Shown here one piece after another: positions 1 through 64,000 of a DNA stretch of 64,000 nucleotides. Below the pieces are notes generated by a model. That model made no database searches and was not told the DNA's origin. It saw only the letters and a list, made by a program, of their open reading frames with translations. The position numbers were made by a program, and so were the translations under genes. Positions within the stretch are counted from its first letter, which is position 1, and each line of letters opens with the position of its first letter. Origin of the DNA: a virus. Taxonomy: Duplodnaviria > Heunggongvirae > Uroviricota > Caudoviricetes. Location of the stretch: the IMG/VR virus record IMGVR_UViG_651053023_000001, positions 1 through 64,000 of that record; one strand, given 5' to 3'.

Positions 1-17
1 ACATTATACGAAGTTAT
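1..17. other. loxP: partial loxP site (last 4 nt of spacer plus one 13-bp arm), cut by window start
   Basis: Window opens ACATTATACGAAGTTAT, matching the 3' 17 nt of the 34-bp loxP core; cre lies immediately downstream. Confidence 0.85.
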
Positions 18-435
18 CTTAAGGGTTATTGAACATGATTAATTTACCTGTAAATCCATACAGTTCAATGCCTTATCAGGTCAAATAGTGATCACTTGAT
101 CATTTGATCAAGGTTGCGCTACGTAAAATCTGCGAAATGTTGGCAGTGTTAGTGCTCCAGATTTCGCGTAGCGCACTTAGCACCACCAATCAATCAGAGG
201 TGAAAACTGGGATATTCAGCTGCTAAAGTGTCCACTCATCTTGAGCTTGAGAAAAACCGTGGTTACTGGCGGGCAAAATGGTTTGATCGTGATAGTTGCC
301 AACTGTCATTATCGCGCGGTGAAGAGAAAATAGAACGCACGCGCGGTCGCTGGCGTTTCTATGACGAGAACCATAAACAGGTAAAGGCAGAGCCAATCCT
401 GTACACTTTACTTAAAACCATTATCTGAGTGTTAA

Positions 436-1467
436 ATGTCCAATTTACTGACCGTACACCAAAATTTGCCTGCATTACCGGTCGATGCAACGAGTGATGA
501 GGTTCGCAAGAACCTGATGGACATGTTCAGGGATCGCCAGGCGTTTTCTGAGCATACCTGGAAAATGCTTCTGTCCGTTTGCCGGTCGTGGGCGGCATGG
601 TGCAAGTTGAATAACCGGAAATGGTTTCCCGCAGAACCTGAAGATGTTCGCGATTATCTTCTATATCTTCAGGCGCGCGGTCTGGCAGTAAAAACTATCC
701 AGCAACATTTGGGCCAGCTAAACATGCTTCATCGTCGGTCCGGGCTGCCACGACCAAGTGACAGCAATGCTGTTTCACTGGTCATGCGGCGGATCCGAAA
801 AGAAAACGTTGATGCCGGTGAACGTGCAAAACAGGCACTGGCGTTCGAACGCACTGATTTCGACCAGGTTCGTTCACTCATGGAAAATAGCGATCGCTGC
901 CAGGATATACGTAATCTGGCATTTCTGGGGATTGCTTATAACACCCTGTTACGTATAGCCGAAATTTCCAGGATCAGGGTTAAAGATATCTCACGTACTG
1001 ACGGTGGGAGAATGTTAATCCATATTGGCAGAACGAAAACGCTGGTTAGCACCGCTGGTGTAGAGAAGGCACTTAGCCTGGGGGTAACTAAACTGGTTGA
1101 GCGATGGATTTCTGTCTCTGGTGTAGCTGATGATCCGAATAACTACCTGTTTTGCCGCGTCAGAAAAAATGGTGTTGCCGCGCCATCATCCACCAGCCAG
1201 CTATCAACTCGCGCCCTGGAAGGGATTTTTGAAGCAACTCACCGATTGATTTACGGGGCAAAAGATGACTCTGGTCAGCGATACCTGGCCTGGTCTGGAC
1301 ATAGTGCCCGTGTCGGTGCCGCGCGAGATATGGCCCGCGCCGGAGTTTCAATACCGGAGATCATGCAAGCTGGTGGCTGGACCAACGTAAACATTGTCAT
1401 GAACTACATTCGTAACCTGGATAGTGAAACGGGGGCAATGGTGCGCCTGCTGGAAGATGGCGATTAG
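436..1467 (+). CDS. cre: Cre tyrosine site-specific recombinase
   Basis: 343-aa ORF MSNLLTVHQNLPALPVDATSDEVRKNLMDMFRDRQAFSEHTWKML... ending ...MVRLLEDGD, recognised as P1 Cre; adjacent to loxP. Confidence 0.97.
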   Translation: MSNLLTVHQNLPALPVDATSDEVRKNLMDMFRDRQAFSEHTWKMLLSVCRSWAAWCKLNNRKWFPAEPEDVRDYLLYLQARGLAVKTIQQHLGQLNMLHRRSGLPRPSDSNAVSLVMRRIRKENVDAGERAKQALAFERTDFDQVRSLMENSDRCQDIRNLAFLGIAYNTLLRIAEISRIRVKDISRTDGGRMLIHIGRTKTLVSTAGVEKALSLGVTKLVERWISVSGVADDPNNYLFCRVRKNGVAAPSSTSQLSTRALEGIFEATHRLIYGAKDDSGQRYLAWSGHSARVGAARDMARAGVSIPEIMQAGGWTNVNIVMNYIRNLDSETGAMVRLLEDGD

Positions 1468-1517
1468 CCATTAACGCGCAAAGGATTGCTCTGATTCTTT
1501 GATATTTATGGTGACAT

Positions 1518-1829
1518 ATGAGAAAGGATTTCAACATCGACGGAAAATATGTAGTGCTGTCTGTAAGCACTAATATTCAGTCGCCAGCCGTCATTGTCAC
1601 TGTAAAGTTGAGCGACAGGATGCCTGATATTGACTCAATATCCGTTGCGTTCCCTGTCAAAAGTATGCGTAGTGCTGAACATTTCGTGATGAATGCCACC
1701 GAGGAAGAAGCACGGCGCGGTTTTGCTAAAGTGATGTCTGAGTTTGGCGAACTCTTGGGTAAGGTTAACAATGTCCTTTCAATCAGTTCAGCAAGGTCCA
1801 AAGCGTTAACAGCTTCCATGATGAAGTAA
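1518..1829 (+). CDS. hypothetical protein in the position of P1 cra
   Basis: 103-aa ORF directly after cre on the same strand; no recognisable motif; an antisense ORF of equal length overlaps it. Confidence 0.35.
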   Translation: MRKDFNIDGKYVVLSVSTNIQSPAVIVTVKLSDRMPDIDSISVAFPVKSMRSAEHFVMNATEEEARRGFAKVMSEFGELLGKVNNVLSISSARSKALTASMMK

Positions 1830-1961
1830 AAAAAAGCCTGGCAAGGAGCCAGGCTGCACAAAAGAGCGGGTTTGTATTCCGCATCCAATCAATCAAGAAG
1901 GAGTATAGCACACTGGTACTGAAGTGAAAAAATATGATTCGCGATAAACAAAATATCTACC

Positions 1962-1985
1962 ATTGCTCTAATTTATTGCTATAAT
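1962..1985 (+). promoter_or_regulatory. C1 operator-like site (ATTGCTCTAATTTATTG) abutting a TATAAT -10 hexamer
   Basis: Matches P1 C1 operator consensus ATTGCTCTAATAAATTT with 2 mismatches; TATAAT at 1980..1985. Confidence 0.5.
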
Positions 1986-2044
1986 TGAGCCGCGGTTTTT
2001 GTCAACTACGAAGACGAGCCATTACTTAACTCCTTGACATCATT

Positions 2045-2068
2045 GGCGGCCGAAAGGCCGCCTTTTTT
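2045..2068 (+). terminator. rho-independent terminator (GGCGGCCGAAAGGCCGCC + T6)
   Basis: Perfect GC-rich hairpin followed by TTTTTT, immediately 3' of the ant-like copy A stop on the other strand. Confidence 0.6.
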
Positions 2069-2070
2069 AA

Positions 2071-3183
2071 TCATTCAGCCGCCACCGGTTTTAACAAGCC
2101 AGCATCGAGCAGTTTACGCGTCAACCACTGCTGGCCTTTACCCGTTAATTGAGGCGTCAGCCGTATCTGATAGCCATCTTCATCATCCAGCACCACTTCT
2201 TTCACTGTGAAATATCCGGCGTTTATGTACTGCTGAAACGGTACATTTTTACGTCCGCCGGACGCAATCAGGATGCCGTTCTCCCGTAACCAGGCAAACA
2301 GCGCATTTTGCTTAAGTCCAACAACCTTTGCAAAATTCCCAATCAGGATCCCCTTAGCCACTGATACCCGGTCGGCAAAATCGACCTTAGGGGCTGCGGC
2401 CACCAGCTGCTGATTTAGCTGGTGGGCTTTCTGTTCCAGAAGTTGCTTTTGTTCAGCCAGCTCGGCAGCCAGGCGCAGAGCTTCGGGAAGCGTCTGAGGG
2501 ATTGCGACCGGTTGCTGTTCTTTTTGCCGGAAGTAGCTGTCTTCCAGTTTTTCAAAGAATGCCCATGCCTGATCGGTTTCGATCATTTTAGCGTGGCGGG
2601 CTGCGCCGCGTTCCGTCCAGAGAGTGAGGTTTCTGGCGTTCTTACCAACAGAGTTACTAAAAGTAACTCTGTTCTTAAATTCTCTTAATTTTGAACCAGT
2701 TAAAAGAAAGTAGTGTTTACCTTCTTCAAAGCGATCGGAGTTGCAAGACAAATTTTTACGAATATTGCCTTCATCGGTTCCGTACCCCTTAGCAAGAGTT
2801 TCGGTTGTTACGACACGTACTCCCTGCCATTCCAGAACGGGAATTTCATCCGGCTGATTTTGAACAACCACCAGCTCCGATTCCTGAACTGAAGGTGCAT
2901 GAATTTTTTCTGATTTAACGTTAGTTGCTTTCATTCTGTGTGCCTCCTTGCGTGCTTCGGCTGCGACGGTTGCGTAATTCAGATGACCCTGTTCGAGCAG
3001 GTATTCGCGGATATCAGACAACAGGATACGGTGAACCGCGTGTTTGTCCTTTCTCCGGTAAAGTTGTTTGGTGATCATGAAGTAGTTGGCAATAACGCCT
3101 GGTATATCCCTGGTGCTGATACAGGCAGTGTGCTGTTCAATTGCCTCGATCATCTCTTCACGGGTGACTAATGACGTTCTCAT
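2071..3183 (-). CDS. antirepressor-like protein, copy A (ORF6N/Bro-N-like N-terminal region plus KilA-C/ANT C-terminal domain)
   Basis: 370 aa; C-terminal ~150 aa (PQTLPEALRLAAELAEQK...KVDFADRVSVA...GKGQQWLTRKLLDAG) shared with the canonical Ant (47170..48213) and with KilA; preceded by an icd-like ORF overlapping by ATGA. Confidence 0.8.
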   Translation of the reverse strand: MRTSLVTREEMIEAIEQHTACISTRDIPGVIANYFMITKQLYRRKDKHAVHRILLSDIREYLLEQGHLNYATVAAEARKEAHRMKATNVKSEKIHAPSVQESELVVVQNQPDEIPVLEWQGVRVVTTETLAKGYGTDEGNIRKNLSCNSDRFEEGKHYFLLTGSKLREFKNRVTFSNSVGKNARNLTLWTERGAARHAKMIETDQAWAFFEKLEDSYFRQKEQQPVAIPQTLPEALRLAAELAEQKQLLEQKAHQLNQQLVAAAPKVDFADRVSVAKGILIGNFAKVVGLKQNALFAWLRENGILIASGGRKNVPFQQYINAGYFTVKEVVLDDEDGYQIRLTPQLTGKGQQWLTRKLLDAGLLKPVAAE

Positions 3184-3401
3184 AGCCCCTCCTGAGCAGA
3201 AGCGTTAACAGGGAGGCACCAGTAACTGAGAGAATTGCGCAAATCGGTAGAAAAGCGGGCAGAGAAAATACAGGGAGCATCCGGAAGCTGAGAACGTGCC
3301 TCATCTTCTGTTGGTGCGATAACGAAGTGATAGTGACGTTTCTGGCAGGAGTAAAAGCGCCAGATAAATTCAGGGCGTGCGCAAGGATTGGCATTAACCA
3401 T
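3180..3401 (-). CDS. Icd-like small protein, copy A
   Basis: 73-aa ORF MVNANPCARPEFIWRFYSC... overlapping the ant start; same arrangement as icd-ant in the canonical immI copy. Confidence 0.7.
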   Translation of the reverse strand: MVNANPCARPEFIWRFYSCQKRHYHFVIAPTEDEARSQLPDAPCIFSARFSTDLRNSLSYWCLPVNASAQEGL

Positions 3402-3444
3402 AGTTACGGCCTCATGTACAGGTTTAACAACCTGCTACCCGCTG

Positions 3445-3525
3445 CTAAACGGGTGGCAGGACGTGACGGGGTTAGCAGACTGGCGTACATGAAACCAGCA
3501 GGCCGAAGCCTCCCCATCACGCCCC
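3445..3525 (-). ncRNA. c4-like antisense RNA, copy A (approximate bounds)
   Basis: Conserved leader block upstream of icd carrying a 6-nt element (ATGTAC in RNA sense) complementary to GTACAT overlapping the icd ribosome-binding site and to a second GTACAT further upstream. Confidence 0.4.
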
Positions 3526-3702
3526 ACCATAATTCGGGCGTAACGCGGTTTTACGGACATAAAAATACCGCAATATCGGAAATCTGCGGTTGTCCGCATG
3601 TACATTCAGGCTGCTAAACCCGGTCGCAGAATTTGCTACGACGTAGGAACTATAAGCCTGAACAACAGGAAGATCAATAGTCTGGCGTCCAATAGTAGTT
3701 TA

Positions 3703-3735
3703 TTTGCTCTAATAAATCAAATTTATTAGAGCAAT
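3703..3735. promoter_or_regulatory. overlapping head-to-head pair of C1 operator sites
   Basis: TTTGCTCTAATAAATCA on top strand and ATTGCTCTAATAAATTT on bottom strand, forming a palindrome. Confidence 0.65.
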
Positions 3736-3994
3736 AACAATCTAGTTGAATGTTTCCTCTCTGAGGTTGCAATGTGCACACTTAGTGCCTTATTTGTATG
3801 CACTAATAAATATATTATTTTTAACAATAAATAATTGACAACTGACAAGTGACTTCAGTCAGAATCATCACACGCCCGGTACGGATGGATCCCTTTTCAA
3901 ATATTCCATGGACGGCACAGTCTGAGTACCGGGCGCTACCTTAAGTTGTATTGCTAAGCCGCCGCTGGTGGCTTTTCTTTTTTGTAGGGGCGCT

Positions 3995-4636
3995 ATGGAT
4001 AAGAAAATATGCGTTGTTTCGATGAGCGTCGGCAAACCGGCGTCAATGACTGCTGCATGGATCAACAACGAGCTGATAATGGCTGAGCGGACCAGCTACC
4101 CTGAACGCCGCCGCGATATGGAACTCCAGCTGCTGCGCGAATTGCGAGAAAAAGAGGAAAAGGGTTTTATCGTGCTGGTGGAAGAGGAAAACAGCTTTAT
4201 TACTGGTCGAGTTGGCCAGCGTGTAAGGTTGCGCGATCCCTTCATGAACGGCAGGCCGGTACTAATTGAGGCCATGCAGATTTATAAGGAGCTGGAACGC
4301 CAGAAAGCAATCAAGTTACCGCGCAAGGAATCCGGCAAATACATCCTCCACCAAAGCATCTTCGATTCCGAACACGACAAAAAAGGCGATGAATTTTTCA
4401 ACATCAACTGGAGCGAAATAACGACAGAGCATGTTCTGACGTTACTATGTTGCTTTGCGACGGAATACAACAACGTTGCCAGCGCAGACTACATCAGGGC
4501 AATGGCTGGAGAAGTTGAGGCACGCCAGGAACCATCGTTACTAAGCCCTCTGATTAACATAATTCGCGGCACACAGAGACTTGCGGAAAAAAGCGTTCCA
4601 CACGGAATCTTAACTGGGAAGGGAAACTATTTTTAA
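3995..4636 (+). CDS. hypothetical protein (core of the inverted-repeat structure)
   Basis: ORF from ATG at 3995 (track ORF starts 3968) with AGGGG 5 nt upstream; no family recognised by eye. Confidence 0.5.
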   Translation: MDKKICVVSMSVGKPASMTAAWINNELIMAERTSYPERRRDMELQLLRELREKEEKGFIVLVEEENSFITGRVGQRVRLRDPFMNGRPVLIEAMQIYKELERQKAIKLPRKESGKYILHQSIFDSEHDKKGDEFFNINWSEITTEHVLTLLCCFATEYNNVASADYIRAMAGEVEARQEPSLLSPLINIIRGTQRLAEKSVPHGILTGKGNYF

Positions 4637-4669
4637 CATCCCCAAATCCTTTTGGGGAACAACTCATTC

Positions 4670-4987
4670 TTACAATAGCTGCCCCATACATTGTCTCCAG
4701 GCACTCCCCTCATTACCGTTATCAAGAAACGTAGAGGTTGCATAAGGAATGCCTCTGATTTGTGTTGATGTGAATGGACCATCAGACGTCGAAGTTGTGC
4801 GCAGTTTTGATGTAAACTCGTAATTTCCACTGATGCCTTTCTCTGCCAGAGCTTTTGATTTTGTGATAACTAAATCTGCACATTTCTCTGCGGCTACATA
4901 TTGCGGGTCTTTTTCAGCTTTTCCGGCACATGCAGTTATCGTTAAAACGATAGCTGCGGCTAACAAATTACCTAGTTTCATCTGCAT
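4670..4987 (-). CDS. small lipoprotein (signal peptide with lipobox LTITAC)
   Basis: 105 aa; N-terminal MQMKLGNLLAAAIVLTITAC is a typical lipoprotein signal peptide with cysteine; two further Cys in the mature part. Confidence 0.55.
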   Translation of the reverse strand: MQMKLGNLLAAAIVLTITACAGKAEKDPQYVAAEKCADLVITKSKALAEKGISGNYEFTSKLRTTSTSDGPFTSTQIRGIPYATSTFLDNGNEGSAWRQCMGQLL

Positions 4988-5086
4988 ACCTTATTAAGTG
5001 CATTAAAAACAGTAGGTTGCCAAGGTTTTAAACAAATTTCAATTCTCCATGACGCTCAACATGAGCAAAAATAACACACAACCCTC

Positions 5087-5120
5087 ATTGCTCTAATAAA
5101 TTTGATTTATTAGAGCAAAT
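5087..5120. promoter_or_regulatory. overlapping head-to-head pair of C1 operator sites
   Basis: ATTGCTCTAATAAATTT (perfect consensus) at 5087..5103 and its partner ATTTGCTCTAATAAATC on the bottom strand at 5104..5120. Confidence 0.65.
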
Positions 5121-5294
5121 ATCCTACCATTGCGCATAGCCCTATTGATCTCCTTACCGTTCAGGCTTATATTCATGCCGTCGTAGCAAATTCTGCGACC
5201 GGGTTTAGCAGCCTGAATACTTACGCGGACAACCGCAGATATCCGATATTGCGGTATTTTCATGTCCGTATAACCACGTTACGCCCGAATTATG

Positions 5295-5375
5295 GTGGGG
5301 CGTGATGGGGAGGCTTCGGCCTGCTGGTTTCGTAAGTGCCAGTCTGCTAACCCCGTCACGTCCTGCCACCTGTTT
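5295..5375 (+). ncRNA. c4-like antisense RNA, copy B (approximate bounds)
   Basis: Same conserved block as copy A but the 6-nt element is GTAAGT, complementary to ACTTAC at the icd ribosome-binding site (5404..5410) and at 5219..5225. Confidence 0.4.
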
Positions 5376-5420
5376 AGCAGCGGGTCGCAGGTTGTTTTAT
5401 CAACTTACGAGGCCGTAACT

Positions 5421-5642
5421 ATGGTTAATGCCAATCCTTGCGCACGCCCTGAATTTATCTGGCGCTTTTACTCCTGCCAAAAACGTCACTATCACTTCGT
5501 TATTGCACCAACAGAAGATGAGGCCCGCTCTCAGCTTCCTGACGCCCCATGTATTTTCTCTGCCCGCTTTTCTACCGATTCGCGCAATTCTCTCAGTTAC
5601 TGGTGCCTCCCTGTTAACGCTTCTGCTCAGGAGGGGCTATGA
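5421..5642 (+). CDS. Icd-like small protein, copy B
   Basis: 73 aa from ATG 5421 (track ORF 5292..5642 carries an unsupported N-terminal extension); one residue differs from copy A; overlaps the ant start. Confidence 0.7.
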   Translation: MVNANPCARPEFIWRFYSCQKRHYHFVIAPTEDEARSQLPDAPCIFSARFSTDSRNSLSYWCLPVNASAQEGL

Positions 5643-6757
5643 GAACGTCATTAGTCACCCGTGAAGAGATGATCGAGGCAATTGAACAGCACACTGCCTG
5701 TATCAGCACCAGGGATATACCAGGCGTTATTGCCAACTACTTCATGATCACCAAACAACTTTACCGGAGAAAGGACAAACACGCGGTTCACCGTATCCTG
5801 TTGTCTGATATCCGCGAATACCTGCTCGAACAGGGTCATCTGAATTACGCAACCGTCGCAGCCGAAGCACGCAAGGAGGCACACAGAATGAAAGCAACTA
5901 ACGTTAAATCAGAAAAAATTCATGCACCTTCAGTTCAGGAATCGGAGCTGGTGGTTGTTCAAAATCAGCCGGATGAAATTCCCGTTCTGGAATGGCAGGG
6001 AGTGCGTGTAGTGACAACCGAGACTCTTGCTAGAGGGTATGGGACAGAAACAATCCGTATTCGCCAAAATCATCATGAGAACAAAGTACGCTTTGTTGAA
6101 GGGAAGCACTTTTTCAAAGTTGAAGGAGAATCATTGCGCGAGTTGAAGCACAGAGTAGCTTTAAACTACTCTGTAAAAATTGCTCGCAATGTTCGCTCAC
6201 TCACCCTCTGGACAGAACGCGGCGCAGCCCGCCACGCTAAAATGCTCGAAACCGATCAGGCATGGGCATTCTTTGAAAAACTGGAAGACAGCTACTTCCG
6301 GCAAAAAGAACAGCAACCGGTTGCAATCCCCCAGACGCTTCCAGAAGCTCTGCGCCTGGCTGCCGAACTGGCTGAACAAAAGCAGCTTCTGGAACAGAAA
6401 GCCCACCAGCTAAATCAGCAGCTGGTGGCCGCCTCTCCTAAAGTCGATTTTGCCGACCGGGTATCAGTAGCTAAAGGGATCCTGATTGGGAATTTTGCAA
6501 AGGTTGTTGGTCTTAAGCAAAACGCGCTGTTTGCCTGGTTACGGGAGAACGGCATCCTGATAGCGTCCGGTGGACGTAAAAATGTGCCGTTCCAGCAGTA
6601 CATCAATGCGGGATATTTCACGGTGAAAGAAGTGGTGCTGGATGATGAAGATGGCTACCAGATACGGTTGACGCCTCAATTAACGGGTAAAGGCCAGCAG
6701 TGGTTGACGCGTAAACTGCTCGATGCTGGCTTGTTAAAACCGGTGGCGGCTGAATAA
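5639..6757 (+). CDS. antirepressor-like protein, copy B
   Basis: 372 aa; identical to copy A over the first ~131 aa and the C-terminal ANT/KilA-C domain, with a divergent patch between. Confidence 0.8.
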   Translation: MRTSLVTREEMIEAIEQHTACISTRDIPGVIANYFMITKQLYRRKDKHAVHRILLSDIREYLLEQGHLNYATVAAEARKEAHRMKATNVKSEKIHAPSVQESELVVVQNQPDEIPVLEWQGVRVVTTETLARGYGTETIRIRQNHHENKVRFVEGKHFFKVEGESLRELKHRVALNYSVKIARNVRSLTLWTERGAARHAKMLETDQAWAFFEKLEDSYFRQKEQQPVAIPQTLPEALRLAAELAEQKQLLEQKAHQLNQQLVAASPKVDFADRVSVAKGILIGNFAKVVGLKQNALFAWLRENGILIASGGRKNVPFQQYINAGYFTVKEVVLDDEDGYQIRLTPQLTGKGQQWLTRKLLDAGLLKPVAAE

Positions 6758-6764
6758 TGGAAGA

Positions 6765-6790
6765 ATGCCCGGTTGATGCCGGGCATGATT
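6765..6790 (+). terminator. hairpin (ATGCCCGG-ttgat-GCCGGGCAT) after ant copy B; weak terminator
   Basis: Perfect 8-bp stem but poor U-tract. Confidence 0.35.
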
Positions 6791-6904
6791 AAATGTCTCT
6801 TCAGCACATTACCGAAGTTCAATCTTCAACCAAGAAGTGGACTCGCATACGATTATCGCAATAAAATACTTGAAGTTTTATAAACTGTGAGTATCATTAC
6901 CCAT

Positions 6905-7360
6905 ATGAAAACATCCTATTTAACTATATTGGCTTTCCATATTCGCGATTTTCGCGAGAAGCATGGTGTTACTCAATCAGACATTGCATCTGGCCTTGGG
7001 ATAACAAGTGCCGGCTGGGGAAAAATTGAAAATGGTAAGTCCTCTCTCTCTGTAGAGAATATGATGAAATTCTGTAAAATCATTAATATTGATGCAACCA
7101 TACTTCTTGATATTTCCACAAAATCGGCAAAAAACTTAATCAAATGTGGATGGAGTGTATCTTATTCTCCTGTTGAGGATGATAATTTAATAGACGGAAA
7201 AAATATATTTGCTAAAACACATGGAATGAATAACGTTATGAGGAAATTTATAGACGGGAAACTTGGAAGTGTTTTAGACAAAGAATTTGATGATATTATT
7301 ATGAAATATGCAACATTTTATATGGTTGTAGCTAAAAATCTAAGAGATGACTTGATTTAA
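6905..7360 (+). CDS. XRE-family helix-turn-helix protein with C-terminal domain of unknown function
   Basis: HTH signature GVTQSDIASGLGITSAGWGKIENGKSSLSVENMMKF; AT-rich codon usage; start taken at ATG 6905 (track ORF begins at GTG 6887). Confidence 0.6.
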   Translation: MKTSYLTILAFHIRDFREKHGVTQSDIASGLGITSAGWGKIENGKSSLSVENMMKFCKIINIDATILLDISTKSAKNLIKCGWSVSYSPVEDDNLIDGKNIFAKTHGMNNVMRKFIDGKLGSVLDKEFDDIIMKYATFYMVVAKNLRDDLI

Positions 7361-7375
7361 AAATGGAGTGTACAT

Positions 7376-8128
7376 ATGGCATACAGAAAAGACAGCGATC
7401 TTGAATTCCTAGCTAAATGTAGCGACCGTGATCTTGATGATTTAGTTAACCTATTGATTTATGATAACGATGGCAAAAAAAGATGGACTGAAGAGTTATC
7501 TAACAATCGACAATATAAGGAATTTGCACCAAGACATAGCGTATATTGGAGAGAAATTGCTGCTGAAATTCAATGTTATGGTGGAAATACCATAGCAACT
7601 CTCTTGCGTGGTGGTAAAGGGGTCTGCTACAGAGAAATTCTCATTGATGTATGCAATAAGCTAAAGGTTAATTTCAATGCCAAGAGCCGAATAGAGGTTA
7701 TTGAACAAAATCTTCTATTAAAAATTCTCAGCGACTCTCTAGATAACATGTCATCCGAAGATATAAAAGTTTTTGCCATGGAACTTGGATTGGATGAAGT
7801 TACAAGATTTACTCCTGAGGCAGTTCTATCTGCCTTCCAATATATTTTCAGGGCCGGCGGTTTCAGATCTTATCAGGTAACTCTTAAATTTGCGAATCTT
7901 TTACTAAAAATTTTAATTGGACGCGGTTTAACACTCGCAGGTAATCAAATACTCGTAAAAGCATTATCTATTTTAACAGGCCCAATTGGTTGGGCTATAA
8001 CAGCCGCATGGACCATTGTAGATGTGGGAGGAACTGCTTATCGAGTAACAATTCCTGCTGTTATTCAAGTTGCTGTACTAAGGGCGAAAGTCAATAATAA
8101 TATTAAAGACAGCGATATTACCTTGTGA
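7376..8128 (+). CDS. hypothetical 250-aa protein with C-terminal hydrophobic segment; candidate effector of a two-gene accessory cassette
   Basis: ATG with GGAG 7 nt upstream, 15 bp after the HTH gene; hydrophobic stretch LTGPIGWAITAAWTIVDVGG near the C-terminus; AT-rich. Confidence 0.65.
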   Translation: MAYRKDSDLEFLAKCSDRDLDDLVNLLIYDNDGKKRWTEELSNNRQYKEFAPRHSVYWREIAAEIQCYGGNTIATLLRGGKGVCYREILIDVCNKLKVNFNAKSRIEVIEQNLLLKILSDSLDNMSSEDIKVFAMELGLDEVTRFTPEAVLSAFQYIFRAGGFRSYQVTLKFANLLLKILIGRGLTLAGNQILVKALSILTGPIGWAITAAWTIVDVGGTAYRVTIPAVIQVAVLRAKVNNNIKDSDITL

Positions 8129-8149
8129 TATTATAACTCCATCCATCAA

Positions 8150-8180
8150 GGAAGAGGTGCTAATCCTCTTCCTGTAATTC
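8150..8180. terminator. bidirectional terminator hairpin (GGAAGAGG-tgctaat-CCTCTTCC) between convergent genes
   Basis: Perfect 8-bp stem between the + strand cassette and the - strand lxc-like gene. Confidence 0.5.
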
Positions 8181-8203
8181 TATGATTCCTAAATGTTAAT
8201 GAG

Positions 8204-8452
8204 TCAATCAGCATTCAGAAGCAATGCGTTATCTATGATGATCTGCTCCCATTCTTCGAATGCCCGGTCGCGGACGCCCTGGGGAACGCTGTTAGTTTTG
8301 AAATCGACGACCGTACGCCATTTTCCGTCCGGACGGTACATGCGCAGAGCTTTACTTCCCCCTTCCCTGCGCACCTCAACGTTATGCTTGTCAGCAAACT
8401 CTTGTAATGCTCGTAGCGTCCCATGCTTTACTGTGTAGTATCGCTTTTTCAA
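8204..8452 (-). CDS. lxc: Lxc/Bof-like C1 co-repressor modulator (by size and synteny)
   Basis: 82-aa ORF at the end of the darB-ulx transcription unit; size and position match P1 lxc as I recall it. Confidence 0.5.
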   Translation of the reverse strand: MKKRYYTVKHGTLRALQEFADKHNVEVRREGGSKALRMYRPDGKWRTVVDFKTNSVPQGVRDRAFEEWEQIIIDNALLLNAD

Positions 8453-8889
8453 GTTTTCTCTCCAGCCTGTGCCAAGGCTTCAACTTCCAAATCGTAAGAC
8501 TCAAACTCATAGTCCTGGTCGTCAACCTCTTCAGGCACTGGCAGTAAATGCCAGGCTGAGTATATCTGACCATTATCAAAACGCTCCTGGCTGTAGAGCG
8601 TCGCAGCTATGAGCGTCAGCGCCGGGCGGTCATAACGGTAAATTTTGCGAACGTCACGGTCAACGAGACGACCGAAATTACCATAACCGCGCTCCAGTAA
8701 TAATTTTTTAATTTCCGGCCAGTATGGACCATAGCTGCGGTACAGGCGGGGATTTTTCAGTAATCGCCCGCGTAGCCCTGACAGGAAGAAATCAACGTAT
8801 TCGTCTTCTGTCTTTCCTAACAACGCCGTACGCAGTACCGCCTCAAGATATGTTTTATTCGGTTTTATTGTATCAGATAGTGTGGCCAT
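8449..8889 (-). CDS. ulx: Ulx-like protein (upstream of lxc)
   Basis: 146-aa ORF between darB and lxc, overlapping lxc start by 4 nt. Confidence 0.5.
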   Translation of the reverse strand: MATLSDTIKPNKTYLEAVLRTALLGKTEDEYVDFFLSGLRGRLLKNPRLYRSYGPYWPEIKKLLLERGYGNFGRLVDRDVRKIYRYDRPALTLIAATLYSQERFDNGQIYSAWHLLPVPEEVDDQDYEFESYDLEVEALAQAGEKT

Positions 8890-8922
8890 ATTATGCGACG
8901 CCCGGCGAACCGGGCGCTCCTG

Positions 8923-11900
8923 TTATGCGTATTGTTGGATGACGGCCAGAACGTCCGCCACGTTGTGTTTTGTCTCGATAATCCACCAGTTACCCGGGAA
9001 ATCGCTGTTCTTCGCCTTCGCTGGCAGCCAGCGAGCGCCGAATTTCGCCTTGATTGCGTCTTTCGCACGGAAAAGAACGCCTTTCATGCCTGAGGCTTCC
9101 TGAAGCCCAAATACCTCGCCAGCGGCGAATTTTGGTGCGTACATCATCTTCAGGTCGGCGGTGGATACGCGATAATTCAGACCAAGAGACTGAGCTATGC
9201 TGGTGGCATCACCCTGTATTGATGATAACTCTTCTTGTTTCTCGTTTCTGGCGGCAATCTCTTCCTCCGTGATGTTGCCAAGGGCCAGGTTTATCCGATC
9301 AGCGTCGGCCTGTTTCTCTTCATCGGTGCGCCCGGCAAGAACCGTGTTAATTCTCTGCAATATCTCCACATGATTCTTGCGCATGCTGAGCAATTCCGGC
9401 GTAACCTCGTTAAGATCCACCAGCCCAAGGATGGCAAGGTCGGAAAACATTGATACCAGGTTGTAGGTCATGCGATAGCTGAGTTGACCATAGGCTGATG
9501 GCAACTTCACCGCATCCATTTGATAGGCATCCATAAATTTAGAGCCGTCGTTTACGACATCCGCTATTGCAGGTGTGATTTTCCCTGTGGTGGCGGCCTC
9601 CCTGATTGCTGTTACCCACGATTGAGTCAGCGCGGCGACTGCATGATTCAGATTGGCTTCCCGTTCTGCTGCGATGCGCGCGCTTGCTGCGTCCATTGCC
9701 TGCTTGATCTCGGCTTTATTGCTGTAAATGCCAATGGTGCCAAACTGTGCTGTGGTGATCTCATAATCTGACGCCCGGAACTCATGGGTACCGAAAATAG
9801 CATTGGTGACCTCAAGTTCAGAGTCCCCGTTACGAGTAGCCCCCTGGCTTGTTTTCTCCGGCATTTTGGCGATCGAATCCGCTATTTTCTCCTGAAGTGC
9901 TTCAGGGGATAGCGTATCTCCGTATGACGCGATTACATCGCCATAATTGGAGCCAAACAGTTCAGTCAGGAATACTTCTGCCAAACGGACCTGGCGGTTA
10001 TTCCCTTCCGACATCATACCAAGCACCCATTTTGCAATTGACGACTTCAGCGCGCCGTCACGGCGATCCGGGTAAACCGCATGCTTCAGTGGGTCCGTAT
10101 AGGTACCAACAAAATCAATGCTATAGCCTGACTCTGTAGTCTGAACGCCGTATGAGTCAGTGATTTTGATCATGCCGCGCTGCTGGAAACGGTAGAAATC
10201 GTCACAGGAAATGATGTCGTTAATCCCGGCGATGGAGACGCCACCACTGATTTTCTGCATAACAGCATCTTCATCGGGAGTTACATCCACCTGTTTATCC
10301 AGCGTCTTCACATCCCAGTTACCCGATTTGGTGCCTTTGAAGGTAAAGATGATCTCCACGTCTGCGCGCTGGCTGTCGAAGTCCAGCGACTTAATGCGAA
10401 CGATATCACCGGCACAATCGTAGTATTGGCCTACACGCCATGAGCGATCGCCGATAACAAGGAACTCATTCGCATGGTTAACCATGTCAGGATCAATATC
10501 CAGAATGCCTTTATTTATTGCATCCTCCACCAGCGGGCGCAGGCGTTTGATATCCGTCGCGGCCTTCTGAGTACGGTTCAATAATTTCTCATAGCGTGAG
10601 ATGGCCTGAGAGATATTAGCCTTGCGCTGAATGGCGCTTTTCAACGACGCGCGATACTGTGCTAACAACATACGGTCTGTGTGATGGACACTCCCCCAGC
10701 GGGCCTTCCAGTCTGCGTTATCCGCTGCCTTGGCCATTGCCGCCTGTTTGAATTTAGCTACCTCGGCGGTGGTCTTTTCAAGTTCCGCTTTGCTTCGCTC
10801 TAATTCAGCGGTAAGTACCTCCACATCCTCGCCAGCTGCGTGCTGCGCCTTGATGTAGTTCTGAAGGTCGATAGTAGCCTGTTCTTTCTGGCGAGCGCGT
10901 TTCGCAGCTTTCGCCTTATCCATTTGAACCTGCATCATTGCCAGACGTTCGCCGTCATCCTTCGCGGTATACATCTGCATTTCGATCATGTCATTGGCGT
11001 CGGCGTTCTCCATTTCTGACTTATCTGAACGGAGGATATCGGAGATCCAGCCTGCTTTACGCTTCAGCGTCTTCAGTCGGTATTCATCGAAAGACCCCTT
11101 GCCGCAGTAGTAGTGAACGCGAACGCTTGCACGGTTGGAGCCAACTCGTGCACCGCGACCGTTACGTTGTGCGATACTGGCTGGTGTCCACGGCAACGTC
11201 AGGTGGTGGATATCCGTCGTTCCTCGATGCAGGTTGATACCCACCTCTGCCTTTTTGTTGCAGATGATGATCGGAGTCCGGCCCTCCTGGAAGTCGGCTG
11301 CAATCTTTTCCAGACCGCCCAACGACATTTCATTTTGCTGCGCGATATAGGCGTCATACAGAGCCATTTGCTCGTTGTATTTCGCTATCTGTGCATCTGT
11401 TGGTTCATCCGGTAGCTCTTTCGGCGGTTTAACCGCTTTCAGTTTCTTACCGGTTTTACCTGCCTCGGCAACCGTCTGAGCATTCAGGATCCCCACCTTT
11501 GAAGGTTCAAGGTTTAGAGCATTGCAGATAATGCGCTTGAGCTTCTGGTGCTGCGTTTTTTCATCGGTGAAGATGATTTGCTTACCTTCCGGGAAAAACT
11601 CCTTCAGCGTGGCGATCAGCTTCGCGTATTTGGGCGTAACGGGGTGAGTTACGGTCTGTTCGTCAATGCCAAACCTGGCCAGTCGCTTATTCACTTCCTG
11701 CTCGAACGCTTCCGGAACCTGCAACTGAATAAACTCGCCCTTATCTATCAGGGAGTATTGCGATTGCTGCGTGATTGAATCATCACTGTCGTCGTATTCG
11801 CTGGTGGCTTGTTTAGGCAAACTGTCCGCCAGCTGCTGCACCGCATCGGCGTACTCCGGCAGGAAACGATAGGTGATCCGGCGATAGTACAGGTCCATGT

Positions 11901-14900
11901 CAGTACATACGCGGTCCATATCCCTGATTATTGAGAAGATCGGACGGGCTTTCTCGTGCTCAATCACGCCGTCTTCATTGACCGAGGTCGTTACGCCATT
12001 GTTGGCTTTGGCCGCCGCTTCCGCCTGCTGACGCAATTCTTCATACGCCGCCAGTTGTTCTTCAGTAAGTGGTGCATCCTGCTGGTGTTCGTCCAGCTCC
12101 GGGATCTCCACGGTATCCTTAACGTCTTCCGCCGTTTTAAGCGTTACCCAGCGATGGAATATACCGCGCAGCGCATCAAGGTTTTCAAAGCCCACCAGCG
12201 CCATTTTTTCTTCAACTTCACCGCTGATTTTCTGTACCGTTTCCAGCCTGGTCTTGCCGAAGAATTTAACGAAGTCATCAGGACCGTAGATCCCCATGTT
12301 CTGCCAGTATTCCTTCGGCAGAACATGAGAAAGCATGTTGTATGCATCGATCGGGGTGTTAACGACTGGCGTTGCAGTCAGGAGAACCGGCCCGCGCCCG
12401 CCATTCTTTTTCATCAGGTACGCGTTTTTAATTGCCATATCTCGCGCCGATTGCGCCACCGCGCTGGTGGGCAGATAGGCCAGTTGTGACGCTTCGCGAC
12501 CATTTTTATAGCTATTGCGGTAGTTGTGACCTTCGTCAGCGATCACACTATCGAAGCCCATATCCTCAAAGTACGGATACTTCTCTGCTTTTTCGGTGCC
12601 GGTATCTGAATACTCCGACAATACCCGGCGACGCGCGGCCTCTTTGCGGTGGGAGTCGGAGTCCATTGCGCTGGCTACGCGTCCGGCGGCAACGAAGTCA
12701 TAAAGCATATCCTGTGCATGCTCATCTACGGTGTCATCACGTAGCGGAATGCGGGCGTATTGTTCTTTGGTAAACACGACTGCACGGTAATTTGAGTGCG
12801 GGATCGCGTTCATCCGCGCCGTGATAGTGGCTTCATCTGCCAGCTTAAGAGCATCGCGCATAACTGGAGTGCCATCAGTACCAAGAACAGGTTTACCGTT
12901 CTCATCGAGCACCGGCACCTGGCGAATCTGATCGCCATCCATCAGCACATCAAGACCGACGAACAGGTAGTTACTGAATGCCTCTTCACTCAGAAACTCT
13001 TTTGCTTCGTAATACCAGTTTTCCAGCACTGATTTAGGCACTACATACGCAGTACGGGTGGAACGACCGTTCTCATAGTTGAACGCCTCAAGCGCCAGCG
13101 CGGTCGTGGTTTTACCCAGCCCGGTGCCGAAGCCCAGGATGCCGCGCCCATCTTCGGACAGTCGGCGCACCTCGCTATTCTGGTAATCAAATGGCTGGCG
13201 CTTACCGCTTAATCCCTTCAACCCAAGCGGATCGCCAGAGTGTTCATACGGGATATTGCTATTGAACACATCGTTGTATTTGGCAACCAGCTCATCGTAG
13301 CGATCGTGCGTCTTGATCCACTTATTGAACTGGTCCTCAAGCAGTGCCATCTGCTCGCGGTAGCCGTTAGCCGTCGCGCTATCTTTGCCACCGATACGCG
13401 CACCATTGAGATACTTTTCCAGCTGTGCCGGGAACCCGGTCGCGTTTTCACCTGATTTACGGTCCCACTCGTAGCGGATCTCGCCTGTTTCTTTATCCTT
13501 GCGCTGGACGACACCGTATCGGTGCCCGACGAACAGACCATCACCACCGTGATAGGTGTCAGAAACCATTTCGTCGCCTTCAAGCTGCACTGACTGCACA
13601 TAGCGCAGATCCGGATAGCCGTTTTCCTGCAAAAATTCCAGAATGACGGAACGGTCGAACCAACGGCTATTGAGCTTAAACCGGATATTCTCTGCTGGCG
13701 TCTTGATGCGCTTCTCTTCGATCGCTGCCAGCTGATTAAGGACGTTGTTCTTTACTGGACCGTCGGGGAGCGTGGCGAGGAATTCCTGTTTTGGAGCCAC
13801 TATCTCGTTAATGTCGCCGCTGGTGGCGCGGGCGAACGGAACAATCCCGCCATACGGTGAAACCGCAATACCAGGGGTGCTGGCCAATAAATTAAGCAAC
13901 TCTTCATCACTGGCTGGCAGTTCGCCGGTAAACGCAAGGCGGAAATCATCGAGCTGGATTGGATCGCGAGTGAGATCACTGTAGAGATAACGCAGGGTGT
14001 CCTGATAGCTGGTGGAGTCATAACTTGCGCTGGAATCATGCGTAACCAGCTTTCCTGTCAGCTCGTCAGAAATAGTGCCATCCAGCTTAATTGCACCACG
14101 GAAAGCAAACCAGGCGCGCGCACCGCTCCCCGATAATTTCGCTATCGGGCCGCGACCGGGGTTACCAAAACGGTCAATCTCTGCCTGCAAACGGGATACC
14201 AGAGAAAGGCGCTGCTGTTCGATTTGTTCAGCACTATGCCCGGCGGCCTTCATGTCCTGATATTCAATTAACATCCGGCCAATCATCGCCCCGCGATACA
14301 AGCGTTCACGGTATTTTTCAGGCTGGCTGTTAATCCAGTCCACCAGCTGCACCATATCGTCGCTGATTGATGTGGTGTACTTATCGCGGACATTTGCCAT
14401 CTGGGTAAATGTCATGCCGAGACGGCCTTCTGTTGTAGTCAGGTTACGCTGAAGAGCCTCCCAGCTATCCGCGCCATAACTGGCAGCATCGATCTTAAGT
14501 TCCTTCCCGGCATCAGCTTCAATCCAGCGACCACCAGCATATTTTTGCCATACGCCATTAATCAGGCGCATTTCCCCTTCATCAACAACATCTGCGGTCG
14601 GTGACGGTTCAGCCATATCGAGCAAAGACCAGTCGATACGACTTTCGAAACGATGAATCAGCTTCGCTTTAAGAGCCTGGTTATCAATCTGCCCGTCGGC
14701 ACGAACCTCAATACGCCCCTGGAAGCCCTTTTCCTGGGTACCATGAACAAACCGGCGACCGTCCTTTTCAAACCACTTGCCAGAAATAAACGTTGGCCAA
14801 AGCACATTTGCCGATTCAAGAGTGCTTTCATCCACCAGGGGGATTTTCTCAGCCATCTCCGCCGGATGTTTGCGCATCAGCACCACATCAACGACTGTAC

Positions 14901-15690
14901 TGGTCCCGTTTGCGTCAAAAGTACCGGTAGGCAAGCGGTGAGCGCCAAGAAATTCAGCTTTACGGGATAGGCGCAGGCGTAACCGCTTCATGTTTGAACC
15001 TGAAACAATGGACGGCGGCACAATCACGCACATGAATCCGCCTGGCTTTATCTTGTCCAGCATGCGGAGCATGAAGTAAGAACCCATGTCCGTTTCTTCT
15101 GCGTAAGGCTTATCGATGTTGCGTGTGTTATCACGACCACCGAACGGAACGTTACCCACAACATGGTCGAATGAATCGTTAGGCGTGCTTACAGCCAATT
15201 GTTCGAACGGGGAAATCTGTACGCTGTCTTCCGGGTGTAACAGCTGGTTTATACGACCGGAAACACTGCTGATCTCAGTCGCGGTCATCACCGTACCAAC
15301 CGGTTTTGTCTCATTAAAAACGCCGGTTCCCGCCGATGGTTCCAGAGTGTTACCTACGTCCGCGCCGTAGAGCTTCATGATCTCCCAGACGCCTTCAGCG
15401 ATCGGCTTTGGTGTGTAATATTCGGAGACGGACCCGCCAATGCCGCCTTCACCAGTGTACCCGGCCAGGATCTGGCGCTGTTCATCTGTCAGTGTCGCGC
15501 CGTCCACCAGCGAATTAAGCAAATCTATCGCCTTCTGATTCGCCTCCCGGCGCAGTCGGTCATAGCTTTTGCCTTCCACCTTTTCCACGCCGTATTTAAT
15601 CGGCGCTCGGTGAGATGTTATTGCCCTAATGTATTTCAATATTTCGCTGACACTTGAACAGCGAAACACCCCCATAGATAGCTTGTTCAT
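8923..15690 (-). CDS. darB: DarB antirestriction protein (N6-adenine methyltransferase-like plus helicase domains)
   Basis: 2255 aa (P1 DarB length); methyltransferase-like VGNVPFGG motif near the N-terminus; helicase Walker A GFGTGLGKTTTALAL and DEGH box. Confidence 0.9.
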   Translation of the reverse strand: MNKLSMGVFRCSSVSEILKYIRAITSHRAPIKYGVEKVEGKSYDRLRREANQKAIDLLNSLVDGATLTDEQRQILAGYTGEGGIGGSVSEYYTPKPIAEGVWEIMKLYGADVGNTLEPSAGTGVFNETKPVGTVMTATEISSVSGRINQLLHPEDSVQISPFEQLAVSTPNDSFDHVVGNVPFGGRDNTRNIDKPYAEETDMGSYFMLRMLDKIKPGGFMCVIVPPSIVSGSNMKRLRLRLSRKAEFLGAHRLPTGTFDANGTSTVVDVVLMRKHPAEMAEKIPLVDESTLESANVLWPTFISGKWFEKDGRRFVHGTQEKGFQGRIEVRADGQIDNQALKAKLIHRFESRIDWSLLDMAEPSPTADVVDEGEMRLINGVWQKYAGGRWIEADAGKELKIDAASYGADSWEALQRNLTTTEGRLGMTFTQMANVRDKYTTSISDDMVQLVDWINSQPEKYRERLYRGAMIGRMLIEYQDMKAAGHSAEQIEQQRLSLVSRLQAEIDRFGNPGRGPIAKLSGSGARAWFAFRGAIKLDGTISDELTGKLVTHDSSASYDSTSYQDTLRYLYSDLTRDPIQLDDFRLAFTGELPASDEELLNLLASTPGIAVSPYGGIVPFARATSGDINEIVAPKQEFLATLPDGPVKNNVLNQLAAIEEKRIKTPAENIRFKLNSRWFDRSVILEFLQENGYPDLRYVQSVQLEGDEMVSDTYHGGDGLFVGHRYGVVQRKDKETGEIRYEWDRKSGENATGFPAQLEKYLNGARIGGKDSATANGYREQMALLEDQFNKWIKTHDRYDELVAKYNDVFNSNIPYEHSGDPLGLKGLSGKRQPFDYQNSEVRRLSEDGRGILGFGTGLGKTTTALALEAFNYENGRSTRTAYVVPKSVLENWYYEAKEFLSEEAFSNYLFVGLDVLMDGDQIRQVPVLDENGKPVLGTDGTPVMRDALKLADEATITARMNAIPHSNYRAVVFTKEQYARIPLRDDTVDEHAQDMLYDFVAAGRVASAMDSDSHRKEAARRRVLSEYSDTGTEKAEKYPYFEDMGFDSVIADEGHNYRNSYKNGREASQLAYLPTSAVAQSARDMAIKNAYLMKKNGGRGPVLLTATPVVNTPIDAYNMLSHVLPKEYWQNMGIYGPDDFVKFFGKTRLETVQKISGEVEEKMALVGFENLDALRGIFHRWVTLKTAEDVKDTVEIPELDEHQQDAPLTEEQLAAYEELRQQAEAAAKANNGVTTSVNEDGVIEHEKARPIFSIIRDMDRVCTDMDLYYRRITYRFLPEYADAVQQLADSLPKQATSEYDDSDDSITQQSQYSLIDKGEFIQLQVPEAFEQEVNKRLARFGIDEQTVTHPVTPKYAKLIATLKEFFPEGKQIIFTDEKTQHQKLKRIICNALNLEPSKVGILNAQTVAEAGKTGKKLKAVKPPKELPDEPTDAQIAKYNEQMALYDAYIAQQNEMSLGGLEKIAADFQEGRTPIIICNKKAEVGINLHRGTTDIHHLTLPWTPASIAQRNGRGARVGSNRASVRVHYYCGKGSFDEYRLKTLKRKAGWISDILRSDKSEMENADANDMIEMQMYTAKDDGERLAMMQVQMDKAKAAKRARQKEQATIDLQNYIKAQHAAGEDVEVLTAELERSKAELEKTTAEVAKFKQAAMAKAADNADWKARWGSVHHTDRMLLAQYRASLKSAIQRKANISQAISRYEKLLNRTQKAATDIKRLRPLVEDAINKGILDIDPDMVNHANEFLVIGDRSWRVGQYYDCAGDIVRIKSLDFDSQRADVEIIFTFKGTKSGNWDVKTLDKQVDVTPDEDAVMQKISGGVSIAGINDIISCDDFYRFQQRGMIKITDSYGVQTTESGYSIDFVGTYTDPLKHAVYPDRRDGALKSSIAKWVLGMMSEGNNRQVRLAEVFLTELFGSNYGDVIASYGDTLSPEALQEKIADSIAKMPEKTSQGATRNGDSELEVTNAIFGTHEFRASDYEITTAQFGTIGIYSNKAEIKQAMDAASARIAAEREANLNHAVAALTQSWVTAIREAATTGKITPAIADVVNDGSKFMDAYQMDAVKLPSAYGQLSYRMTYNLVSMFSDLAILGLVDLNEVTPELLSMRKNHVEILQRINTVLAGRTDEEKQADADRINLALGNITEEEIAARNEKQEELSSIQGDATSIAQSLGLNYRVSTADLKMMYAPKFAAGEVFGLQEASGMKGVLFRAKDAIKAKFGARWLPAKAKNSDFPGNWWIIETKHNVADVLAVIQQYA

Positions 15691-15756
15691 TGGTAATCCT
15701 TAACAAGTGACTAGTGTTAAATTCCGTTAAAACACGATGCGAATTATTCTAATTAA

Positions 15757-18487
<2,731 letters not shown>

Positions 18488-18500
18488 CCACGAAAAATAA

Positions 18501-18524
18501 CCCCGGCGGATGCCGGGGTTCTCG
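18501..18524. terminator. terminator hairpin (CCCCGGC-ggat-GCCGGGG) after pro
   Basis: GC-rich perfect stem followed by TTCTCG. Confidence 0.5.
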
Positions 18525-18778
18525 TTAACTATTATCGCCTTCGCCTGCGTGCCATATATTTGCGCACCGCGCGGCGTGGACAATCTGAAGCGGTTTCTTT
18601 CTGCTGCATCAATCTTGCAGCCATGCTCAAAAATGTCAAGCACAGCCGAAGCCCAGCATACAATAGCGGTTCCAGTGGCCACGTCTCATTGAGCACATAT
18701 ACCGCCATGAAAATCGAGTCGAAAACTATCGCCGCCAGCGATAACTTCATTGTCGAAAGTCGGCGGAGCTGCCGGAGT

Positions 18779-19336
18779 TTATTCATTGATCAGCCCCGTC
18801 AGGCAAAGCTGGCGTTCTTTTTCACGGCGAATCTTTAAACCTCGCAGGGGCACGCCGTTACTGTTCACAAAATCAGGGAGATGGTTACACATATTCACCC
18901 ATTCCCCTTTCTGCGCCCACTTGTGGATGGACGTTTCGACTCGCATGCCTCGCGCTTTGCTGTAGTAGGTCCGTAAGCTATTGCATCCCATATTGAATGC
19001 CGCGCTTGTCATTGCACTGAAGGCATTATCGGGCATGTCTTTGCCCCGAAAGTGCTGATTAATACAGCGTTCAGCGATCAGGATATTCTTTTCCCAATCA
19101 GCGGCGATTTGCTGGTCGGTTTTTCGCACACCCGGCGTTACCCCGTGTGTATTACCGATCCCGTCAGTCCATACCCCCGCCGGGCACATGTATGGATCAC
19201 GTCGGCAACCTTCAGCGTTACCAATCAGCTCAAGCCCCGCCTGGTTGGTTCGCACATTGCCATTACCCATCACGATGGTAATCATCACCGCGATAGCGCA
19301 AATTGCACCGCCTCCTGCGGCTGTTTTTCCCTTCAT
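18779..19336 (-). CDS. lyz: Lyz SAR-endolysin (T4-lysozyme-type with N-terminal signal-arrest-release segment)
   Basis: 185-aa product from internal ATG: MKGKTAAGGGAICAIAVMITIVMGNGNVRTNQAGLELIGNAEGCRRDPYMCPAGVWTDGIGNTHGVT..., recognised as P1 Lyz; track ORF has a 33-aa upstream extension. Confidence 0.9.
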   Translation of the reverse strand: MKGKTAAGGGAICAIAVMITIVMGNGNVRTNQAGLELIGNAEGCRRDPYMCPAGVWTDGIGNTHGVTPGVRKTDQQIAADWEKNILIAERCINQHFRGKDMPDNAFSAMTSAAFNMGCNSLRTYYSKARGMRVETSIHKWAQKGEWVNMCNHLPDFVNSNGVPLRGLKIRREKERQLCLTGLINE

Positions 19337-19469
19337 AAAGACCTCATAAGCGAATTTTTTACGCTCCAGGACAAACACCCATTCACAGCCAATACCGACT
19401 GACTCGATCCCTTTAGAAGGCACAGGATAATGCAAATCACTTGTTAGCTACGTTTCAAAGATATACATT

Positions 19470-19486
19470 ATTGCTCTAATTAATTT
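19470..19486 (+). promoter_or_regulatory. C1 operator-like site (ATTGCTCTAATTAATTT) between lyz and ssb
   Basis: One mismatch to the C1 operator consensus. Confidence 0.55.
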
Positions 19487-19505
19487 ATTTTATTAGGTAA
19501 GATAA

Positions 19506-19994
19506 GTGGCACAACGCGGTGTAAACAAAGTCATCCTGATTGGCACCCTGGGGCAAGACCCGGAGATCAGGTATATACCAAATGGCGGCGCGGTCGGAAG
19601 ACTCAGCATCGCAACGAATGAATCATGGCGCGACAAGCAAACGGGCCAACAGAAAGAGCAAACAGAATGGCATAAAGTCGTTTTGTTCGGAAAACTTGCT
19701 GAAATTGCGAGTGAGTATTTGCGAAAAGGTTCTCAGGTCTACATCGAAGGGAAACTTAAAACCCGTAAGTGGGCAGATGACGCCGGTGTAGAACGTTACA
19801 CGACGGAAATTATCGTCAGCCAGGGCGGCACCATGCAAATGATCGGCGCTCGCCGTGACGATTCACAGTCCTCAAATGGCTGGGGGCAATCAAACCAACC
19901 TCAAAACCACCAGCAATACAGTGGTGGCGGTAAACCTCAGAGCAACGCCAATAACGAACCTCCAATGGACTTTGACGACGATATTCCGTTTTGA
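19506..19994 (+). CDS. ssb: single-stranded DNA-binding protein
   Basis: GTG start; typical SSB N-terminus ([25 protein letters not shown]...[16 protein letters not shown]...) and acidic C-terminal tail MDFDDDIPF. Confidence 0.92.
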
Positions 19995-20191
19995 ATGTGT
20001 AAAAAACGACTGAAAGAAAAGCGGTGGTCCAGACGCCGACAAAAGCACGAACTCGCTCAAAAACGCCAAAGTTGGCAATGGCACGCGCTTTTAACGAATA
20101 GAACACCCCGAGATATTGCTTTCGCTGGTGGGAAAACATTCCTAACCAACCTGAAGGCGCAATACATCAGTTTTTAAGCAGAGAAAAGACT

Positions 20192-20986
20192 ATGACAGCA
20201 CAAAATACTAAAACCATTCAATACCGCCTACGTAATGGCCAGAGTGTCGAAGTGACCATCAATAACGAGGGAGTGCCAGGCGAAAAGGTTTCTATCTCTG
20301 ATCTGGCTATCGAAAAAACCATCATGTGCCACCTTGGCTTTACTGAAGAAGTGAGCAAAAAGCATGGTGTAGCTATCTGGCGCACAATGGATACTGGAAT
20401 GCGCAGATTCATTACTGCTCGTACCCCTGGTATGACCATGATGGACCTCATGCAGATTGCGCCGCTGTTTGAGTGTGAACCTCTGGATGTATTCAGTAAT
20501 CCAGTTATCTGCCAGCAGTTATATGGTGAGATGAAACTCGCGGTTACCCCCATCGTGCTGCATGAAGGATCGCTTGCTGGCGTATGGAAAGTAGAGCGAA
20601 TTTCAAGCTACATGCCCTTCCACGTCCATGTCAACGGCGTAATCACAGGTGAAAATCAACCTGTTTCAGTTACAAAGTCAGACCTCAAGCGTGCAATTCT
20701 TGAAGCAAGTTGTCGAGTTATCGGCCTGGGCAAACAGTCTTATGTTTGCTTCCCCGCAGGCCCAGAAGGCCAGGCTGAAATACTGGCGATGGATGCCGAT
20801 CTGCTCTGGCAAATAGAGTTTATGATAGGGAAAAGCATCATCCGAGCTGAAGAACTCGATCAGTACATTACCTGCACAATGACGGATGAGGTAAAAAGTG
20901 TGGCTATAGCCAAAGCCCGGAACCTGTGTCGTGCTGCATTAACAGAACTGCGAGAAAACACCACGGAAGAGGTGGAAAGTGATTAA
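20192..20986 (+). CDS. hypothetical protein
   Basis: 264-aa ORF, overlaps next ORF by 8 nt (operon). Confidence 0.55.
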   Translation: MTAQNTKTIQYRLRNGQSVEVTINNEGVPGEKVSISDLAIEKTIMCHLGFTEEVSKKHGVAIWRTMDTGMRRFITARTPGMTMMDLMQIAPLFECEPLDVFSNPVICQQLYGEMKLAVTPIVLHEGSLAGVWKVERISSYMPFHVHVNGVITGENQPVSVTKSDLKRAILEASCRVIGLGKQSYVCFPAGPEGQAEILAMDADLLWQIEFMIGKSIIRAEELDQYITCTMTDEVKSVAIAKARNLCRAALTELRENTTEEVESD

Positions 20987-22073
20987 TCGTATACAGAATG
21001 AATCTGCCTGGTTAGCACTGATAGAACAGTATAAAGACAATTGGGAACTGGCAGCGAAAGAGTTGCTTGATATTGAGTTAACACCTCATCAAGCAAAAAT
21101 TATTAACGCGATAAAGAACACCGGAGCCAAAGTCACTGCCACCACACCACATGGTATTGGGGAAACCTCTATTGTGGCAGTGATTAGCATCCTGCAAACA
21201 ATACTGTATTCGTGTTCCCGTACAGTGGTTGTTTCTCCTGCTATTAACGATAGTCGAAAAACAATAATTGACTATATGTTCCGTTATTGGGAGCGAGTTA
21301 CCCAAAAACACCCTTTTCTTGGCAATCATTTCAGAATGCACCCTGACAAAGGGTTGGTGCATATCAGTGAAACATGGGGATGCGTCTATATAACCTATTG
21401 TCTGAATAACGAAGTGTCTCTGGCTGGTTTTACTGGACCGCACGATCTTTTCATCGTTATTAACTCGGCGGAAATCAGCGATCGCGCTCATGCAGTGATA
21501 ACTGGCAATTTAACCAATTATGACTCGCGCCTGCTGTTGCTGTCGAAACCATCGGAACGCGAGAAAGGGTACTTTTATGATTCGCATCACCGGTTGGCCC
21601 ATAGTAAAAACAATCCTGCTGGTTTTTTCACGGCGATAACTCTAAACACAGAGGATTCGCCTCTCGTTTCTGAAGCATATCTTGAATTCAAAGCCAAAGA
21701 GTTTGGTGGGCGCAATAGCGATGAATATCGCCGATTGATCTTGGGGAAATTTCCCGGGATTCGGGAGTTGATGGAAAAGTCATCTGTTCCCCGTAATATG
21801 CACTTCACAATGACTGACGGTAGTAAATGGGTAGTGCCTACGATCGTGATCGCCAAACACCATGCGAAACATCACGCTCAAAAACACAACTCCAGCACAT
21901 TAGACTGGCTGAAGGCCTATACAATACCGTTATTCTCGGCAAACCATAACGCTATAGCTGAATGGGCTAAACAAATCCCCTGGCAGGATGTGGCTGAAGA
22001 GGCATTTGTCGAAAAACCTCCGAGAGATTTGCACGAGCACTGTTGGCTGACATCAGAAAAGAGCTTCTCGTGA
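20979..22073 (+). CDS. hypothetical protein with weak resemblance to a degenerate terminase-type ATPase fold
   Basis: 364 aa; segment TPHQAKIINAIKNTGAKVTATTPHGIGETS...LFIVINSAEIS loosely resembles terminase ATPase Walker A/B regions but lacks the canonical lysine. Confidence 0.5.
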   Translation: MINRIQNESAWLALIEQYKDNWELAAKELLDIELTPHQAKIINAIKNTGAKVTATTPHGIGETSIVAVISILQTILYSCSRTVVVSPAINDSRKTIIDYMFRYWERVTQKHPFLGNHFRMHPDKGLVHISETWGCVYITYCLNNEVSLAGFTGPHDLFIVINSAEISDRAHAVITGNLTNYDSRLLLLSKPSEREKGYFYDSHHRLAHSKNNPAGFFTAITLNTEDSPLVSEAYLEFKAKEFGGRNSDEYRRLILGKFPGIRELMEKSSVPRNMHFTMTDGSKWVVPTIVIAKHHAKHHAQKHNSSTLDWLKAYTIPLFSANHNAIAEWAKQIPWQDVAEEAFVEKPPRDLHEHCWLTSEKSFS

Positions 22074-22076
22074 GGT

Positions 22077-22105
22077 AAAAATCCCGCCGATTGGCGGGAT
22101 TTCTT
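22077..22105. terminator. bidirectional terminator (AAAATCCCGCC-gatt-GGCGGGATTTCTTT)
   Basis: Perfect stem flanked by an A-run and a T-run, between convergent transcription units. Confidence 0.6.
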
Positions 22106-22413
22106 TAATATATGATCTGGTCTATATGATCACCAAAATCATCGTCGTCGTCCTCATCGCCACCATCTACTGCTGGCCAATCAACAAACCAGCCAGCGTA
22201 AAGATGCAGCGTTCGGAGAACATCACTTGCGGGAGCATCAAGGGTGTTAACGAATCCCATATAGCTATTGGGATTTGCCCCAGCTATGGCTTCAGCGATC
22301 ATGTCCTCGGTAATGTCACCGGAGATAATGCTTAAACGCCCGGAAACTTCTTCATTATCATCAAATTCGATAATGGCATCTCCGCCTAATGGCGCTGCGA
22401 TTTTAATCTGCAT
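22105..22413 (-). CDS. small highly acidic protein at the 3' end of the dar operon
   Basis: 102 aa with acidic C-terminal tail GGDEDDDDDFGDHIDQIIY; overlaps ddrB stop. Confidence 0.5.
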   Translation of the reverse strand: MQIKIAAPLGGDAIIEFDDNEEVSGRLSIISGDITEDMIAEAIAGANPNSYMGFVNTLDAPASDVLRTLHLYAGWFVDWPAVDGGDEDDDDDFGDHIDQIIY

Positions 22414-25390
22414 TATTTAGCTCCTTTGCCACACCTAATAACAGTTCCAGCAATCCGTCACCATTCATCAGTGATGCGGCAGCGGCCTCTTTGTCATGAT
22501 ACAACTGAAGAGCCATAGAGAATACTTCCGTTGCTGACGTTTTGGAAATAGTCGGGGATTTCTGCCGAATTTTCCCAGTGTTACTTACTGAGGCTGGCGG
22601 GTATACCTTCGCCATATAAATATTACTCAATCGAGATCTGAAGCACCATTCAGGCTTGCCACGCCCACCGATATTAACGAAAGATGGCTTATCCCCTTCA
22701 ACATTGGCCTTCAGGAATGACCGGGCTTTCTCTAACAAACCAGGGTTACTGTACTCAAGATGATGACCCAGCTCGTGCCACAGTGCACTTGCATTTTCAT
22801 CGTTCAAATTGACAGCAACAACACCATTAAGATTTGCATATGCCCTTCCCTTGTGGTGAACCACCTTTGATAAGGTCGAAATTTTACCGCCGGTCAGGCG
22901 ATAAATATCAGCAAGTTCCTTGCGCAGGTCTATCCCACCATTCTGTCCAGCGCGGGCTTCTTCCACTTCTTCCGTGATAAAAGAGTCGGCCCACTCAAGA
23001 GCTTTTTCTTCAGATACGGATGAGTTTGCGATCGCACTGTTCATGGCAGATAACACTTTCTCGTGGACCGAACCCATACTTCGCTGATTCATTTGCCAGC
23101 GTGTCTGCGGGTTGTATGAGAATCGCTTAAGTAGTTGGTCAAGCTGCTCAAGTTCTTCTTCACTGACATACTTTTTAGCCTCACCAATAATGCCAGGGAG
23201 AATATTGCCGTTAGGATTAAACGCTCGCGAAAGGAAGAGTTTCAGCGCCCCCATGCCCTCCGATGCTTCAATATCACCAATAACCCGGTTAACAATGGCC
23301 GCACTCTTCGGATTAGCATCCGCCAACGCCCTGGCTACAATTTGCAGGGACGATACGACCTCACGCTGCATATCAGTCCTGATCTCATCAATAAACTCTG
23401 GCGTTATGCCGTGCTCTTTAAGGATATCCCTGCCTTCCGCCGTTACCCCATCGATATCACCGACATGTTTATTAACCTGACTTTGCAATGCCTTAAATGC
23501 CTTCAGAATTCCACGGGCATCATCAGCTTTACTAACGGCCTTCCTGAATGCTGGCAAGAAGTCTGAGTTAACCTCATTTTGTTGATCGGCCCACTGAATG
23601 GAGGCTTCTTTCATCTCGTCCAGAGTCAGATCACCCAACGCGGTATGGTCTGTGAATATGAGCGACAACCTCTGAACCATTTCTGCCAATGGTGATGCCG
23701 AATGCGCCGCGCTAAGGAATGCTTTCACCCTGGTTGGGCGAATGGAAAACCAGTCAATAGCTGGTGGCATATCTCCGTTTTTTATCGCCTGCGCTATCTC
23801 GTCAAAGCCATCGCGCCCAAGGGAGGATGCGTGATTTAACAAGCCGCGAAGTAACGAATTGCTGATACCGAATAATCGGCACCATTTTTTCACGTCGGCA
23901 ACAGGCATTCGAACAAAATGCGCAAGCACTTGTACAAGCTGTTCATCCTGGGGATCTGTGCGGGAAAGCAGCCTGATCAGATGAATAATGTCTTTGATGC
24001 CGGATGCCCGATGTAATAGCAAACTGGTATACGGAGCAACACCGTTGTAACTACCGCCGGAAACGGACTCGAAAAGACCGCCGGATATCCCTTGCATGCC
24101 TTCGTATTCCAGTTCCTGAGACACCTGGCGAAGGATATCCTGTAACGACACATCGCCGCCGCCAAACATATCCCCGAGCGCCTGGCCCTGGTGCTGTAAC
24201 TCATCATTGATACGTTGCGCCATCAACTTAAAGGCGGTGGCCATACGCTTCGCGCTACGGTTATTCGCGACGATGAACAACGCGAGTGCTTTCACTTCCG
24301 GGGCCGTTTCGCTGAACATATCCCCCTGAGCAATAACATCGGTAATATGCTGGCCTGACTCCTTCGATTGCCTTACCAGGTCTACCGCATCTTTCAATGC
24401 CGCCAGCGCCTTTTTATCGAGGCTATCCGCTGTCTCAATGCCATCAACAATAGTTGTCACAGCCTGCTTGTGCGCTTCTCCTGATAAAGCCTGCATCTGG
24501 ACAAAATCATTGGCTGCCGCATTAAGCGCCGTCAGAACATTACGCATATCCGGATCAGGTTCTTCTGCAACCATCCTTACCAGGCGCGCATCCTTATATG
24601 CCTTGGCAAAGATCGCGTTTTGTATACGGTCAACAAGTTGCCGTGTTGGTCGCCCATCTTCAGTTACAAGGCCAGCCGCCTGTGTGGCACCAACTTGCGT
24701 CATGAATCCGCGAATAAACGCGTCATTACTGCGGCTAAGCAGATCTCCGCTTTCTGACGGGTTAAACAACGCCATCATCGCCGGTGTTATGCTGTCGGCA
24801 TCAACAAAAGCCTTTTCACTGGCTGCCATTTCCTGGAGATCAGAAATATTTGAGTCCTTGGCAAACTGAACACGGTCAACCTTCGTTAACCGGCGGCGCA
24901 CCAGTACCGGAGCCGTCATTGATTCAACCTTTTCAGGCCGTATGCCGAATTCGGTCGCATGTTCAATCAGGTACTCCCGATACCGATCCGCATTACCGTC
25001 CTGATAGGCTTTGATGATCCCCATGGTCCGTCCATTACCTGACTCAACGGCATTGTCCTCACCAATTATCGGCGCGCCATGGCTGGATAAACCGGAATCA
25101 GTAAGCTGAGCAGGCCGCAAATCTTTGGATATCTGGTTAACCTGAAGAAGGCTGGATGCGCGGGTCCGGTCGCGCGGCTGAAGTTCCTGGGGATAGTCAG
25201 GATTAATTTTCCCATCCAGAGTATTGGATACCAAAAGAGCTGAGGCATCGACGATATCAAACGCTGTTTTTACCTCGTCTCCCTTCGCTGTCACCACATA
25301 CGAAACCCGCCCATAATCGGGCAGGTTCTTTAGCAGCTCGATCAGCGTTTCTATGCTGGTGGCCATTACCACCTGATCGCTTAAGCTCAT
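22403..25390 (-). CDS. ddrB: DdrB-like large Dar-system protein
   Basis: 995-aa ORF downstream of darA/ddrA in the same operon; assignment by size and synteny. Confidence 0.6.
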   Translation of the reverse strand: MSLSDQVVMATSIETLIELLKNLPDYGRVSYVVTAKGDEVKTAFDIVDASALLVSNTLDGKINPDYPQELQPRDRTRASSLLQVNQISKDLRPAQLTDSGLSSHGAPIIGEDNAVESGNGRTMGIIKAYQDGNADRYREYLIEHATEFGIRPEKVESMTAPVLVRRRLTKVDRVQFAKDSNISDLQEMAASEKAFVDADSITPAMMALFNPSESGDLLSRSNDAFIRGFMTQVGATQAAGLVTEDGRPTRQLVDRIQNAIFAKAYKDARLVRMVAEEPDPDMRNVLTALNAAANDFVQMQALSGEAHKQAVTTIVDGIETADSLDKKALAALKDAVDLVRQSKESGQHITDVIAQGDMFSETAPEVKALALFIVANNRSAKRMATAFKLMAQRINDELQHQGQALGDMFGGGDVSLQDILRQVSQELEYEGMQGISGGLFESVSGGSYNGVAPYTSLLLHRASGIKDIIHLIRLLSRTDPQDEQLVQVLAHFVRMPVADVKKWCRLFGISNSLLRGLLNHASSLGRDGFDEIAQAIKNGDMPPAIDWFSIRPTRVKAFLSAAHSASPLAEMVQRLSLIFTDHTALGDLTLDEMKEASIQWADQQNEVNSDFLPAFRKAVSKADDARGILKAFKALQSQVNKHVGDIDGVTAEGRDILKEHGITPEFIDEIRTDMQREVVSSLQIVARALADANPKSAAIVNRVIGDIEASEGMGALKLFLSRAFNPNGNILPGIIGEAKKYVSEEELEQLDQLLKRFSYNPQTRWQMNQRSMGSVHEKVLSAMNSAIANSSVSEEKALEWADSFITEEVEEARAGQNGGIDLRKELADIYRLTGGKISTLSKVVHHKGRAYANLNGVVAVNLNDENASALWHELGHHLEYSNPGLLEKARSFLKANVEGDKPSFVNIGGRGKPEWCFRSRLSNIYMAKVYPPASVSNTGKIRQKSPTISKTSATEVFSMALQLYHDKEAAAASLMNGDGLLELLLGVAKELNNAD

Positions 25391-25402
25391 CCCTGTTACG
25401 CC

Positions 25403-25768
25403 TTATGCTGCCTCTTTAATGTTGGCGGCTATCCATGCCGCCGTGTGCTGTTTAACCTGGTCCAGGTCGATGTATGTGCCAACATATTGACTCAAGTCCT
25501 GCAAGGTACCGATAAATGCATCTGTGCTCTGATCGACGAATTTATCAGCCAGGAAATCAGCAACCAGTTTTGGCACACCATCATGTTCCGAAGGTTGTTT
25601 TTCATCGCCACTACCACCGCCGGACGCGCCGTACCCCATCTGTTGCATGATCTGGTCAATTTCATCGCTGATATCCAGCAACTCCATGCCACTCGCGGTG
25701 GCCGCTTTGGACATCAGAGCATCCAACTTATCGCTGAGATCCATTAACTCAATAGCTGATAGTGTCAT
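25403..25768 (-). CDS. ddrA: DdrA-like protein
   Basis: 121-aa acidic ORF between darA and ddrB. Confidence 0.55.
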   Translation of the reverse strand: MTLSAIELMDLSDKLDALMSKAATASGMELLDISDEIDQIMQQMGYGASGGGSGDEKQPSEHDGVPKLVADFLADKFVDQSTDAFIGTLQDLSQYVGTYIDLDQVKQHTAAWIAANIKEAA

Positions 25769-27684
25769 GCCGCTACCCCCGCTTTCTGGATTGCTACCAA
25801 CAGATCAGCCAGGTGGCGAGCTGCGCCGTTAACCAGCTCTTCGTTTTCCTCAAAACGTCCGGCAGCCTGAAGGGCTGCAATCGCTTCCCGGACATTGCCC
25901 CGGGCGTTACGGATCTCCGCCATGTCAGTGCTTTGCATATCCATTACGTTATTGAGATATTCAATGGCTTTATTAGCCTCTGCATCTGCTTCGCTAACCG
26001 TTTCATCTGGCTGTGCCGGGGCCGGTTCTGGCTGAGTAATCTCACCGACTTCGGCCTGCAATGCATTGATCATGCTCTGCACCATTTTCTCGGTGCCAGC
26101 GCCCCCAGGAAACGCAATATTGGGGAAAGTTTTTTGAAACTGAGTTTTCAGCATTACGCGGAACTCGTCTGGTGAGCTGGTGGCCAGCTCCAGAGCTTTT
26201 TGTGCATATTTGCCAAACGGACCATTAGTAAGTGTCTTCGCCAGGAAGTCGAAAGAATCCTCGCGAGGCAATAACTTCAGGTCGTACTCACTCATTTGCT
26301 GATCAGAAAGCGGGGTATCGTAAGTAGCAATGCCGTAGCGTGCATATTCATAATACGGGTCACCTTCATCAGGGCGCGGCAGAATCGCTTTGTTACCTTC
26401 AGGTATTGCGCCAGGGGCCGCCGGACGCATTTGCAGGGCATATCGATATGCACCTACAGAGACTTCTGGTTCAGGCGAAGAGCTACCGGTATCCTCCGCT
26501 GGTTCAGGTTCGACGTTTTCCGGTTTATGTTCTTCTGGTTGGACCAGATATTCCGATACATTACCCGCTTTATAGGCTTTAAACAGCTTGCCGATCGCAT
26601 CTGCCATGTCCACACCCTGTATGGATTTAGCCTTGATCATGTATACGCTGCCATCCGGATCGGTTAACTGGATATACCCTTCGCCATCCCCAATGAATTG
26701 CTTCATTGATGCACCATTACTGAGCGTCGCTTCCCCGTCCATATGCATACGATTTTTGATACTGGCAAGGCGATCCGTCAGCGCGCGAGAGTGCCCACCA
26801 GTCATCCCCGCTGGAGCAATGGTATCGCGCCCACCAGTGCGATTGAGCTGATCAATCTCCGTCTGCAAACGCTCATTCTCTTCATAAAGAGAATCCGCTT
26901 CCGATGCAACAGCGTTAATTTTCTGCTCCAGATCTGCCTTCTGCCCTTCTACCGCTGCCACCTGATCCGCGAGGTCGCTCATGGCATCCTCTTTCTGGTC
27001 ACTGTCAGCCTGTAGTTGGGTTATTTCATCAACAAGGGCTTTTTTCTTCTTCTGCGCACGCTGGAATTTTGCCGAGTTTTTCTCTGCAAGGTTGGCAAGT
27101 TTCATGGTGACCTGCGCCAGCGTCATATCACGTCCACTCATCGGAGCAACGGTGTGAGTAACGTCTTTTTTATTCAGTAAGAACTGGAAAGCAACCAGCG
27201 TATCGCTATTGGTGATCCGGTTTTCCGCTGTCGGGCTATGAAACAGAATGCTGATAGTCTGACCATCACTGAGCGGAATAATGGCTGGCAAGACCGGCAG
27301 CCCGTTAACGTTACGTGCCCGGCCAATTTCAGCGCCGCCGATCGCGCGCGCGCCGCTCTGGGCCACATCCCCCGTTTTATCACTCCCCGCAGAGATTCCG
27401 GTACCATTCAGCTTCTGGTTCAATGCCCGGACAAATGCCTGCATGGTCCGGTGTAACTGCAAACGAGTAGAACTAATCGCCTCCAGTAAATCCGTAGCAC
27501 ACCAGTGGATCGGCGTGTCATAGAAGAACGTAGCCTCGATTTCCTCCAGGGTGTTGGATTCCGTCATCAGATAGCGGTCCTCACCGGCCATTAATGCGCG
27601 ATATTCATCATCAGTCACTGGCGGGGGAAGCACGTCAAGCCCAGGCTTGAGCGTCACCCCTTTATTGATATTGAACTGTTCCAT
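25765..27684 (-). CDS. darA: DarA-like internal head/antirestriction protein
   Basis: 639-aa ORF (P1 DarA size) in an hdf-darA-ddrA-ddrB order. Confidence 0.65.
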   Translation of the reverse strand: MEQFNINKGVTLKPGLDVLPPPVTDDEYRALMAGEDRYLMTESNTLEEIEATFFYDTPIHWCATDLLEAISSTRLQLHRTMQAFVRALNQKLNGTGISAGSDKTGDVAQSGARAIGGAEIGRARNVNGLPVLPAIIPLSDGQTISILFHSPTAENRITNSDTLVAFQFLLNKKDVTHTVAPMSGRDMTLAQVTMKLANLAEKNSAKFQRAQKKKKALVDEITQLQADSDQKEDAMSDLADQVAAVEGQKADLEQKINAVASEADSLYEENERLQTEIDQLNRTGGRDTIAPAGMTGGHSRALTDRLASIKNRMHMDGEATLSNGASMKQFIGDGEGYIQLTDPDGSVYMIKAKSIQGVDMADAIGKLFKAYKAGNVSEYLVQPEEHKPENVEPEPAEDTGSSSPEPEVSVGAYRYALQMRPAAPGAIPEGNKAILPRPDEGDPYYEYARYGIATYDTPLSDQQMSEYDLKLLPREDSFDFLAKTLTNGPFGKYAQKALELATSSPDEFRVMLKTQFQKTFPNIAFPGGAGTEKMVQSMINALQAEVGEITQPEPAPAQPDETVSEADAEANKAIEYLNNVMDMQSTDMAEIRNARGNVREAIAALQAAGRFEENEELVNGAARHLADLLVAIQKAGVAA

Positions 27685-27685
27685 G

Positions 27686-28297
27686 TTAATTTCCTGCTTT
27701 CAGTTGCTTAAGACGACGTTTGAGTTCGCCATTCCGTGCCTTTTCGTTATTGAGTCGGCCCGTCTCCTTATCCAGCTTCGCCCGCAAATCAGTGATCTGC
27801 TGTTGATTGAAAGACACCGAATTCTGCGCGGACTTATAAGCGGCAACCACCTGAGCATTCCGCTGTTTTGCTTCTTGCAGGCGCTGAAAGTTGGATTTAA
27901 CTGCCGGTTTCTTGTCTACCGGATTGGCAACACGCTTCGCTTTGGCGATCAGTGATTTCTGGAATTTTGCGGAGTTTTTGCGGGCCGCCTGTCCCATGAC
28001 GGTACCAAGCGTCTTGATATCCGGCGACTGAGCGTTAGGAATAGCTTTTCCATTCAGTTTCACAGACGATATATCGCCAGTATCGTTTACCTGTATGGCA
28101 AGAATTTGTCCGTCGTTAAGAACCAGCTTTGCGGTTTTAACTTTAACGCCATCTTTCGTTGTTGCGCGGTTGCTGGAGTCAACCTCAATTACCGTAACCC
28201 CGGTTTTATTGATCGCCGCGATAAGGGATTTCAGCCCCTTTTCATTAACCTGGTCAAAATCGACCGTTGCATACTTATTTTTCGTCATCTGACACAT
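27686..28297 (-). CDS. hdf: Hdf-like protein
   Basis: 203-aa ORF immediately upstream of darA. Confidence 0.5.
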   Translation of the reverse strand: MCQMTKNKYATVDFDQVNEKGLKSLIAAINKTGVTVIEVDSSNRATTKDGVKVKTAKLVLNDGQILAIQVNDTGDISSVKLNGKAIPNAQSPDIKTLGTVMGQAARKNSAKFQKSLIAKAKRVANPVDKKPAVKSNFQRLQEAKQRNAQVVAAYKSAQNSVSFNQQQITDLRAKLDKETGRLNNEKARNGELKRRLKQLKAGN

Positions 28298-28718
28298 CCT
28301 GTGCGAGATTTATTACGTAACTTCTGCGGATTTGCTGAGTAACAGGGAAAATCCGATACAACGGGTTAATGAACGAGTCGCCATGCGTAACCATGACGTT
28401 GAAATGCCACAGTCGCTCTCCTTTACCCATATATTCAGTGGGTATGTACAACCATTCACTGTTTTCGCCCTGTTCAGCCGACGTCAGACAACGTTGTTCG
28501 CCTTCAATCACTGTCGTCGGCTTCTGAACATCGCGGATCCAATATCTGACCGTTGCGCCGCGCAAAAACGGGAATTTAGACCGGTATTTGAACGGCACCC
28601 GGATGAAACCCGGTTTAATTTCCACATCACCAAGTTCTAAGTGCGTGATGTCCTTGCGTTTTAGCAAATAGCGATCGGCTAAGGCTAACGCAAGAACGCA
28701 TACACCCCAGCCAATCAT
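28275..28718 (-). CDS. LydB-like antiholin (by position)
   Basis: 147-aa ORF directly downstream of a holin-like gene, 4-nt overlap. Confidence 0.45.
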   Translation of the reverse strand: MIGWGVCVLALALADRYLLKRKDITHLELGDVEIKPGFIRVPFKYRSKFPFLRGATVRYWIRDVQKPTTVIEGEQRCLTSAEQGENSEWLYIPTEYMGKGERLWHFNVMVTHGDSFINPLYRIFPVTQQIRRSYVINLAQDVSDDEK

Positions 28719-29044
28719 TTCCCGCCTCCCTTTTTCACCAAACTTGTAAGAACATTCAGAATGCTATCGATATTCACTCGTTTCATCCCTGAAATCACCT
28801 CATGACCGTTATTGCTGGCTATCGTTACCATTAAGTACGTAATTGATAACTCCCAGCCCTCGTGTTGCCCCAATAGGTACGCCACCGCGCCAGCTGTCAC
28901 TGCAACAAAGATCTCCGTAACCAATCCTAACAAATTGCCAGACTGGCGACCGTCTCGGACATCCATCAGGAACGTGCCTATCCCACCAATTACTGAAAGC
29001 AGGAGCGCAATAGCAACTGGAGCTAATTCCTGTGTGTCAAGCAC
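28715..29044 (-). CDS. holin-like membrane protein (LydA-like)
   Basis: 109 aa with three hydrophobic transmembrane segments and a charged C-terminus. Confidence 0.5.
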   Translation of the reverse strand: MLDTQELAPVAIALLLSVIGGIGTFLMDVRDGRQSGNLLGLVTEIFVAVTAGAVAYLLGQHEGWELSITYLMVTIASNNGHEVISGMKRVNIDSILNVLTSLVKKGGGK

Positions 29045-29111
29045 AAGTTCCCTCCTACGTTGTCAGGAGGTAATGGTATGCAAAGTAACTTCTCAACCGG
29101 TCATTTGTTGC

Positions 29112-29393
29112 TTAAGAGGCATTTCTATTGAGGTGCGAATCGATAATCCTTTGTAACTTTTCAAGAATGAGCCTGTTATTGATGCTGCAAATAATAGTCA
29201 CGCAATTCTGAAGACTTTCATCCATACCCTTATATTCCGCGAAATACATGCCTATAAAGCCTGCAAGTACGGCAGCAATACACTCGGCCATCAATTGCCT
29301 GCATGACGCTTCGTAACGTTTTTCACGAACCCCATTCAGAAACGAATGCACCCCGCCAAGGATGGAGAGGAGCATTATTGTGAAATCACACAT
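29112..29393 (-). CDS. small membrane protein, holin-like
   Basis: 93 aa with two hydrophobic segments, upstream of the lyd-like genes. Confidence 0.4.
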   Translation of the reverse strand: MCDFTIMLLSILGGVHSFLNGVREKRYEASCRQLMAECIAAVLAGFIGMYFAEYKGMDESLQNCVTIICSINNRLILEKLQRIIDSHLNRNAS

Positions 29394-29520
29394 AACTATT
29401 TCCTTAATAGTGAATTAAATATCATTGGGAAACGGTATGTACTTTGTGATTTCCACACATACTGGTTTTTGTTAATTAAAATCCGCAGCTTGCTATAAAT
29501 AACGATAGTGAGCAGAAAAT

Positions 29521-30081
29521 ATGCTAATAGGCTATGTACGCGTATCAACAAATGAACAAAACACTGCTTTACAACGAAACGCTCTTGAAAGCGCAGGATG
29601 TGAGCTAATTTTTGAGGACAAGGCGAGCGGCAAAAAGGCTGAACGCCCTGGGTTAAAAAAGGTTCTCCGTATGCTTTCCAGAGGTGACACCCTAGTCGTA
29701 TGGAAGTTAGATCGTCTTGGGCGCAGCATGCGTCACTTAGTTGTGCTGGTGGAAGAGCTGCGTGACAGAGGCATTAACTTCCGGAGTCTCACTGACTCCA
29801 TCGACACCAGTACACCAATGGGGCGCTTTTTCTTTCACGTAATGGGGGCGCTGGCTGAAATGGAACGTGAGCTTATCGTTGAACGTACACGCGCTGGACT
29901 TGATGCAGCTCGCGCAGAAGGTCGTATAGGTGGACGTCGGCCTAAATACCAAGAAGAAACATGGCAGCAAATGCGGCGATTGCTCGAGAAGGGCATCCCC
30001 CGTAAGCAGGTTGCAATCATCTATGATGTGGCTGTTTCCACGCTTTATAAGAAGTTTCCGGCGTCATCATTTCAATCCTAA
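29521..30081 (+). CDS. cin: Cin serine DNA invertase
   Basis: 186 aa; serine recombinase N-terminus MLIGYVRVSTNEQN...; abuts a cix site and the invertible segment. Confidence 0.92.
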   Translation: MLIGYVRVSTNEQNTALQRNALESAGCELIFEDKASGKKAERPGLKKVLRMLSRGDTLVVWKLDRLGRSMRHLVVLVEELRDRGINFRSLTDSIDTSTPMGRFFFHVMGALAEMERELIVERTRAGLDAARAEGRIGGRRPKYQEETWQQMRRLLEKGIPRKQVAIIYDVAVSTLYKKFPASSFQS

Positions 30082-30098
30082 ACCTTGGTTTAAGAGAA
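30073..30098 (-). other. cixL crossover site
   Basis: Bottom strand reads TTCTCTTAAACCAAGGTTTAGGATTG, a 26-bp site of the hix/gix/cix type with central AA. Confidence 0.75.
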
Positions 30099-30940
30099 CT
30101 CGGTACCAGCGGTGAAAAGATCCCCCTGTTGAGCACGGCTAACACATGGAGTTCACGCCAGACTTTCAACGGCGGGATCACCGGGGCGCTGGCAGGGAAT
30201 GCCGACACCGCGACGAAATTGAAAACAGCACGCTCGATTGGCGGTGTGGCATTTGATGGCTCGGCCAATATCAATCTTCCAGGTGTAAATACAACAGGTA
30301 ACCAGAACACCACGGGGAATGCTGCTACCGCGACGAAACTTGCGACGGCAAGAAACATCAACGGTGTTAAATTTGATGGTTCTGTGGACATTTCGATACC
30401 AACAATTACGTCCAGAGGGCGTGTTACTGCGCTCACCGGTACAACACAAGGTGCTGCTACTGGATTGCAAATGTATGAGGCGTACAACAACGGCTATCCT
30501 TCTGCTTACGGGAATGTGCTTCATCTTAAGGGCGCAACGGCAGTTGGTGAAGGTGAGTTGTTCATAGGTTGGAGCGGTACAAGTGGCGCTCATGCACCTG
30601 TACATGTACGTTCGCGACGAGATACTGATACAGCCAGTTGGTCAGAGTGGGCGCAGGTCTACACATCGAAGGATTCCATCCCTGGTGTAAATACCACGGG
30701 CAACCAGAACACAACCGGAAACGCGGCGTCTGCAACGAAATTACAAACGGCAAGAACTATTGGTGGTGTTTCATTTAATGGCACCGCAAACATCGACCTG
30801 CCGGGCGTGAATAAAACAGGTAATCAGAACACAACCGGTAATGCAGCGACAGCGACCAAGTTACAAACCGCTCGAACTATAAATGGGGTCTCGTTTGATG
30901 GTTCTAAAAATATTGAGCTAACGGCTGAAAATTTAAATCT
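30084..30940. repeat. left inverted repeat of the invertible C segment (~0.85 kb)
   Basis: Reverse complement of 33971..34827; identical translated ORFs on opposite strands (30153..30605 vs 34306..34758). Confidence 0.85.
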
Positions 30941-31097
30941 TGAGCGAACAGTAGAATTAGCCGCTGGGTCATTGCAGAAAAATCAGAACGGCGCGGATAT
31001 TCCTGGAAAGATACCTTCACTAAAAATATTGGTGCATGTCGCGCTTTTCACAGTTCTATTAGTACAGGTGCAGGGAACTGGACAACGGCACAATTGA
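30129..31097 (+). CDS. alternative tail-fibre variable segment Sv', N-terminal part (promoterless until inversion); apparently frameshifted near 31005
   Basis: Shares the IR-encoded repeat-rich region with S; after the IR the reading frame degenerates and stops. Confidence 0.5.
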   Translation: MSTANTWSSRQTFNGGITGALAGNADTATKLKTARSIGGVAFDGSANINLPGVNTTGNQNTTGNAATATKLATARNINGVKFDGSVDISIPTITSRGRVTALTGTTQGAATGLQMYEAYNNGYPSAYGNVLHLKGATAVGEGELFIGWSGTSGAHAPVHVRSRRDTDTASWSEWAQVYTSKDSIPGVNTTGNQNTTGNAASATKLQTARTIGGVSFNGTANIDLPGVNKTGNQNTTGNAATATKLQTARTINGVSFDGSKNIELTAENLNLERTVELAAGSLQKNQNGADIPGKIPSLKILVHVALFTVLLVQVQGTGQRHN

Positions 31098-31813
31098 TTG
31101 AATGGCTGGATTCTCAAGGGGCATTCAATCACCCATACTGGATGTGCAAATGTTCATGGTCGTACGGCAATAATAAAATTATAACCGATACTGGCTGTGG
31201 AACTATTCATCTTGCAGGTTGCGTTATTGAGGTTATGGGTAATAAAGGTGCCATGACCATCCGTGTAACAACACCAAGCACTTCCAGCGGTGGCGGAATC
31301 ACTAATGCTCAATTCACTTATATTAATCATGGTGATGCTTACGCTCCTGGCTGGCGACGAGACTACAACACGAAAAACCAGCAGCCTGCATTTGCTTTAG
31401 GGCAAACAGGACGCAGGGTCGCAAATGATAAAGCTGTTGGCTGGAACTGGAATAGCGGTGTTTATGATGCAGATATCAGTGGTGCATCGACATTAATCCT
31501 CCACTTCAATATGAATGCGGGGAGTTGCCCTGCTGTACAGTTCCGCGTGAATTACAGGAACGGCGGTATTTTTTATCGTTCAGCGCGTGATGGTTATGGC
31601 TTTGAAGCTAACTGGTCAGAGTTTTACACCACAACACGCAAACCCTCTGCGGGAGATGTTGGTGCATATACGCAGGCAGAATGTAACTCAAGGTTATTAC
31701 AGGTATTCGCCTTGGCGGTCTGTCATCTGTTAAGACATGGAATGGTCCCGGCTGGTCTGACAGGTCAGGTTATGTCGTTACAGGTTCAGTTAACGGAAAC
31801 CGTGATGAATTAA
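31094..31813 (+). CDS. Sv' tail-fibre C-terminal part (frame continues from ~30956)
   Basis: This frame is open from 30956 and encodes tail-fibre-like sequence ...KNIGACRAFHSSISTGAGNWTTAQLIEWLDSQGAF...; it overlaps the upstream frame for ~140 nt. Confidence 0.5.
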   Translation: MIEWLDSQGAFNHPYWMCKCSWSYGNNKIITDTGCGTIHLAGCVIEVMGNKGAMTIRVTTPSTSSGGGITNAQFTYINHGDAYAPGWRRDYNTKNQQPAFALGQTGRRVANDKAVGWNWNSGVYDADISGASTLILHFNMNAGSCPAVQFRVNYRNGGIFYRSARDGYGFEANWSEFYTTTRKPSAGDVGAYTQAECNSRLLQVFALAVCHLLRHGMVPAGLTGQVMSLQVQLTETVMN

Positions 31814-31886
31814 TTGATACAACTCAGGCAAGGCCAATTCAGTATTGCATTAATGGAACGTGGTATAACGCGGGGAGTATTTAATT

Positions 31887-32420
31887 ATGATGCACTTAAA
31901 AAATATTACTGCTGGCAACCCTAAAACAAAAGAGCAATACCAGCTAACGAAACAATTTAACATCAAATGGCTTTATACAGAGGATGGGAAAAACTGGTAT
32001 GAGGAACAAAAGAACTTTCAGCCTGATACGTTGAAAATGGTCTATGACCACAACAACGTTATTATTTGTATTGAAAAGGATGTTTCAGCAATTAATCCAG
32101 AAGGCGCAAGCGTCGTTGAGGTTCCTGATATTACAGCAAATCGCCGGGCTGATATTTCTGGTAAATGGATGTTCAAAGATGGCGTAGTGATAAAGCGAAC
32201 TTATACCGAGGAGGAACAGAGGCAGCAGGCAGAGAATGAAAAGCAAAGCCTGTTGCAACTTGTCAGGGATAAAACCCAGCTATGGGACTCACAGCTACGG
32301 CTGGGCATCATTTCCGACAAGAATAAACAAAAATTAACCGAGTGGATGCTCTATGCGCAGAAAGTCGAATCTACAGACACCTCCAGCCTGCCAGTAACAT
32401 TTCCCGAACAACCTGAATGA
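31887..32420 (+). CDS. tail-fibre assembly chaperone U'
   Basis: 177 aa, paralogous to the oppositely oriented U (shared [22 protein letters not shown]...ANRRAD...GKWMFKDG). Confidence 0.75.
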   Translation: MMHLKNITAGNPKTKEQYQLTKQFNIKWLYTEDGKNWYEEQKNFQPDTLKMVYDHNNVIICIEKDVSAINPEGASVVEVPDITANRRADISGKWMFKDGVVIKRTYTEEEQRQQAENEKQSLLQLVRDKTQLWDSQLRLGIISDKNKQKLTEWMLYAQKVESTDTSSLPVTFPEQPE

Positions 32421-32448
32421 GACAAGGCCCGATAGCGGGCCTTAATTT

Positions 32449-32976
32449 TTATTCAGGCTTTTGTGGCCATTCAGGATTTGCCGTATCCACACGGCTGACC
32501 AGAACACTGTAGCGTTCCCATGCTTCCAGTCGTGTGCGTTCCTCGTCTGTTGCCATATTCAACCTGACAGCGCGTTCCAGCGGCTGGATGACTGATTCAG
32601 CTTCGGAAAGCAATGCGGCCTTTTGTGATTCGGCTTGTTGTTGCTGTTCGTCTGCCGTATAAATCCGTTTAACTACAGATCCATCCTTAAACATCCACTT
32701 CCCTGAATCATCGGCACGACGATTGGCTGTTATATCTGGAATCTCAACGACACTAAAGCCTTCGGGATTAAGCGTTGAGGCATCTTTGGTTATGGCAACA
32801 ATAATATTATTTTCGTCGTATACAATCTTTATGGTGTCGTCCTGAAAGTTATTTACTTCCTCATACCAGTTTTTACCGTCTTCGGACCATAACCAGATAA
32901 CATCAAAATTCTTTGTTAGCTGATATTGTTCTTTCGTTTTAGGATTTCCAGACTTAATATTTTTTAAATGCTGCAT
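32449..32976 (-). CDS. tail-fibre assembly chaperone U
   Basis: 175-aa paralogue of U' directly downstream of S. Confidence 0.75.
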
Positions 32977-32979
32977 AAT

Positions 32980-35900
32980 TTACACCTGTGCTACGTTATA
33001 CCATGTGCCATTGATGTATTTTTGTATTGGTCTGAAGATGGCTTCATCATCGCCATCTACTTCACCAATGATTCTTAATCCGGTAATTGCGTGTCCGGCT
33101 TTTTCATAACGACCACCACGCGCCATCAATTGAACAACACGCGTACCCAGGCGAACATCTTTCACATAGCGTGAGTCAAAATTGCCATAATTTCCGGGAA
33201 TAATTTGCGCACCGCAAAGCCAGTTACCGTTATTGTCCATGTACGCCTGACCATCGGTGCCATTGGCTGTCCTTGAGTTATTAATCATGTAGATGCCAAA
33301 TTGCTTATTTCCCAGACCGCCAATCATAAATTTGCGGTCGGCATGGTCCTGACGGAGCAAGGCCTGAGCACCATCAGTGGATACCGCATTACGTCCCATA
33401 ATAACGTTCTGGTCACGCATATTAATCCACATGCCTGTACTGCTGTTAATAGCAAAACGGTCTGAAAGTGTCTCCCCTGAAACATTAAGGCCACGCCCCA
33501 TCGAAACAGCGCCAGTAGCGTTATTAATCCATAATGGCCTTAATCCGTTATAAGTCCCCATGTTGTCACCGGAGTTTGTCAACATGAAGTATGTATTTGA
33601 ACCATCATTACGAATAAAGAATCCGTAATTACCATAAGCAATACGTAGGCCGTTTGCTGATTTTGATATGACTTCGCCATTTACAATGGCATTGACAAGA
33701 ACATACAAAGCATCCCATTTAAGATTCATCAGGTCTTTTGTTGTGGTGCTTTGTTTGCTTCTCCATTTGAAATATTCATTGCCGTTGTCGCCTGTTTCAA
33801 ACCACATGTATGAATCAGTGTCACCATCAGCATCATTTTTAAATCCAATCTTCGCCCAGTCAGTATTTCGAATCCAGGCAAGGATTGAGTCATTTTTAAA
33901 AGTAAGCCCACCGGACAAAGTATCGCCTGAACGCTGAACGGCATTATTTGCTTTATTAATAAATTCCTGTAGATTTAAATCTTCCGCCGTTAGCTCAATA
34001 TTTTTAGAACCATCAAACGAGACCCCATTTATAGTTCGAGCGGTTTGTAACTTGGTCGCTGTCGCTGCATTACCGGTTGTGTTCTGATTACCTGTTTTAT
34101 TCACGCCCGGCAGGTCGATGTTTGCGGTGCCATTAAATGAAACACCACCAATAGTTCTTGCCGTTTGTAATTTCGTTGCAGACGCCGCGTTTCCGGTTGT
34201 GTTCTGGTTGCCCGTGGTATTTACACCAGGGATGGAATCCTTCGATGTGTAGACCTGCGCCCACTCTGACCAACTGGCTGTATCAGTATCTCGTCGCGAA
34301 CGTACATGTACAGGTGCATGAGCGCCACTTGTACCGCTCCAACCTATGAACAACTCACCTTCACCAACTGCCGTTGCGCCCTTAAGATGAAGCACATTCC
34401 CGTAAGCAGAAGGATAGCCGTTGTTGTACGCCTCATACATTTGCAATCCAGTAGCAGCACCTTGTGTTGTACCGGTGAGCGCAGTAACACGCCCTCTGGA
34501 CGTAATTGTTGGTATCGAAATGTCCACAGAACCATCAAATTTAACACCGTTGATGTTTCTTGCCGTCGCAAGTTTCGTCGCGGTAGCAGCATTCCCCGTG
34601 GTGTTCTGGTTACCTGTTGTATTTACACCTGGAAGATTGATATTGGCCGAGCCATCAAATGCCACACCGCCAATCGAGCGTGCTGTTTTCAATTTCGTCG
34701 CGGTGTCGGCATTCCCTGCCAGCGCCCCGGTGATCCCGCCGTTGAAAGTCTGGCGTGAACTCCATGTGTTAGCCGTGCTCAACAGGGGGATCTTTTCACC
34801 GCTGGTACCGAGTTCTCTTAAACCAAGGTATTGGATAACAGCAAGAACGCTTGTTTTGGCCAGAATATCGCGACCAACTGACGTTAAGTCAGTCTGAGAA
34901 ACAGTGTCTGTACCGGTAAAGTACGGCAATTTATTTGCGCCTGTCGCAAGACCAGCAAGCGCGGTTAAAGTTGCATCAAGTGGCTGTTTCCCTGCCAGCG
35001 CATTTGTCATTGTTGTCGCAAAGTTCGGGTCATTGCCCAGTGCTGCTGCAAGCTCATTCAGGGTATCAAGAGCTTCAGGTGATGAGCCGACCAATGCAGA
35101 GATAGCAGCCCGTACGTAAGCAGTCGTAGCGATCTGCGTATTGTTTGTGCCCTGTGCAGCCGTAGGCGCAGTAGGGACACCCGTTAATGCAGGGCTTGCC
35201 AAAGGCGCTTTGAGAGCCAAGGCATTGTTGATAGTTGTGCTGTAATTCGGGTCGTTATTGATCGCAGCCGCTATTTCTTTCAGCGTATCCAGTGTGCCAG
35301 GCGCACCGTTGATAAGTGCAGTTATAGCTGCCTTAACAAAGGCTGTATTTGCGATCTGCGTGCTGTTTGTACCTTGCGCTGCCGTCGGCGCTGTTGGCGT
35401 TCCTGTCAGACTCGGGCTTTCTATTGGCGCTTTGGTATCAGCCAGATCTTTTATAGACTTAACAGCTTTAGGGGTAGCCGCCATTGTTTCGCTGTCGCTG
35501 TTAGTTGCGCTACTGAGCTGAACTAATCCCTTTTGCGTTGTGCTTGCATCCTGCGCCGTATACTTGCTTTTCGCCAGATCGTAGGCTTTTTTAACTGCCA
35601 GCGAACTTGCCGCAACATCACTTCTGGTACTGGTTACAGAGTCTGAAATATCAATGCCGATAGTGCGGTTGATACGCTCTGATGTATCAATCATCTCTTG
35701 GGTAATGGCAGATACACCAGCAGGAATATTCACCGTACAAACAAGCAGCTCTCCATCTCCTAACTGATATGAATCGGTATAGGTTCTGGCAATAAATTCA
35801 GCCGCATGAATATGTGACGCTGTATTAACCTGATAGGTATCTTCTCCAAGGAGGTATCTTCCCTTCAGCACAATTGCATATTTCTTGCCTGCACTAAGTG

Positions 35901-36186
35901 CAAGAGAAATATCCTTACGGTGCTGAATAGTTACCTGGTAGAATTCACCAATATCCACCGACGCCGCGCCTGCGGTTTTATCACCATCCACTGAGGTGAT
36001 TAACAGGTTCATCCCACCGCCAGGCTTAGGTAAGAAACCGGCATAAAATCCCGGGTCAACAATCCCCCTGAATTTTCGGTTTAGCGCGGCTGACAGATAT
36101 GGTTCGTGGTATTGCACATCAGCCACCAGAGCCAACGACTCGGGTGATGGGTAAGTAACTGATGTAACAACTGTAACGTCATTCAT
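32980..36186 (-). CDS. tail-fibre protein S (constant Sc part fused to variable Sv in this orientation)
   Basis: Start set at ATG 36186 (AAGGA upstream; track ORF starts 36273); repeated PGVNTTGNQNTTGNAATATKL motifs; spans cixR. Confidence 0.8.
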   Translation of the reverse strand: MNDVTVVTSVTYPSPESLALVADVQYHEPYLSAALNRKFRGIVDPGFYAGFLPKPGGGMNLLITSVDGDKTAGAASVDIGEFYQVTIQHRKDISLALSAGKKYAIVLKGRYLLGEDTYQVNTASHIHAAEFIARTYTDSYQLGDGELLVCTVNIPAGVSAITQEMIDTSERINRTIGIDISDSVTSTRSDVAASSLAVKKAYDLAKSKYTAQDASTTQKGLVQLSSATNSDSETMAATPKAVKSIKDLADTKAPIESPSLTGTPTAPTAAQGTNSTQIANTAFVKAAITALINGAPGTLDTLKEIAAAINNDPNYSTTINNALALKAPLASPALTGVPTAPTAAQGTNNTQIATTAYVRAAISALVGSSPEALDTLNELAAALGNDPNFATTMTNALAGKQPLDATLTALAGLATGANKLPYFTGTDTVSQTDLTSVGRDILAKTSVLAVIQYLGLRELGTSGEKIPLLSTANTWSSRQTFNGGITGALAGNADTATKLKTARSIGGVAFDGSANINLPGVNTTGNQNTTGNAATATKLATARNINGVKFDGSVDISIPTITSRGRVTALTGTTQGAATGLQMYEAYNNGYPSAYGNVLHLKGATAVGEGELFIGWSGTSGAHAPVHVRSRRDTDTASWSEWAQVYTSKDSIPGVNTTGNQNTTGNAASATKLQTARTIGGVSFNGTANIDLPGVNKTGNQNTTGNAATATKLQTARTINGVSFDGSKNIELTAEDLNLQEFINKANNAVQRSGDTLSGGLTFKNDSILAWIRNTDWAKIGFKNDADGDTDSYMWFETGDNGNEYFKWRSKQSTTTKDLMNLKWDALYVLVNAIVNGEVISKSANGLRIAYGNYGFFIRNDGSNTYFMLTNSGDNMGTYNGLRPLWINNATGAVSMGRGLNVSGETLSDRFAINSSTGMWINMRDQNVIMGRNAVSTDGAQALLRQDHADRKFMIGGLGNKQFGIYMINNSRTANGTDGQAYMDNNGNWLCGAQIIPGNYGNFDSRYVKDVRLGTRVVQLMARGGRYEKAGHAITGLRIIGEVDGDDEAIFRPIQKYINGTWYNVAQV
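33971..34827. repeat. right inverted repeat of the invertible C segment
   Basis: Reverse complement of 30084..30940. Confidence 0.85.
34813..34838 (+). other. cixR crossover site
   Basis: TTCTCTTAAACCAAGGTATTGGATAA on top strand, inverted relative to cixL, inside the S gene at the Sc/Sv junction. Confidence 0.75.
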
Positions 36187-36197
36187 CAAGCATATCC

Positions 36198-36632
36198 TTA
36201 TGCTGTTGTCGTGTTTATGGCCATAACTGCGGTATATGTTTTGCCCACATACAGCGAGTCTTCCTGGACACAAATAATGGCGATTGGCTTGTTCTCGTTA
36301 TCCAGAACAACCAGAGTGTTGAATGGGTAGTTTTTCCCTTCCTGCAACTGGCTTTGATCAAGGTCCATTCGGACAGTAATTATCCCGCCTGAGTAGGTTG
36401 GGACGAGGTTGATGGTGCAAAATTGACTGGTCAGTTCTGCCAGATCGAAAACCTTTGGCAGTTCTCCAATCTCATAAGTGCCATCTCCTTTCTTAGTAAC
36501 CAGTGAACTGGTACCGAAAACGGCCTTGCTGATTAAAAATCGAGAGCCTTTGTTAATGGACGATTCAGCGCGCCGCTGATAGTAATAGTCCAACAACTGA
36601 CTCTTATAGAGGTTTGTTGAGACGTCAGACAT
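36198..36632 (-). CDS. tail protein R-like (by synteny upstream of S)
   Basis: 144-aa ORF immediately upstream of S on the same strand. Confidence 0.5.
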   Translation of the reverse strand: MSDVSTNLYKSQLLDYYYQRRAESSINKGSRFLISKAVFGTSSLVTKKGDGTYEIGELPKVFDLAELTSQFCTINLVPTYSGGIITVRMDLDQSQLQEGKNYPFNTLVVLDNENKPIAIICVQEDSLYVGKTYTAVMAINTTTA

Positions 36633-36710
36633 GATTTTCCCTAATCAATGTTGTGAAGCCTCATTGTAAGAGAAGTAACTTGTCACCCCGCCCTGCGGAC
36701 GGGGTGATTG

Positions 36711-37550
36711 TCAGGCGTCGCTATCCAGCAACAAATCATCTGCGCGTGTGCGATCAAACGTAGGTGTCGCTTTCACAATAGTGCCACCAGGCGTTGCGGT
36801 GATCGGGGCGCTAATCGACGTAACTCCAGTAAGCGAAGTTGTATCCGAAGTTTCAAACCAGCAGAATGCTTTTTCGGTATCAGAAATCTCGTTCAAAGTG
36901 ATCATGTCGGCCTGTTCATTTACAACAACCGACAAATAGAGCGTAAGCCCATCAAACACTATATGCAGTGGCAGTAGAGGCTTTACGAACTGATTAAACT
37001 TTCTGAGAATTTCTTCTGTAATTGCGGACTGATCTATCGTGCCAGTAATCCCCATTGTCCGGGCCAGGTCGTTTATGGGAATACTGATCATCCCTCTGGA
37101 AGTCAGAAACATCTCGCCGAATGTGCCGCCGGTAGTCTCCAGTGTGCTTTCTGGTATTAGAACCGTGCCATAGGGATGACGCTCAAGGTCCACCGGTGCA
37201 TATATCGGATCCCATAAAACAGAAATACCGTTAAATTCGCGGTAAATTGTCTGGTTTATAGGGCGTTCAGTCCCCTTAAAGTGAATCTCATCAAGACGCT
37301 GTTGTAACAACATCGGAACGGAAGATGAGTTCGACGTTCTGATAGTAAAGAACTGGCCAAGTTCATTTGTCCTGGTCTCCAGATCCTCCTTGCTCATGGA
37401 AAAAATAGACTTCCGGTTGGTAATTCGCTCCAACCATGGGTCAACAAAGGTATCCATCATTGACTGAACCAAATCAGCCAATGATTTATAGAGCAATGAC
37501 TTTTGCTTAGCTGATGTAAGCCGGTTATTAAACCAGGAACGCTGCATCAC
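36711..37550 (-). CDS. baseplate protein (gene 16-like, by synteny)
   Basis: 279-aa ORF in the tail/baseplate block, overlapping the next gene by 4 nt. Confidence 0.45.
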   Translation of the reverse strand: MMQRSWFNNRLTSAKQKSLLYKSLADLVQSMMDTFVDPWLERITNRKSIFSMSKEDLETRTNELGQFFTIRTSNSSSVPMLLQQRLDEIHFKGTERPINQTIYREFNGISVLWDPIYAPVDLERHPYGTVLIPESTLETTGGTFGEMFLTSRGMISIPINDLARTMGITGTIDQSAITEEILRKFNQFVKPLLPLHIVFDGLTLYLSVVVNEQADMITLNEISDTEKAFCWFETSDTTSLTGVTSISAPITATPGGTIVKATPTFDRTRADDLLLDSDA

Positions 37551-38980
37551 TCCTCCTCATACGAAATATTAAAGGTGGAGTTTTCTGTATCCAGATAAAC
37601 GAAATCGTAAAAGCCGTTGGACTCATTCCACTCGACAAATTCCAGATAAAAGTCGCGGAAATAACCCAGCGTTTCGATAAATGCCCAAACGTCTTTTTTC
37701 TTGATTAGGATGTACTTGCCGACACGGTTCGGATCAAAGAAAGTTGAGTCACGCCCAAATTTTGTTTCCAGTGCCGACTTCAGCTCATCAGTCACGTTCT
37801 CAATGGTCAGGCTTGCCGATATCCGCCCGGTGATGGTGATCTTAAAGGGTAGTTTTCTGACCTCTTTATACGAGAATTTCTTGTTCAACTCATTCGGCAC
37901 CTTCTTAAAGGCAGCCAGGATCATTTCTTCAAGCTCTGACTGGCTTTTGTTTGGATGCCATCCTGAAATAAATATCTTATTGATATTCCGAACATTATAA
38001 GCACCATCTAATTTCTCTTGCTGGCCTTCGCCCCATGCCTTTACCCAGGACAGTCCCGGGATGTTACGCACCAGAAAATACGTATAGTCCCCGCCCCATA
38101 CGACCTGATCATCATAGGCAAGGTAATATTGTGCACGATTACGTGTGATCTCCGTTGTTTCGGCATCGGTACCTGCGGTTATGGGTGTCGTTGTCTTAAC
38201 TGAAATCAAATTAGCTAAATTAGCCGCAGAATCGACAGGCGTCAGATTTTGGCCAGCAACCAAGGTTATATCTCCGTTGGTGCACCATACCTTAAGTGTA
38301 ATGGTCGAGCCTTCTGGCGGTATTTGCCCAATTAGCCCATCACCGAATCGAACCCCCAACTGCTCGGATGGTTTATAAAACTCAACGTAGACCTGGCTTT
38401 TACTACCGGCTAACCGGAACATAGTGCTGGAAGACCACTGCGTGGTCTTACCATCGGTCGTCACGAATACTTCCAGCTTATAGCAGACAGCAGTGAGAGC
38501 CTTTGATAACACGACTTCCAGAAATTCTTTGGCAGCCGTAACGGTATATGTCACCTCCTGGATTTCCAACTGTGCCACTTCTACCGTACCGGTGCCGTCA
38601 ACCAACCTGCATACATCCATAGTCATGTAAGGGTACTGGTCGTCAGATATTAAAGGCATGTTTTTGGGGATTACCGCTGGGGCATCTTCACTTGTGGCGG
38701 TGATCTCAATCATCCCCGATGACGGTGTTGGCTTGGTACCAACGTAACTATTCGTTTCTGCCGCTGCCAGGATAGAGGAACGCCGCGTCGCGGTCGATAT
38801 AAAGCCTTCAGCCAGCGCCGCATCGGCATACTGAAAGCACCTGTAGACAATCTGGGTAATAAACAATGTCAGCATCGAGACAAATTGAGAGCCGACAAAC
38901 TTCGACCAGAATGAATCTTTCTCGACAAGCTCTTCAAACTCTGCACGAATACTGTCTTTAGTCGGTGTTGTTTTACTCAT
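37547..38980 (-). CDS. baseplate protein (BplA-like, by synteny)
   Basis: 477-aa ORF, translationally coupled to neighbours. Confidence 0.45.
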   Translation of the reverse strand: MSKTTPTKDSIRAEFEELVEKDSFWSKFVGSQFVSMLTLFITQIVYRCFQYADAALAEGFISTATRRSSILAAAETNSYVGTKPTPSSGMIEITATSEDAPAVIPKNMPLISDDQYPYMTMDVCRLVDGTGTVEVAQLEIQEVTYTVTAAKEFLEVVLSKALTAVCYKLEVFVTTDGKTTQWSSSTMFRLAGSKSQVYVEFYKPSEQLGVRFGDGLIGQIPPEGSTITLKVWCTNGDITLVAGQNLTPVDSAANLANLISVKTTTPITAGTDAETTEITRNRAQYYLAYDDQVVWGGDYTYFLVRNIPGLSWVKAWGEGQQEKLDGAYNVRNINKIFISGWHPNKSQSELEEMILAAFKKVPNELNKKFSYKEVRKLPFKITITGRISASLTIENVTDELKSALETKFGRDSTFFDPNRVGKYILIKKKDVWAFIETLGYFRDFYLEFVEWNESNGFYDFVYLDTENSTFNISYEEE

Positions 38981-39336
38981 AGCACCACGTCCTGTGTGAT
39001 AGTTATATCCCTGATACGAATGGATATTTTCAACTTATCAAAAGCATCTCCCTCGGCTACTGACAAGCCAGAAATCGGTATGTCAGGTAAATCTACCGTC
39101 AGTTTTTGCAACAGCATTGCCTCAACCGCAATTTGAACATGCGACAAGTTGGTCGGTTCGTGTTTAAACTGCGGTAAAACATTGCCCCATGACGGATCCC
39201 CGTATACCTCACCCTGATAAGTGTTTAGCCACTCATATAAACGAGCGCCCCAGGCCTCCTCTTGGGACTCATACGTTTTTACGCCGGATAACTCCAGCGT
39301 CAGCAAAGGATCAATTTCGTTATTGTTGGCCATCAA
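38977..39336 (-). CDS. small tail morphogenesis protein
   Basis: 119-aa ORF between the sit-like and baseplate genes. Confidence 0.4.
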   Translation of the reverse strand: MMANNNEIDPLLTLELSGVKTYESQEEAWGARLYEWLNTYQGEVYGDPSWGNVLPQFKHEPTNLSHVQIAVEAMLLQKLTVDLPDIPISGLSVAEGDAFDKLKISIRIRDITITQDVVL

Positions 39337-42300
39337 TCAACTCTCGCGTAGTCATTCATCAACGGATCATCAATTGACAGTGGCACCGTGCGCATAACGC
39401 CCGGTTGAGGCGTGCTGACCTTTACGACAGTTCCCTGGCCTTTCGCCGAGTCTTTAGTGTGCTCTTCAATCCTGGCAAGCAATGAGGTCATCTGCGCAAA
39501 CAGCCGCTTCGTTTCACCATCAAGTGAAACGGTATTATCAGCCAACTGCATTGTCGGCTTGGCACCGGAGCCGCCAAGGTCACTAATAACCTGTCCGTCT
39601 ATCTGCATACGACCGGTTGGTTGCTGCAAATCGTTGGCGGCAGTCGTCACCTGGGACGTGGAGGCTGGTTCAGGCGCATTATTTTTCCGCATCCCCGGCG
39701 AGTTGCGGAGTTTATCGAATAGTCCATCAATCCCCATTTGTGCGCCGAGCTGGTCAAAGTAACTTGAGTTGTTGGCCACCGGACGCGCCTCTTCAACTGG
39801 CATCGGGGTATCAACATACACATTGCCAGCTGCTGTTGCGGTCCCCTTCCCTCGTGCACGTTCTTCGAGCGTTCCCTGAACGACTTCCCGACGCATACCC
39901 CGGCCATTCATGAATTTGTTGACCAGATCGTTAACGCCAACAGCATTGCCGATTTTGTCTACCAGACCGCCTTTCTCAAACGGGCTATCACCAGGGGTAA
40001 ACGCCAAGCCAGTAGACTGATCGATAACAGCGTTATCAGGCAGTGGTCCCCTCACTCCATATTGCGCCCCACCCTGTGCTCCTGCTCCAGGTGTATAGAT
40101 TTCACCACCTAAATAGCGAGCACGATGAGTATTGACCTTGATCGCGTACTCACGGTTTTCTTTCGATAAGTCACCTGTGCCTTTTTTCCACTTATTGATA
40201 GTGCCAAACCCAGCGTTATATGCAGTGATGGCCTCGTTTAAGTCTCCATTGGCTTGCTTCAGATACTTGCTCATGAGAAGAGCCGCAGCTTCTGCCGATT
40301 TCACAGGATCAAACGATTCACCTTCAGCTAAGCCAGTCTCTTCACGAGCAATCCCCGTGAACTGAAACATTCCCAGAGCACCGGTTTGGGATTTTGCATA
40401 CGGATTACCACCAGATTCAGTTGCAGCAATCGCGTAAAGAGTGCCTTCTGGAAGACCGTATTTATTCTCTAGTTCGGCAAAATACGGAGCCAACTTATCG
40501 AGATTTGCCTTACCTTCAGCGCCAAGACTTCCGACTTTTACATCTAAGTTGCCATTGTTGTAAGTATCCGCAGCTTTCTGAATGTCATTCCTGGTGCCAG
40601 TAGTATTAAGCGACGATGATGATGAGCTATTTTGACCAATAGCATTATCAATTTTCTGCAACGCGCTATTGCCCGTTTCTACGGCATTTGCATTGATAAT
40701 CTGATTGGCAGTTTCTTTAACTGTTTTATTGCTATCTTTCGCCGTATCTAGGGATGCATTTACAACACGAGTGACAATATTAGCCTTTTTAGGGGTATAT
40801 TCAGTCTTAGGAGCATTGTCCTCCTGACTTTCTTTAGCTGGTGTTTTTAATTCAGGTGTAACCTCTTTCGCATCCGCTTTGTTGACTAGCTTTGATGCAA
40901 CCCAGGCCACAGGGGTGCTCTGAACAGCGGCATCTGCAACCTCACCTGAAAGCTCTTTTGCGGCACTCCATAGATTACTGCCAGCTTCTTTAATGTATTT
41001 CCCTGGGTTCTTAATGAAATCAATTGCACTATCAATTGCATCACTGAAAACCTGTTTCAGGTTATCGACAGTAAAGAAGTTTTTGATGGCGTCTAATTTT
41101 TCGTTCAGGTTCTTTGTTGTGTCACTGAACCATGCTGAAATAGCATCACCAATCTTTGCAGTATAATCACTAAATGTCGTGGATATAGTATCACCAAGGT
41201 TAGAAATATATGTTTCTAAATTGGTAATCCCACTATCAATGGCCTGGGCAATACTTTCCGTCGAAAATGATTGCAACATATTGCCGATATCCTCAAATCC
41301 AAGTGATTTGAGAACGCCGCCAATGGCACTGCTAATACCAGATACCAGTCCTCCCATATCGAGAACGTTAGCCAGTGTATAAGCCGCTTTTTGCTGAAAA
41401 GATGGATCTTCCCCATCCTTAAGCCCAAAGGTCCGACGTTGTGCTTCTGTATCATTCCAACCGGTTACCGCATCATAGATACCTCCAGCCACCGTGCCGA
41501 CTAGCGGAATTGCGCGTAAAGCCCCCTTTGCAAGAGCCTTAACACCTAGTTTCCCCAATCCCTTAGTTGCAAGTTTTCCGGCACCGCGAGTAGCCAATTC
41601 GCCAGCTTCTTTGGCAGCAGCTTTTTTCCCACCAAAGCCCAATAAGCTTGCAACTTTTTTTATACCTAAAGCGCCTAGTGCCATCGAGCCAACTTTCTTT
41701 AGTACCCCACGGCCAAAAATAAGGGAAGCAATACCACCGGCCCCCTTCCCTAACAGGCTAAATAGTTTGGACAGCAAGCCGCCCTTCTTTTTCCCGGTGT
41801 TTTTGGCTATCTGATCAAGGGCGCTGAGAATCTTGTCATTGCCCTCTTTAATTTCGCTGGTCTGCTCCTGAAGTTCCTGAACCGTCCGTTTTTGGGTGTT
41901 AACCTGAACGACATCGGCACTATTTTGCGATTTACGCCTAAAAAAACCTTTTCTACGGCTGTTATCGTCATTGCCACGAATCACATCGGCAATAGACTTT
42001 CTGGCACCATTAAGCGATCCACCAACTTCTTTTGATATCCCGCCAAGCTCCTTCCCTGCTGCCCACAATGGACCAGCAACGGCATAACCTAACGCATCGA
42101 CGGCACGAGTCTCTGAAGGGTTACCTATGCCTTCAGCTACTTTTGACAGTTTTTTTAATAAACCTGATTCAGCATTTAGACGCTCATCATCCTCTTTGCG
42201 CCTGGCCTTTTCAGCACGTTCAGCACGGGCATCTTCCGCTGCGGCCTTACTCCCTGACTTTCCAATAAAACGACCACGCGCATCGCGTTGGTTTTGGCTT

Positions 42301-43028
42301 TTTTGCGCACCGCCTTTTTGATCGAACATTTTGCGAGCGTGTTCGGCTGCTTCGGTCCGTTGTGCCTTTATATCCTCTGGTATAGCCTTCCTGCGTCGTT
42401 TTTTACCCTTTGGTGTAGTTGATTTGGCCTGCTGTTCCTGTTGAGCAATGCCCTCCTGAACTACACGAGAAACGTCCCCTAAATTAAGCCGTTTCATTGC
42501 ATCAACAATAGGGTCTACTGATGGCGCATTGGCCACAAAGTCTGGCCGGGAATTTTCGATTGTTCGATTTAATGCCGACACACTGCGAGATACTGGGTCA
42601 ACCGTTGCAACGCGTTCCCCTTTCAAATCACGATCGAGTTTGACCGTTTCTAACCGCTGTGCTTTAACATCCTCTGTTATTGCCTCTCTTCGTCTATTTG
42701 GGGGATTGTGCGCTGTTGGTGCAGCCTGCTGTTCACGGTTAGTGACTTTGTCCTCCCGTATACGAGAAACGTCCCCTAAATTAAGCCGTTTCATTGCGTC
42801 AACAATAGAGTCCACTGATGGCGCATTGGTCACAAAGTCAGGACGTGAATTTTCGATTGTGCGATTTAATGCCGACACACTGCGAGAGACAGGATCAACA
42901 GTTGCAACTCGTTCCCCTTTCAAATCTTCAACAGCTTCCCGAATACCTGCAAGCTCTTCCAGCTCTTTCGCGCTGGCGGTTTCAACTGTCCTTATAACAT
43001 CGTCAATATTGGCGTTTTTTCTTTCCAT
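39333..43028 (-). CDS. sit: Sit-like tape-measure/injection protein with lytic transglycosylase domain
   Basis: 1231 aa; SLT-type motif ...ATESGGNPYAKSQTGALGMFQF...; Gly/Ala/Lys-rich central region; internal tandem duplication. Confidence 0.8.
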   Translation of the reverse strand: MERKNANIDDVIRTVETASAKELEELAGIREAVEDLKGERVATVDPVSRSVSALNRTIENSRPDFVTNAPSVDSIVDAMKRLNLGDVSRIREDKVTNREQQAAPTAHNPPNRRREAITEDVKAQRLETVKLDRDLKGERVATVDPVSRSVSALNRTIENSRPDFVANAPSVDPIVDAMKRLNLGDVSRVVQEGIAQQEQQAKSTTPKGKKRRRKAIPEDIKAQRTEAAEHARKMFDQKGGAQKSQNQRDARGRFIGKSGSKAAAEDARAERAEKARRKEDDERLNAESGLLKKLSKVAEGIGNPSETRAVDALGYAVAGPLWAAGKELGGISKEVGGSLNGARKSIADVIRGNDDNSRRKGFFRRKSQNSADVVQVNTQKRTVQELQEQTSEIKEGNDKILSALDQIAKNTGKKKGGLLSKLFSLLGKGAGGIASLIFGRGVLKKVGSMALGALGIKKVASLLGFGGKKAAAKEAGELATRGAGKLATKGLGKLGVKALAKGALRAIPLVGTVAGGIYDAVTGWNDTEAQRRTFGLKDGEDPSFQQKAAYTLANVLDMGGLVSGISSAIGGVLKSLGFEDIGNMLQSFSTESIAQAIDSGITNLETYISNLGDTISTTFSDYTAKIGDAISAWFSDTTKNLNEKLDAIKNFFTVDNLKQVFSDAIDSAIDFIKNPGKYIKEAGSNLWSAAKELSGEVADAAVQSTPVAWVASKLVNKADAKEVTPELKTPAKESQEDNAPKTEYTPKKANIVTRVVNASLDTAKDSNKTVKETANQIINANAVETGNSALQKIDNAIGQNSSSSSSLNTTGTRNDIQKAADTYNNGNLDVKVGSLGAEGKANLDKLAPYFAELENKYGLPEGTLYAIAATESGGNPYAKSQTGALGMFQFTGIAREETGLAEGESFDPVKSAEAAALLMSKYLKQANGDLNEAITAYNAGFGTINKWKKGTGDLSKENREYAIKVNTHRARYLGGEIYTPGAGAQGGAQYGVRGPLPDNAVIDQSTGLAFTPGDSPFEKGGLVDKIGNAVGVNDLVNKFMNGRGMRREVVQGTLEERARGKGTATAAGNVYVDTPMPVEEARPVANNSSYFDQLGAQMGIDGLFDKLRNSPGMRKNNAPEPASTSQVTTAANDLQQPTGRMQIDGQVISDLGGSGAKPTMQLADNTVSLDGETKRLFAQMTSLLARIEEHTKDSAKGQGTVVKVSTPQPGVMRTVPLSIDDPLMNDYARVD
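42470..42940. repeat. tandem duplication (~297-bp period) inside the sit 5' region
   Basis: Protein repeat DLKGERVATVDPVSRSVSALNRTIENSRPDFV.NAPSVD.IVDAMKRLNLGDVSR occurs twice ~97 aa apart; mirrored in the antisense ORF 42529..43056. Confidence 0.6.
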
Positions 43029-43109
43029 GATCTTATCGCCTACCGTTTCGGTTTAAGTTTTTCTTCCAGTTTCTCCAACAGGAAAAACGCATAGGATTCA
43101 GTAAGCCTT

Positions 43110-43991
43110 TCAGCGTCCTGAATCGGTATACCCCCATACAAAACCAGGTTGGACACTAAGGTCTGATAGCTTTTCAATCCCCACCTGTGGAATGAAGTCG
43201 GTAGCCCGAAAGGGCACCCACAGACGGGTATATGCACCCTCTGTGGACTCCTTTTTATCCTGATTTGGGCATTTATGCGGCGGGAGACGAAGACGCATTT
43301 CACCTTTATCGATGTAGCACGGTAAACCATGTTCGAGCTTTTCATGAGCCAGTCGGATGTGTGCCGCCAGCTTCATAAATTCAGTATCAATGGCCATCCG
43401 TTTAATCGTTTCATAACGACGCTCAGCCTGATCTTCACGAGTACCGCTAACATCGTTATAAAGCTCACACTGATAAGCGAATTCCCAAAAACGCAAATCA
43501 ACGATCGCTTCTTTGAATTCCGCGTCGTCTTCAGGTGGCAATGCTGCACGGCGCATCTCCAGCATTTCCATTGCCCAACCATCAAGCGGCACGATACGCC
43601 ATTGATAAGGTACTCCCTCTACAGACACCTCAATATCGTCAATGAAAGGTTCCACTTCCAGGACCTGGATATCTTCAGCCAGAGCATTCATATCGCAATC
43701 GTAATAATGCTCTTTACCGCAATGTTTACAGGTGTAGGTGAATGTCTCGACCGGTGTTTCACGGGAGCCGGTAAATATCCACCATAACGCGGTAATCCGG
43801 TCCTGCGCCGTCCATGTCAGGGGATCATGTTTCGCGGGTTCAGCAAGCAAGGCTTTTAAATACGCCGTTGTCTGTTGTTCTTGTTCCTCCGGTGTTATCG
43901 AGTTGAAACGCATCGCATCAGCAATATTTGGCTGACGGAACTGGATCAATTCAGTTGGCCGCGATGGTAGCGGGAAAAGAGGTAAAAGCAT
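43110..43991 (-). CDS. hypothetical morphogenesis protein
   Basis: 293-aa ORF upstream of sit. Confidence 0.45.
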   Translation of the reverse strand: MLLPLFPLPSRPTELIQFRQPNIADAMRFNSITPEEQEQQTTAYLKALLAEPAKHDPLTWTAQDRITALWWIFTGSRETPVETFTYTCKHCGKEHYYDCDMNALAEDIQVLEVEPFIDDIEVSVEGVPYQWRIVPLDGWAMEMLEMRRAALPPEDDAEFKEAIVDLRFWEFAYQCELYNDVSGTREDQAERRYETIKRMAIDTEFMKLAAHIRLAHEKLEHGLPCYIDKGEMRLRLPPHKCPNQDKKESTEGAYTRLWVPFRATDFIPQVGIEKLSDLSVQPGFVWGYTDSGR

Positions 43992-44005
43992 CCTTGCTCC
44001 TTAAT

Positions 44006-44617
44006 TCAAAGAGAAAAGCTAAAGCCCAGAAGGGAAGCCAAAGAACTTGAGGATTGGTTAAACGTGCTGTGCAATGCGAAGGTCATTGGGAATGACTTAA
44101 ATTCAGTAACCTGATCTCGCGCATAGGTGACATCGCCGGTAGTGACCGGGAATACCGTCATCTCATTTTCCAGTTTGGTTAAGCCGGAAGACAGCAACCG
44201 ATAAATACGCACATTGAGCAAATATTTAGACGGTATATTCCCGGTACCGTCCGGATTGATCACCCGACTTTTTGCCGTCTTAAACCAGTCCAAAACGAGG
44301 CCATCAACGGTATCCCTGACCATCATTGTTATCTGCCCAGGCGAACGCTCCGTTGGTTGAAGGATATTCCCTCCGCCGATTTTAATCGTTTCATATTCGA
44401 TGCTGTAATCGTGGTAGGTAATGTCTTTGGCAAAGAAGTCTGCCCCCTCCAGTCCATCAACTTCGACAGAGAACTGCCATCCTTGCGCGAACAGCATTTT
44501 GTTCATGATGATTGACGTCAGCTTACCAACTTCCCGCTCACCAACGCCGGAGCCAAATAATGTCGTCGTTAATGCCGAAGATACATAAGACTTTACTGAA
44601 GCAACATTAAGCCCCAT
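44006..44617 (-). CDS. hypothetical tail protein
   Basis: 203-aa ORF in the tail block. Confidence 0.45.
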   Translation of the reverse strand: MGLNVASVKSYVSSALTTTLFGSGVGEREVGKLTSIIMNKMLFAQGWQFSVEVDGLEGADFFAKDITYHDYSIEYETIKIGGGNILQPTERSPGQITMMVRDTVDGLVLDWFKTAKSRVINPDGTGNIPSKYLLNVRIYRLLSSGLTKLENEMTVFPVTTGDVTYARDQVTEFKSFPMTFALHSTFNQSSSSLASLLGFSFSL

Positions 44618-44627
44618 ATCAGCCCCC

Positions 44628-45218
<591 letters not shown>

Positions 45219-45274
45219 TTAACAGATTCTACGAGTTGTCATTTGTGACAGTATGCTCGCAATCGTAGTGATTA

Positions 45275-45814
45275 CTACCACCAACTGCTAGCTTTCTTCT
45301 CTCTAGCTTTTCCTTCGCTTTGCAGTAAATCTTTACTTCCTGTAGAAATATTTCTATTTGCATCAGCCTCAGACTGAATTACATCTGTCTTAGCTGCTCT
45401 CTCCTTCAACTCCTGCTCTATAAAATCGTTTTCTCGCTGGACACGAGCCGCTTTTGCTTGCAGTTCGAGTTTCATGCTTTCGAGTTGCAGCTTGCGAAGC
45501 TCATCCTCATAAGCTTGATCTCGCTTCTTGTCATTTGCTAGCTCGGCTTCTCGTTTCGCTCTACGTTCATTTTCTGCAGCAACACGCTGTTTTTCGCGTG
45601 CAGCAGCGGCAGATGCTGCTTTTTCTCTTCTAATACGTTCAGCTTGTGCTTGTTGGCGAATAAGTTCTTTTCTGGCATCCTCAGCTTGCTGCTCTTTAGC
45701 TCGCCCTTCATTTTCCGCTTGAGCAATAGCAGCAATTTGACTTTGCAACGAGTTAGCCAAGGCAGTGCCTACACTAAACGTAGAAAAGATTAGAAATAAA
45801 ATAATTTTATTCAT
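45275..45814 (-). CDS. secreted charged coiled-coil protein (TolA domain II-like Ala/Glu/Lys/Arg repeats)
   Basis: N-terminal signal peptide MNKIILFLIFSTFSVGTALA followed by ~140 aa of highly charged helical repeat; AT-rich. Confidence 0.55.
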   Translation of the reverse strand: MNKIILFLIFSTFSVGTALANSLQSQIAAIAQAENEGRAKEQQAEDARKELIRQQAQAERIRREKAASAAAAREKQRVAAENERRAKREAELANDKKRDQAYEDELRKLQLESMKLELQAKAARVQRENDFIEQELKERAAKTDVIQSEADANRNISTGSKDLLQSEGKAREKKASSWW

Positions 45815-45817
45815 AAA

Positions 45818-46339
45818 TTATTTCTTTTCTGGACAAGTAGCATTTGGCTGAATTCGAGTTTCATTATCTTTAGTTGAAATAAGCACAGCAAGCCCCGTTG
45901 TAAACTGGCATGCTTTACCAACTTGAGTTGAAGTGAACACCTTAGTTCCTTCTTTATAAGTCAGTGAAACACCTTCAACAATTGTTTTATCACTAACCAA
46001 AGAACCAGCCGCTGCACCAAGAGCCGCACCACCAGTACCGCCAGCTACAGCACCCAGTGTCGATGTGCCTTTAACATTATAACCGGCAACGCCCCCAGCA
46101 ACAGCTCCCAGTACCGCACCAAATGTCTGTGCCGCTTCTTTATTAGCTTTATTATCAACTTTCACTTTAGCTGGAAGCACAGAGATAATATTGACTGTCT
46201 TTGTTTCCTGCTTCGAATTCAATTGAGCGGTATCATAAACATCGGCAGCATAATCAGCACCGCTAGATTGACACCCAGAAAGAAGAATTGCAGATACAAC
46301 AAGAGCGCATAAAGTATACTTTTTAGACATAAGAATCAT
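45818..46339 (-). CDS. glycine-zipper lipoprotein (SlyB/Pcp-like)
   Basis: Lipobox ILLSGC; glycine-zipper GAVLGAVAGGVAGYNV...GAVAGGTGGAALGAAAGSL; AT-rich. Confidence 0.55.
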   Translation of the reverse strand: MILMSKKYTLCALVVSAILLSGCQSSGADYAADVYDTAQLNSKQETKTVNIISVLPAKVKVDNKANKEAAQTFGAVLGAVAGGVAGYNVKGTSTLGAVAGGTGGAALGAAAGSLVSDKTIVEGVSLTYKEGTKVFTSTQVGKACQFTTGLAVLISTKDNETRIQPNATCPEKK

Positions 46340-46620
46340 CCCAGAAAAACAAAAACCGGCGAGAAGTTACCACGAGAACGGAAAGTAAACAAGAATACTC
46401 CCATTGACTTATATCAATTAATCAACTTTTTATAAGCTATCCCTAACTTATTGTGTATAGCTGAAAAGTCAGAGACAAGTTCACCATCTGCATTATTTCT
46501 TAAGTTAATAGTTTATTGCTAACTTAATTTATGCATCGACTATTGATATCCATCTTAAAGTTACAATATCCCTCTGCATTATTTTTCATCACAAATAATA
46601 TATCTATTGCACGACACTAA

Positions 46621-46637
46621 CCTGCTCTAATAAATTT
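46621..46637 (+). promoter_or_regulatory. C1 operator-like site upstream of the canonical immI module
   Basis: CCTGCTCTAATAAATTT, 2 mismatches to consensus. Confidence 0.5.
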
Positions 46638-46824
46638 GTATTTTTAAGTCGCGAATGCTATCTTTTCGCATCATATTGACCTTTTAATCGTTCAGGCTTA
46701 TAGTTTCGCCGTCGTAGCAAATTCTGCGACCGGGTTTAGCAGCCTGAATGATTGTGCGGACAGCCGCAGATATCCGATATTGCGGTATTTTTGTGTCCGT
46801 AAAACCGCGTTACGCCCAAATTAT

Positions 46825-46905
46825 GGTGGGGCGTGATGGGGAGGCTTCGGCCTGCTGGTTTCACAATCGCCAGTCTGCTAACCCCGTCACGTCCTGCCAC
46901 CTGTT
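46825..46905 (+). ncRNA. c4: c4 antisense RNA of the canonical immI region (approximate bounds)
   Basis: Conserved leader block with element ACAATC complementary to GATTGT at the icd ribosome-binding site (46933..46939) and at 46750..46756. Confidence 0.45.
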
Positions 46906-46951
46906 TAGCAGCGGGTAGCAGGTTGTTAAACCTGATTGTGAGGCCGTAACT

Positions 46952-47173
46952 ATGGTTAATGCCAATCCTTGCGCACGCCAAGAATTCATCTGGCGTTTCT
47001 ATTCCTGCAAAAAACACCACTATCACTTCGTCATCGCAGCAACAGAAGACGAAGCACGCTCTCAATTGCCTGATGGCCCCTGCATTTTTACTGCCCGTTT
47101 TTCAACTAACTCGCGCAATTCACTTAGTTACTGGAACCTCCCCTTCTCTGCCGACGTTCAGGGGGGTTTATGA
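46952..47173 (+). CDS. icd: Icd (interference with cell division) small protein
   Basis: 73-aa ORF MVNANPCARQEFIWRFYSC... overlapping the ant start, downstream of the c4 leader. Confidence 0.75.
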   Translation: MVNANPCARQEFIWRFYSCKKHHYHFVIAATEDEARSQLPDGPCIFTARFSTNSRNSLSYWNLPFSADVQGGL

Positions 47174-48213
47174 AAAAACCTCTCGTCACCCGTAATGAAA
47201 TAGCCGAAGCGATCGCCCTGCATACAACCTGTATGCCGACACGGGAGATCCCCGGCGCAATTGCCAACTATTTCATGATAACCAGGCGTTTTTATACCCG
47301 AACAGATAAGGCTGTGATCAACAAGCTACTGATAGCCGAGATCAGGGATTATTTGATTGAACAAGGACGTCTACGTTACGCAACAGTGGCAGCAGAAATA
47401 AGAAAGGAGGCACATAGAATGACCGGTAATAATTTGAATGTTGAAAAAACAGCACCTGTTACGTCAGCTACGCCAGCACCAGCCGTGAATATCATCCCCA
47501 ACACCGGAGACACAATCGACAGCCAAACATTGTTGAAGATGGTCAATGAGGCACGCAAGTTATGTGGAGAACCAGAGGTTAGAAACAATAAATTCATCGA
47601 AAAAATACTCGATGAACTTGAAGGTGAATTTTACACAAAAAGTGCAAAATCCCATGGCACAAGGGCTGGGCGCTCTTTTGAGGTCATCACCATGACCTAC
47701 AAACAAGCCCTGCGAGTTGCCGCGCGCGAGTCAAAAGCGGTCCGCCGTTCGCTGATCGACAAACTGGAAGAATTACAGCAGGCAAACTCCCCTACCCCAT
47801 CGATCCCCCAGACATTACCAGAAGCCCTACGCCTGGCTGCCGAGTTAGCAGAACAGAAAATGCAGTTGGAACAACAGCTGGTGGCCGCAGCCCCTAAAGT
47901 CGATTTTGCCGACCGGGTATCAGTGGCCAATGGAATCCTGATCGGGAACTTTGCAAAGGTCGTTGGACTTAAGCAAAACGCCCTTTTCTCATGGTTGCGC
48001 CAGAATGGCATTCTCATGGCTTTTGGAGCGCGCAAAAACGTACCGCGCCAACAGTACATCAACGCCGGGTATTTCACGGTGAAAGAAGTGGTGCTGGATG
48101 ATGAAAATGGCTACCAGATACGGCTGACGCCCCAATTAACGGGTAAAGGCCAGCAGTGGTTAACTCGCAAGCTACTTGATGCTGGTTTGTTAAAACCAGT
48201 AGCAATAGGTTAA
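47170..48213 (+). CDS. ant: Ant antirepressor (canonical immI copy)
   Basis: 347 aa with KilA-C/ANT C-terminal domain; followed by kilA-repL as in P1. Confidence 0.85.
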   Translation: MKKPLVTRNEIAEAIALHTTCMPTREIPGAIANYFMITRRFYTRTDKAVINKLLIAEIRDYLIEQGRLRYATVAAEIRKEAHRMTGNNLNVEKTAPVTSATPAPAVNIIPNTGDTIDSQTLLKMVNEARKLCGEPEVRNNKFIEKILDELEGEFYTKSAKSHGTRAGRSFEVITMTYKQALRVAARESKAVRRSLIDKLEELQQANSPTPSIPQTLPEALRLAAELAEQKMQLEQQLVAAAPKVDFADRVSVANGILIGNFAKVVGLKQNALFSWLRQNGILMAFGARKNVPRQQYINAGYFTVKEVVLDDENGYQIRLTPQLTGKGQQWLTRKLLDAGLLKPVAIG

Positions 48214-48226
48214 CAAAAGAAAAAAA

Positions 48227-48252
48227 CCTGCCAGCAAACTGGCAGGTTTCTG
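48227..48252 (+). terminator. rho-independent terminator after ant (CCTGCCAG-caaa-CTGGCAGG + TTTC)
   Basis: Perfect 8-bp stem and downstream T-rich tract. Confidence 0.6.
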
Positions 48253-48291
48253 AGCAGATCGTCCAACCCGATCTGGATCGAGTCAGAAAAA

Positions 48292-48308
48292 TTTGCTCTA
48301 ATAAATTT
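48292..48308 (+). promoter_or_regulatory. C1 operator at the kilA-repL promoter
   Basis: TTTGCTCTAATAAATTT, one mismatch to consensus, ~70 bp upstream of kilA. Confidence 0.65.
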
Positions 48309-48377
48309 CGTTTTCTAAGTGCAAAGAATCACCATTTCGAGCTGGTGATTGAAGGTTGATGCAAATTTGGAGAAAAA

Positions 48378-49178
48378 ATGCAACAAACATTCAATGCGGA
48401 TATGAATATATCAAACCTTCATCAAAATGTCGATCCTTCAACCACTCTGCCCGTTATTTGTGGTGTTGAAATTACGACCGACCGCGCTGGCCGTTACAAC
48501 CTTAATGCTCTACACAGAGCGAGCGGACTCGGTGCCCATAAAGCGCCAGCTCAATGGCTAAGAACGCTGTCAGCTAAACAGCTCATCGAAGAGCTTGAAA
48601 AAGAAACTATGCAGAATTGCATAGTTTCGTTCGAAGGCCGTGGCGGCGGCACTTTTGCCCATGAATTGCTCGCAGTGGAGTACGCTGGTTGGATTTCTCC
48701 CGCGTTTCGGCTGAAGGTAAACCAGACATTTATCGACTATCGAGCCGGAAGATTACAACCTGCTATTCCGCAGAGTCTCCCTGAAGCTCTCCGTTTGGCT
48801 GCCGACCTGGCAGAGCAAAAGCAACGGCTGGAACAAAAAATGCTTATGGATGCACCTAAAGTCGAATTCGCCGAACGCGTTGCTACCGCCAGCGGGGTTC
48901 TAATCGGCAACTATGCCAAAGTGCTCGGTCTGGGCCAAAACTATCTCTTCACCTGGTTGCGTGATAACGGAATTCTGATCGCAACCGGTGAACGCAGGAA
49001 CGTCCCCAAACAAGAATACATATCCCGTGGGTATTTCACCCTTAAAGAAACCGTGATCGATACAAGCAATGGAATCAGGATTTCTTTCACGACTCGTATA
49101 ACCGGCAAAGGTCAGCAGTGGCTGATGAAGCGATTGCTTGATACTGGTGTGCTGGTACCTGTCGCGGCAACGCGCTAA
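48378..49178 (+). CDS. kilA: KilA (KilA-N plus KilA-C domains)
   Basis: 266 aa; C-terminal domain shares PQSLPEALRLAADLAEQK...GKGQQWL with the Ant proteins; precedes repL. Confidence 0.88.
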   Translation: MQQTFNADMNISNLHQNVDPSTTLPVICGVEITTDRAGRYNLNALHRASGLGAHKAPAQWLRTLSAKQLIEELEKETMQNCIVSFEGRGGGTFAHELLAVEYAGWISPAFRLKVNQTFIDYRAGRLQPAIPQSLPEALRLAADLAEQKQRLEQKMLMDAPKVEFAERVATASGVLIGNYAKVLGLGQNYLFTWLRDNGILIATGERRNVPKQEYISRGYFTLKETVIDTSNGIRISFTTRITGKGQQWLMKRLLDTGVLVPVAATR

Positions 49179-49207
49179 CAGACGTAGTAAGAACCACCAG
49201 CATTGTA

Positions 49208-50053
49208 ATGCTGGCTAAAGTCACTTTCCTGAGCTGTATAACGATGAGCGATTTTACTTTTTCTGGCTATGAATTGGCCTGCTTTGTAACACACTCCGGT
49301 CTATCCCGTAGCGCCGGGCATATCCTGTCGCAATGTGCAAATCTAGCGGCAACAACCAGTGAATACTTCATTCACAAGCCTCACCGCCTGATCGCGGCAG
49401 AAACTGGTTATAGCCAATCAACCGTCGTTCGTGCATTCCGTGAAGCTGTAAACAAAGGAATTCTGTCTGTAGAGATTGTTATCGGCGATCACCGTGAACG
49501 TCGCGCTAACCTGTACCGGTTTACACCATCCTTTTTGGCCTTCGCACAACAAGCCAAAAATGCGCTGATTGAAAGCAAATTAAAGATCTCTTCAGCGGCA
49601 ACCAAGGTTAAAGCTGTTCTCGCTAAGACATTGGCTTTATTTAATTTTTTATCCACACCCCCATGTCAAAATGATACCCCCTCCCCCTGTCAGGATGACG
49701 TGGCAATAAAGAATAAGAAGTCACAAGTTAAAAAAACAGAAAGATCAGTTTCCGGCGGTGCCGGAACGACCAGGCTCAAAAATTTGACTTCCTGGATCGC
49801 TGAGGCAAAAGCAAAGGCTGACAATCTGCGGTTATCCAAAAAACGCGCTCAAAAACATGAGTTCAAGCAGAAAGTAGAGGCGGCAGCGCGGAAATATGCT
49901 TACCTGAAGAACAAGCGTTCTCCTGATATTGGCGGGGTATCAAACTTCGATAATCTGCCGCATTGCATGACGGTAAACGAAGCTCTTAATGCGGTTTTAG
50001 CCAAAAATAAAGATAACGAACAATGGGGTATACCGGCAGGATTCAGAGGGTGA
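49208..50053 (+). CDS. repL: RepL lytic replication initiator
   Basis: 281-aa ORF immediately after kilA, matching the P1 lytic replicon arrangement and size. Confidence 0.85.
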   Translation: MLAKVTFLSCITMSDFTFSGYELACFVTHSGLSRSAGHILSQCANLAATTSEYFIHKPHRLIAAETGYSQSTVVRAFREAVNKGILSVEIVIGDHRERRANLYRFTPSFLAFAQQAKNALIESKLKISSAATKVKAVLAKTLALFNFLSTPPCQNDTPSPCQDDVAIKNKKSQVKKTERSVSGGAGTTRLKNLTSWIAEAKAKADNLRLSKKRAQKHEFKQKVEAAARKYAYLKNKRSPDIGGVSNFDNLPHCMTVNEALNAVLAKNKDNEQWGIPAGFRG

Positions 50054-50103
50054 TAGATTGCTCTAATCTGGAGTCACCTGGCGTTTTCAGTTTGAGGTCG
50101 GAG

Positions 50104-50349
50104 ATGCAATCTGATTTTTTACAGTTAGCGATCGCTTTTGCAGGATATGTTTGTATTGGCTTCTGTGTATACATGATCAGCCGAAAAATGCTTGTCGATA
50201 TCGACCGCAAAGAACAAGCAGAGGAGATCTTAGAATGGATTTTCTTTGGCGCGGTCTGGCCATTAGGGATCATGTTTGCTGCAACATTTCTTCTGATGTG
50301 GATATTCACCCTTCCAGGTGATTTCTATAGAAAAAAAGCCAGACATTGA
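50104..50349 (+). CDS. small membrane protein (rlf-region gene by position)
   Basis: ORF from internal Met of track ORF 50023..50349; two hydrophobic segments. Confidence 0.35.
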   Translation: MQSDFLQLAIAFAGYVCIGFCVYMISRKMLVDIDRKEQAEEILEWIFFGAVWPLGIMFAATFLLMWIFTLPGDFYRKKARH

Positions 50350-50429
50350 TACAATCGTTGCGGGTGCTTGAGGCTATCAGCTTCAGGCATTACCCGAAAA
50401 GCAGATAGAAGAAAGCCCCAGATAACATT

Positions 50430-50500
50430 ACGCGTCCTGCAAGACGCTTAACATTAATCTGAGGCAATATCTATGCTTAGCATACGTAGATTAGCCTCTT
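50430..50500 (-). ncRNA. putative Sok-like antisense RNA (position inferred)
   Basis: Inferred only from hok/mok architecture, where the antitoxin RNA is antisense to the mok start region; not delimited from sequence. Confidence 0.25.
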
Positions 50501-50679
50501 ACCGACCAAAAGGTCAAGGAGTAGCAGGCTATGAAGCAGCAAAAAGCGATGTTAATCGCTCTGATCGTCATCTGTTTAACCGTCATTGTGACGGCACTGG
50601 TAACGAGGAAAGACCTCTGCGAGGTACGAATCCGAACCGCCCAGACGGAGGTCACTGTCTTCACAGCCTACGAATCTGA
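50473..50679 (+). CDS. mok: Mok-like overlapping reading frame
   Basis: 68-aa ORF overlapping nearly all of hok in another frame, as in hok/sok loci. Confidence 0.5.
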   Translation: MLSIRRLASYRPKGQGVAGYEAAKSDVNRSDRHLFNRHCDGTGNEERPLRGTNPNRPDGGHCLHSLRI

Positions 50680-50686
50680 AAGGTAA
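50531..50686 (+). CDS. hok: Hok/Gef-family type I toxin (51 aa); not in the supplied ORF track
   Basis: Translation MKQQKAMLIALIVICLTVIVTALVTRKDLCEVRIRTAQTEVTVFTAYESER matches the Hok pattern (single TM helix, LTRK.LCE.R.R....EV..F.AYES). Confidence 0.85.
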   Translation: MKQQKAMLIALIVICLTVIVTALVTRKDLCEVRIRTAQTEVTVFTAYESER

Positions 50687-50759
50687 GAGACCTGGCGGGG
50701 AGAGATCCTCGCCACTCTTCGTGTGTCAGGTATCCTCAATGCACCCTTTCCTCTCCAAA

Positions 50760-50787
50760 TAAAAAAGCTCCCGAAGGAGCTTTAAAA
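50760..50787. terminator. bidirectional terminator (AAAAAAGCTCC-cgaa-GGAGCTTTAAAA)
   Basis: Perfect stem flanked by A- and T-tracts between hok and the convergent tail-gene block. Confidence 0.6.
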
Positions 50788-50802
50788 TACAAGGGATGAC
50801 TC

Positions 50803-51312
50803 TTAATCCCACTCAATCCAGTTGTAGACGATACGAAGTGACGGGCGCACAGCGGCAGTCACATCTTCGGTACTAAAGTCGATTGCATCACTGTAGATTT
50901 TGCAGTCCAACATTTCAATTGTTGTAGCAGCTTTTGTCACAGCGTTAACCCCGGAAGATTTGGATTCAGGGGTCGCAGCCATCGTGATATCAACATAGTC
51001 CTTCGCCGCAATGCGATCTTTAATGAACTGAAGAATATCGCCTTCGATAGTCTCCACGCACTGGACCTGGATTTCCCCAGAGTTTCGAATTGGACCGTGC
51101 TGGTTGAACTTCACACCATTCGGACCATAGTCCTCCACATCCTCGCGGGTCATTTCAGGAATTTGCGACGTGCGAACCAGTACGCTGATATCTTCATGGC
51201 CTGCAAAAGTGAGCTGGAATTCAGAAGATACCAGTCGTTCGCCTTTGGCCGCGTTGGCAGTATAGCGGCCCTTAATAAATTTACGGTTTCCCTTAGTGTT
51301 ATTGTGCCCCAT
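50803..51312 (-). CDS. hypothetical structural protein
   Basis: 169-aa ORF at the end of the sheath/tube/head block. Confidence 0.45.
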   Translation of the reverse strand: MGHNNTKGNRKFIKGRYTANAAKGERLVSSEFQLTFAGHEDISVLVRTSQIPEMTREDVEDYGPNGVKFNQHGPIRNSGEIQVQCVETIEGDILQFIKDRIAAKDYVDITMAATPESKSSGVNAVTKAATTIEMLDCKIYSDAIDFSTEDVTAAVRPSLRIVYNWIEWD

Positions 51313-51323
51313 ATAAAATCCTT

Positions 51324-51905
51324 TTACTGGAACGCCCGAACAATATCGGAGCTGTTATATATCGAAGAACCGGTCAACTGGAGGTTGACGGTGTTTTTCA
51401 GGAAATGCCCATTGCTGTCCCTGGGCGCATCGAGATCGAAACTTATGTCCTGGATAGCGACATCAATGATGTTGATCCGGCGACCAATGTTTAGCGTCAC
51501 ACGCTCCGGGATTCGACCACCAATGCTGGCATCTTTAAGTTCCGGGCTAATCATCGCTGACAATGCGGCGATAGCTCCTGAAACCTCCGTGAATGGGTCA
51601 AACAAAGCGATGAAAGTTACTGGCAGCGTGAAAGTCGGCGGTGTTCCCCCCTCCCAAACCATTAAGCTGTTCCAACGGGCCACCGACGTTGTTTCAGTAC
51701 CAACCTGCGCAAAACCACTGAAAGCACCAGCAACAGACCCCATGGACATACCGGTAAACGGCGCTTCCCAATTCTGGGCCATGTTCATTGCTGCCCCCTG
51801 GCTGATATATCCGGTAACCTGGTACTGAGAGTTCGTTAAAGTAACTTTCAGAAATGGCGATACACCGTCAGCCTGGCTGTAAACCCCATAAGGTATAGGT
51901 GCCAT
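51324..51905 (-). CDS. putative tail tube protein (by size and position next to sheath)
   Basis: 193-aa ORF downstream of the sheath-like gene. Confidence 0.45.
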   Translation of the reverse strand: MAPIPYGVYSQADGVSPFLKVTLTNSQYQVTGYISQGAAMNMAQNWEAPFTGMSMGSVAGAFSGFAQVGTETTSVARWNSLMVWEGGTPPTFTLPVTFIALFDPFTEVSGAIAALSAMISPELKDASIGGRIPERVTLNIGRRINIIDVAIQDISFDLDAPRDSNGHFLKNTVNLQLTGSSIYNSSDIVRAFQ

Positions 51906-51940
51906 TCAAGTTAAAGGCCGGAGTTCTCCGGCCTCCTCCT

Positions 51941-52756
51941 TTAGCCAAGGCGCTTACGGCGCAGTTTCATTGACTTTTTGCGGGCAAGTTTTGCCGCGCC
52001 GGTCTGGGCTTTTCGACGCGCTTTTTTCAGCGCCGATTTTTGAGCCGCAGTCAGACGTTTTTTACGCAGGCGTTTACGGATGAGTTTGATCTCACCATTA
52101 CGAACAACCTTCTTAAATGCTTCAGTCAGCATTTCATCAGAAGTGCCAGCAACAACAAACGCCGCTTCCAGTTCGTCGCGGTCGTCGCTATCTAAACCAG
52201 CGATAGAGGCACCAACATCAGCAGCTGCGTCGTCGTCTTCATCGTCAGCCAGTGCTTCGATCAGGTCATCATCTACACCGCATGCTGCGAGGAAGTCAGC
52301 AACATTTGCCCATGCTTCGTTATAGGCATCGTCCTGTTCTTCTGTAACTTCGGAGTCGTCGTCATCAGAGATACCAGCGATAGCCTGAACGAAACCATCA
52401 AGGGAGTCGAAAGTCAGATCACCGCTATCAGCCCAGGCGAAAACGGCGTCGGCCGCATCACTCAACGCATTCTGCATAGCACTTCGATTTGCAGCTTCCA
52501 GAATCATCTGGTGCGCCTGTTCGACGGTCCATTCTTTACCGTCTTTCCCTTCCAGGATTTGCTCAGGAGCCGGGGCAGATGGAACGTTATCGTTAGTCTG
52601 TGCCGCCGGTTCCGGATTATTATTAATAACCGGATCTGTTGGCGGTTCAGCGCTTGCTCGGGCAGACTCCATCAGCTGCACAGGATCAGAGTTCAAAGCG
52701 AAACGGGACAGTCCATTCCCCAAAAATGCCCCGGATTGAAAAAAGTTTTTGCTCAT
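51941..52756 (-). CDS. acidic hypothetical protein
   Basis: 271-aa ORF with strongly acidic central region and basic C-terminus. Confidence 0.45.
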   Translation of the reverse strand: MSKNFFQSGAFLGNGLSRFALNSDPVQLMESARASAEPPTDPVINNNPEPAAQTNDNVPSAPAPEQILEGKDGKEWTVEQAHQMILEAANRSAMQNALSDAADAVFAWADSGDLTFDSLDGFVQAIAGISDDDDSEVTEEQDDAYNEAWANVADFLAACGVDDDLIEALADDEDDDAAADVGASIAGLDSDDRDELEAAFVVAGTSDEMLTEAFKKVVRNGEIKLIRKRLRKKRLTAAQKSALKKARRKAQTGAAKLARKKSMKLRRKRLG

Positions 52757-52765
52757 TGTATTTCC

Positions 52766-54355
52766 TTACTTAATAAGCAGCGGTACGCCCTGGATACGAC
52801 GGGCTACGCCAGTCGGGCAGCAGGCCCAGACTACTTCCCATTTATCGAATTCCGCCTGCGTAACTTTCAGCACATACGGTTCTGTACCGTCAGCATCAGG
52901 ATCACGAGGAGCCACCAGAGCGCCGGAGGCGACAAAGCGATCCAAAAGTTTGGTCATCCCTTTAGTCAGGCCAGACTCAGTAATGCCGTCCGGGTTATGC
53001 TTCATCTGTCGGGCTAACTGGACAAAGAAACGGCTGATTGCATTCATCAGGGATGGGACGTGCTGGAAATGCAGATAGTTGTCCTGCGTGCAGCAAGTTA
53101 AAGCATCATCGATGATCATCTGGCCCGAAGTACCTACAGATACTTTATTGAGTCGGCCCTTGACCATAGCTTCTTCGTCCGGGGTGTCTTCCGGATACAG
53201 CGGTTGAAGTGATGCACGAGCAATGACGGCACGTTCTTCACCAGCCGGTGAGTAATGCCAACCGCCGACATCGGAGTTTTTCTTGACGCCACGAGCTTTC
53301 GCCGCATACGCCGCGCCAGACAGACCGAAGACCACGCGGGATTGGGTCCATTTGTCTTTGCAGGAGAACGGGAAATGATAGACAGCACAGCTTACATAAT
53401 CGGTACCAAGTAAACCGGTATCTTCAACAGCAGAGATCGCTTCCGTGTACGTCAATGTCGGTTTGACATCAAAGAAGCCATCAATCAGGCGATCTGCACA
53501 GATTTTACCTAATGCGGTGATAGCCGCATTGTCATAGCAGCCCAAGCCAAGAACAGCGGTGTACATGTACGGCGCATTATTCAGCACTTTAACCGCACGC
53601 AGGTACGCAGCGGTTGAGATTTTCGACTGATCGCCGTTGGTACCGCCAGTGAACGCCAACGATTTTTTGTTTGTTACTTTCGCTGTCGAAATCAGCTCTT
53701 CATTAACAACCGCGCGCAGATATTTAGAACGGGCTTCCAGAGCCGTAGGCAGATAACACAAGCGGCCCATGTCATCTTTCGCTTCTTCCGCCAAAGACAC
53801 AGTGTGTGTCTCCAGGGTCGTTACCACGCCGAGCGAAGTCGTCTGGGTCAGTTTTAAGAGGAAGCGTTCATTACCCGCGCTGTCCGCTGTTGCCGTTTCG
53901 ATGGTTAACTCACGGGTAGGTGAAATACACGGATCACCATCATCAACGTAGATAGCAAAGGCTTCGCCGCTATCAAGTTCAATTTCAGAACCGTATGGCA
54001 ACGCACTGTTAGCCGGTTCGCCTGATTCATCGAACATAATAATCGGGAACTTCGCATCATCCGGAACAGCACGGACAACATAACCAGACGTTTGCTGAAT
54101 AGCTTCGTACACATGGCGAATTGGTTCAAACTGTGAGCCGGAAGACGGCTTCAGCGGTTCGCCAAGAACATCTTCGTAATTGGACTCAGTAACCGCAAGA
54201 ACAGTAAACGGCTTGCCACGCGCAAATACGCCAATACCAGCCCACAAGCTGCTATTTAATGCAACACCGGTAGATAACGTCGCATCGGCATTGATCGGGC
54301 TAACCGCGACGCCGGATGCATTACCTAATGACTGTTGAATTGAATATTGAGACAT
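52766..54355 (-). CDS. putative contractile tail sheath protein
   Basis: 529 aa; AGGGAAAG ribosome-binding site; size and position match the P1 sheath gene upstream of the major head gene. Confidence 0.55.
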   Translation of the reverse strand: MSQYSIQQSLGNASGVAVSPINADATLSTGVALNSSLWAGIGVFARGKPFTVLAVTESNYEDVLGEPLKPSSGSQFEPIRHVYEAIQQTSGYVVRAVPDDAKFPIIMFDESGEPANSALPYGSEIELDSGEAFAIYVDDGDPCISPTRELTIETATADSAGNERFLLKLTQTTSLGVVTTLETHTVSLAEEAKDDMGRLCYLPTALEARSKYLRAVVNEELISTAKVTNKKSLAFTGGTNGDQSKISTAAYLRAVKVLNNAPYMYTAVLGLGCYDNAAITALGKICADRLIDGFFDVKPTLTYTEAISAVEDTGLLGTDYVSCAVYHFPFSCKDKWTQSRVVFGLSGAAYAAKARGVKKNSDVGGWHYSPAGEERAVIARASLQPLYPEDTPDEEAMVKGRLNKVSVGTSGQMIIDDALTCCTQDNYLHFQHVPSLMNAISRFFVQLARQMKHNPDGITESGLTKGMTKLLDRFVASGALVAPRDPDADGTEPYVLKVTQAEFDKWEVVWACCPTGVARRIQGVPLLIK

Positions 54356-54415
54356 AACTTTCCCTGTTATGCGCCCCGCACGGGGGCGCTATGTTAAACG
54401 GAGAACTTCCCCTGA

Positions 54416-56122
54416 TTACTCAGAGTCACCGGCATCAATCGTGTCGCCGCTAATGAAGTTAAGCCCGCCTTTTTTGGCCATTGTCAGCGTTACACGAGTG
54501 AAGTAATCAGCGCCGTTGCGTGGGTGCATATCGTTGATAGCCGAACCCCACAGTGTGGTACGGTTGACCAGCGCCGGAGTGGTCGGATGCTGGAACGGGA
54601 TAGCCGGGACAGCATCACCAGTCACGAAGCCTGCTTTACCCGGATTTTCATCACGGACGTAGCACAGCACATCCATCGAGCTGAACTGAATGTTCTCTGT
54701 CGTTAAGTTCTTACAAATACCAGCAGGTACTTCGTACACTTTCACGTTACCGAACAGGGTACCGATGTAGTGAACATACGGAGTCTGGATATAGTCTTCG
54801 GCTGGCTGGAAGAAATCCTTCGGCAACTGTTTGAAGAAAGATGCTGCATCAGCACCAGCAAACATCCCCATCGCACCAGAAGATTTAACGCGCTCAATAA
54901 TGTCGCGATATACAGTCTGGAATTTGCCACGAATGATGGTTGCCCATACACCAAAGGACTGGTTAACCGGCAGAGCGATGTCAAAGGTGTCGGTCGCAAG
55001 AGTACGCCAGATCATGATGCGAAGACGCAGCATATCCTGTTCATGAGACAGGTATTCCTTCAGGGTGCGGAACTGTAGGGAACCCAGGTCCAGACCAAAT
55101 TCACGCTGTGCTTCATACGCTGCCTGTACCGTGTGCTCAGCCGCGATAACGAACTGACTTGGGAACAGGGTGTATTTCTTCATTTCGTGGTTGATCAGCG
55201 GGATCAGCTCAGGAGCGGCTTCAATATTGATTTCCGTCTCAATTGCGATCTCAGTGCCTTTATCCGGCGCTTTGGAGAACGACAGGGCAATCTGACCAAT
55301 GTTGTAGTTCAGAGAGCAGGTAACAGTGATTTGCTCACCAGCAGCATTAGTAAACGAGTGAAGTAGGCTGCCGGAACCGTTATCAACAACAGACTTAATA
55401 CGGTTAACGTAGATGTTAGTGCGACCTTTTCGGATTGGTACATTCTGGCCTTCGAAGTCTTCCATCTTGAAGGTTGCGGTTTTGCTAGTGCCATCGGAGC
55501 TTGCCACCAGCACATAGCGGCGACGTAACTGGCTGTACACACCGACGGATTGCATGTCCAGAACATCACCAGCAGCATAAGAACCAAAAGAGGAACCTGC
55601 CACGTTAAAGACTTCATAGATGTCGGACTGGTCACGCGTAACCGGAATGAAGGTACACGCATCAGCGGTAGCTGCCCCCAACTGAACAGGCAGGATCATC
55701 GCGAGGAATAAAGGCAGACGCATAACACCGTCAGAAACGCTCATCATCTCTGCTGCGACGGATTCCAGCATCGCTTTATTAGTGGCATCCATGCTATTGC
55801 GGGTGGACTCTATCAGGCAGTTTTCCAGCGTCTGGTGGCAGGAGGCCAGAATTTCCGGACGCGGCATAGATTTATGTGCTGCGGCGTAGTCAGCCAGTGC
55901 ACTTGCCCACGCTGTAGCGATTTGAGCGGTGGCATTATCAGAGATACCCGCAAAAACCGGGTCTTTACGTGCAGCTTCAAGGATAGATGCGGCACGCGCG
56001 GCATCATCTTTAATGAATTGGTTATCAGTACCGAACTGCGCAGTGCTTGCCCAGCCAAGCACAGCTTTAGAGCGTTTTGCGATATCTGCAATACGATTCT
56101 GGTATTCGCGTAAGTTACTCAA
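54416..56122 (-). CDS. putative major head (capsid) protein
   Basis: Start placed at TTG 56122 with AAGGAAGAG upstream (track ORF starts 56143); adjacent to parS as P1 gene 23 is. Confidence 0.5.
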   Translation of the reverse strand: MSNLREYQNRIADIAKRSKAVLGWASTAQFGTDNQFIKDDAARAASILEAARKDPVFAGISDNATAQIATAWASALADYAAAHKSMPRPEILASCHQTLENCLIESTRNSMDATNKAMLESVAAEMMSVSDGVMRLPLFLAMILPVQLGAATADACTFIPVTRDQSDIYEVFNVAGSSFGSYAAGDVLDMQSVGVYSQLRRRYVLVASSDGTSKTATFKMEDFEGQNVPIRKGRTNIYVNRIKSVVDNGSGSLLHSFTNAAGEQITVTCSLNYNIGQIALSFSKAPDKGTEIAIETEINIEAAPELIPLINHEMKKYTLFPSQFVIAAEHTVQAAYEAQREFGLDLGSLQFRTLKEYLSHEQDMLRLRIMIWRTLATDTFDIALPVNQSFGVWATIIRGKFQTVYRDIIERVKSSGAMGMFAGADAASFFKQLPKDFFQPAEDYIQTPYVHYIGTLFGNVKVYEVPAGICKNLTTENIQFSSMDVLCYVRDENPGKAGFVTGDAVPAIPFQHPTTPALVNRTTLWGSAINDMHPRNGADYFTRVTLTMAKKGGLNFISGDTIDAGDSE

Positions 56123-56254
56123 TTTACTCTTCCTTAAACACAAGGCACTTGTGTGAATCCCTTTTCGGAAGAGATTTTATTGAAAGTCACTTGTTGACTT
56201 TCTCGTGACAAGCAAATTTTTATTTTTTTCGGGAGGAGGGGAGGAAGGTAAAAT

Positions 56255-56345
56255 CCAAGGTGAAATCGTGGCGATTTCACCTTGAAATTTTAGAGCAATT
56301 TACTTTAAAAACAGTCAGTTAATAGTGAAATTTGAATGGCGAAAG
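56255..56345. other. parS: parS partition site
   Basis: Immediately downstream of parB; inverted ATTTCAC heptamers flanking a TCGCCA-type hexamer (GTGAAATCGTGGCGATTTCAC) plus an AT-rich putative IHF region. Confidence 0.65.
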
Positions 56346-56346
56346 T

Positions 56347-57348
56347 TTAAGGCTTCGGCTTTTTATCGAGGCTCTTTCTAAGGATATGCCCAATCATCCT
56401 GTCGAGTTCTTCCTGTAACTCTTTTGAGAGTCGATTAAACTCATAAGAAAATGCACGGCCTTTCACGCGCTTCCTTGCAAAGCGATCCTTGTCCTCAAAT
56501 TTCCATAATTCAGTAACTACGGACTTATCTTTAGAACCTTTATCCGTGAGTAGTGAGGCTTCCTTTGTTATCAAGCGCAGGATTTTATTTTTAACTTCAT
56601 CTTCGGCCATTTCTTCAATGGATAAGATGTCGTTTATTTCCGGGGATATGTTTTGAATAAGCTGATCAAACTCTAAATTCTTGTTCCCCATTTCGTCGCC
56701 AACAGCACAAAGCGTTTTGTAGTCCGAAAAGGTTAATTCCGACTGCACAGGGAAAAGGGCGACTAATTCTTCCGGAGCACTCGCTGCCTGGAGAGCACGC
56801 GTGACCTTCGCCTGAGACAGCCCTTCTTTGGCTGCAATATCCTTCTGACTCATCCCATCATTTTTCATTCGCATCAAACGCAGACCTATTTCTCGAATGC
56901 TGTGCTGCAATGCTGTCTGAACGTCTTTCGCTAAATTTTGCGCTTCCTGAACGCTGATCTCCTGGTCCGTGACTAAAACCCGCAATCCTACGTTCTCTAA
57001 GATGGCAGAAGCTCGACGCCGGGAACCATCCAAAATTTCAATTTTCCCTGTAGCCCGTCTAACACCTATTGCAGGGTAAAATTGCTGATGCTTAATAGTG
57101 CTTCGGATACTTTTTAATGATTTTGGCGTAAGAGATGCCTGGTCACGCCCGTTGTTATGCTGATCAACAAAGGTATCGCTTTCTACCTGGTTCGGAGGAA
57201 TTACCTCCTCGATAAATGTGGCCTGGCGACCAGTAGATAACTTGAATACCTGCTCGACTCGATCGCCAGAGGCTGAAGAACTATCAAATCCGCTTAATAT
57301 TGAAGGATTAAGGGTTCGCCCAATTGTTGGTCTGTTTTTCTTTGACAT
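56347..57348 (-). CDS. parB: ParB partition protein
   Basis: 333-aa ORF MSKKNRPTIGRTLNPSILSGFDSS... recognised as P1 ParB; downstream of parA. Confidence 0.93.
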   Translation of the reverse strand: MSKKNRPTIGRTLNPSILSGFDSSSASGDRVEQVFKLSTGRQATFIEEVIPPNQVESDTFVDQHNNGRDQASLTPKSLKSIRSTIKHQQFYPAIGVRRATGKIEILDGSRRRASAILENVGLRVLVTDQEISVQEAQNLAKDVQTALQHSIREIGLRLMRMKNDGMSQKDIAAKEGLSQAKVTRALQAASAPEELVALFPVQSELTFSDYKTLCAVGDEMGNKNLEFDQLIQNISPEINDILSIEEMAEDEVKNKILRLITKEASLLTDKGSKDKSVVTELWKFEDKDRFARKRVKGRAFSYEFNRLSKELQEELDRMIGHILRKSLDKKPKP

Positions 57349-57364
57349 GGGGGTTTCTTACTCC

Positions 57365-58561
57365 TCAGTTAGATCTGATAAATTCAATACGGTCAAAAAC
57401 TGCTTTAGCAAAATCTTCCGCGGCAATTCGCGCGTTCTTCAATGCATCAGCACTACCAACATACGTTGCCGGGTTAGCTGAAATAACAGTGTCAAAAGAC
57501 TCGCCGCAACGTTCAAAACCGTCAAGGCGAGGGAGGACGACATCGAGCATATCCCCACCGAACACTTCTTTAGCCAAGCTATGGCAATACTTATGATCTG
57601 CCTTGTTACTCAACTTGGACATAAAACCAATGTTAGTCGCAAGCTGGCACTCGCAGCCTTCATCAGAAATGAGTTTCACCAACTCAGGAAGGCGGGCAAC
57701 GTATTTAAGCGATGAGTGGAAATCGACAGTTGCTGGCGGCAGAGGTGTAAACAGTATATTGGCCGAGGCCAAAGCATTTTTCAGGAAGGCGTCAAGGTGA
57801 GGACCACTATCAACGAGGATAAAGTCATAATCGCTCTTCAGCTTATCAATCACATTTTCTTTCAGGACTGCATGGATGTTCTGACCCGGTAGATGCTCAT
57901 TGCACAGCTCTCTCCAATCGGATGCAATAAAGGCATCGTCAATCGACGCAGGCATAACGTCAACCCCAGGTACAACAGAAGGAACAATAAACTCCTCTAA
58001 CAGCTCTTCACGGCTTACATTCTGCAACATAGCCTGTGCAGATGTTGCGTTTACGATACCAATAGAGTGTTTATGGCTTAAAAACATCGTTGCTGAAGAT
58101 TGCGGATCAAGGTCAATAACCAGAATTCTTAAATCTTCCATCAGAAGATGAGGGTGGGCACGCATTGCATGCGCCAGAGAAACCGTCGATACAGTTTTTG
58201 ACACACCGCCTTTAAGATTGGAGATGAAAATCACATACGCTTCGCTGTAGCGATCCCGGTATTTTGGCACTCCGCGATGTTCATATATGTCAATGATGTT
58301 CTGAATTGACATCGCATATTTCATTGAAGAGCCAGCAGGGCGTTTATCGAAAACATAACCCTTTTCTTCCATTTCACTTACGGCATAGTCAACGTTCGCT
58401 CGAGTCAGTAGAGGCAATTTTGCCAGTGCCGCTTTCGCATAGACCTGGTAAAACTCGTTCGCGTGTAGCTCATCCTTTTGCAACTGTACTTGTTCAGTCA
58501 GAACATTGAGCATTCTGTTTGCTCTTTGAGCAACCTTGTGAAGCTGGCTGGAATCACTCAT
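57365..58561 (-). CDS. parA: ParA partition ATPase
   Basis: 398-aa ORF with deviant Walker A NLKGGVSKT; N-terminus MSDSSQLHKVAQRANRMLNVLTEQ... recognised as P1 ParA. Confidence 0.95.
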   Translation of the reverse strand: MSDSSQLHKVAQRANRMLNVLTEQVQLQKDELHANEFYQVYAKAALAKLPLLTRANVDYAVSEMEEKGYVFDKRPAGSSMKYAMSIQNIIDIYEHRGVPKYRDRYSEAYVIFISNLKGGVSKTVSTVSLAHAMRAHPHLLMEDLRILVIDLDPQSSATMFLSHKHSIGIVNATSAQAMLQNVSREELLEEFIVPSVVPGVDVMPASIDDAFIASDWRELCNEHLPGQNIHAVLKENVIDKLKSDYDFILVDSGPHLDAFLKNALASANILFTPLPPATVDFHSSLKYVARLPELVKLISDEGCECQLATNIGFMSKLSNKADHKYCHSLAKEVFGGDMLDVVLPRLDGFERCGESFDTVISANPATYVGSADALKNARIAAEDFAKAVFDRIEFIRSN

Positions 58562-58834
58562 CGAAAGTCATCCTTTATGCTGTATTTTTGAATTTAATTA
58601 AAAATGCTGCATAAAATAATAATGTATGCGTAGATGCTTGTACATAGCGTTCTCTGCATGTTTACTCCTTTGCCAAGTGTGTCACAACATGCTTTGGCAT
58701 CCTCCACGCATAAACGAAGCGGATTTCTTCTACGTTCAGGTTGTAGCCTGAATCATTTTGGTGATTTCCTGCTTCAACGGGCAGCAAGGCTTCACTCTCT
58801 ATCAACTAGTGAGAACGGCTTGCCCGGCAGCATC

Positions 58835-59120
58835 GATGTGTGCTGGAGGGAGAATAAAAGTCTAAGATGTGCGATAGAGGGAAGTCGCATTGAATTATGT
58901 GCTGTGGAGGGATCGCTGGTATCAAATATGTGTGCTGGAGGGAAAGGCAGATAATTACATGTGCACTGGAGGGAAAAACGGATGGACAGATGTGTGCTGG
59001 AGGGAAAGTCTGGGCAAACTGCGGGGCGTCCCCCTCCAGCGCACATCAAAAACGGGAAATTAGACAAGCCTTCCCGGCAGCACACATTTTTTTAATGCAG
59101 CTGCCCTCCAGCACACACTT
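58835..59120. repeat. incA iteron array (about nine ~19-bp RepA-binding repeats)
   Basis: Repeats of GATGTGTGCTGGAGGGAAA and variants in both orientations, downstream of repA. Confidence 0.85.
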
Positions 59121-59979
59121 ATTCGGGGAGTTTCAGCTTTGGATTGCGAGAATGGACGATTACAAAACTTTCCCGGCCTTTCTTCTCAATTGAACAGTCG
59201 AGATAGCCGATTGTTTTAAGCTGTTCTATCGCTTTCTTAATGATACGGTTTTGCTCGCCAACAGCCGACTGCAAAGCCAGGCGCTCACGGATTCGCGCGA
59301 ACGATAGCGGCAACGGGTTCTGCGGAAGGCTTTCGATAAAAGTGTAAATGGCTTGTGCTGCTTCTTTCTTCGGAAGGGCACGCAAGGCGTGGTGCTGCAA
59401 CAGGACGCGATAATCAAGCTGGAACAGCTCCCACAGCTTCGAGTCGGCTTCCAGCTCGATCAGATCGAGGTCAGCATCGAAACGTCCGACCTTCAACAGA
59501 CCAGTCTGGTAGCCACCTTTAGCATCTTTACCACGCTTAAAAGCGATACCCTTGTTACGCAAGCGCCCAAGTGATTCATGAATGGTTAAACGCAGTTTCG
59601 CATCCAGACGTTTTGAGGGGAAACCACAGGCTTTAGCGAATTCCTGAAACGATAACTGGATGGTGTTTGAGGACAAGCCGTATTTGCTGAACGCGTAGAT
59701 AACACCGATCCACGTTTTGAAATCAGTATCCATATCGAGTCGAGGACCGGTGATTTTAATGTCATCGTAACCTTCTGCTTTAGCTATCTCCAGCTGGGAA
59801 AACGCTTTGGTGGCATCAATCTCTTTACTTTCTCCTTTGCTCTTTGATGGCTTCGGCACGAATACCCCCAAGCGCATCAACGCTACAGGCTGCACAGTGT
59901 TGTTTGAATTAACTGTTAGTTCTTTTGCCTTACTTTCAATGTCTGCGTAAAGAATATCGGAGATAAAAGATTGATTCAT
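59119..59979 (-). CDS. repA: RepA plasmid replication initiator
   Basis: 286-aa ORF MNQSFISDILYADIESKAKELTVNSNN... recognised as P1 RepA; flanked by incC and incA iterons. Confidence 0.95.
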   Translation of the reverse strand: MNQSFISDILYADIESKAKELTVNSNNTVQPVALMRLGVFVPKPSKSKGESKEIDATKAFSQLEIAKAEGYDDIKITGPRLDMDTDFKTWIGVIYAFSKYGLSSNTIQLSFQEFAKACGFPSKRLDAKLRLTIHESLGRLRNKGIAFKRGKDAKGGYQTGLLKVGRFDADLDLIELEADSKLWELFQLDYRVLLQHHALRALPKKEAAQAIYTFIESLPQNPLPLSFARIRERLALQSAVGEQNRIIKKAIEQLKTIGYLDCSIEKKGRESFVIVHSRNPKLKLPE

Positions 59980-60038
59980 ATTACTTTTTCCGAATTGTGT
60001 GGATAGTTTTTATAAGTGGTGATAACTACCCAGGCTTT

Positions 60039-60260
60039 CCCGTCAGCACACATCCTATATCCCGCCAGCACACATTAGCAACCCGTCAGCACACATTTTT
60101 ATCCCTCCAGCACACATCGTTTTCCCTCCAGCACACATCGCGATACACTTCTAAGCCAGACGTGGCGCGGCCTGCAACGATCAGGGATCTATATGGATCT
60201 AATTGGGATCTGTATGGACCTAATTATTGGATCTACCCAGTGGATAATGTGGATAAGTGA
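60039..60260. other. oriR plasmid origin: five incC iterons, GATC cluster, DnaA boxes
   Basis: Five CC(C/T)(G/T)(T/C)CAGCACACAT iterons (60039..60140), four GATC sites (60186..60234), tandem TGGATAA DnaA-box-like sequences (60241..60258). Confidence 0.85.
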
Positions 60261-60296
60261 AAAACCGGCCAACATAGCCGGTTGGAAGGAAGGGTA

Positions 60297-60689
60297 TTAT
60301 TCTACGCTTTCGATAAGAAGACCATGTTCATAACATTTAAGCTCATCGCCTTCGTACAGGAATTGGTATCCAATACCACCATTTTCATGGACATTAGGGA
60401 ATAACTCATAACTCACTGAAGAGCAAATCACACCAATGCAACGCTCAACGCCTTCTCGTTCTTCAGTGCTGAAAAAATCCTCTTCGGTAAGAACATGAGT
60501 ACATTGCTCATCAGCATAGGTCGGAAATACATGCTCGATGCAATCCGGGTGTTTTAAACCAAGCTGATCGGCAAGCTCGAAAGCATGACGGTATTGTTCA
60601 GATCCTGGCTTGCCAACAGTGATGTGCTCAATTTTGTAGATTGAAGTCGCTTTGTTGATAGTTTGCTTTACTGTTACTTTATCAGACAT
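60297..60689 (-). CDS. hypothetical protein downstream of the replicon (upfA position)
   Basis: 130-aa ORF. Confidence 0.5.
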   Translation of the reverse strand: MSDKVTVKQTINKATSIYKIEHITVGKPGSEQYRHAFELADQLGLKHPDCIEHVFPTYADEQCTHVLTEEDFFSTEEREGVERCIGVICSSVSYELFPNVHENGGIGYQFLYEGDELKCYEHGLLIESVE

Positions 60690-60700
60690 AAAAATCCCTT

Positions 60701-61033
60701 TTAGTTACCGCTGATAGCGCGGTTGTAATCATTAACGTTGCGATTCTTCCTGTTAATCCCCATCAGCATCGTTTCTGTATCGAGGATATACGCTGGCAGA
60801 TCATCAAAATATTCACTGCTAAACTCTGGCATCCTGCACATAAATGCACTTTTTGGGGCAGGGTGGTTAACCTTTGTCGGCGTCGGCGTTAAATTCGCTG
60901 ATCGACTCCCGGAGCAACCGCTGAGTGTCAGCAGGAATACGCTGGCGAACATTACCCGCCGCAACAAGTTGTTTCTGAACTTCAGCTTTTCGTTCCATTT
61001 GCCTGTCAGCATACTTGGCTTGTTCTGATTCAT
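60701..61033 (-). CDS. lipoprotein (lipobox LTLSGC) with proline-rich mature N-terminus
   Basis: Signal peptide and lipobox within track ORF; real start probably the internal Met; begins inside the 3' part of the upstream gene in another frame. Confidence 0.5.
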   Translation of the reverse strand: MNQNKPSMLTGKWNEKLKFRNNLLRRVMFASVFLLTLSGCSGSRSANLTPTPTKVNHPAPKSAFMCRMPEFSSEYFDDLPAYILDTETMLMGINRKNRNVNDYNRAISGN

Positions 61034-61316
61034 TTTTCACTTCCTGGCTGTGAAAATGTTGCTCTGCTTTGTTCATCGTCTCAATGGTCTGGTTAAGATC
61101 CATTATTGACTTATCACGTTCCTTAACAGCCTGATCAAGACTGCCAATTTTCTCCATGGCTTGCTTTAGCTGATGACGTTCCCACGCAAACCCAGCACCA
61201 ACAAGTGCGCAAATCAGAACAAGAACACCAGTAGCAGCAAGTTTCTCCTTCAAAGACAAAGCTGTTTTTAACGTAGAAAAGAATGACATGTCTTCCTCCT
61301 GAAGAAAAATTATCAA
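60867..61316 (-). CDS. membrane-anchored coiled-coil protein
   Basis: N-terminal hydrophobic anchor ATGVLVLICALVGAGFAW followed by charged helical region; 3' end overlaps the lipoprotein gene. Confidence 0.5.
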   Translation of the reverse strand: MIIFLQEEDMSFFSTLKTALSLKEKLAATGVLVLICALVGAGFAWERHQLKQAMEKIGSLDQAVKERDKSIMDLNQTIETMNKAEQHFHSQEVKNESEQAKYADRQMERKAEVQKQLVAAGNVRQRIPADTQRLLRESISEFNADADKG

Positions 61317-61328
61317 TGAAGTCCTTTG

Positions 61329-61682
61329 TTACCGTGCCGCTTTGTTTAATTCATCAAGAACAGAATCAGGAACCAAAGCGGCGACTGCGCTGGCTGTGCT
61401 GGCCTTATTTGCTGATGCTTCCGCAAGCGCGGTACCGATAGCATGGTTATAAGCAGTTATGGCTACGTTGGCGCTTTCATTCGCTCGTTCATACTGCTGT
61501 TGTAACGCAGTTGTGAGTGCTGTTGTCTGGTTGAAAACAACCCCAAACTGTTCAGTTGCTACTTTCAGAGATTCAATTTGCTCTTCTGTTAGTGCTGGTG
61601 GGGGAGTGGCAGTGCCGCCGCCTGAACCAGAGCCTGACGAGCTTCCTGAGCCAGTGTTAAGGGTCTGGTTAATCTCCCCCAT
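61329..61682 (-). CDS. hypothetical Gly/Ser-rich protein
   Basis: 117-aa ORF with N-terminal GSGSSSGSGSGGG tract. Confidence 0.45.
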   Translation of the reverse strand: MGEINQTLNTGSGSSSGSGSGGGTATPPPALTEEQIESLKVATEQFGVVFNQTTALTTALQQQYERANESANVAITAYNHAIGTALAEASANKASTASAVAALVPDSVLDELNKAAR

Positions 61683-61795
61683 AGCAGCGACTAAACTTGA
61701 TCGATAGGAATTTAAATCCCCAAAAGACTAAAAAAGCACCACAAAACGGATGTTTCTTCAACACCCCTTGTGCACCATATGAGCGGAAACGACTA

Positions 61796-63169
61796 TTAAA
61801 CAGGATGACACTGATTGATACAGGGTATGAATGGCGGTTTTTTGCTCCGTTTCCGGTAAAATGGACGCAACTTCCCCTCTGCGGCTCTCAGCCGCACACC
61901 TGCTGTCGTGCCAAGTCGCTCATGCATCAGGACCAGCTCTGCCAGTCGGTAACCCCGCTTCAGCCCCGTAAAACGCATCTGACTTCCGCACAGAATGCAC
62001 TTCAGCGGGTCAACCTTCAGTAACCTCTGATACATCCCTCTCCACCTGATTTGCATCGCCGTTTTTCTCACCGTCTCCGTTATGACGTACACAACTTCTT
62101 CCAGTAACCGGCGCTTCACCGGACTCAGGAAACCGTAGTACCTCACCATACGGAACCCCTTATCTGCTACATGCCAGGAGAACCTTTCCATGAACTCATC
62201 TCCACTCATCAACAGGTATTCTTCCCGTTTTGTACGGTGACTGTTGTAACGCAGACCGATTTCATCCTGACCGGCATAATGCTCCAGCCGACTCATCGGC
62301 ACCGGTGGCTTTTTCAGGTAAGAGCCGAAGTACACCGCCACATGTGTGGCGTTATCCATCACCCTGGATATGTTGACATTCCAGCCGCGGCGGTAATGCG
62401 TGTCCAGGAAGCAATTCCAGTCCCGTTTGCTGTTTCCTTCCACTGCCAGTTCATCCGGTATCACCAGCTCCGGGTATTTCCGGGACAGTAGCCGCGTTAT
62501 CCGGTAACGCCACATGCTCATCACCTTACGGGCGTAAAAATGAAGATTTTTCCAGGTGTGGCCCGACGTCACACCACCGGCAGTTGTCGATAAATGGATA
62601 TGCGGATGCCACTGCTGGTCACGCCCCCATGTGTGGATCACCGTGAATATCCCCGGCTCCACATCTGTCTGATGGCAGATTTCCAGTATCACATCCGCTG
62701 CAATGCGGCTCATCTCTGCCAGTAACCACCGGTTGTGGAACACCAGGGACCAGTACTGGCAGGGAAGTGTGAACACAATATGCTGCCACGGGCAGTCGGG
62801 GACCAGGCTCAGCAGATACTGTATCCACTGTGCGCCAGCCTTCACCCCGCAGTGCGGACAGGAGCGGCTTTTACACCGGAAGCAGACCTTTTTGGTGTGG
62901 CAACAGTCCGGTGACGAACAGCACCATTGCGTGTAGCCCATCAGCGTGGTCCCGCATGCCATGATTTTTGTCACTGACTCAGTCACCACCGGACGCACTG
63001 AACCTTCCGGCTGTTTCTCCAGCCAGTTAAGCCAGCGGTTACCCTGCTGAAAAATGTCGGCAAAACGGGGAAGCATCAGAAGGCGGGGGGACTCCGTCCG
63101 GCCAGTGAACCGTGCCACACTCCGGGCAGTACATGCCGCCGGCGCTGATACCGGCAAGAATGGTCGCAA
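61796..63169 (-). CDS. tnpA: IS91-family (Y2 HUH, rolling-circle) transposase
   Basis: 457 aa; N-terminal Cys-rich zinc-binding region (CCSSPDCCHTKKVCFRCKSRSCPHCG), HUH motif HPHIH, conserved RYYGFL block; true start may be internal. Confidence 0.75.
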   Translation of the reverse strand: MRPFLPVSAPAACTARSVARFTGRTESPRLLMLPRFADIFQQGNRWLNWLEKQPEGSVRPVVTESVTKIMACGTTLMGYTQWCCSSPDCCHTKKVCFRCKSRSCPHCGVKAGAQWIQYLLSLVPDCPWQHIVFTLPCQYWSLVFHNRWLLAEMSRIAADVILEICHQTDVEPGIFTVIHTWGRDQQWHPHIHLSTTAGGVTSGHTWKNLHFYARKVMSMWRYRITRLLSRKYPELVIPDELAVEGNSKRDWNCFLDTHYRRGWNVNISRVMDNATHVAVYFGSYLKKPPVPMSRLEHYAGQDEIGLRYNSHRTKREEYLLMSGDEFMERFSWHVADKGFRMVRYYGFLSPVKRRLLEEVVYVITETVRKTAMQIRWRGMYQRLLKVDPLKCILCGSQMRFTGLKRGYRLAELVLMHERLGTTAGVRLRAAEGKLRPFYRKRSKKPPFIPCINQCHPV

Positions 63170-63440
63170 ACTCCCGCTCCGTGCAGCGGGCTATTTCAGG
63201 ATACCCTTCGTCATCGACACGAACAAACCAGAAGACCAGCTTTTTGTTTCCGGCATCCACAAAGAAGGGAATATTCAGGTCTGCGCAGCACTCAACGGCA
63301 TCGTCAAAATTATCAAAGCGCAGAGCTTCTGCGTCTTCTTCGTCAAAGAAGTCATCGTCGTGAAGCTTCACGACATAGCGGGGAAGTTTGCTTCTTTGAG
63401 GGGCAGGTTTTCGTTTACGGGGTTTAGCTGAACGGGACAT
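63039..63440 (-). CDS. small ORF upstream of and overlapping the IS91-family transposase gene
   Basis: 133-aa basic/acidic ORF with CxxC pair; position matches the small accessory ORF of IS91-type elements. Confidence 0.4.
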   Translation of the reverse strand: MSRSAKPRKRKPAPQRSKLPRYVVKLHDDDFFDEEDAEALRFDNFDDAVECCADLNIPFFVDAGNKKLVFWFVRVDDEGYPEIARCTEREFATILAGISAGGMYCPECGTVHWPDGVPPPSDASPFCRHFSAG

Positions 63441-63946
63441 ATAACTACCTGAAAGACAATGATATTGTCTGTTTTTATAACGGTAATTTCAGGCCATGAC
63501 AAGCCGCAGCCGCCAGGCTGCCTACTCGATGTATTAAGCGCGTTTACAGCGTCCTCAAGCGATTTAGTAATAGTCACATCACCAATGGCAATAGAGATCG
63601 GCAGTTCTGATACTTCTCGCTCATTAGCACGGCAGTAAACATCCCAACCAATATCGAGTTGAAGCAGCATTGACAGATCTGCATAACCAGCCAACAGGTC
63701 CGCGTGCTTAGTTGCCAGTTCTCCAATGTTCGTTAAGCCGGTTGTGGTTGTTCTGATCGTTGAAACATAGCTGGTAATAGTGTCGGGATAGACAATTGTA
63801 TCCAGAATTAATCCGGTCAATTCTTCTGCAAGCAGTTTTGCTGTGTTAGCACTGTTTCGTGCCGATGTTATGGCACCAGGTGTTTTCATCCCACCGGCGG
63901 CGGCCAATTTTTTATATGCGGATAACTGGTAGTCTTTTTCCAGCAT
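63368..63946 (-). CDS. hypothetical protein, possibly 3'-disrupted by the IS91-family insertion
   Basis: 192-aa ORF whose 3' portion runs into the presumed IS end and overlaps the IS-internal ORF. Confidence 0.35.
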   Translation of the reverse strand: MLEKDYQLSAYKKLAAAGGMKTPGAITSARNSANTAKLLAEELTGLILDTIVYPDTITSYVSTIRTTTTGLTNIGELATKHADLLAGYADLSMLLQLDIGWDVYCRANEREVSELPISIAIGDVTITKSLEDAVNALNTSSRQPGGCGLSWPEITVIKTDNIIVFQVVICPVQLNPVNENLPLKEANFPAMS

Positions 63947-64000
63947 GATATCTCCTAACTTACCTGAACCAGGCCGTCTCCGGACGCTACGGTAGATCCG

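Follow-up and report, generated by a model that had tools for sequence, protein, structure and literature searches.

The Juk ('jumbo phage killer') systems are built around JukA, a family whose signature is a DUF3944 domain combined with a Cbp3-like domain (Li et al., bioRxiv 10.1101/2022.09.17.508391). In the canonical JukAB system of Pseudomonas aeruginosa PA14, JukA alone is insufficient and the loss of phage DNA needs JukB (2022 preprint; 2026 review); the system acts non-abortively, with infected cells going on to divide, a property shown for PA14 JukAB only (bioRxiv 10.1101/2022.09.17.508391). In uninfected cells JukA is diffuse in the cytoplasm (2022 preprint; 2026 review). The mechanistic details used here were drawn from the 2022 preprint, later published as Cell 188:2127 (2025), and from the 2026 review, which lists transcriptional regulators among the JukA-associated effectors (PMC13282480).

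An arrangement with an XRE gene has been described for the Escherichia operon Jo6 (listed as 'jukA;HTH-XRE', WP_121372120.1, and marked 'Yes'), which confers specific immunity to PhiKZ-like jumbo phages in PAO1, as measured in Pseudomonas against Pseudomonas phages (bioRxiv 10.1101/2022.09.17.508391). Here JukA alone is enough for immunity, the XRE gene is dispensable and the XRE-deleted strain is viable; the XRE gene of a Janthinobacterium operon can likewise be dispensed with (Li et al., bioRxiv 10.1101/2022.09.17.508391). Jo6-type JukA relocalises to the infection site and infection is arrested without degradation of the phage DNA, whereas in PA14 the phage DNA is lost in a JukB-dependent manner (bioRxiv 10.1101/2022.09.17.508391). 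The printed part of Jo6, which covers 369 nt of the XRE gene, is identical at 369/369 nt to a P1-like element; this identity shows that the Jo6 DNA occurs naturally on a further P1-like phage-plasmid, in a slot different from the one described below.

A JukA homologue and its XRE partner

The window (the whole stretch of 64,000 nucleotides analysed here) contains a cassette whose source element is the P1-like phage-plasmid pUMNF18_103. We consider it probable that this cassette belongs to the Juk defence family as an XRE-linked member without JukB, in which JukA would act against jumbo phages and the XRE protein would repress its own operon. The inserted segment (~1.42 kb, 6786..8203, + strand), delimited by alignment to the empty-slot plasmid pLH10-b-1-B, comprises a promoter, the XRE gene, jukA and a terminal hairpin. 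Its two open reading frames share one orientation (+; 6887/6905-7360 and 7376-8128) and are separated by 15 nt, as the first-pass annotation had noted, a gap that holds a GGAG Shine-Dalgarno sequence at 7365-7368. The description of the locus as an AT-rich two-gene cassette was borne out by both composition checks: the cassette has 35.3% G+C against a mean of 48.1% (sd 3.3; 1417-bp windows) and is the lowest among the 1252 windows of 1417 bp scanned across the whole stretch, while GC3 is 0.27 in both of its genes, compared with 0.48-0.58 in ant, lxc, ulx and darB.

The second gene (7376..8128, +) encodes a protein of 250 aa (WP_000331488.1) to which the first-pass annotation could assign no motif. 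The HMM searches overturned that statement: the PADLOC JukA model PDLC04113 covers residues 2-242 of 250 (E 3.2e-66, 221 bits), a second JukA model, PDLC04111, matches with E 1.4e-62, and Pfam recognises both DUF3944 (PF13099, residues 3-37, 51.9 bits against a cut-off of 24) and the Cbp3-like body (Ubiq_cyt_C_chap, PF03981, residues 56-227, 34 bits against 21.5). In PHROGs the protein matches phrog_13238, labelled function unknown. By these PADLOC and Pfam matches it is a full-length member of the JukA/YaaW (UPF0174) family, presumed to be the sensor, and presumably sufficient for immunity, in the XRE-linked subtype. It shares its family with PA14 JukAB (DUF3944 plus Cbp3-like domains, full-length PADLOC JukA matches), but that system has JukB, and no PADLOC match to JukB was found in the cassette, where the sole partner gene encodes the XRE-HTH protein; the flanking genes are ant and lxc, so that the canonical pair of JukA and JukB is not present in the cassette and its flanks. 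The protein also belongs to the same superfamily as E. coli K-12 YaaW (NCBIfam PRK10236 / UPF0174), which it matches over its full length; at 115.9 bits, however, the score is far under the equivalog cut-off of 395, making the window JukA a mobile paralogue and not an orthologue of chromosomal yaaW.

The C-terminal hydrophobic segment described earlier does exist as a stretch at about residues 176-235, in a C-terminal part rich in glycine and strongly conserved, but no Kyte-Doolittle mean over 19 residues exceeds 1.56 there, under the usual transmembrane cut-off of 1.6. As JukA is, in addition, reported to be diffuse in the cytoplasm, a transmembrane C-terminus could not be upheld as a firm conclusion. 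AF2 modelled JukA with middling confidence, and pLDDT falls below 50 in the C-terminal part, where conservation is highest.

The first gene (6905..7360, +) encodes an XRE-family HTH protein (WP_000858461.1; Pfam HTH_3, E 8e-9), a partner dedicated to this JukA clade and probably an autoregulator. Of the 151-157 aa originally given for this protein the HTH assignment and the shorter length stand: the RefSeq start is the ATG at 6905 (151 aa), and since the homologues (n=14) all begin MKTS, save two with N-terminal extensions, the GTG at 6887 (157 aa), which lies inside a conserved promoter block, was rejected as the start. In the AF2 model (pLDDT 85.5) the HTH domain superposes on restriction-modification (R-M) controller proteins at 1.2-1.5 Å (TM ~0.8), and PADLOC returns a Control_protein match (E 6.5e-6); the C-terminal domain has no relatives beyond its own family among 1.84 billion representatives. 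The family, which consists of 16 clusters, is confined to Enterobacterales, and a JukA gene follows the XRE gene at a distance of 11-17 nt in 6/6 contexts examined, amid unrelated flanks. A JukA at 67% identity has no XRE gene within 421 nt upstream, which makes the partnership modular.

Side by side, the window cassette and Jo6 each consist of a 151-aa XRE gene, a short gap and a 250-aa JukA, with homologous promoter blocks, and both are AT-rich cargo of P1-like phage-plasmids; a homologous XRE gene directly upstream of jukA and co-oriented with it, which defines the Jo6-type subtype, is found in the window as well. The XRE proteins are 71% identical over 123 aa, and the window JukA is 73% identical to the JukA encoded directly downstream of the Jo6-matching XRE gene, that is, 27% diverged from the experimentally tested Jo6 allele. 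At the DNA level, identity to the Jo6-type element is ~72% over the 369-nt XRE stretch and ~79% as the column mean of an alignment that takes in both cassette and flanks; the terminators differ, as do the slots (hicB-darA in the Jo6-type element, ant-lxc in the window). The earlier suggestion of a possibly undescribed module can therefore be withdrawn: the cassette is a member of the already described and named Juk family, not a new kind of system, and an Escherichia version 73% identical to it had already been found, by experiment, to stop nucleus-forming jumbo phages.

A conserved promoter with putative operators

Ahead of the XRE gene lies a sigma-70-type promoter (6870..6897, +; TTGAAG, 16 nt, TATCAT; 9/12 in a consensus scan) overlapped by two palindromes to which the XRE protein would bind. 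The putative operator O1 (ATACTTGAAGTTT, 6866..6878), whose family consensus AAACT-TGC-AGTTT is a perfect 5-3-5 palindrome, overlaps the -35 hexamer, and putative O2 (AAACTGTGAGTAT, 6882..6894), an imperfect copy centred 16 bp downstream of O1, overlaps the -10 hexamer. Across six cassettes from five genera this 32-bp promoter/palindrome block retains 88% identity, compared with 63% in the adjacent coding sequence and 30% upstream. Because such a conserved block with two palindromes precedes its gene, the XRE protein is most likely the autorepressor of the XRE-jukA operon. By itself the operator pattern shows no significant enrichment across the window (4 matches vs 2.9 expected); the case for it lies in the conservation of the six sequences across genera. 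The window allele is without the 14-nt Shine-Dalgarno leader of the Jo6-type allele, which puts the ATG only 7 nt downstream of the -10 hexamer, and its mRNA may therefore be leaderless. The Jo6 construct starts at the XRE ATG and consequently does not carry the conserved block, which explains the apparent dispensability of the XRE gene there.

The arrangement resembles that of the type II R-M C proteins (C.PvuII, C.AhdI, C.Esp1396I): the HTH is similar, the regulator is the first gene in the operon, there are two tandem palindromes of which the 5' copy is nearer to consensus, and a leaderless start is possible in the window allele. Tandem operators, leaderless starts and a presence on mobile elements have been described for C proteins (PMC2632904). 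The differences are nevertheless considerable, as C proteins are ~80 aa long and encoded in restriction endonuclease operons, whereas the window XRE protein has an extra 75-aa C-terminal domain and the gene downstream is jukA, not a nuclease; the operator element measures 29 bp instead of the 35 bp of the double C-box, and the spacer is TAT/CAT/AAT in the XRE family but a conserved GTG in C-boxes. Moreover, the XRE operators overlap a good -35/-10 promoter, which suggests repression rather than activation. We do not count the XRE protein among the R-M C proteins, although its mode of action may be similar.

Cargo in a variable slot of P1-like elements

A genome comparison agrees with the earlier placement of the cassette in the slot where P1 carries its type III R-M genes: res/mod lie between mat and lxc in both P1 and P7. 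In the window, the cassette comes last in the mat-lxc interval, after a small gene and a c4-icd-ant module; other elements carry type III R-M or a gene for a PIN-domain or RelA/SpoT-domain protein there. On the left, ant (5639..6757, +, from the annotation) is part of the extra c4-icd-ant module, with an Rfam C4 RNA at 5288-5373 to its left; on the right, lxc (bof; 8204..8452, -, by matches to P1 lxc) is followed by ulx and darB. The cassette takes the place of ~15 bp that separate the ant hairpin from the stop codon of lxc in empty-slot plasmids (pLH10-b-1-B, for example); target-site duplications and terminal repeats were looked for at the insert ends and none were seen. The two hairpins that had been read as flanking terminators are both real (RNA fold), but the left one (6765..6786, +, -18 kcal/mol, z -4.5) belongs to the 3' end of ant, at the left edge of the insert and outside the cassette, and is also found in an empty-slot plasmid. 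The hairpin after jukA (8149..8173, +, -14.8 kcal/mol, z -2.8), which is without a T-run, is a possible weak terminator, and a terminator scan called no canonical stem-plus-T-run structure at either. A 1.7-kb inverted repeat, the right arm of which ends at 6789, is part of the duplicated ant module and not of the cassette.

Only ~1% of P1-like plasmids carry the cassette; P1 and P7 do not, and empty-slot relatives lack it cleanly, so it is not part of P1 biology. Of 5426 complete E. coli genomes, 8 carry one allele and 5 the other, on 94-105-kb plasmids only, and XRE-JukA cassettes also occur in chromosomal islands of Rahnella, Enterobacter, Pectobacterium and Serratia, with 36-38% G+C against flanks of 44-63% in every host examined. 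Among INPHARED phage records there was no DNA match, and tblastn found proteins only 33-34% identical. The empty-slot relatives and the AT-richness support the view, already taken in the first-pass annotation, that the cassette was acquired horizontally; it is mobile, self-contained accessory cargo of P1-like elements, in a slot whose contents vary.

A probable defence role and its alternatives

Defence, which the first-pass annotation had proposed, remains the best reading, given a full-length JukA and the immunity conferred by a 73%-identical XRE-JukA operon, and the mechanism that we propose for the window allele is carried over from these homologues. JukA, in which the Cbp3-like body follows the DUF3944 N-domain, would be all-helical, cytoplasmic and kept at a controlled level. 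Upon injection by a nucleus-forming jumbo phage (Chimalliviridae), it would go to the injection site or early-infection vesicle, recruited through recognition of ejected or early phage proteins, and this XRE-linked JukA alone would arrest the infection, with no need for JukB; a trans-acting effector besides JukA may contribute to such JukA-alone immunity. The XRE protein would be the operon's regulator and not an effector, acting on AAACT-N3-AGTTT sites over the -35/-10 of a single promoter to yield an autorepressed XRE-jukA transcript. The P1-like prophage would gain a host shielded from virulent jumbo phages.

In a two-component version of Juk the XRE protein would instead be the effector, which JukA would recruit and which would silence transcription of the phage or the host. 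The strict synteny (6/6 contexts), a C-terminal domain peculiar to the family that might bind JukA and the listing of transcriptional regulators among JukA-associated effectors (PMC13282480) speak for this version, which we nonetheless regard as very unlikely, as the XRE gene is dispensable in the Escherichia operon and in the Janthinobacterium one, and the operator-like block in its own promoter fits self-regulation. Early Chimalliviridae transcription is carried out by virion and phage RNA polymerases, on which a host-type repressor is an unlikely effector.

About as unlikely, and ranking just behind, is a type II toxin-antitoxin or abortive-infection module, with an XRE antitoxin and a membrane-active 250-aa toxin; the first-pass annotation had named toxin-antitoxin and abortive infection among its options. 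An XRE gene upstream of a tightly coupled second gene is a frequent toxin-antitoxin order, addiction modules are frequent on plasmids, and the conserved, glycine-rich hydrophobic C-terminus of JukA would suit a toxin, yet no JukA segment exceeds the transmembrane threshold, the protein is diffuse in the cytoplasm of uninfected cells, and the partner gene encodes JukA in place of a known toxin. The XRE protein does match NCBIfam antitoxin families (HipB, Y4mF, PezA, HigA), but far under their cut-offs (best TIGR03070, 33.1 bits vs 71.65; others 16-23 vs 48-290) and over the generic HTH domain only; none of HipB, HigA, PezA and MqsA is matched above its curated cut-off. Most directly, JukA without the XRE gene is tolerated and sufficient in the homologous Jo6 operon, where the deletion strain is viable and fully immune, and the 67%-identical JukA mentioned above exists without one. 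The abortive-infection variant is disfavoured by the non-abortive action of JukAB, a point that holds for the PA14 system only. Least probable of all, and likewise very unlikely, is a non-defence role, in which JukA/YaaW would be a chaperone of the Cbp3 type or would serve the P1-like element in an accessory or regulatory capacity, and XRE would act in lysogeny circuitry, for although Pfam matches the ubiquinol-cytochrome c chaperone family, E. coli K-12 has a chromosomal yaaW without an assigned role and the cassette adjoins immunity genes (c4-icd-ant, lxc), its rarity among P1-like plasmids, its chromosomal islands in four other genera, the absence of the O1/O2 motif from the remaining P1 promoters of the window and the direct anti-phage experiment on the 73%-identical homologue (Li et al.) all stand against it.

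Returning to the XRE-linked Juk reading, a bolder extension, speculative and rather doubtful as a whole, would make P1-like phage-plasmids natural vectors of anti-Chimalliviridae immunity in Enterobacteriaceae, with XRE-JukA alleles that have diverged from one another occupying two or more of their cargo slots. The cassette would then be a self-contained sensor-effector, XRE and its double operator a C-protein-like establishment or dosage switch, leaderless here, and the hydrophobic, Gly/Pro-rich C-terminal helices of JukA, its most conserved part and modelled with low confidence, a conditionally exposed membrane-inserting element that directly disables the early-infection vesicle of the phage.

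Our analysis gives a name and a likely function to the genes of P1-like plasmids annotated as 'DUF3944 domain-containing protein' and 'helix-turn-helix transcriptional regulator'; such plasmids are found in pathogenic E. coli, including porcine ETEC, bovine O111 and human isolates. The conserved promoter/operator block, omitted from published constructs, offers a handle on the regulation of JukA-only systems. Finally, the Escherichia JukA operon validated in Pseudomonas is itself cargo of a temperate phage-plasmid, so that one phage equips its host with a defence against phages of a quite different class.

The two genes of the cassette and their products

[quoted passage not shown] It comprises two co-oriented plus-strand genes, an XRE-HTH gene (6905–7360; 151 aa, WP_000858461.1) and jukA (7376–8128; 250 aa, WP_000331488.1), with a 15-nt gap between them that includes a GGAG Shine-Dalgarno sequence. 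A GTG at 6887 would give a 157-aa XRE protein, but this codon falls inside a conserved promoter block and the homologues begin MKTS..., so we assign 151 residues. As the first-pass annotation had noted, the region is AT-rich: its G+C content of 35.3% is the lowest of 1252 1.4-kb windows in the whole 64-kb sequence (mean 48.1%, s.d. 3.3), and GC3 is 0.27 in both genes, versus 0.48–0.58 in neighbouring ones.

The 250-aa protein, previously thought to lack any assignable motif, scores above the gathering thresholds of Pfam DUF3944 (51.9 bits) and Ubiq_cyt_C_chap/Cbp3 (34 bits), and its full length is matched by PADLOC JukA models (E = 3.2e-66 and 1.4e-62). Its score against the E. coli YaaW model (116 bits) is well under the equivalog level (395 bits), and it also matches phrog_13238, annotated as ‘function unknown’. 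The family is large and well conserved (1412 clusters at E ≤ 1e-3). In the ‘jumbo phage killer’ system (Li et al., bioRxiv 10.1101/2022.09.17.508391; Cell 2025), JukA, previously named YaaW, acts as the sensor; the protein is spread diffusely through the cytoplasm, appears within minutes at the injection site of PhiKZ-like phages and, in PA14, recruits JukB (bioRxiv 10.1101/2022.09.17.508391). According to a 2026 review (PMC13282480), JukA recognises early phage proteins located on the early-infection vesicle, in which JukB forms pores, and some JukAs give protection alone. The AF2 model of the window protein is all-helical (pLDDT 66.9, pTM 0.71) and confident in its N-terminal two-thirds, whereas the C-terminal helices (160–218) have pLDDT values below 50, yet form the most conserved part of the family. 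The hydropathy maximum (1.56) falls short of a transmembrane call, and a structure search found no solved structures resembling the model.

The XRE protein combines an N-terminal HTH_3 domain with a helical C-terminal half of ~75 aa (AF2 pLDDT 85.5). The HTH domain superposes on the restriction-modification controller proteins C.BclI, C.Esp1396I and C.AhdI at 1.2–1.5 Å, while over the whole length DdrO, Stl and PrgX match only loosely (10–15 Å rmsd). The family is narrow (16 clusters, Enterobacterales in all 16), and the C-terminal domain has no relatives beyond it among 1.84 billion representative proteins. Across the six contexts compared (the window, the P1-like element L003, Rahnella, Enterobacter, Pectobacterium and Serratia), the XRE gene invariably lies 11–17 nt upstream of a 250–254-aa JukA, the flanks are unrelated, and the cassette is AT-rich (36–38% G+C versus 44–63% in the flanks). 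The pairing is nevertheless modular, since a 67%-identical JukA, in E. coli SNTO01000085.1, has no XRE gene upstream. This XRE-less JukA adjoins two dynamin-like GTPase genes and an AAA_15 ATPase gene on the opposite strand (2214–6308 of that locus), which may represent another JukA-associated or neighbouring defence module. In Enterobacter asburiae CP077411.1, a divergent pair (2716–4049) encoding a 250-aa protein without a Pfam match (minus strand) and a 152-aa HTH protein (plus strand) lies ~1 kb upstream of the cassette. Its proteins have the sizes of the cassette pair, and it may represent a second copy that has degenerated or diverged strongly.

Relationship to the tested Jo6 operon

One of the 17 jukA operons made synthetically by Li et al., Jo6 (WP_121372120.1, ‘jukA;HTH-XRE’, Escherichia), conferred immunity specific to PhiKZ-related phages; by deletion analysis JukA is sufficient, and it arrests infection without degradation of phage DNA (bioRxiv 10.1101/2022.09.17.508391). 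The sequence printed for Jo6 covers 369 nt of the XRE gene (Supplement file 2) and is identical to L003 at 369/369 nt. Between hicB and the ddrB/darA/lydB operon, L003 carries an XRE gene (151 aa) and a JukA of 250 aa (P0002); with this Jo6-type allele the window proteins share 71% (XRE) and 73% (JukA) identity. Because the window (ant–lxc) and L003 (hicB–darA) cassettes can be aligned over a stretch that begins ~40 bp before the XRE start and ends with the jukA stop codon (roughly 72–79% DNA identity), after which they diverge into different terminators, they are two diverged alleles of one cassette in two different P1-like phage-plasmid cargo slots. Among 5426 complete E. coli genomes, the window allele occurs in eight and the Jo6-type allele in five, all copies residing on 94–105-kb plasmids and none on chromosomes. 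In L003, an IS605-family OrfB/TnpB gene and a HicB-like antitoxin gene precede the cassette (3364–5205), so this second slot also gathers mobile and toxin-antitoxin-type cargo.

A toxin-antitoxin reading is disfavoured: JukA without XRE is tolerated and functional in Jo6, the close JukA of SNTO01000085.1 stands without an XRE gene, and antitoxin HMM matches fall far under the cut-off. Abortive infection is likewise disfavoured by the non-abortive behaviour of the PA14 JukAB system, a property shown for PA14 JukAB rather than for the XRE-JukA subtype.

The promoter block and predicted autoregulation

Upstream of the six XRE genes there is a single alignable block (AAACTTGCAGTTTyATAAACTgtGAGTATCAT), whose mean pairwise identity across the cassettes is 88%, compared with 63% for the coding DNA of the XRE gene and 30% in more distal upstream sequence. 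Within it, a promoter scan of the window places a sigma-70-type promoter (TTGAAG-16-TATCAT; 6870–6897, plus strand). The block holds two copies of a 5-3-5 palindrome, the putative operators O1, perfect in five of six cassettes and overlapping the −35 hexamer, and O2, imperfect, centred 16 bp downstream of O1 and overlapping the −10 hexamer. This layout recalls C-protein operators, in which the distal palindrome is strong and the proximal one weaker; such operators are often followed by leaderless genes and are known from mobile elements too (PMC2632904). The resemblance is inexact, as their GTG spacer and 35-bp length are absent here. Since a competent promoter is overlapped by palindromes, the XRE protein is most likely an autorepressor. 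That it is instead the effector is disfavoured both by its dispensability for immunity and by the putative operator in its own promoter. The Jo6 construct began at the XRE ATG and thus lacked the promoter/palindrome block, an omission that would account for the seeming dispensability of XRE there.

The window allele departs from the others in its leader. Relative to the Jo6-type allele it has lost 14 nt, comprising the leader with its Shine-Dalgarno sequence, so that just 7 nt separate the −10 hexamer from the ATG at 6905 and there is no Shine-Dalgarno sequence (6892–6907), suggesting that the XRE message is leaderless; the five other cassettes have 15–21 nt and a G-rich Shine-Dalgarno sequence.

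The mat–lxc slot and its contents

P1 and P7 both carry type III res/mod genes between mat and lxc, so the first-pass annotation had correctly identified this as the restriction-modification slot. In the window the interval contains, in order, a 103-aa gene (4670–4981, minus strand), an extra c4-icd-ant module and the cassette. Alignment with pLH10-b-1-B, where ant adjoins lxc, sets the insert limits at ~6786–8203, where the insert stands in for the ~15 bp that separate the ant 3’ hairpin from the lxc stop codon, and reveals no target duplication at the insert ends. The flanking hairpins initially described as terminators are both real, but the left one is that of ant, and a terminator scan classes neither as canonical. 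The lxc flank is common to ~700 P1-like plasmid records; seven bear the cassette at at least 98.9% identity, and in nine, pLH10-b-1-B among them, ant is joined almost directly to lxc. Elsewhere the slot holds a 316-aa PIN-domain protein (p28Eco12, 6989–7939) or a 375-aa RelA/SpoT-domain protein (pTB202, which also has a DUF4145 protein between ref and mat; cargo genes at 5189–5938 and 6838–7965), possibly further defence cargo. These differing fillings identify it as a genuine variable cargo site with defence-type content. A housekeeping or lysogeny role in P1 is disfavoured by the presence of the cassette in only ~1% of P1-like plasmids and also in unrelated chromosomal islands.

Near the cassette, a 1.7-kb inverted repeat (2039–3735 and 5087–6789, ~93% identical) carries a c4-target/c4/icd/ant module in each arm, with icd-ant at 3401–2071 (minus strand) and 5421–6757 (plus strand); a mat-like gene (3995–4636) and the 103-aa gene lie between the arms, and the repeats could lead to inversion of the mat segment. 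P1 ref is missing in the window, an inverted module copy taking its place, while the relative pSvP1_F keeps ref. The plasmid has three C4 antisense RNA copies (5288–5373, plus; 3534–3449, minus; 46819–46904, plus) and three antirepressor genes (5639–6757, 3183–2071 and 47170–48204). Between the two extra Ant proteins identity is 91%, against 55% with the one at 47 kb, which by its sequence we take as the canonical immI locus. In an Rfam scan of 3500–9500 (E ≤ 0.1), the plus-strand copy alone was reported as C4; blastn recovered the one on the minus strand (93% identity).

The suspicion of a defence module was right in kind, while the system, proposed as possibly undescribed, is a known one: judged by homology, the window cassette adds to the XRE-JukA subtype of the Juk family a new allele that occupies a new slot. 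What is new is that the validated Escherichia JukA operon travels as cargo on a P1-like phage-plasmid, that two XRE-JukA alleles sit in two different slots, and that a conserved promoter/operator block points to putative XRE autoregulation.

Follow-up and report, generated by a model that had tools for sequence, protein, structure and literature searches.

A catalytically degenerate terminase large-subunit paralogue encoded next to isaA in a P1-like phage-plasmid

The ssb–hxr slot of P1-like elements

The pacase of the P1 family consists of PacA, the small terminase, and PacB, an essential protein that has a Walker A lysine, a Walker B Asp–Glu pair, a C-motif and an RNase H-like nuclease domain. 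The terminase large subunits (TerL) with solved ATPase domains, including those of Thermus phage P74-26, T4 (gp17), HK97 and Sf6 (gp2), are active motors with canonical motifs. Phage satellites possess packaging-interference proteins (SaPI Ppi, PICI Rpp and satellite TerS) that target or replace the small subunit. The genes considered here occupy the slot between ssb and hxr, which is a known variable region (RD-2, or region 2) of P1-like phage-plasmids (PMC6906374, PMC9603915). In reference P1 (NC_005856), isaA is followed by unrelated DNA, then by IS1 (insB, insA) and then by isaB; both isaA and isaB were scored NE, non-essential, in P1 screens (PMC10695390).

The DNA analysed, referred to below as the window, is a 64,000-nt stretch of a P1-like phage-plasmid. 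The preliminary description placed two overlapping open reading frames of 264 and 364 aa between ssb and the dar operon, where P1 carries IS1, and each part of this was confirmed. According to the ORF scan, ORF1 (20192–20986, ATG start) and ORF2 (20979–22073, GTG start) are both encoded on the + strand and overlap by 8 nt, GTGATTAA; a Shine–Dalgarno-like sequence, GAGGTGG, is located 4 nt 5′ of the ORF2 GTG. The pair is flanked by ssb on the 5′ side and by minus-strand hxr, ddrB, ddrA and darA on the 3′ side. The end first noted for the locus, 22105, lies 32 nt beyond the ORF2 stop codon and is the first base of hxr. The features are as follows (window coordinates).

19470–19486, + strand: C1 repressor operator before ssb, equivalent of Ossb/Op21, one mismatch to ATTGCTCTAATAAATTT
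19506–19994, + strand: ssb (ORF scan; annotation of near-identical MH422554 and of P1)
19995–20191, + strand: ssb–isaA spacer, 197 nt (promoter and terminator scan, sequence, Rfam)
20192–20986, + strand: ORF1, isaA, 264 aa (identity to P1-family IsaA clusters; PHROG 2326)
20979–21758, + strand: ORF2 residues 1–260, degenerate terminase large-subunit ATPase domain (psi-TerL), PacB paralogue
21144–21167, + strand: Walker A remnant, T56-P-H-G-I-G-E-T63 (motif extraction from 150 representatives; conservation table)
21447–21470, + strand: Walker B remnant, L157-F-I-V-I-N-S-A164 (motif extraction; conservation table)
21540–21554, + strand: C-motif remnant, L-S-K-P-S (motif extraction; conservation table)
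21759–22073, + strand: ORF2 residues 261–364 and stop codon, separate small domain (match to the phrog_17928 C-terminus)
22079–22102, no strand assigned: G+C-rich hairpin (10 bp) separating ORF2 from the convergent hxr, resembling a terminator on the + strand
22105–22413, − strand: hxr, last gene of the convergent darA–ddrA–ddrB–hxr anti-restriction operon and right boundary of the cargo slot

ORF1 is IsaA. It is 94–97% identical to the P1-family IsaA clusters, occupies the same position after ssb, ends with the same C-terminus as P1 isaA (...TEEVESD and stop) and falls in PHROG 2326, where no function is assigned. The P1 reference probably gives isaA an incorrect, overly long start. Library searches of Pfam, NCBIfam, PADLOC and the PDB gave no match for ORF1, and an AF2 model built from seven sequences was unusable (pLDDT 44, pTM 0.29). 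IsaA was also considered as a paralogue of PacA, but no similarity was found (blastp E > 0.3, hhalign probability 0.3%).

The comparison with the P1 isaA and isaB flanks, which had been proposed at the outset, shows a slot that is shared and contents that differ after isaA. P1 and the window align over 64% coverage in two pieces, with no alignment from the isaA stop to hxr. ORF2 is absent from reference P1 and from P7; in its place P1 encodes IsaB, an unrelated 201-aa protein (MNTYSDKIHN...). The reading of ORF2 as the intact version of an IS1-split P1 gene, or of isaB, was rejected because the P1 DNA diverges directly after the isaA stop. ORF2 has gone unnoticed because the laboratory P1 genome, with its slot filled by IS1 and isaB, lacks it. 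This locus acts as a hotspot for insertions; P1 has IS1 there, and in an E. albertii plasmid ORF2 is split by ISEc60.

C1-operator-like sites number nine in the 64,000-nt window against 0.23 expected, and the one before ssb matches the annotated Ossb/Op21 of P1. A scan of the 197-nt spacer between ssb and isaA found neither a terminator-like site on the + strand nor a sigma-70-like promoter; an Rfam search of positions 19000–22600 gave no RNA family match. The operator before ssb is the probable control point of an ssb–isaA–ORF2 transcription unit. As judged from the consensus scans, ORF2 is probably co-transcribed with ssb from a C1-repressed early promoter, and its translation is probably coupled to that of isaA. 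Such a promoter would lead to ORF2 expression at infection or induction, ahead of the late terminase.

The ATPase domain of ORF2

The resemblance of ORF2 to a terminase-type ATPase, first noted from a Walker-A-like segment without lysine and a hydrophobic Walker-B-like strand, proved to be homology to PacB that spans the complete ATPase domain (35% identity, E 1e-52). ORF2 has both the ASCE ATPase-domain fold and detectable TerL sequence homology, and both segments align to the true terminase motifs. Walker A reads TPHGIGET (T56 to T63) against the family SGHGTGKS, with G57 replaced by Pro and K62 by Glu; this lysine is conserved in 100% of 24 real relatives. Walker B, in the strand F158-I-V-I-N-S-A-E, reads FIVINS against the family hhhh-D161-E162-A-S, D161 being replaced by Ile and E162 by Asn. 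The C-motif is SKPS against SQPT or GNPT in the family, and Q190 and T192 are lost throughout the psi clade, the group of relatives described in the next section. The same motifs are degenerate in 11/11 members of that clade and kept in 100% of the 24 real relatives; a few clade members (P0139, P0147) retain a lysine that is shifted by one residue. These substitutions suggest that ATP binding by ORF2 has been lost.

Other parts of the domain are retained. ORF2 shares the fold, the N-terminal helix and the lid-region motifs (GYFYDSHH, EDSPLV, YGGR..YR..LG.FP) with PacB of the same type of element and, according to the conservation table, keeps Q38, A149–G150, G197–F199, H204, S227, Y250, G256 and F258, while W22, A25, L34, L186, Y200 and R251 are conserved in the psi clade only. 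Its identity to the solved TerL ATPase domains named above is 10–16%, and unlike them it lacks the canonical motifs. The match to PHROG 2 is weak, and Pfam, NCBIfam, PADLOC and PDB sequence searches with ORF2 gave nothing useful. The fold match depends partly on the sequence evidence, because the model was built from a terminase alignment.

The ATPase domain is followed by just 104 residues, which are unrelated to the PacB nuclease domain and stand in its place. These residues, 261–364, match the C-terminus of phrog_17928; the best match in a PDB profile search was non-significant (E 0.3), and the confidence of the structure model is about 60. A remnant of the nuclease domain was considered and rejected (hhalign against PacB-family nuclease domains, probability 0.3%). 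The domain stands alone as P0228 and as gp35 of Cronobacter phage JK004; Xanthomonas phages carry it as a fusion with a DUF1351-like protein, and in P0160 it precedes a psi-TerL on the N-terminal side. Most psi-TerLs lack it.

ORF2 is, with high confidence, a psi-TerL: a duplicated PacB ATPase domain that has lost the catalytic residues and the nuclease domain and gained a small C-terminal domain. It is optional, whereas PacB is essential, and it is not part of the packaging module; pacA and pacB lie beside c1 and cre, away from ORF2. A second apparent psi-TerL match in P1-like contigs is PacB itself.

The psi-TerL clade

Members of the clade were defined by a PacB-like ATPase domain, degenerate Walker A, Walker B and C-motif, and the lack of a nuclease domain. 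The clade comprises at least 11 clusters; ORF2 groups with P0139, P0140, P0143, P0144, P0145, P0147, P0149, P0182 and P0206. In neighbour-joining analysis with 200 replicates, the clade was monophyletic in 194/200 bootstraps and in 183/200 after removal of the motif columns. No prior description of a dead terminase paralogue or terminase decoy was found in the literature.

ORF2 is present in 120 of the 336 isaA-bearing PLSDB plasmids and in 99 of 5426 complete E. coli genomes, where it is full-length in 99/99. Its reading frame is intact in 31/31 copies in viral contigs, and two clades with 52% amino-acid identity to each other give dN/dS values of 0.28 and 0.12. The 'packaging-related relic' offered as one possibility in the preliminary description does not agree with the intact copies or the dN/dS range of 0.12–0.28; by these sequence measures ORF2 is not a relic but a functional gene under selection. 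Within the same elements, psi-TerL has diverged more quickly than PacB (32–38% vs 57–61% identity); between two lineages the two proteins are similarly diverged (52% vs 57%).

All psi-TerL genes with enough flanking DNA are located in P1-like elements carrying pacAB; the contigs of P0136, P0138, P0143, P0176 and P0182 are short and show little context. The neighbours vary and include IsaA, a Tad2-like anti-defence gene together with IsaA, ssb, ref and a radical SAM gene. The Tad2-like gene (PF11195, E 1e-20) lies directly upstream of IsaA in L021, L138, SJ46 and Ro157c2YLVW; in L021 and L138 no recombination gene adjoins the module. No Tad2-like gene or IsaA was found within the available flanks of psi-TerLs beside ssb, ref or the radical SAM gene. 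The overlapping isaA–ORF2 arrangement is kept in three lineages, across about 50% amino-acid divergence. An obligatory partnership of IsaA with psi-TerL was rejected, as isaA is found alone and psi-TerL is also found without IsaA.

Candidate roles

ORF2 most likely works by binding, because the fold, the N-terminal helix and the lid motifs are kept and the active site is lost; its target would most likely be a partner that normally contacts the terminase ATPase domain. The account tentatively preferred is that of a non-catalytic terminase mimic taking part in phage–host or phage–phage conflict. A counter-defence mechanism, which is drawn from gene linkage, is somewhat doubtful. ORF2 would then be an optional module, a terminase look-alike engaging host factors that recognise the terminase fold, and IsaA, judging by the linkage of the genes, might be its partner; alternatively, ORF2 may shield PacB monomers, for instance from STAND/Avs receptors that sense terminases. 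This is consistent with the optional nature of the gene, its place in a known variable slot adjoining the dar anti-restriction operon, the Tad2-like gene upstream of IsaA in related elements, and the quicker divergence of psi-TerL than of PacB in the same elements. Avs sensors have been shown to detect terminase folds in monomeric form (PMC13581612), and some as yet unidentified factor may keep the terminase from being recognised in the course of an infection (PMC11564622).

Against this, binding of such a look-alike to an Avs sensor would be expected to trigger the sensor and not to block it. At least one terminase sensor, Avs3, detects the active sites of the ATPase and the nuclease, neither of which is present in ORF2. 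Ksap2 of phage Bas60, an activator of KpAvs2 compared here by description, is small, has no detectable terminase homology and triggers defence. Moreover, searches of PADLOC, Pfam and NCBIfam matched neither ORF1 nor ORF2, the Tad2-like match belonging to a neighbouring gene in related elements, and some psi-TerLs sit beside ssb, ref or the radical SAM gene, with no Tad2-like gene or IsaA in the available flanks. The specific version in which psi-TerL mimics the element's own TerL, shares one cassette with IsaA and a Tad2-like sponge, and disarms, saturates or hides the terminase from NLR-like (Avs-type) bacterial receptors for the terminase fold, is quite improbable.

A role as a regulator or poison of the terminase is rather unlikely. 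The psi-TerL would join or titrate PacA–PacB or the portal via the surfaces for oligomerisation or TerS binding that it retains, delaying the element's own pac cleavage or packaging or acting as a dominant-negative block of the terminase of competing P1-like elements. The satellite interference proteins share with ORF2 the concept of non-catalytic terminase binding; they are not TerL-derived, and the likeness is one of concept, with no homology expected. Paralogy to the element's own PacB, and not to a foreign terminase, would suit such a role, as would the similar divergence of the two proteins between lineages, which fits long co-residence, the survival of the lid-region motifs and N-terminal helix after the loss of the catalytic residues, and the presence of pacAB in every context with enough flanking DNA. 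ORF2 is nevertheless dispensable, as P1, P7 and two thirds of the plasmids with isaA do without it; early ssb-linked expression would poison the element's own late terminase unless ORF2 were specific, and a C1-repressed gene, largely silent in the lysogen, is a poor fit to superinfection exclusion.

It is distinctly unlikely that ORF2 is an accessory of DNA metabolism, its ASCE fold serving together with early proteins of recombination or replication (SSB, Ref) as a non-hydrolysing scaffold that binds DNA or SSB, and its C-terminal domain as an adaptor. The early, C1-controlled ssb and ref units of P1-like genomes are simply places that collect cargo, the C-terminal domain is missing from most psi-TerLs, no DNA-binding motif was found in ORF2, and the L021 and L138 modules adjoin no recombination gene.

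A decaying, functionless remnant of a terminase gene that was once duplicated or captured could explain why the catalytic motifs and nuclease domain are all gone, why insertions concentrate at the locus (IS1 in P1, ISEc60 in the E. albertii ORF2) and why isaA and isaB were scored NE in P1 screens (PMC10695390). This reading is very improbable, being largely refuted by the intact frames and low dN/dS given above; the overlapping start was preserved through about 50% amino-acid divergence, and some residues are conserved in the psi clade only. That ORF2 is a genuine active TerL, as the automated annotation of MH422554 and MH445380 and the weak PHROG 2 match would have it, is almost certainly wrong, since the Walker A lysine, Walker B acids and nuclease domain are missing and ORF2-bearing P1-like elements (e.g. 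IMG/VR contig 3300045988_155300) encode a complete pacA–pacB elsewhere.

ORF2 has thus far been filed as a 'hypothetical protein' or, wrongly, as a 'terminase large subunit', and the latter label on MH422554 and MH445380 is misleading. As a conserved and selected but catalytically dead terminase domain, psi-TerL makes a clear-cut case of a viral pseudoenzyme. It provides a handle on how a paralogue can modulate terminase assembly or timing, and on whether phages have a counter to the widespread immune receptors that detect this fold. If mimicry directed at Avs receptors were true, psi-TerL would be the first counter-measure to bacterial pattern-recognition immunity that works by mimicry of the target.

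Gene order between ssb and the dar operon

The region between ssb and the dar anti-restriction operon (hxr, ddrB, ddrA, darA) contains two overlapping reading frames of 264 and 364 aa, ORF1 and ORF2, detected in an ORF scan as the preliminary description had claimed. The two frames share 8 nt, with a ribosome-binding-like sequence, GAGGTGG, 5′ of the ORF2 start.

Features of the locus
19470-19486, C1 operator (one mismatch), known in the P1 annotation as Ossb/Op21
19506-19994, ssb, 5′ of ORF1
20192-20986, + strand, ORF1, 264 aa, ATG start
20979-22073, + strand, ORF2, 364 aa, GTG start
22079-22102, 10-bp G+C-rich hairpin, 3′ of ORF2
3′ of ORF2, − strand, hxr, ddrB, ddrA and darA

A consensus scan of the ssb–ORF1 spacer found neither a + strand terminator-like site nor a sigma-70-like promoter. 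Because of this gap, the C1 operator and the hairpin, motif scans suggest that ssb, isaA and ORF2 are transcribed together as a single early unit under C1 control. The C1 operator consensus has nine matches in the window versus 0.23 expected by chance (1962-1978, 3703-3735, 5087-5119, 15620-15636, 19470-19486, 46621-46637 and 48292-48308); 3703-3735 and 5087-5119 are overlapping inverted pairs. The G+C content of ORF2 (0.43–0.44 across 21000-21750, versus 0.50–0.55 in flanking structural genes) is low, as PMC9603915 describes for variable regions in P1-like plasmids.

ORF1, which is 94–97% identical to the large IsaA clusters and has the same C-terminal residues as P1 isaA, is IsaA as judged by sequence. 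IsaA has no family match and no similarity to PacA, the small terminase subunit; its AlphaFold model (pLDDT 44) is unusable. According to CRISPRi data, isaA and isaB are non-essential in P1 (PMC10695390). For P1 isaA (NC_005856 21569-22531) the annotated start is an upstream GTG, which yields 320 aa; a stop closes the frame of this longer form in the window (19995-20191). The 264-aa ATG form is commoner (clusters of 803 and 704 members versus 15 for the longer one), and the start assigned in P1 is probably too far 5′.

The window is P1-like phage-plasmid DNA. Its bases 19400-22500 match ‘Punavirus P1’ MH422554 at 99.6% identity, and P1 NC_005856 aligns with them in two pieces only. P1 lacks ORF2; its isaA stop is followed by unrelated DNA, IS1 (insB, insA) and isaB, the product of which is unrelated to ORF2. 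The ORFs had thus been placed correctly at the IS1 site of P1. The ssb–hxr interval has already been described as variable among P1-like plasmids, under the names RD-2 (PMC6906374) and region 2 (PMC9603915).

States of the ssb–hxr slot
ssb-isaA-hxr: CP012494
ssb-isaA-ORF2-hxr: the window; NZ_CP063505
ssb-Tad2-like-isaA-hxr: SJ46
ssb-Tad2-like-isaA-[95-aa ORF]-hxr: Ro157c2YLVW
ssb-isaA-IS1-isaB-hxr: P1
ORF2 interrupted by ISEc60: Escherichia albertii plasmid NZ_CP117661 (L129:2501-4487)

The IS4-like ISEc60, a further insertion event at this slot, sits exactly between the ATPase-like and C-terminal domains of ORF2. Among PLSDB plasmids, isaA is present in 336 and ORF2 in 120; of 5426 complete E. 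coli genomes, 99 have ORF2 at full length, nearly always plasmid-borne and annotated as hypothetical.

ORF2: a terminase ATPase fold lacking the hydrolysis residues

Searches of Pfam, NCBIfam, PADLOC and PDB sequences with ORF2 gave no useful matches; in PHROGs it matches phrog_5902 (function unassigned) and, weakly, phrog_2, terminase large subunit (1e-7). A word-indexed search returned only near-identical proteins, one 53% relative and one 471-aa protein with canonical terminase motifs; a profile built from these proteins retrieved more than 1000 terminases, typically about 470 aa long and in some cases carrying PF03237. An apparent second homologue in P1-like viral contigs proved to be PacB, the large terminase of the element itself, adjoining pacA, c1 and cre. 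Residues 11-272 of ORF2 align with PacB at 35% identity and 57% positives (E 1e-52). Comparison with solved terminases gave values of 21.4 for P74-26, 19.7 for the ATPase domain of T4 gp17 (2o0h), 19.5 for HK97, 18.0 for full-length T4 gp17 (3cpe), 16.9 for D6E, 15.5 for PhiV-1 and 14.6 for Sf6.

The alignment set for ORF2 comprised 24 real terminases of the PacB family plus 10 further degenerate relatives.

Motifs in real terminases and in ORF2
Walker A: S-G-H-G-T-G-K-S (G57, T60 and K62 100% conserved); ORF2, T-P-H-G-I-G-E-T
Walker B: hhhh-D161-E162-A-S; ORF2, F-I-V-I-N-S-A
C-motif: S-Q-P-T; ORF2, S-K-P-S
Other invariant positions: H152, R194; absent from ORF2

The Walker-A-like segment without lysine, the hydrophobic Walker-B-like strand and the terminase resemblance noticed at the outset all withstood alignment and profile search. 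Structural and lid positions are kept (Q38, G59, G61, A149-G150, S189, G197, F199, H204, S227, G243-G244, Y250, G256 and F258), and W22, A25, L34, I159, L186, Y200, P228 and R251 are conserved in the degenerate group only. ORF2 has the terminase ATPase fold, and it lacks both the hydrolysis residues and the nuclease domain. The label ‘terminase large subunit’ in MH422554.1 (16006-17100) and MH445380.1 is a mis-annotation, since the catalytic motifs and nuclease domain are missing.

The C-terminal 104 residues are no remnant of a nuclease (hhalign gives 0.3% probability against PacB-family nuclease domains) and form a separate domain with the recurring motif TMPDGS.W.VP..VIA...A..YA......T.PLF......DWA.NNMNW.DV. 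It is free-standing in P0228 and in Cronobacter phage JK004 gp35, lies on the N-terminal side of a degenerate terminase domain in P0160, and is C-terminal in a DUF1351-like protein of Xanthomonas CP2-like phages, encoded in a recombinase–exonuclease–SSB module. This unnamed domain of about 100 aa (21759-22070 in the window; L124:5010-5306; L125:1885-3300) is widespread in phages and forms the C-terminus of phrog_17928.

Family, selection and genomic contexts

An exhaustive representative search gave 1159 matches. Among the best 150, canonical motifs accompany proteins of about 450–570 aa or plainly truncated fragments of them, and degenerate motifs accompany domain-only proteins of about 250–270 aa or ones with a different C-terminus. 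Eleven degenerate copies of the PacB-type ATPase domain (psi-TerLs, including ORF2) form one clade within the PacB family in 194 of 200 neighbour-joining bootstraps, and in 183 of 200 without the motif columns; these are distance trees, to whose grouping long-branch attraction may contribute. Protein P0176 falls outside the clade. Between the window’s lineage and the one compared with it for dN/dS below, PacB and psi-TerL have diverged similarly (57% versus 52% identity); in deeper lineages psi-TerLs are far more divergent (32–38% versus 57–61% for PacBs).

The suggestion that ORF2 is a packaging-related relic is rejected: all 31 IMG/VR copies are intact, and pairwise Nei–Gojobori dN/dS comes to 0.28 for 13 alleles from the window’s clade and to 0.12 for 10 from another clade, 52% identical to it. 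ORF2 is under purifying selection, optional and housed in cargo slots of P1-like elements.

Most contigs with enough flanking sequence can be recognised as P1-like from a C1-type repressor, a Cre-like recombinase, pacAB and ParM. L021 and L138 represent two lineages in which Tad2-like (PF11195, E 1e-20), IsaA and psi-TerL genes, in this order, follow cre and a dUTPase gene; the overlapping isaA–psi-TerL junction is kept in both and in the window. Elsewhere psi-TerL follows ssb (L117) or a radical SAM gene, or is isolated near parM and pacAB. In P1-like Citrobacter freundii plasmids (L118:7336-8792, L130:5333-6789) the gene for a RecA-dependent Ref-family nuclease extends 4 nt into a 263-aa psi-TerL gene, and mat comes next. 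Translational coupling of a psi-TerL to a 5′ gene has thus arisen here a second time, independently of the isaA pairing. Since psi-TerL neighbours vary, IsaA is a frequent, non-obligatory partner. The Tad2-like gene (PF11195/DUF2829) is immediately 5′ of isaA in four P1-like lineages (L021:4527-5213, L138:5515-6201, L131:2293-2970, L132:2125-2970; 60–71% identity from lineage to lineage) and absent from the window. The arrangement suggests a mobile Tad2-like/IsaA/psi-TerL cassette, each part individually optional.

Possible modes of action

ORF2 presumably acts by binding and is probably expressed early; the evidence is compatible with three mechanisms. Tentatively preferred is a possible role in counter-defence, in which psi-TerL would act as a terminase mimic; linkage to the Tad2-like cassette, adjacency to the dar operon, rapid divergence and dispensability argue for it. 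STAND/Avs receptors of bacteria detect the fold of monomeric terminase (PMC13581612), and terminase may be masked from KpAvs2 during infection by an unidentified factor (PMC11564622). A protein binding the sensor, however, would be expected to activate it. A further objection is that Avs3 reads terminase active sites, and these are absent from ORF2.

Paralogy to the element’s own terminase and the retained lid motifs would suit a regulator or poison subunit of PacA–PacB, but this is unlikely given that the gene is dispensable and that self-poisoning is a risk. A DNA-metabolism accessory alongside SSB or Ref, which three genomic contexts and the additional settings of the C-terminal domain favour, is slightly less likely again, as ssb and ref are just the early units where cargo gathers.

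Our literature search found no paper on a catalytically dead terminase paralogue and none giving isaA a function; in databases ORF2 is a ‘hypothetical protein’ or, wrongly, a ‘terminase large subunit’. Within the TerL ATPase family, ORF2 represents a branch of pseudoenzymes whose link to terminase biology or terminase-sensing immunity can be tested.

Follow-up and report, generated by a model that had tools for sequence, protein, structure and literature searches.

The anti-restriction proteins Ocr (T7 gp0.3) and ArdA are DNA mimics: they form rigid, elongated dimers that display the charges, and they are the first proteins to be expressed on entry. Acidic tails occur in SSB, T7 gp2.5 and T4 gp32; they mimic nucleic acid and dock on partner proteins, and the tip of the SSB tail recruits the partners. 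A further arrangement is the operon encoding a zincin protease and its small cognate inhibitor (protealysin-emfourin and serralysin-Inh/AprI). For the Dar system of phage P1, a 2026 paper on the structures of DarA and Hdf recognizes six components, and Hxr is not among them (PMC12810830). One of the Dar proteins, DdrB, is reportedly processed before it is packaged, to a form of approx. 76 kDa. Iyer et al. predicted that the zincin-like peptidase doing that processing is the C-terminal domain of DdrB itself (PMC5512222). In full-text literature searches, hxr was found in gene tables only, and no published mutant phenotype was found beyond a CRISPRi screen of P1, in which hxr was scored as non-essential, i.e., dispensable for plaque formation (PMC10695390). 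This result says nothing for or against a function in the Dar system.

In this study, we analyzed a window of 64,000 nucleotides (IMG/VR virus record IMGVR_UViG_651053023_000001, positions 1–64,000), focusing on a small gene located directly downstream of ddrB. The features of this region and of the related loci are listed in Table 1.

The hxr gene and its late operon

The gene is an ATG-to-TAA open reading frame (ORF) on the minus strand of the window, with a product of 102 aa. It corresponds to hxr of P1 (P1_gp021, YP_006490; NC_005856) and odaA of P7, and shows a full-length profile match (aa 1–102; E 6.6e-59) to phrog_2292 of the PHROG database (function unknown). The whole region shares 98–99.6% nucleotide sequence identity with P1-like phages. 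The window copy and P1 Hxr/P7 OdaA are the same gene, with cores 97.6–100% identical and the same place after ddrB. They differ in the tail alone, i.e., in how many Asp residues it contains and in whether Ile or Val stands close to the tip (the window Hxr ends with HIDQIIY, and most relatives with HVDQIVY). The existence of hxr is not new, since the gene has been annotated since 2004. In NC_005856 it is described as a "possible repressor; homolog of Xre", on the basis of 28% identity over approx. 58 residues. The P1 and P7 records use different nomenclature: in the latter (AF503408.1, locus L104) the ddrB homologue is "prt, putative protease" and the hxr homologue is "odaA".

A small, highly acidic product with a low pI had been predicted from the sequence alone, and this description is accurate: Hxr contains 17 Asp and 6 Glu residues (22.5% of the protein) versus 1 Lys and 2 Arg, which corresponds to a net charge of approx. 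-20 (pH 7) and a calculated pI of 4.05. Hxr and DdrA have the lowest pI among the products of the 101 window ORFs that are 80 aa or longer. The same sequence-only reading placed a run of Asp/Glu at the very end of the protein; the run exists (D86-E-D-D-D-D-D92), but it is not terminal, as ten residues (FGDHIDQIIY) lie beyond it.

The position of the gene was also read correctly: hxr closes the late operon lydA-lydB-hdf-darA-ddrA-ddrB as its final cistron, and a G+C-rich terminator hairpin begins 3 nt past its stop codon. Most divergent lineages carry a different, lineage-specific G+C-rich hairpin with a T-run after hxr. A late-promoter consensus (AAGTNANT-N5-TANNNT), built from three annotated P1 late promoters, has eight matches in the window; LPpro, LPlyz and LPdar, all of them annotated, account for three. 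The scan revealed no second late promoter on the same strand between LPdar and hxr, and no match for an early promoter or for a promoter of hxr itself, which is an inference from sequence and not a measurement of expression. Since LPdar is the sole late promoter and a terminator follows hxr, Hxr is expected to be made at the time of head assembly. Its location within the dar operon, under a late promoter, is that of a Dar component.

P1-like genomes cease to be homologous precisely at the hxr stop codon. In the place where P1 has isaA-IS1-isaB, the window carries two ORFs of 264 aa (phrog_2326) and 364 aa (phrog_5902), the latter with a weak terminase-large-subunit-like match. Both are directed towards hxr, with which they have the hairpin terminator in common, and they are carried by only three phage records. 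Other elements found at this site include a porin gene (nmpC/ompD) and RelE/MqsA or HigB genes. The site beyond the hxr stop codon looks like a cargo hot spot.

Table 1. Positions of hxr, its neighbouring features and the related loci.
Feature	Sequence	Position	Strand	Remarks
hxr CDS (102 aa + TAA)	window	22105..22413	-	P1 hxr / P7 odaA, phrog_2292
Predicted folded core of Hxr, aa 1–83	window	22165..22413	-	strand-strand-strand-helix-helix-strand; AF2 model, alignments
Predicted disordered acidic tail of Hxr, aa 84–102 (GGDEDDDDDFGDHIDQIIY)	window	22108..22164	-	net charge approx. -9/-10, hydrophobic tip; pLDDT <50
Asp/Glu run, aa 86–92	window	22138..22158	-	GAT/GAC repeats, length-polymorphic: 4–9 Asp among 80 close relatives, always in frame
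hxr start/ddrB stop overlap, 11 nt (translational coupling)	window	22403..22413	-	same TAA offset in 78/78 close loci
hxr Shine-Dalgarno sequence AAGGAG	window	22421..22426	-	within last ddrB codons, 7 nt before ATG; AAGGAG/CAGGAG in divergent lineages
Hairpin with T-runs on both strands, intrinsic terminator	window	22079..22102	.	shared with convergent gene 20979–22073
Two convergent ORFs (264 aa and 364 aa)	window	20192..22073	+	
ddrB, 995 aa	window	22403..25390	-	N-terminal DdrB-ParB domain aa 36–167, hypervariable middle, C-terminal zincin-like peptidase domain
C-terminal zincin (MPTase) domain of DdrB, approx. aa 731–992	window	22415..23200	-	proposed Hxr partner
HELGH zinc-binding motif of DdrB, aa 872–876	window	22763..22777	-	
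ddrA, 121 aa	window	25403..25768		
Late promoter LPdar (AAGTTACTTTGCATACCAT)	window	29073..29091	-	identical to annotated LPdar of NC_005856
Other late-promoter consensus matches	window	15705..15723; 56112..56130	+	
Other late-promoter consensus matches	window	19424..19442; 36663..36681; 46392..46410; 56174..56192; 56287..56305	-	
Tandem Hxr, protein P0015 (184 aa)	L004	8001..8555		metagenomic P1-like contig
hxr with IS1 terminal repeat	L084	6001..6324		107-aa variant
Vibrio Ackermannviridae loci	L105	1106..5004		
	L106	2357..4830		
	L107	2285..4962		
	L108	2522..4814		
	L109	2666..4839		
	L110	1..2504		
Small ORFs after DdrB-like proteins (IMG/VR)	L113	3106..3408		
	L115	3169..3471		
	L118	2965..3276		
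	L114	3475..3807		
	L150	3586..3879		

Conservation and predicted architecture of Hxr

The hxr gene is a genuine gene and not a chance reading frame, because the pN/pS ratio of its core is approx. 0.14, its length changes are in frame only and its homologues extend down to 28% identity. The ratio was obtained for codons 1–83, with 14 synonymous and 7 non-synonymous variants among 79 close relatives. The gene is intact in all 80 closely related IMG/VR loci, and L084 alone is altered, in its last four codons, where an IS1 terminal repeat creates a variant ending ...DQGDAANLLI. Nearly all protein variation among the close relatives is located in the tail, in the form of in-frame changes of the Asp run and conservative changes close to the tip. 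The variation of this run between near-identical phages (loci L007-L086) arises via in-frame changes of the GAC/GAT repeats.

In exhaustive and profile searches, the family was seen only in P1-like phage-plasmids of Enterobacterales, whose hosts belong to the genera Escherichia, Salmonella, Klebsiella, Citrobacter, Cronobacter, Enterobacter, Leclercia and Rosenbergiella. Identity within the family drops to approx. 28–30%. Its members are present in 504 plasmid records, mostly as a "hypothetical protein", and as a "putative repressor protein" in at least one (LC257591).

The AF2 model, based on 24 sequences, has pLDDT values of approx. 81–89 across most of the core and 67 in the loop of aa 21–30. 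The invariant residues of the core are G53, V65-L66-R67, W75 and W79-P80, while P8, G32, V55 and N56 are nearly invariant. No structural relative of the core was found in fold searches. In every lineage the tail has an acidic composition (net charge -6 to -14) without conservation of its sequence, and the protein ends with conserved residues: (I/V)(I/V)N in most lineages, IIY or IVY for the P1 group, and IH for another. A predicted, previously unrecognised fold combined with an acidic, apparently tip-anchored tail is a new, although modest, element of the description of this protein.

A natural tandem duplication of Hxr (P0015) was observed after a 997-aa DdrB. Its model shows the same fold in both halves, with pLDDT values of 86–97 in the second copy, and the full acidic tail is kept in the second half only.

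Two apparent relationships were rejected. Large FG-GAP/VCBS repeat proteins (P0020 and P0026-P0028) gave many phmmer matches to aa 23–49 of Hxr, in which SGDITEDMIAEAIAGANP is aligned with GDVTGDGVAEIVTGAGPGG; the resemblance is compositional and does not reflect homology. DdrA was rejected as a paralogue of Hxr (hhalign probability 0.1%).

Linkage of hxr to the peptidase domain of DdrB

Of all signals from the genomic context, the link to ddrB is the strongest. The start of hxr lies inside the last ddrB codons in 78 of the 78 close loci and in every divergent lineage examined (28–46% core identity). The hxr start precedes the ddrB stop codon by 11 or 14 nt in Rosenbergiella (core identity of 28%), Klebsiella, Citrobacter and eight more lineages; counted as overlaps, the values are 11 or 14 nt in 10 divergent lineages, and 1 or 4 nt in the two most distant ones. 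The pair is also maintained in an element of Klebsiella variicola (L005), in which GerE and SSB genes part ddrB from darA/ddrA and hxr is still joined to ddrB.

Between lineages, DdrB is a mosaic, with identities of 58–91% for aa 121–440, 15–38% for aa 441–800 and 41–49% for aa 801–995. In comparison with L088/L089, the identity is 90–92% for aa 1–440 of DdrB, 47–49% for aa 801–995 and 46% for the Hxr core. The Hxr core (28–46% identical) thus diverges like the peptidase domain of DdrB, and not like its ParB-like N-terminus. As a separate observation, the segment of aa 441–800 is hypervariable (15–38%) where the N-terminal 440 residues are 58–92% identical, with an apparent recombination break near aa 440.

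Across the DdrB lineages examined, Hxr appears, from gene order and sequence divergence, to be an obligate companion of the DdrB peptidase domain, which is a new, although modest, finding. As with the operons of zincins and their small inhibitors, Hxr is encoded directly after a zincin-type peptidase domain and co-transcribed with it: the gene overlaps the stop codon of the HELGH-containing DdrB. The charge complementarity of the two proteins is weak, because DdrB has only a mildly basic C-terminal domain (pI of 9 for aa 840–995). A mimicry by the Hxr tip of the C-terminus newly created when DdrB is processed was considered and rejected, since the tripeptide IVN of the window DdrB (aa 699–701) is not conserved in other lineages.

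Distant proteins with a DdrB-type peptidase domain were also identified. A tblastn search with aa 760–995 of DdrB revealed 69 Vibrio phages of the Ackermannviridae (25–33% identity). In local BLASTP comparisons, the peptidase domain was the sole part common to DdrB and its relatives from Vibrio phages and metagenomes (E 1e-14 to 3e-9), and the motifs RAY...WHExGHxIE...TEVxSMxLQ align between DdrB and the Vibrio proteins. In all five Vibrio lineages inspected, a large protein (632–1207 aa) ends with the DdrB-type domain and is followed by an ORF of 87–130 aa, which either overlaps the large gene by 4 nt or starts 1–2 nt past its stop codon.

Further lineages were recovered by an IMG/VR scan with the DdrB peptidase domain: (i) L113/L115/L116 and L118/L119 encode DdrB orthologues with both the ParB-like and the peptidase domain, followed by ORFs of 100–103 aa with acidic tails ending in EIN or IVN; (ii) L114 and L150 have only the peptidase domain in common with DdrB and carry a coupled ORF of 97–110 aa, which in L114 ends in a poly-Glu tail; and (iii) L117, a peptidase relative, is without a coupled small ORF. 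The small proteins of the first group, whose genes keep the order and overlap with ddrB, are relatives of Hxr found only through synteny (E 3e-10 for L118 and 5e-5 for L113/L115/L116; neither score was reached by any of 1000 shuffles). Beside peptidase-only proteins, a coupled small ORF is present in 7 of the 8 lineages (five of Vibrio, L114 and L150). The products of these ORFs show no significant sequence similarity to Hxr in hhalign and profile searches with shuffled controls, and most of them are not acidic.

Several single matches were considered in this context. A match of BX-1 to Hxr, whose score was reached by 7 of 2000 and 5 of 1000 shuffles, was not counted, because the alignment is out of register with the fold. 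Protein gp181 of VAP7, one of the small ORF products beside peptidase-only proteins, stands at rank 31 in the list of the 50 BFVD structures closest to the Hxr model, with TM scores of 0.37/0.40 (82 columns), which places it in the twilight zone; its annotation as "tetraspanin-15" is almost certainly an error. The BFVD match of rank 5, a 130-aa protein of Vibrio phage YC, is not assignable to the ORF beside the peptidase gene, since this phage has at least two proteins of 130 aa. Phage YC also carries a "DarB-like antirestriction" gene.

Possible roles of Hxr

We tentatively favor a reading that we rate as possible, somewhat short of probable: Hxr would be a dedicated accessory subunit of DdrB within the P1 Dar module, acting late in the processing or packaging of the cargo. 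We infer a physical binding of Hxr to DdrB, a role of the tail, a direction of regulation and a chaperone or latency function, which could be combined as follows. Hxr would be made late, from the mRNA of DdrB and with translation coupled to it, and its alpha/beta core would dock on the C-terminal zincin peptidase part of DdrB, for which peptidase activity is predicted. The polyanionic tail, anchored by its hydrophobic tip, would form a tethered electrostatic plug, a surrogate for substrate or nucleic acid on a basic or active-site surface. This plug may keep DdrB, or the Dar cargo complex, inactive and off DNA until DdrB has been processed and the procapsid loaded.

The invariant gene order and overlap, the preservation of the pair in L005, the co-divergence of the two proteins and the small ORFs beside peptidase relatives all point to a partner role, and so do the expected timing of Hxr synthesis, its predicted architecture of core, tail and tip, and the reported processing of DdrB. 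The adjacency and co-divergence of hxr and ddrB might in part be explained by physical linkage alone. Hxr is missing from the published list of P1 virion proteins obtained by LC-MS/MS, in which trypsin was used and at least two unique peptides were required (PMC9024508). Because it contains only three Lys/Arg residues, yielding tryptic peptides of 4, 22, 41 and 35 residues, Hxr would have been missed with the two-peptide cutoff; that it was invisible to the proteomics done so far is a new, modest point. Absence from this list is also what would be expected for a factor staying outside the head. DdrA, encoded in the same operon, is similarly small and acidic (121 aa, pI 4.05), but it has no detectable homology to Hxr and, unlike Hxr, was detected in virions as a packaged Dar component. 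Late-only expression, translation coupled to DdrB and absence from the virion list, taken together, lead away from an Ocr-like protein and towards a DdrB helper.

It is unlikely, in our view, that Hxr acts on its own as a DNA mimic with an anti-restriction or anti-defence role, binding and blocking restriction enzymes of type I or other defence proteins that bind DNA. Hxr shares with Ocr and ArdA the small size, the very high negative charge and the anti-restriction context, and has the high Asp/Glu density and low pI of the class; its net charge of approx. -20 over 102 aa lies within the range of DNA mimics. The other products of the antirestriction operon are injected internal head proteins, which are also acidic (pI 4.05 for DdrA and 4.7 for DarA), the virion proteome would have overlooked Hxr, and the tandem duplication P0015 hints at a dimer function. 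Since the gene is expressed late, a decoy of this kind would have to enter the cell by injection, after packaging along with the Dar proteins. Against this, approximately half of the charge resides in a tail of variable length that is predicted to be disordered (pLDDT <50), and the charge of the core is not conserved (-3 to -10 between lineages). The scan found no early or own promoter, and strict coupling to ddrB would be needless for an independent decoy.

As regards the Ocr/ArdA likeness proposed from the sequence alone, nothing beyond charge was found to sustain it: neither in sequence nor in fold was Hxr seen to be related to Ocr, ArdA or another DNA mimic of solved structure. No Pfam family was matched, and a profile search of all PDB sequences returned only noise (E >1). 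Hxr gives no ArdA profile match, and its model has neither the three-domain elongated fold of ArdA nor the rigid, elongated helical fold of Ocr with its DNA-like rows of charge. Expression immediately on DNA entry, as for Ocr, would not be expected of the last cistron of a late operon. Because DNA mimics have no common fold, these negative results lower the probability that Hxr is an Ocr or ArdA, but not that it may act as a polyanionic decoy.

Quite improbable is a role of Hxr outside Dar, as a late effector with a host protein as its target; its acidic tail and tip would dock in a pocket of the partner. The conserved tip ((I/V)(I/V)N, IIY or IH), located after an acidic, sequence-variable tail, would suit such a function, and a disordered polyacidic tail with a conserved hydrophobic tip is common to Hxr and to SSB, T7 gp2.5 and T4 gp32. 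The analogy would be functional, as Hxr is without an OB fold and its tip, (I/V)(I/V)N or IIY, is unlike the DDDIPF motif of SSB with its terminal DIPF. Moreover, the tip varies between lineages infecting similar Enterobacterales hosts, and the invariant overlap with ddrB is left unexplained.

The Xre repressor label is effectively refuted, and a helix-turn-helix repressor is very improbable. This label goes back only to the GenBank note of 2004 quoted above, copied into many records. The profiles HTH_3, HTH_19 and HTH_31 were matched by none of the 24 family members, even at E values up to 1, no HTH proteins occur among the fold matches of Hxr, and its predicted architecture contrasts with the all-helical (five-helix) Xre/Cro domain. 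A net charge of -20 is incompatible with conventional operator DNA binding, and the P7 record gives the same gene as "unknown protein function"; Hxr has size alone in common with Xre-family repressors. Finally, a non-functional or chance ORF at the end of the operon, to which one might be led by its dispensability for plaque formation, is virtually inconceivable and already contradicted by the conservation data, i.e., the low pN/pS of the core, in-frame indels, 80/80 intact loci, a strong Shine-Dalgarno sequence and homologues down to 28% identity that retain W75, W79-P80 and V65-L66-R67.

The reading of Hxr as a DdrB subunit can be extended to a wider cassette of a peptidase and a small ORF, which is a lead and not a result. 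In such a cassette, a polyvalent injected protein ending in a peptidase would be accompanied by a tightly coupled small alpha/beta protein, and the partner in the P1 lineage would have gained a polyanionic tail; this tail could also make Hxr an overlooked seventh, co-injected Dar component. We consider it doubtful that Hxr-like proteins are cognate latency or chaperone subunits of DdrB-type zincin domains in a cassette spanning P1-like phage-plasmids and Vibrio Ackermannviridae.

P1 Dar is the classic system of antirestriction by injected head proteins. The last gene of its operon has been ignored because of the misleading "Xre repressor" label, which was carried over into the records of phages and of at least one plasmid. 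If Hxr is neither a decoy nor a partner, it would be one further small accessory phage protein. If it is a DNA decoy, it would bring a new fold to the class of DNA mimics, and if it is the partner of a peptidase, it would show how polyvalent injected proteins stay latent.

Follow-up and report, generated by a model that had tools for sequence, protein, structure and literature searches.

The placement of a serine invertase gene beside paired, oppositely oriented fibre and chaperone genes raises the question of whether this locus can still act as a host-range switch from both of its states. The window (the whole 64,000-nt stretch analysed) begins at lox and from there is collinear with phage P1 at 97-98% identity, and the system is very probably the Cin-driven invertible C segment of a P1-like phage-plasmid, serving as a two-state tail-fibre host-range switch. 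The features of the locus are collected in Table 1, with crossover points placed following the annotation of P1. The invertase matches the Pfam families Resolvase (catalytic, N-terminal; E 4.6e-51) and HTH_7 (C-terminal; E 1.9e-18), and its gene adjoins the invertible segment, with the stop codon lying 4 nt before the crossover. The two cix sites are in inverted mutual orientation with matching 2-bp cores, and the 40 nt around each are those of P1 with no differences. A search of the 64 kb with the cix pattern returned exactly 2 matches, against 0 in 100 shuffles. The putative recombinational enhancer lies within cin; enhancers of the Cin/Gin/Hin/Pin invertase class act in cis and are Fis-dependent. 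A C segment invertible by Cin, with cin and inverted cix sites carrying a central AA, had been proposed from the sequence at 30073-34838. The cix sites, like the cin promoters and the enhancer, prove to be base-for-base those of P1, and the two coordinates coincide with the outermost bases of the pair of 26-bp sites.

Table 1. Features of the C segment and its flanks (coordinates are those of the window)
Feature	Position	Strand	Remarks
cin upstream region	29399..29520	+	predicted P1 promoters P2cin and P1cin, ribosome-binding site; identical to P1 31538-31659 (122/122)
cin	29521..30081	+	serine DNA invertase, 186 aa; protein identical to P1 Cin (186/186)
putative recombinational enhancer	29539..29610	.	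in 5' part of cin; 72/72 identical to annotated P1 enhancer 31678-31749
cixL	30073..30098	-	26 bp; central TT on + strand (AA on -); crossover 30085/30086; 0 mismatches
left inverted-repeat arm	30075..30940	+	encodes proximal Sv', identical in S and S' (residues 454-739)
Sv'	30086..31884	+	silent alternative C-terminal fibre segment; disrupted; first in-frame stop 31095-31097
U'	31887..32420	+	assembly chaperone for S', 177 aa; 168/177 residues identical to P1 U' (169/178 including stop)
U	32449..32976	-	assembly chaperone for S, 175 aa; 170/175 residues identical to P1 U (171/176 including stop)
Sv	32980..34825	-	expressed variable C-terminal part of S; ORF continuous with Sc
right inverted-repeat arm	33971..34836	-	from repeat search and base comparison
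cixR	34813..34838	+	26 bp; central AA; crossover 34825/34826
Sc	34826..36186	-	constant N-terminal part of S, residues 1-454; outside segment; nearly identical to P1 Sc
R	36198..36632	-	first gene of tail-fibre operon; 142/144 residues identical to P1 R (143/145 including stop)
predicted LPs homologue	36663..36681	-	late promoter for R-S-U; 1 substitution relative to P1 in 36 nt compared

The predicted late promoter would transcribe R and then Sc, continuing across cixR into whichever variable half faces Sc. In the sequenced orientation this half is Sv with U, which would yield an intact fibre of 1068 aa, counted from the P1-homologous ATG at 36186. The crossover falls at codon 454 of S both here and in P1, and the reading frame is unbroken across cixR and through the right arm. 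The protein contains the Pfam domains Phage_fiber_2 and, at residues 777-887, Gp34_trimer, and an exact look-up of the 1068-aa sequence returned no match. The ORFs of cin, U', U and S lie where the original prediction had put them. The chaperones are paired as had been anticipated, both being intact ORFs close to their P1 homologues; U, in the expressed orientation, matches Caudo_TAP with an E value of 5e-37 and U' does so at 1.2e-36.

The inverted repeats that bound the segment depart most visibly from P1. A repeat search found one inverted repeat, with arms of 866 nt each and 3030 nt between them, and a base-by-base comparison of the arms gave 4 mismatches in 866 nt (99.5% identical). Two of these (30079 and 30081) lie in the outer cix half-sites and two (30926 and 30930) near the inner end, and the intervening 844 nt (30082-30925) are perfectly identical. 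The P1 repeat, measured directly on NC_005856, is 636 nt at 98% identity, in agreement with the original prediction that the repeats here, at ~0.85 kb, are the longer. Measured from crossover to crossover, the invertible segment spans 4740 bp, to which each end contributes 855 nt of repeat; the values for P1 are 4256 bp and 625 nt. At the DNA level, 364 nt of P1 are replaced in each arm by 607 nt, and the arms diverge at the position homologous to the P1 repeat boundary. At the protein level, S of P1 has 987 aa, and its alignment with the window protein shows two clean 40-aa insertions in the latter, at residues 501-540 and ~657-697, each of them a further copy of the GN(A/S)xTATKL...GVxFDGSxNI repeat. 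The arms are thus longer than those of P1 because each carries two additional 40-residue fibre-shaft repeats. The original prediction had left only the exact boundaries to be refined, a view that overlooked this gain in both arms.

The 591-nt module bearing the extra repeats is 100% identical in ~19 PLSDB plasmids. A single copy is present in 135 of 138 PLSDB plasmids, in 44 of 45 records of complete E. coli genomes and in all nine IMG/VR contigs, and in pEC361_3, the one two-copy record examined, the second copy is a tandem duplication inside a single arm. No other case of the module in both arms was found in PLSDB, complete E. coli genomes or IMG/VR, the first two of which supply ~180 other records that carry it. 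Megablast searches of phages and plasmids (query 29400-36400) and of complete E. coli genomes (query 29500-32000) likewise retrieved nothing arranged in this way; at best, matches to the C-segment region covered ~84% of the query. Positions 30082-30820 are 100% identical to one arm of NZ_CP099360.1. Because other elements have the module in one arm only, its most likely history, judging from these comparisons, is acquisition by recombination with another P1-like plasmid, after which gene conversion between the arms would have copied it into the second. The one-arm distribution would also be explained if the near-perfect 866-nt repeat were an assembly artefact, with the assembler having copied the long module into the other arm of a real molecule that has it in one arm only. 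We consider this very improbable, since an assembler would not merge two arms that differ by 243 nt, the two inner mismatches are kept, and the divergence of the arms coincides with the homologue of the P1 repeat boundary. Moreover, the S frame runs unbroken through the right arm and is maintained in the left, and among relatives the repeat length in any case ranges widely, between 165 nt and a composite of ~1.7 kb. Among the eight elements with measured repeats, the longest continuous near-perfect C-segment repeat is that of this element. The perfect identity of the arms over 844 bp, as against 98% in P1, points to recent homologous exchange between them, and a homology of that length should be ample for RecA. 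We nevertheless think it unlikely that inversion and arm homogenisation proceed here to a significant extent through host RecA-dependent recombination in place of Cin, as all Cin components are intact and P1-identical and no other route is needed.

The silent side of the switch is a different matter. Relative to P1, Sv' has two 1-nt deletions, one at ~31006 (A4 to A3) and one at ~31693 (T3 to T2), which together shift the frame by two and spread the ORF over different reading frames. The left arm is in the frame of S, so that after inversion Sc would join Sv' in frame, and the resulting C(-) product, as sequenced, would be a truncated S' of 790 aa instead of ~1053 aa, cut before the receptor-binding tip. 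With the deletions repaired, Sv' becomes a 600-codon ORF in which 303 of the C-terminal 315 residues are identical to P1 S'. None of 12 and none of 119 related IMG/VR contigs share the deletions, and an inherited allele is rejected on the ground that no IMG/VR relative has them; programmed frameshifting is likewise rejected, since, set against all relatives, the lesions are ordinary losses from homopolymers at two distinct sites. A more serious alternative, which we regard as possible although not the favoured reading, is that the frameshifts arose in error at homopolymer runs, during sequencing or assembly, in which case the switch would work on both sides. Both deletions do lie in short runs (AAAA to AAA and TTT to TT), and the mat homologue shows a third such loss within coding sequence, G5 to G4 at 3986. 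The synonymous to nonsynonymous substitutions relative to P1 number 28:12 in the repaired Sv', similar to 48:23 in the expressed Sv, and this similarity, together with the clean repaired ORF, indicates that any decay is either very recent or not real. Against error stands an otherwise clean sequence, in which the ~37 kb aligned to P1 show only 4 single-base indels, three outside coding sequence, and at this background indel rate the Poisson probability of 2 deletions in the 944-nt unique part of Sv' is ~0.005. Real decay is also plausible because Sv' is dispensable on S-type hosts; in P1 growing on K-12, cin, Sv' and U' are dispensable and S, U and R are essential (PMC10695390). The description of the switch as intact thus fits its recombination machinery and the output through S and U, but not Sv', with its two private deletions. 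The alignment with the P1 C segment that had been suggested as a check bears out this division, returning the same gene order, longer repeats and the Sv' deletions.

Taking the sequence as it stands, Cin and the enhancer within cin would pair cixL with cixR and flip the intervening 4740 bp, so that Sv' and U' come to lie behind Sc and the receptor-binding C-terminal half of the fibre is swapped together with its chaperone. In P1, Cin-mediated inversion at the cix sites exchanges S/U for S'/U', and transduction of S. flexneri and E. coli O3 by P1(S') depends on the O antigen (bioRxiv 10.1101/2022.07.24.501295). MH422554.1 and NZ_CP099360.1 contain the same C segment in mutually opposite orientations relative to cin and Sc, and inversion has therefore occurred naturally in this family. 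In the present element, because the two single-base deletions truncate S', inversion to C(-) should give particles without a functional fibre and not particles with a new host range, and the hosts that S' opens to P1, S. flexneri and E. coli O3 among them, would no longer be within reach. For transduction or delivery, S/U would be the only functional fibre as sequenced. We speculate, with considerable reservation, that the element is a natural variant in which a longer shaft spread by conversion and decay of Sv' have turned the host-range switch into an ON/OFF switch for infectivity, with RecA added to Cin in its flipping. Beyond annotation the locus carries little weight, the Cin/C-segment switch being among the best-understood site-specific inversion systems. 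It does illustrate how fibre length and a shared stem evolve in P1-like phage-plasmids: the repeat length of the switch varies by modular gain or loss of 40-residue shaft repeats, and the arms can be homogenised.

The switch is thus of an ordinary, already understood kind; what is new in this element is an allele whose long repeat has been homogenised and whose fibre output is one-sided. Gene order and orientation are those of the P1 C segment (NC_005856, 31660-37841), both having been sequenced in the C(+) state, and the Sv/U and Sv'/U' regions share ~93% DNA identity with P1 over the 3.2-kb interior, whereas the middle 607 nt of each arm are a different allele. The same cin-cix-fibre-chaperone architecture is found in phages P7 and D6 and in natural P1-like phage-plasmids, including NZ_CP099360.1 (from E. 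fergusonii), MH422554.1, pRHB34-C14_2, p1540-3 and pPEC1021-1. The fibre genes of these relatives are mosaics built from the same repeat units as those of the window, but their inverted repeats are short or interrupted (165, 199+153, 186+140, 198+129, 198+366 and 531+106+534 nt), and several have variable tips unlike the P1/Mu-type Sv and Sv' seen here. A multiple-inversion system of the Min or shufflon type is rejected, there being no extra cix sites in the 64 kb with up to 3 mismatches allowed, and matches to a relaxed cix core pattern were no more frequent than expected by chance. The Min system of p15B has a related invertase and related fibre segments, and the P1 annotation notes homology to p15B in this region, but Min has several crossover sites and shuffles many segments, in contrast to the exactly two cix sites of the window. 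The G segment of phage Mu has tips and chaperones that are homologous at ~90-91% DNA identity over window positions 30970-33930 and the same serine-invertase inversion logic for S-U and S'-U'. It differs in its invertase (gin), its sites (gix) and its size (~3 kb), and its inverted repeats are only 34 bp because the crossover adjoins the variable part. As in the P1 and Mu switches, the segment excludes the constant N-terminus of the fibre, whose reading frame carries over the crossover into either C-terminus, and membership in that family, resting on homology, is not in doubt. Of the two alternative C-termini and the two chaperones, Sv, U and U' are intact in this element and Sv', as sequenced, is not, so that full function of that one output would fail.

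Cin of the window element is identical to P1 Cin at all 186 residues, the 72-nt enhancer within cin has the same sequence as that of P1, and the 122 nt 5′ of cin, which contain P1's predicted cin promoters, are also identical, as is a 40-nt stretch spanning each cix site (cixL and cixR). The 26-bp cix pattern has only two matches across the 64-kb window (none in 100 shuffles), and the original prediction of an intact Cin switch at 30073-34838 had placed its limits exactly at the outer edges of these two sites. Read on the plus strand, the core of cixL is TT and that of cixR is AA; the sites are therefore inverted relative to each other, as inversion needs. A Min-type multiple-inversion system is ruled out by the presence of only two cix sites. 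Because each cis and trans part of the P1 mechanism is sequence-identical here, we would expect Cin-driven inversion in the window element.

The window is collinear with P1 (NC_005856) from P1 coordinate 1, the lox centre; identity is 97-98%, and the regions that usually vary have been replaced. Pfam assigns Resolvase and HTH_7 to Cin, Caudo_TAP to both chaperones (U and U′), and Phage_fiber_2 and Gp34_trimer to the fibre protein S. The late promoter LPs, 5′ of R, is kept, with one substitution relative to P1 across the 36 nt compared. The sequenced orientation is C(+), as in the P1 reference, in which the constant N-terminal part of the fibre (Sc) is joined to Sv and followed by U. On all sequence criteria tested, the element belongs to the P1 C-segment/Cin family.

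Features of the C segment and its flanks in the window
Feature	Coordinates	Strand	Basis
cin	29521-30081	+	ORF map and P1 comparison
Left repeat arm	30075-30940		Repeat search
U′	31887-32420	+	ORF map and P1 comparison
U	32449-32976	-	ORF map and P1 comparison
S	32980-36186	-	ORF map and P1 comparison
Right repeat arm	33971-34836		Repeat search
R	36198-36632	-	ORF map and P1 comparison

Several other regions of the window depart from P1. At 2071-8200, other DNA stands where P1 has its ref and res-mod-IS5 regions; two divergent antirepressor-like genes (2071-3183, -, 370 aa; 5639-6757, +, 372 aa), both matching Pfam ANT and ORF6N, flank a mat homologue, amid inverted copies of c4/icd/ant-like DNA 80-86% identical to P1 48.1-49.7 kb, and are followed by an HTH_3 protein (6887-7360) and a DUF3944 protein (7376-8128). 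A comparable icd-ant insertion lies at the same position in pSvP1 (PMC6906374). At 20987-22105, about 1.1 kb of unrelated sequence replaces P1 isaA-IS1-isaB (22532-24244) and IS1 is absent, which is more in keeping with a naturally occurring P1-like element than with one derived from the laboratory reference P1. Within the homologue of sit (putative tail ruler/transglycosylase), 40390-41529 is 85% identical to P1, with 22 gap openings and 31 gapped positions, between flanks at 97-98%, and looks like a local mosaic patch. The superimmunity (sim) genes seem to be either missing or replaced: 45246-46623, the interval of the P1 sim region (about 46.6-48.1 kb), has no P1 match of >300 nt at E<=1e-30.

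In P1, Cin inversion at the cix sites turns S/U expression into S′/U′ and alters host range; transduction of S. flexneri and E. coli O3 by P1(S′) was observed and depended on the O antigen, and because inversion is infrequent, induced lysogens give mixed progeny (bioRxiv 10.1101/2022.07.24.501295). The mechanism for the window is drawn from this established knowledge of P1, the window being known here as one assembled sequence. Two relatives, MH422554.1 and NZ_CP099360.1 (locus 6001-11757), have the same 5.76-kb C segment, bounded by inverted repeats of about 165 nt, the cin and Sc flanks having traded places between them. The pair captures one switch in both of its orientations and shows that inversion occurs in the P1-like family in nature.

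A repeat search of 28000-37000 returned one dominant inverted repeat, with arms of 866 nt separated by 3030 nt. Four positions differ between the arms (30079, 30081, 30926 and 30930); the first two fall outside the crossover, in the outer half-sites of cix. Over the 844 nt at 30082-30925 the arms are perfectly identical. The expectation that these repeats exceed those of P1 was borne out, the P1 repeat being 636 nt at 98% when measured in the same way; the invertible segment is 4740 bp, compared with 4256 bp in P1. Each arm matches P1 over its outer 155 nt (98.9% for the left arm against the P1 left arm) and is homologous to it over its inner 104 nt, with the middle 607 nt (30230-30836) standing in place of 364 nt in P1. 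In the S protein (1068 aa versus 987 aa in P1), this DNA difference appears as two clean 40-residue insertions (residues 501-540 and about 657-697). Both are additional copies of GN(A/S)xTATKL...GVxFDGSxNI, the fibre repeat, and the part of S that the inverted repeat encodes reads repeat-repeat-domain-repeat-repeat rather than the repeat-domain-repeat of P1. Because the inverted repeat forms part of both alternative genes, a longer shaft would be expected in S and S′ alike.

P1-like plasmids are known to vary in the C segment and the fibre region (PMC6906374), and repeat length differs widely among the relatives that we measured: 165 nt in MH422554.1 and NZ_CP099360.1, 199 + 153 nt in pRHB34-C14_2, 186 + 140 nt in p1540-3, 198 + 129 nt in P7 and 198 + 366 nt in D6. 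The window repeat is the longest continuous near-perfect one of the set. In pPEC1021-1 (NZ_CP162407.1, locus 6557-13037), the C segment is D6/P1-like and about 6.5 kb long, with an interrupted composite repeat (about 1.7 kb) in which the matching stretches are 531 nt (99%), 106 nt (100%) and 534 nt (94%).

The longer shaft module is itself common. This 591-nt sequence (30230-30820) has perfect (100%) copies in about 19 PLSDB plasmids and copies at 99% identity or better in 30; every one is P1-like, non-mobilisable and from E. coli or E. fergusonii. The window arm equals NZ_CP099360.1 base for base over 30082-30820, with P1-like sequence thereafter. The module occurs at 141 places in 138 PLSDB records, at 46 places in 45 complete E. 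coli genome records and once in each of 9 IMG/VR contigs; in these records it lies in just one arm, and there is no second example of the module in both arms. The one two-place record examined, pEC361_3 (NZ_AP027414.1), has a tandem duplication inside a single arm. That arm matches window 30075-30853 and then 30195-30898 again, and the duplication is further fibre lengthening by repeat-unit recombination.

In the simplest history, the module would have entered one arm when the element recombined with another P1-like plasmid; gene conversion may then have copied it into the other arm. Homogenisation of the arms is normal for a P1-type system, as shown by P1's own arms, which are 98% identical. 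That the assembly itself created the both-arm module is unlikely, because arms that differ by 243 nt would not collapse, two mismatches are retained near the inner end of the arms, and the reading frames through the arms are coherent.

The description of the switch as intact holds for the recombination machinery and the S/U output but not for Sv′, the alternative C-terminal part of the fibre, which has two single-base deletions relative to P1: GGAAAAG has become GGAAAG at about 31006, and GGTTTA has become GGTTA at about 31693. The frame that continues from the repeat meets a stop at 31095-31097; the homologous reading follows the next frame to about 31693, then the remaining one as far as 31882-31884, where a stop equivalent to that of P1 lies two bases ahead of U′. 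As predicted from these frames, Sc-Sv′ after inversion would be a 790-aa protein, compared with about 1053 aa, without the receptor-binding tip. With both bases restored, Sv′ is a clean ORF whose C-terminal 315 residues are identical to P1 S′ at 303 positions, and its synonymous to nonsynonymous ratio (28:12) is similar to that of the expressed Sv (48:23); if the damage is real, it is therefore recent.

At the first site, 12 of 12 IMG/VR contigs have the undeleted form, as do 119 of 119 at the second. Sequencing error would be in keeping with the recent and homopolymer character of the changes, but elsewhere the alignment of the window to P1, about 37 kb in all, contains just four single-base indels, of which three lie outside coding sequence, and at this background rate two indels in the 944-nt unique part of Sv′ have a probability of about 0.005. 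We regard error as the less likely reading; the enrichment of indels and the clean remainder of the window favour real decay of Sv′, which is biologically plausible because cin, Sv′ and U′ are dispensable for P1 growth on K-12, where S, U and R are essential (PMC10695390). A coding homopolymer deletion like those in Sv′ is also found in the mat homologue (about 3885-4636) and bears on the question of error: relative to P1 mat, G5 is G4 at 3986, and the longest ORF now begins at GTG 3968, the P1-equivalent start being near 3885. The RefSeq annotation of pPEC1021-1 contains a frameshifted silent fibre fragment, so silent-arm decay is not unique to the window.

The C segment of the window is thus correctly recorded as a structural landmark. 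It belongs to a known system, of which it is a new allele and no new kind of thing. Compared with P1, its repeat is longer and more perfect owing to two additional shaft repeats in each arm, its shaft module is of mosaic origin, and its Sv′ is frameshifted.

Follow-up and report, generated by a model that had tools for sequence, protein, structure and literature searches.

Two single-base deletions in the silent tail-fibre segment Sv' of a P1-like phage-plasmid

Background

Invertible segments that switch the host range of a phage by exchanging the end of its tail fibre are a known system, represented by the C-segment of P1 and the G-segment of Mu. In P1, the fibre S has been reported to bind the outer core of LPS, while S' has been reported to bind O-antigen (PMC13172314, PMC10028697). 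The S' fibre of P1 has also been used for delivery into Shigella, an O-antigen-bearing host (PMC13172314, PMC10028697). Loss of the switch has been described as well. The natural P1-like plasmids pJIE250-3, pSvP1 and pTZ20_1P have lost one or both of its arms and have kept plasmid maintenance (PMC6906374). In these plasmids cin is truncated or reversed, or the C-segment has been deleted or rearranged by IS (PMC6906374).

Here we analyse a stretch of 64,000 nucleotides, positions 1 to 64,000 of the IMG/VR virus record IMGVR_UViG_651053023_000001, which we will refer to as the window. Across its backbone it shares about 96-99% identity with P1 and P1-like plasmids. A preliminary description had recognized in it the alternative fibre segment Sv' of a P1-like C-segment, and gene order and homology to P1 and Mu bear this out. 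The locus is an ordinary tail-fibre host-range switch of the P1 type (the class of the P1 C-segment and the Mu G-segment) in a P1-like phage-plasmid. It differs from pJIE250-3, pSvP1 and pTZ20_1P in that the switch machinery appears intact and only one arm is lost, by two point frameshifts.

Results

Architecture of the switch

Gene order and orientation are like those of the P1 C-segment (Table 1). The Cin protein has 100% amino acid identity to P1 Cin, the recombinational enhancer inside cin has 0 mismatches to P1, and the cixL region that follows the gene is the same as the annotated P1 cixL over 43 nt. It was through this last identity that the cixL crossover was placed. The cixR site has its inner half-site in common with cixL. 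A repeat search reported the two repeat arms as 100% complementary; the outermost cix half-site shows two mismatches between them. Between cixL and cixR lies an invertible segment of about 4.74 kb (30086-34825), compared with 4.26 kb in P1. It holds two opposed cassettes, each consisting of a fibre C-terminus and a Tfa chaperone, with Sv' and U' on the plus strand and Sv and U on the minus strand. Depending on the orientation set by Cin, the constant 5' part of S would be joined to Sv with U behind it, or to Sv' with U' behind it. Judged by these sequence comparisons, the Cin/C-segment machinery of the window is apparently intact.

Table 1. Features of the switch locus in window coordinates
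Feature	Position	Strand	Properties
cin, serine DNA invertase flipping the C-segment	29521-30081	+	Pfam Resolvase (4.6e-51) and HTH_7
Inverted repeat, left arm	30075-30940		866 nt; cixL at outer end; crossover 30085/30086
Sv' fragment A, frame that inversion would fuse to Sc	30087-31097	+	correct to ...ADIPGK (31009), then 28 out-of-frame residues; TGA 31095-31097
Frameshift site 1	31007-31009	+	AAA where all relatives have AAAA; one-base deletion
Sv' fragment B, receptor-binding-domain coding sequence	31010-31693	+	second frame
Frameshift site 2	31694-31695	+	TT where relatives have TTT; one-base deletion
Sv' fragment C, conserved C-terminal 63 residues	31696-31885	+	third frame; ends ...CINGTWYNAGSI before the stop
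Private substitution in Sv'	31732	+	C>A, Gln>Lys in SSVQTWNG; invariant in 75-81 relatives; Q in 8ju3
U', assembly chaperone partner of S'	31887-32420	+	intact; Pfam Caudo_TAP (1.2e-36)
Private substitution in U'	32319	+	E>K; site invariant in 70-81 relatives
U, chaperone of the expressed fibre	32449-32976	-	intact; Pfam Caudo_TAP (5e-37)
S (Sc + Sv), fibre expressed in the deposited orientation	32980-36186	-	1068 aa; intact
Inverted repeat, right arm	33971-34836		866 nt; cixR at outer end; crossover about 34825/34826

The repeats are longer than those of P1 (about 0.62 kb). They hold extra tail-fibre repeat units, and the prefix common to S and S' is 735 aa. Because the repeats carry these extra units, S is also longer than in P1, where it has 987 aa; in a tblastn search it matches P1 S over the full length in a single frame. 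U' has 95% amino acid identity to P1 U'. Downstream of position 30837, Sv' is about 94-95% identical in nucleotides to that of P1, but the P1 Sv' is one open frame and the one in the window is broken twice. Nucleotide identity to S' of the Mu G-segment is 87%, whereas the N-terminal shaft and the invertase are of the P1 type (Cin, not Gin).

Two frameshifts in Sv'

The silent Sv' is broken by two one-base deletions relative to its relatives. In a three-frame translation, the frame that enters Sv' from the repeat (phased from 30087/30129) reads ...LQKNQNGADIPGK and then turns into nonsense, and the tblastn match to residues 1-213 of the P1 Sv' goes no further than 31010. DNA alignments to P1, Mu, phage vB_EcoM-12474II and plasmid pLD93-1-90kb place the cause at site 1, where one A is missing from GGAAAAGA, giving GGAAAGA. 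BLAST of the whole window against P1 and MH422554 agrees. The preliminary description was therefore right in finding this frame implausible up to its stop at 31097 and in suspecting a single missing A in the run around 31005..31010. Homologues that follow the 30129..31097 frame colinearly to its stop would have contradicted it; the homologues, including 8ju3, take the shifted frame instead.

The second frame had been described as open from 30956 and as encoding the fibre C-terminus through 31813. Its tail-fibre sequence is real, and the frame of fragment B has a dN/dS of 0.12 relative to P1. However, the frame opens at 30944, after a TGA at 30941-30943, and its end (stop 31811-31813; listed ORF 31094-31813) is itself a product of a frameshift: the last 39 or so residues of this ORF are out of frame because of the shift at site 2. 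There the same alignments show AAGGTTTATT changed to AAGGTTATT. The conserved C-terminal end, ...FITGIRLGGLSSV.TWNG...ARPIQYCINGTWYNAGSI before the stop (also read as FITGIRLGGLSSV.TWNGPGWSDRSGYVVTGSVNGNRDELIDTTQARPIQYCINGTWYNAGSI), is found in the third frame, and the true stop of Sv' is at 31883-31885, with the ATG of U' at 31887, one base further on.

Hence restoring one A does not fuse everything into a single Sv' of about 560 aa, as had been proposed; both bases are needed. With one A and one T added, a stop-free frame of 585 codons extends from 30129, and P1 is exactly two bases longer over the corresponding stretch. A tblastn search with P1 Sv' gives matches in three frames, split exactly at the two deletion sites. 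The C-terminal 317 aa of the corrected Sv' match the Mu S' fibre (PDB 8JU3) end to end, colinear with residues 170-488 of 8ju3 and through both frameshift sites, which lie inside the match (E=2.4e-191). This colinear match emerges only once the A and the T are inserted. As encoded, single-frame homology to the C-terminus fails, and the copy in the window stops 263 codons early. In contrast to the PDB sequence search, a Pfam search of the corrected Sv' told us little, giving only a sub-threshold match to gp37_C.

Effect on the S' fibre

When the segment 30086-34825 is inverted in silico, S' as encoded has 790 aa, of which the last 28 are nonsense; with both bases restored it has 1053 aa. Only the S cassette yields a complete in-frame fibre, S' being cut short. 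Almost nothing of the domain solved in 8ju3 is left in the 790-aa S', and the conserved extreme C-terminus is missing from it as well. Because tail fibres of this kind need both the C-terminal domain and the Tfa chaperone, we infer that the truncated S' would be non-functional. Virions of the C(-) orientation would then be without a functional fibre, and only the S orientation would give infectious phage. It is the apparent integrity of the switch machinery that would make the lesion in Sv' matter functionally.

Distribution among relatives

The extra base is present in 83 of the 83 relatives that cover site 2, which were unselected in this respect, and in 90 of the 90 that cover site 1, a count that is partly selected since the intact site-1 pattern had served to retrieve most of these relatives (IMG/VR loci). 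With the base present in every relative covering each site, the breakage of Sv' is not a chance pattern. Exact-pattern scans of IMG/VR and of GTDB representative genomes gave 0 matches to the deleted version of site 1 and 0 to that of site 2, while the intact site-1 pattern had 92 matches in IMG/VR. In JGI metagenomes nothing homologous to the deleted version of site 1 was found, the 3 matches being unrelated 22-nt chance matches. A short-query megablast of 5,426 complete E. coli genomes, with 618 matching records for site 2, revealed no gap-free copy at either site.

The closest intact alleles are those of IMGVR_UViG_2778261418_000014 (L079) and IMGVR_UViG_2909272501_000006 (L075), both in a P1-like context. 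They are 98.8% identical over the unique part of Sv' (9 mismatches in 946 nt) and have AAAA and TTT in a single open frame, where the window has AAA and TT. No near-identical record of the window was found in phage, plasmid or complete E. coli collections. The exact S protein of the window is not on record elsewhere either, which leaves the element without a second, independent assembly.

As a separate observation, the homologous C-terminal domain of the tail fibre has frame breaks at other positions in about 4 of the 88 IMG/VR relatives (L095, L026, L014 and L033), which shows that broken copies are no rarity in databases.

Discussion

Genuine inactivation or artefact

A sequencing error in a homopolymer and a genuine inactivation had been put forward as the two candidate causes at the outset, and this was the right pair to consider. 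Neither of them is a new mechanism: Sv' has been lost to the ordinary decay of a gene, or the record has a local error of sequencing. We think that a recent genuine inactivation is probably the best explanation. A slippage frameshift in a short homopolymer (A4 to A3, or T3 to T2) of the dispensable, unexpressed Sv' most likely came first; a second neutral lesion and substitutions under relaxed selection in the Sv'-U' module would have followed. The two deletions would then be independent of each other and recent.

The main evidence comes from a window-wide comparison of indels with P1, MH422554, NZ_CP080059 and the longer IMG/VR loci, in which two or more references, at 93% identity or higher, were available for 52.4 kb. 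Just three uncompensated indels in these 52.4 kb set the window apart from all references covering the site: an intergenic one at 2017 and the two deletions in Sv'. Apart from the Sv' deletions, no uncompensated coding indel in about 52 kb is private to the window. If errors were uniformly scattered, the probability of two falling within one stretch of 0.95 kb would be about 3e-4. Full-length single-frame matches in the window were obtained for 46 of the 54 P1 proteins tested, and Sv' is the only P1 protein that is divided over different reading frames (three of them). The P1 proteins without a full-length match correspond to absent or replaced genes, to the divergent parA and parB, to sit, which is expanded in frame, and to upfB, which is split by an IS91 insertion. 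A generally error-prone assembly can be excluded, there being no window-wide signature of error. Scattered error is a less likely cause than pseudogenisation when both private frameshifts lie in a single dispensable segment and the remaining 52 kb or so are free of them.

Substitutions are in line with this, though their statistics rest on very small counts. Between 22 and 45 kb, backbone genes carry seven private substitutions, and all seven are synonymous. In the Sv'-U' module all four private changes (Q>K, E>K and the two frameshifts) alter protein, as expected under relaxed selection; on the S-U side there are 3 non-synonymous and 3 synonymous private changes. Tail-fibre genes often show non-synonymous variation anyway. 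In the corrected frame, dN/dS is 0.04-0.15 (relative to P1, Mu and pLD93), which leads us to reject long-standing pseudogene decay: if the lesions are real at all, they must be very recent. Real decay is present elsewhere in the element, where an insertion of the IS91 family divides upfB, and we count this in favour of a genuine inactivation.

Alternatively, Sv' might be intact in the real phage, the two missing bases being local consensus errors in short homopolymers. Such errors could arise if reads over the invertible segment were few or mixed, with two orientations present in the culture, or from cross-mapping of reads from paralogous prophage fibre genes. Several facts fit this possibility. 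Both lesions are single-base homopolymer deletions, the classic type of sequencing and polishing error, and both are singletons, unique to this record among the public records searched. The strong purifying selection seen in the corrected frame is what an intact gene would show. E. coli chromosomes commonly carry homologous fibre segments of 85-92% identity, which could mislead polishing, an invertible and paralogue-rich context could degrade the consensus locally, and some of the single frame breaks seen in the same domain of IMG/VR relatives may be errors too. Nevertheless, we consider an artefact rather unlikely. The affected runs are short (4 and 3 bases), whereas errors concentrate in long homopolymers. 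At the density of errors that Sv' would imply, roughly 100 would be expected elsewhere, but there are 0 coding ones in about 52 kb despite many longer homopolymers. Assembly is hardest in the 866-nt flanking repeats, yet these are clean, and homopolymer error leaves the adjoining non-synonymous substitutions in Sv' and U' unexplained.

One may also ask whether the frameshifts are bypassed during expression, by -1 ribosomal frameshifting or by transcriptional slippage, so that a full-length S' is made after all. At site 1 the wild-type ...PGKDTFT... sequence would indeed be recreated if tRNA-Lys slipped by -1 from AAG to AAA. But neither site has a slippery heptamer of the X XXY YYZ form (they read U GGA AAG and A AGG UUA), transcriptional slippage would need runs much longer than A3 and T2, and two separate -1 events would be required. 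Moreover, the protein is encoded in one frame in relatives, neither shift occurs in about 90 of them, and the breaks in four relatives are elsewhere. Programmed frameshifting is rejected on both motif and conservation, and we regard recoding of any kind as extremely improbable.

What the lesions would mean

With a genuine inactivation as the preferred reading, the loss of Sv' is a trivial variation on known gene decay in a system that is already known. If the lesions are real, the alternative host range of this P1-like element has been lost and part of its progeny would be non-infectious. The element would then be a further case of P1-like phage-plasmids drifting to a plasmid-only life (PMC6906374). 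A more speculative suggestion is that, with genuine lesions and an intact Cin, the switch has become an ON/OFF phase switch of infectivity instead of a host-range toggle. If this were true, the C(-) state would make fibre-less particles that do not adsorb, which a lineage living mainly as a plasmid might tolerate or even benefit from slightly. We find this suggestion very unlikely.

For annotation, either the record should be corrected or Sv' should be marked as a doubly frameshifted pseudogene segment. The ORFs 30129-31097 and 31094-31813 are not to be annotated as separate tail proteins.

Other features of the element

The homologue of upfB is split into residues 1-141 (63946-63524) and residues 140-262 (61700-61332). 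The insertion of about 1.8 kb between them (61701-63523) carries an IS91-family Y2 transposase ORF on the minus strand (61796-63169; Pfam Y2_Tnp and Zn_Tnp_IS91), and its junction with upfB at 61700/61701 is spanned by no PLSDB plasmid.

No homologues of P1 simB/simC, rlfA/rlfB, pmgF or ref were found within the window. The place of P1 ref and res/mod is occupied by 2071-6757, which contains two inverted copies of an antirepressor gene (ANT/KilAC and ORF6N domains) at 2071-3183 on the minus strand and 5639-6757 on the plus strand, together with an icd-like piece at 3183-3401. These genes resemble the immI ant/icd region, with 80-86% nucleotide identity.

In P1 the sit product has 1140 aa; that of the window (39333-43028) has 1231 aa, with an enlarged N-terminal region and with every indel compensated in frame. 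A central block at about 40390-41529 is divergent, with 85% nucleotide identity. The maintenance module (56347-59979) is mosaic: RepA is 100% identical in amino acids to that of P1, while ParA and ParB are 58% and 43% identical.
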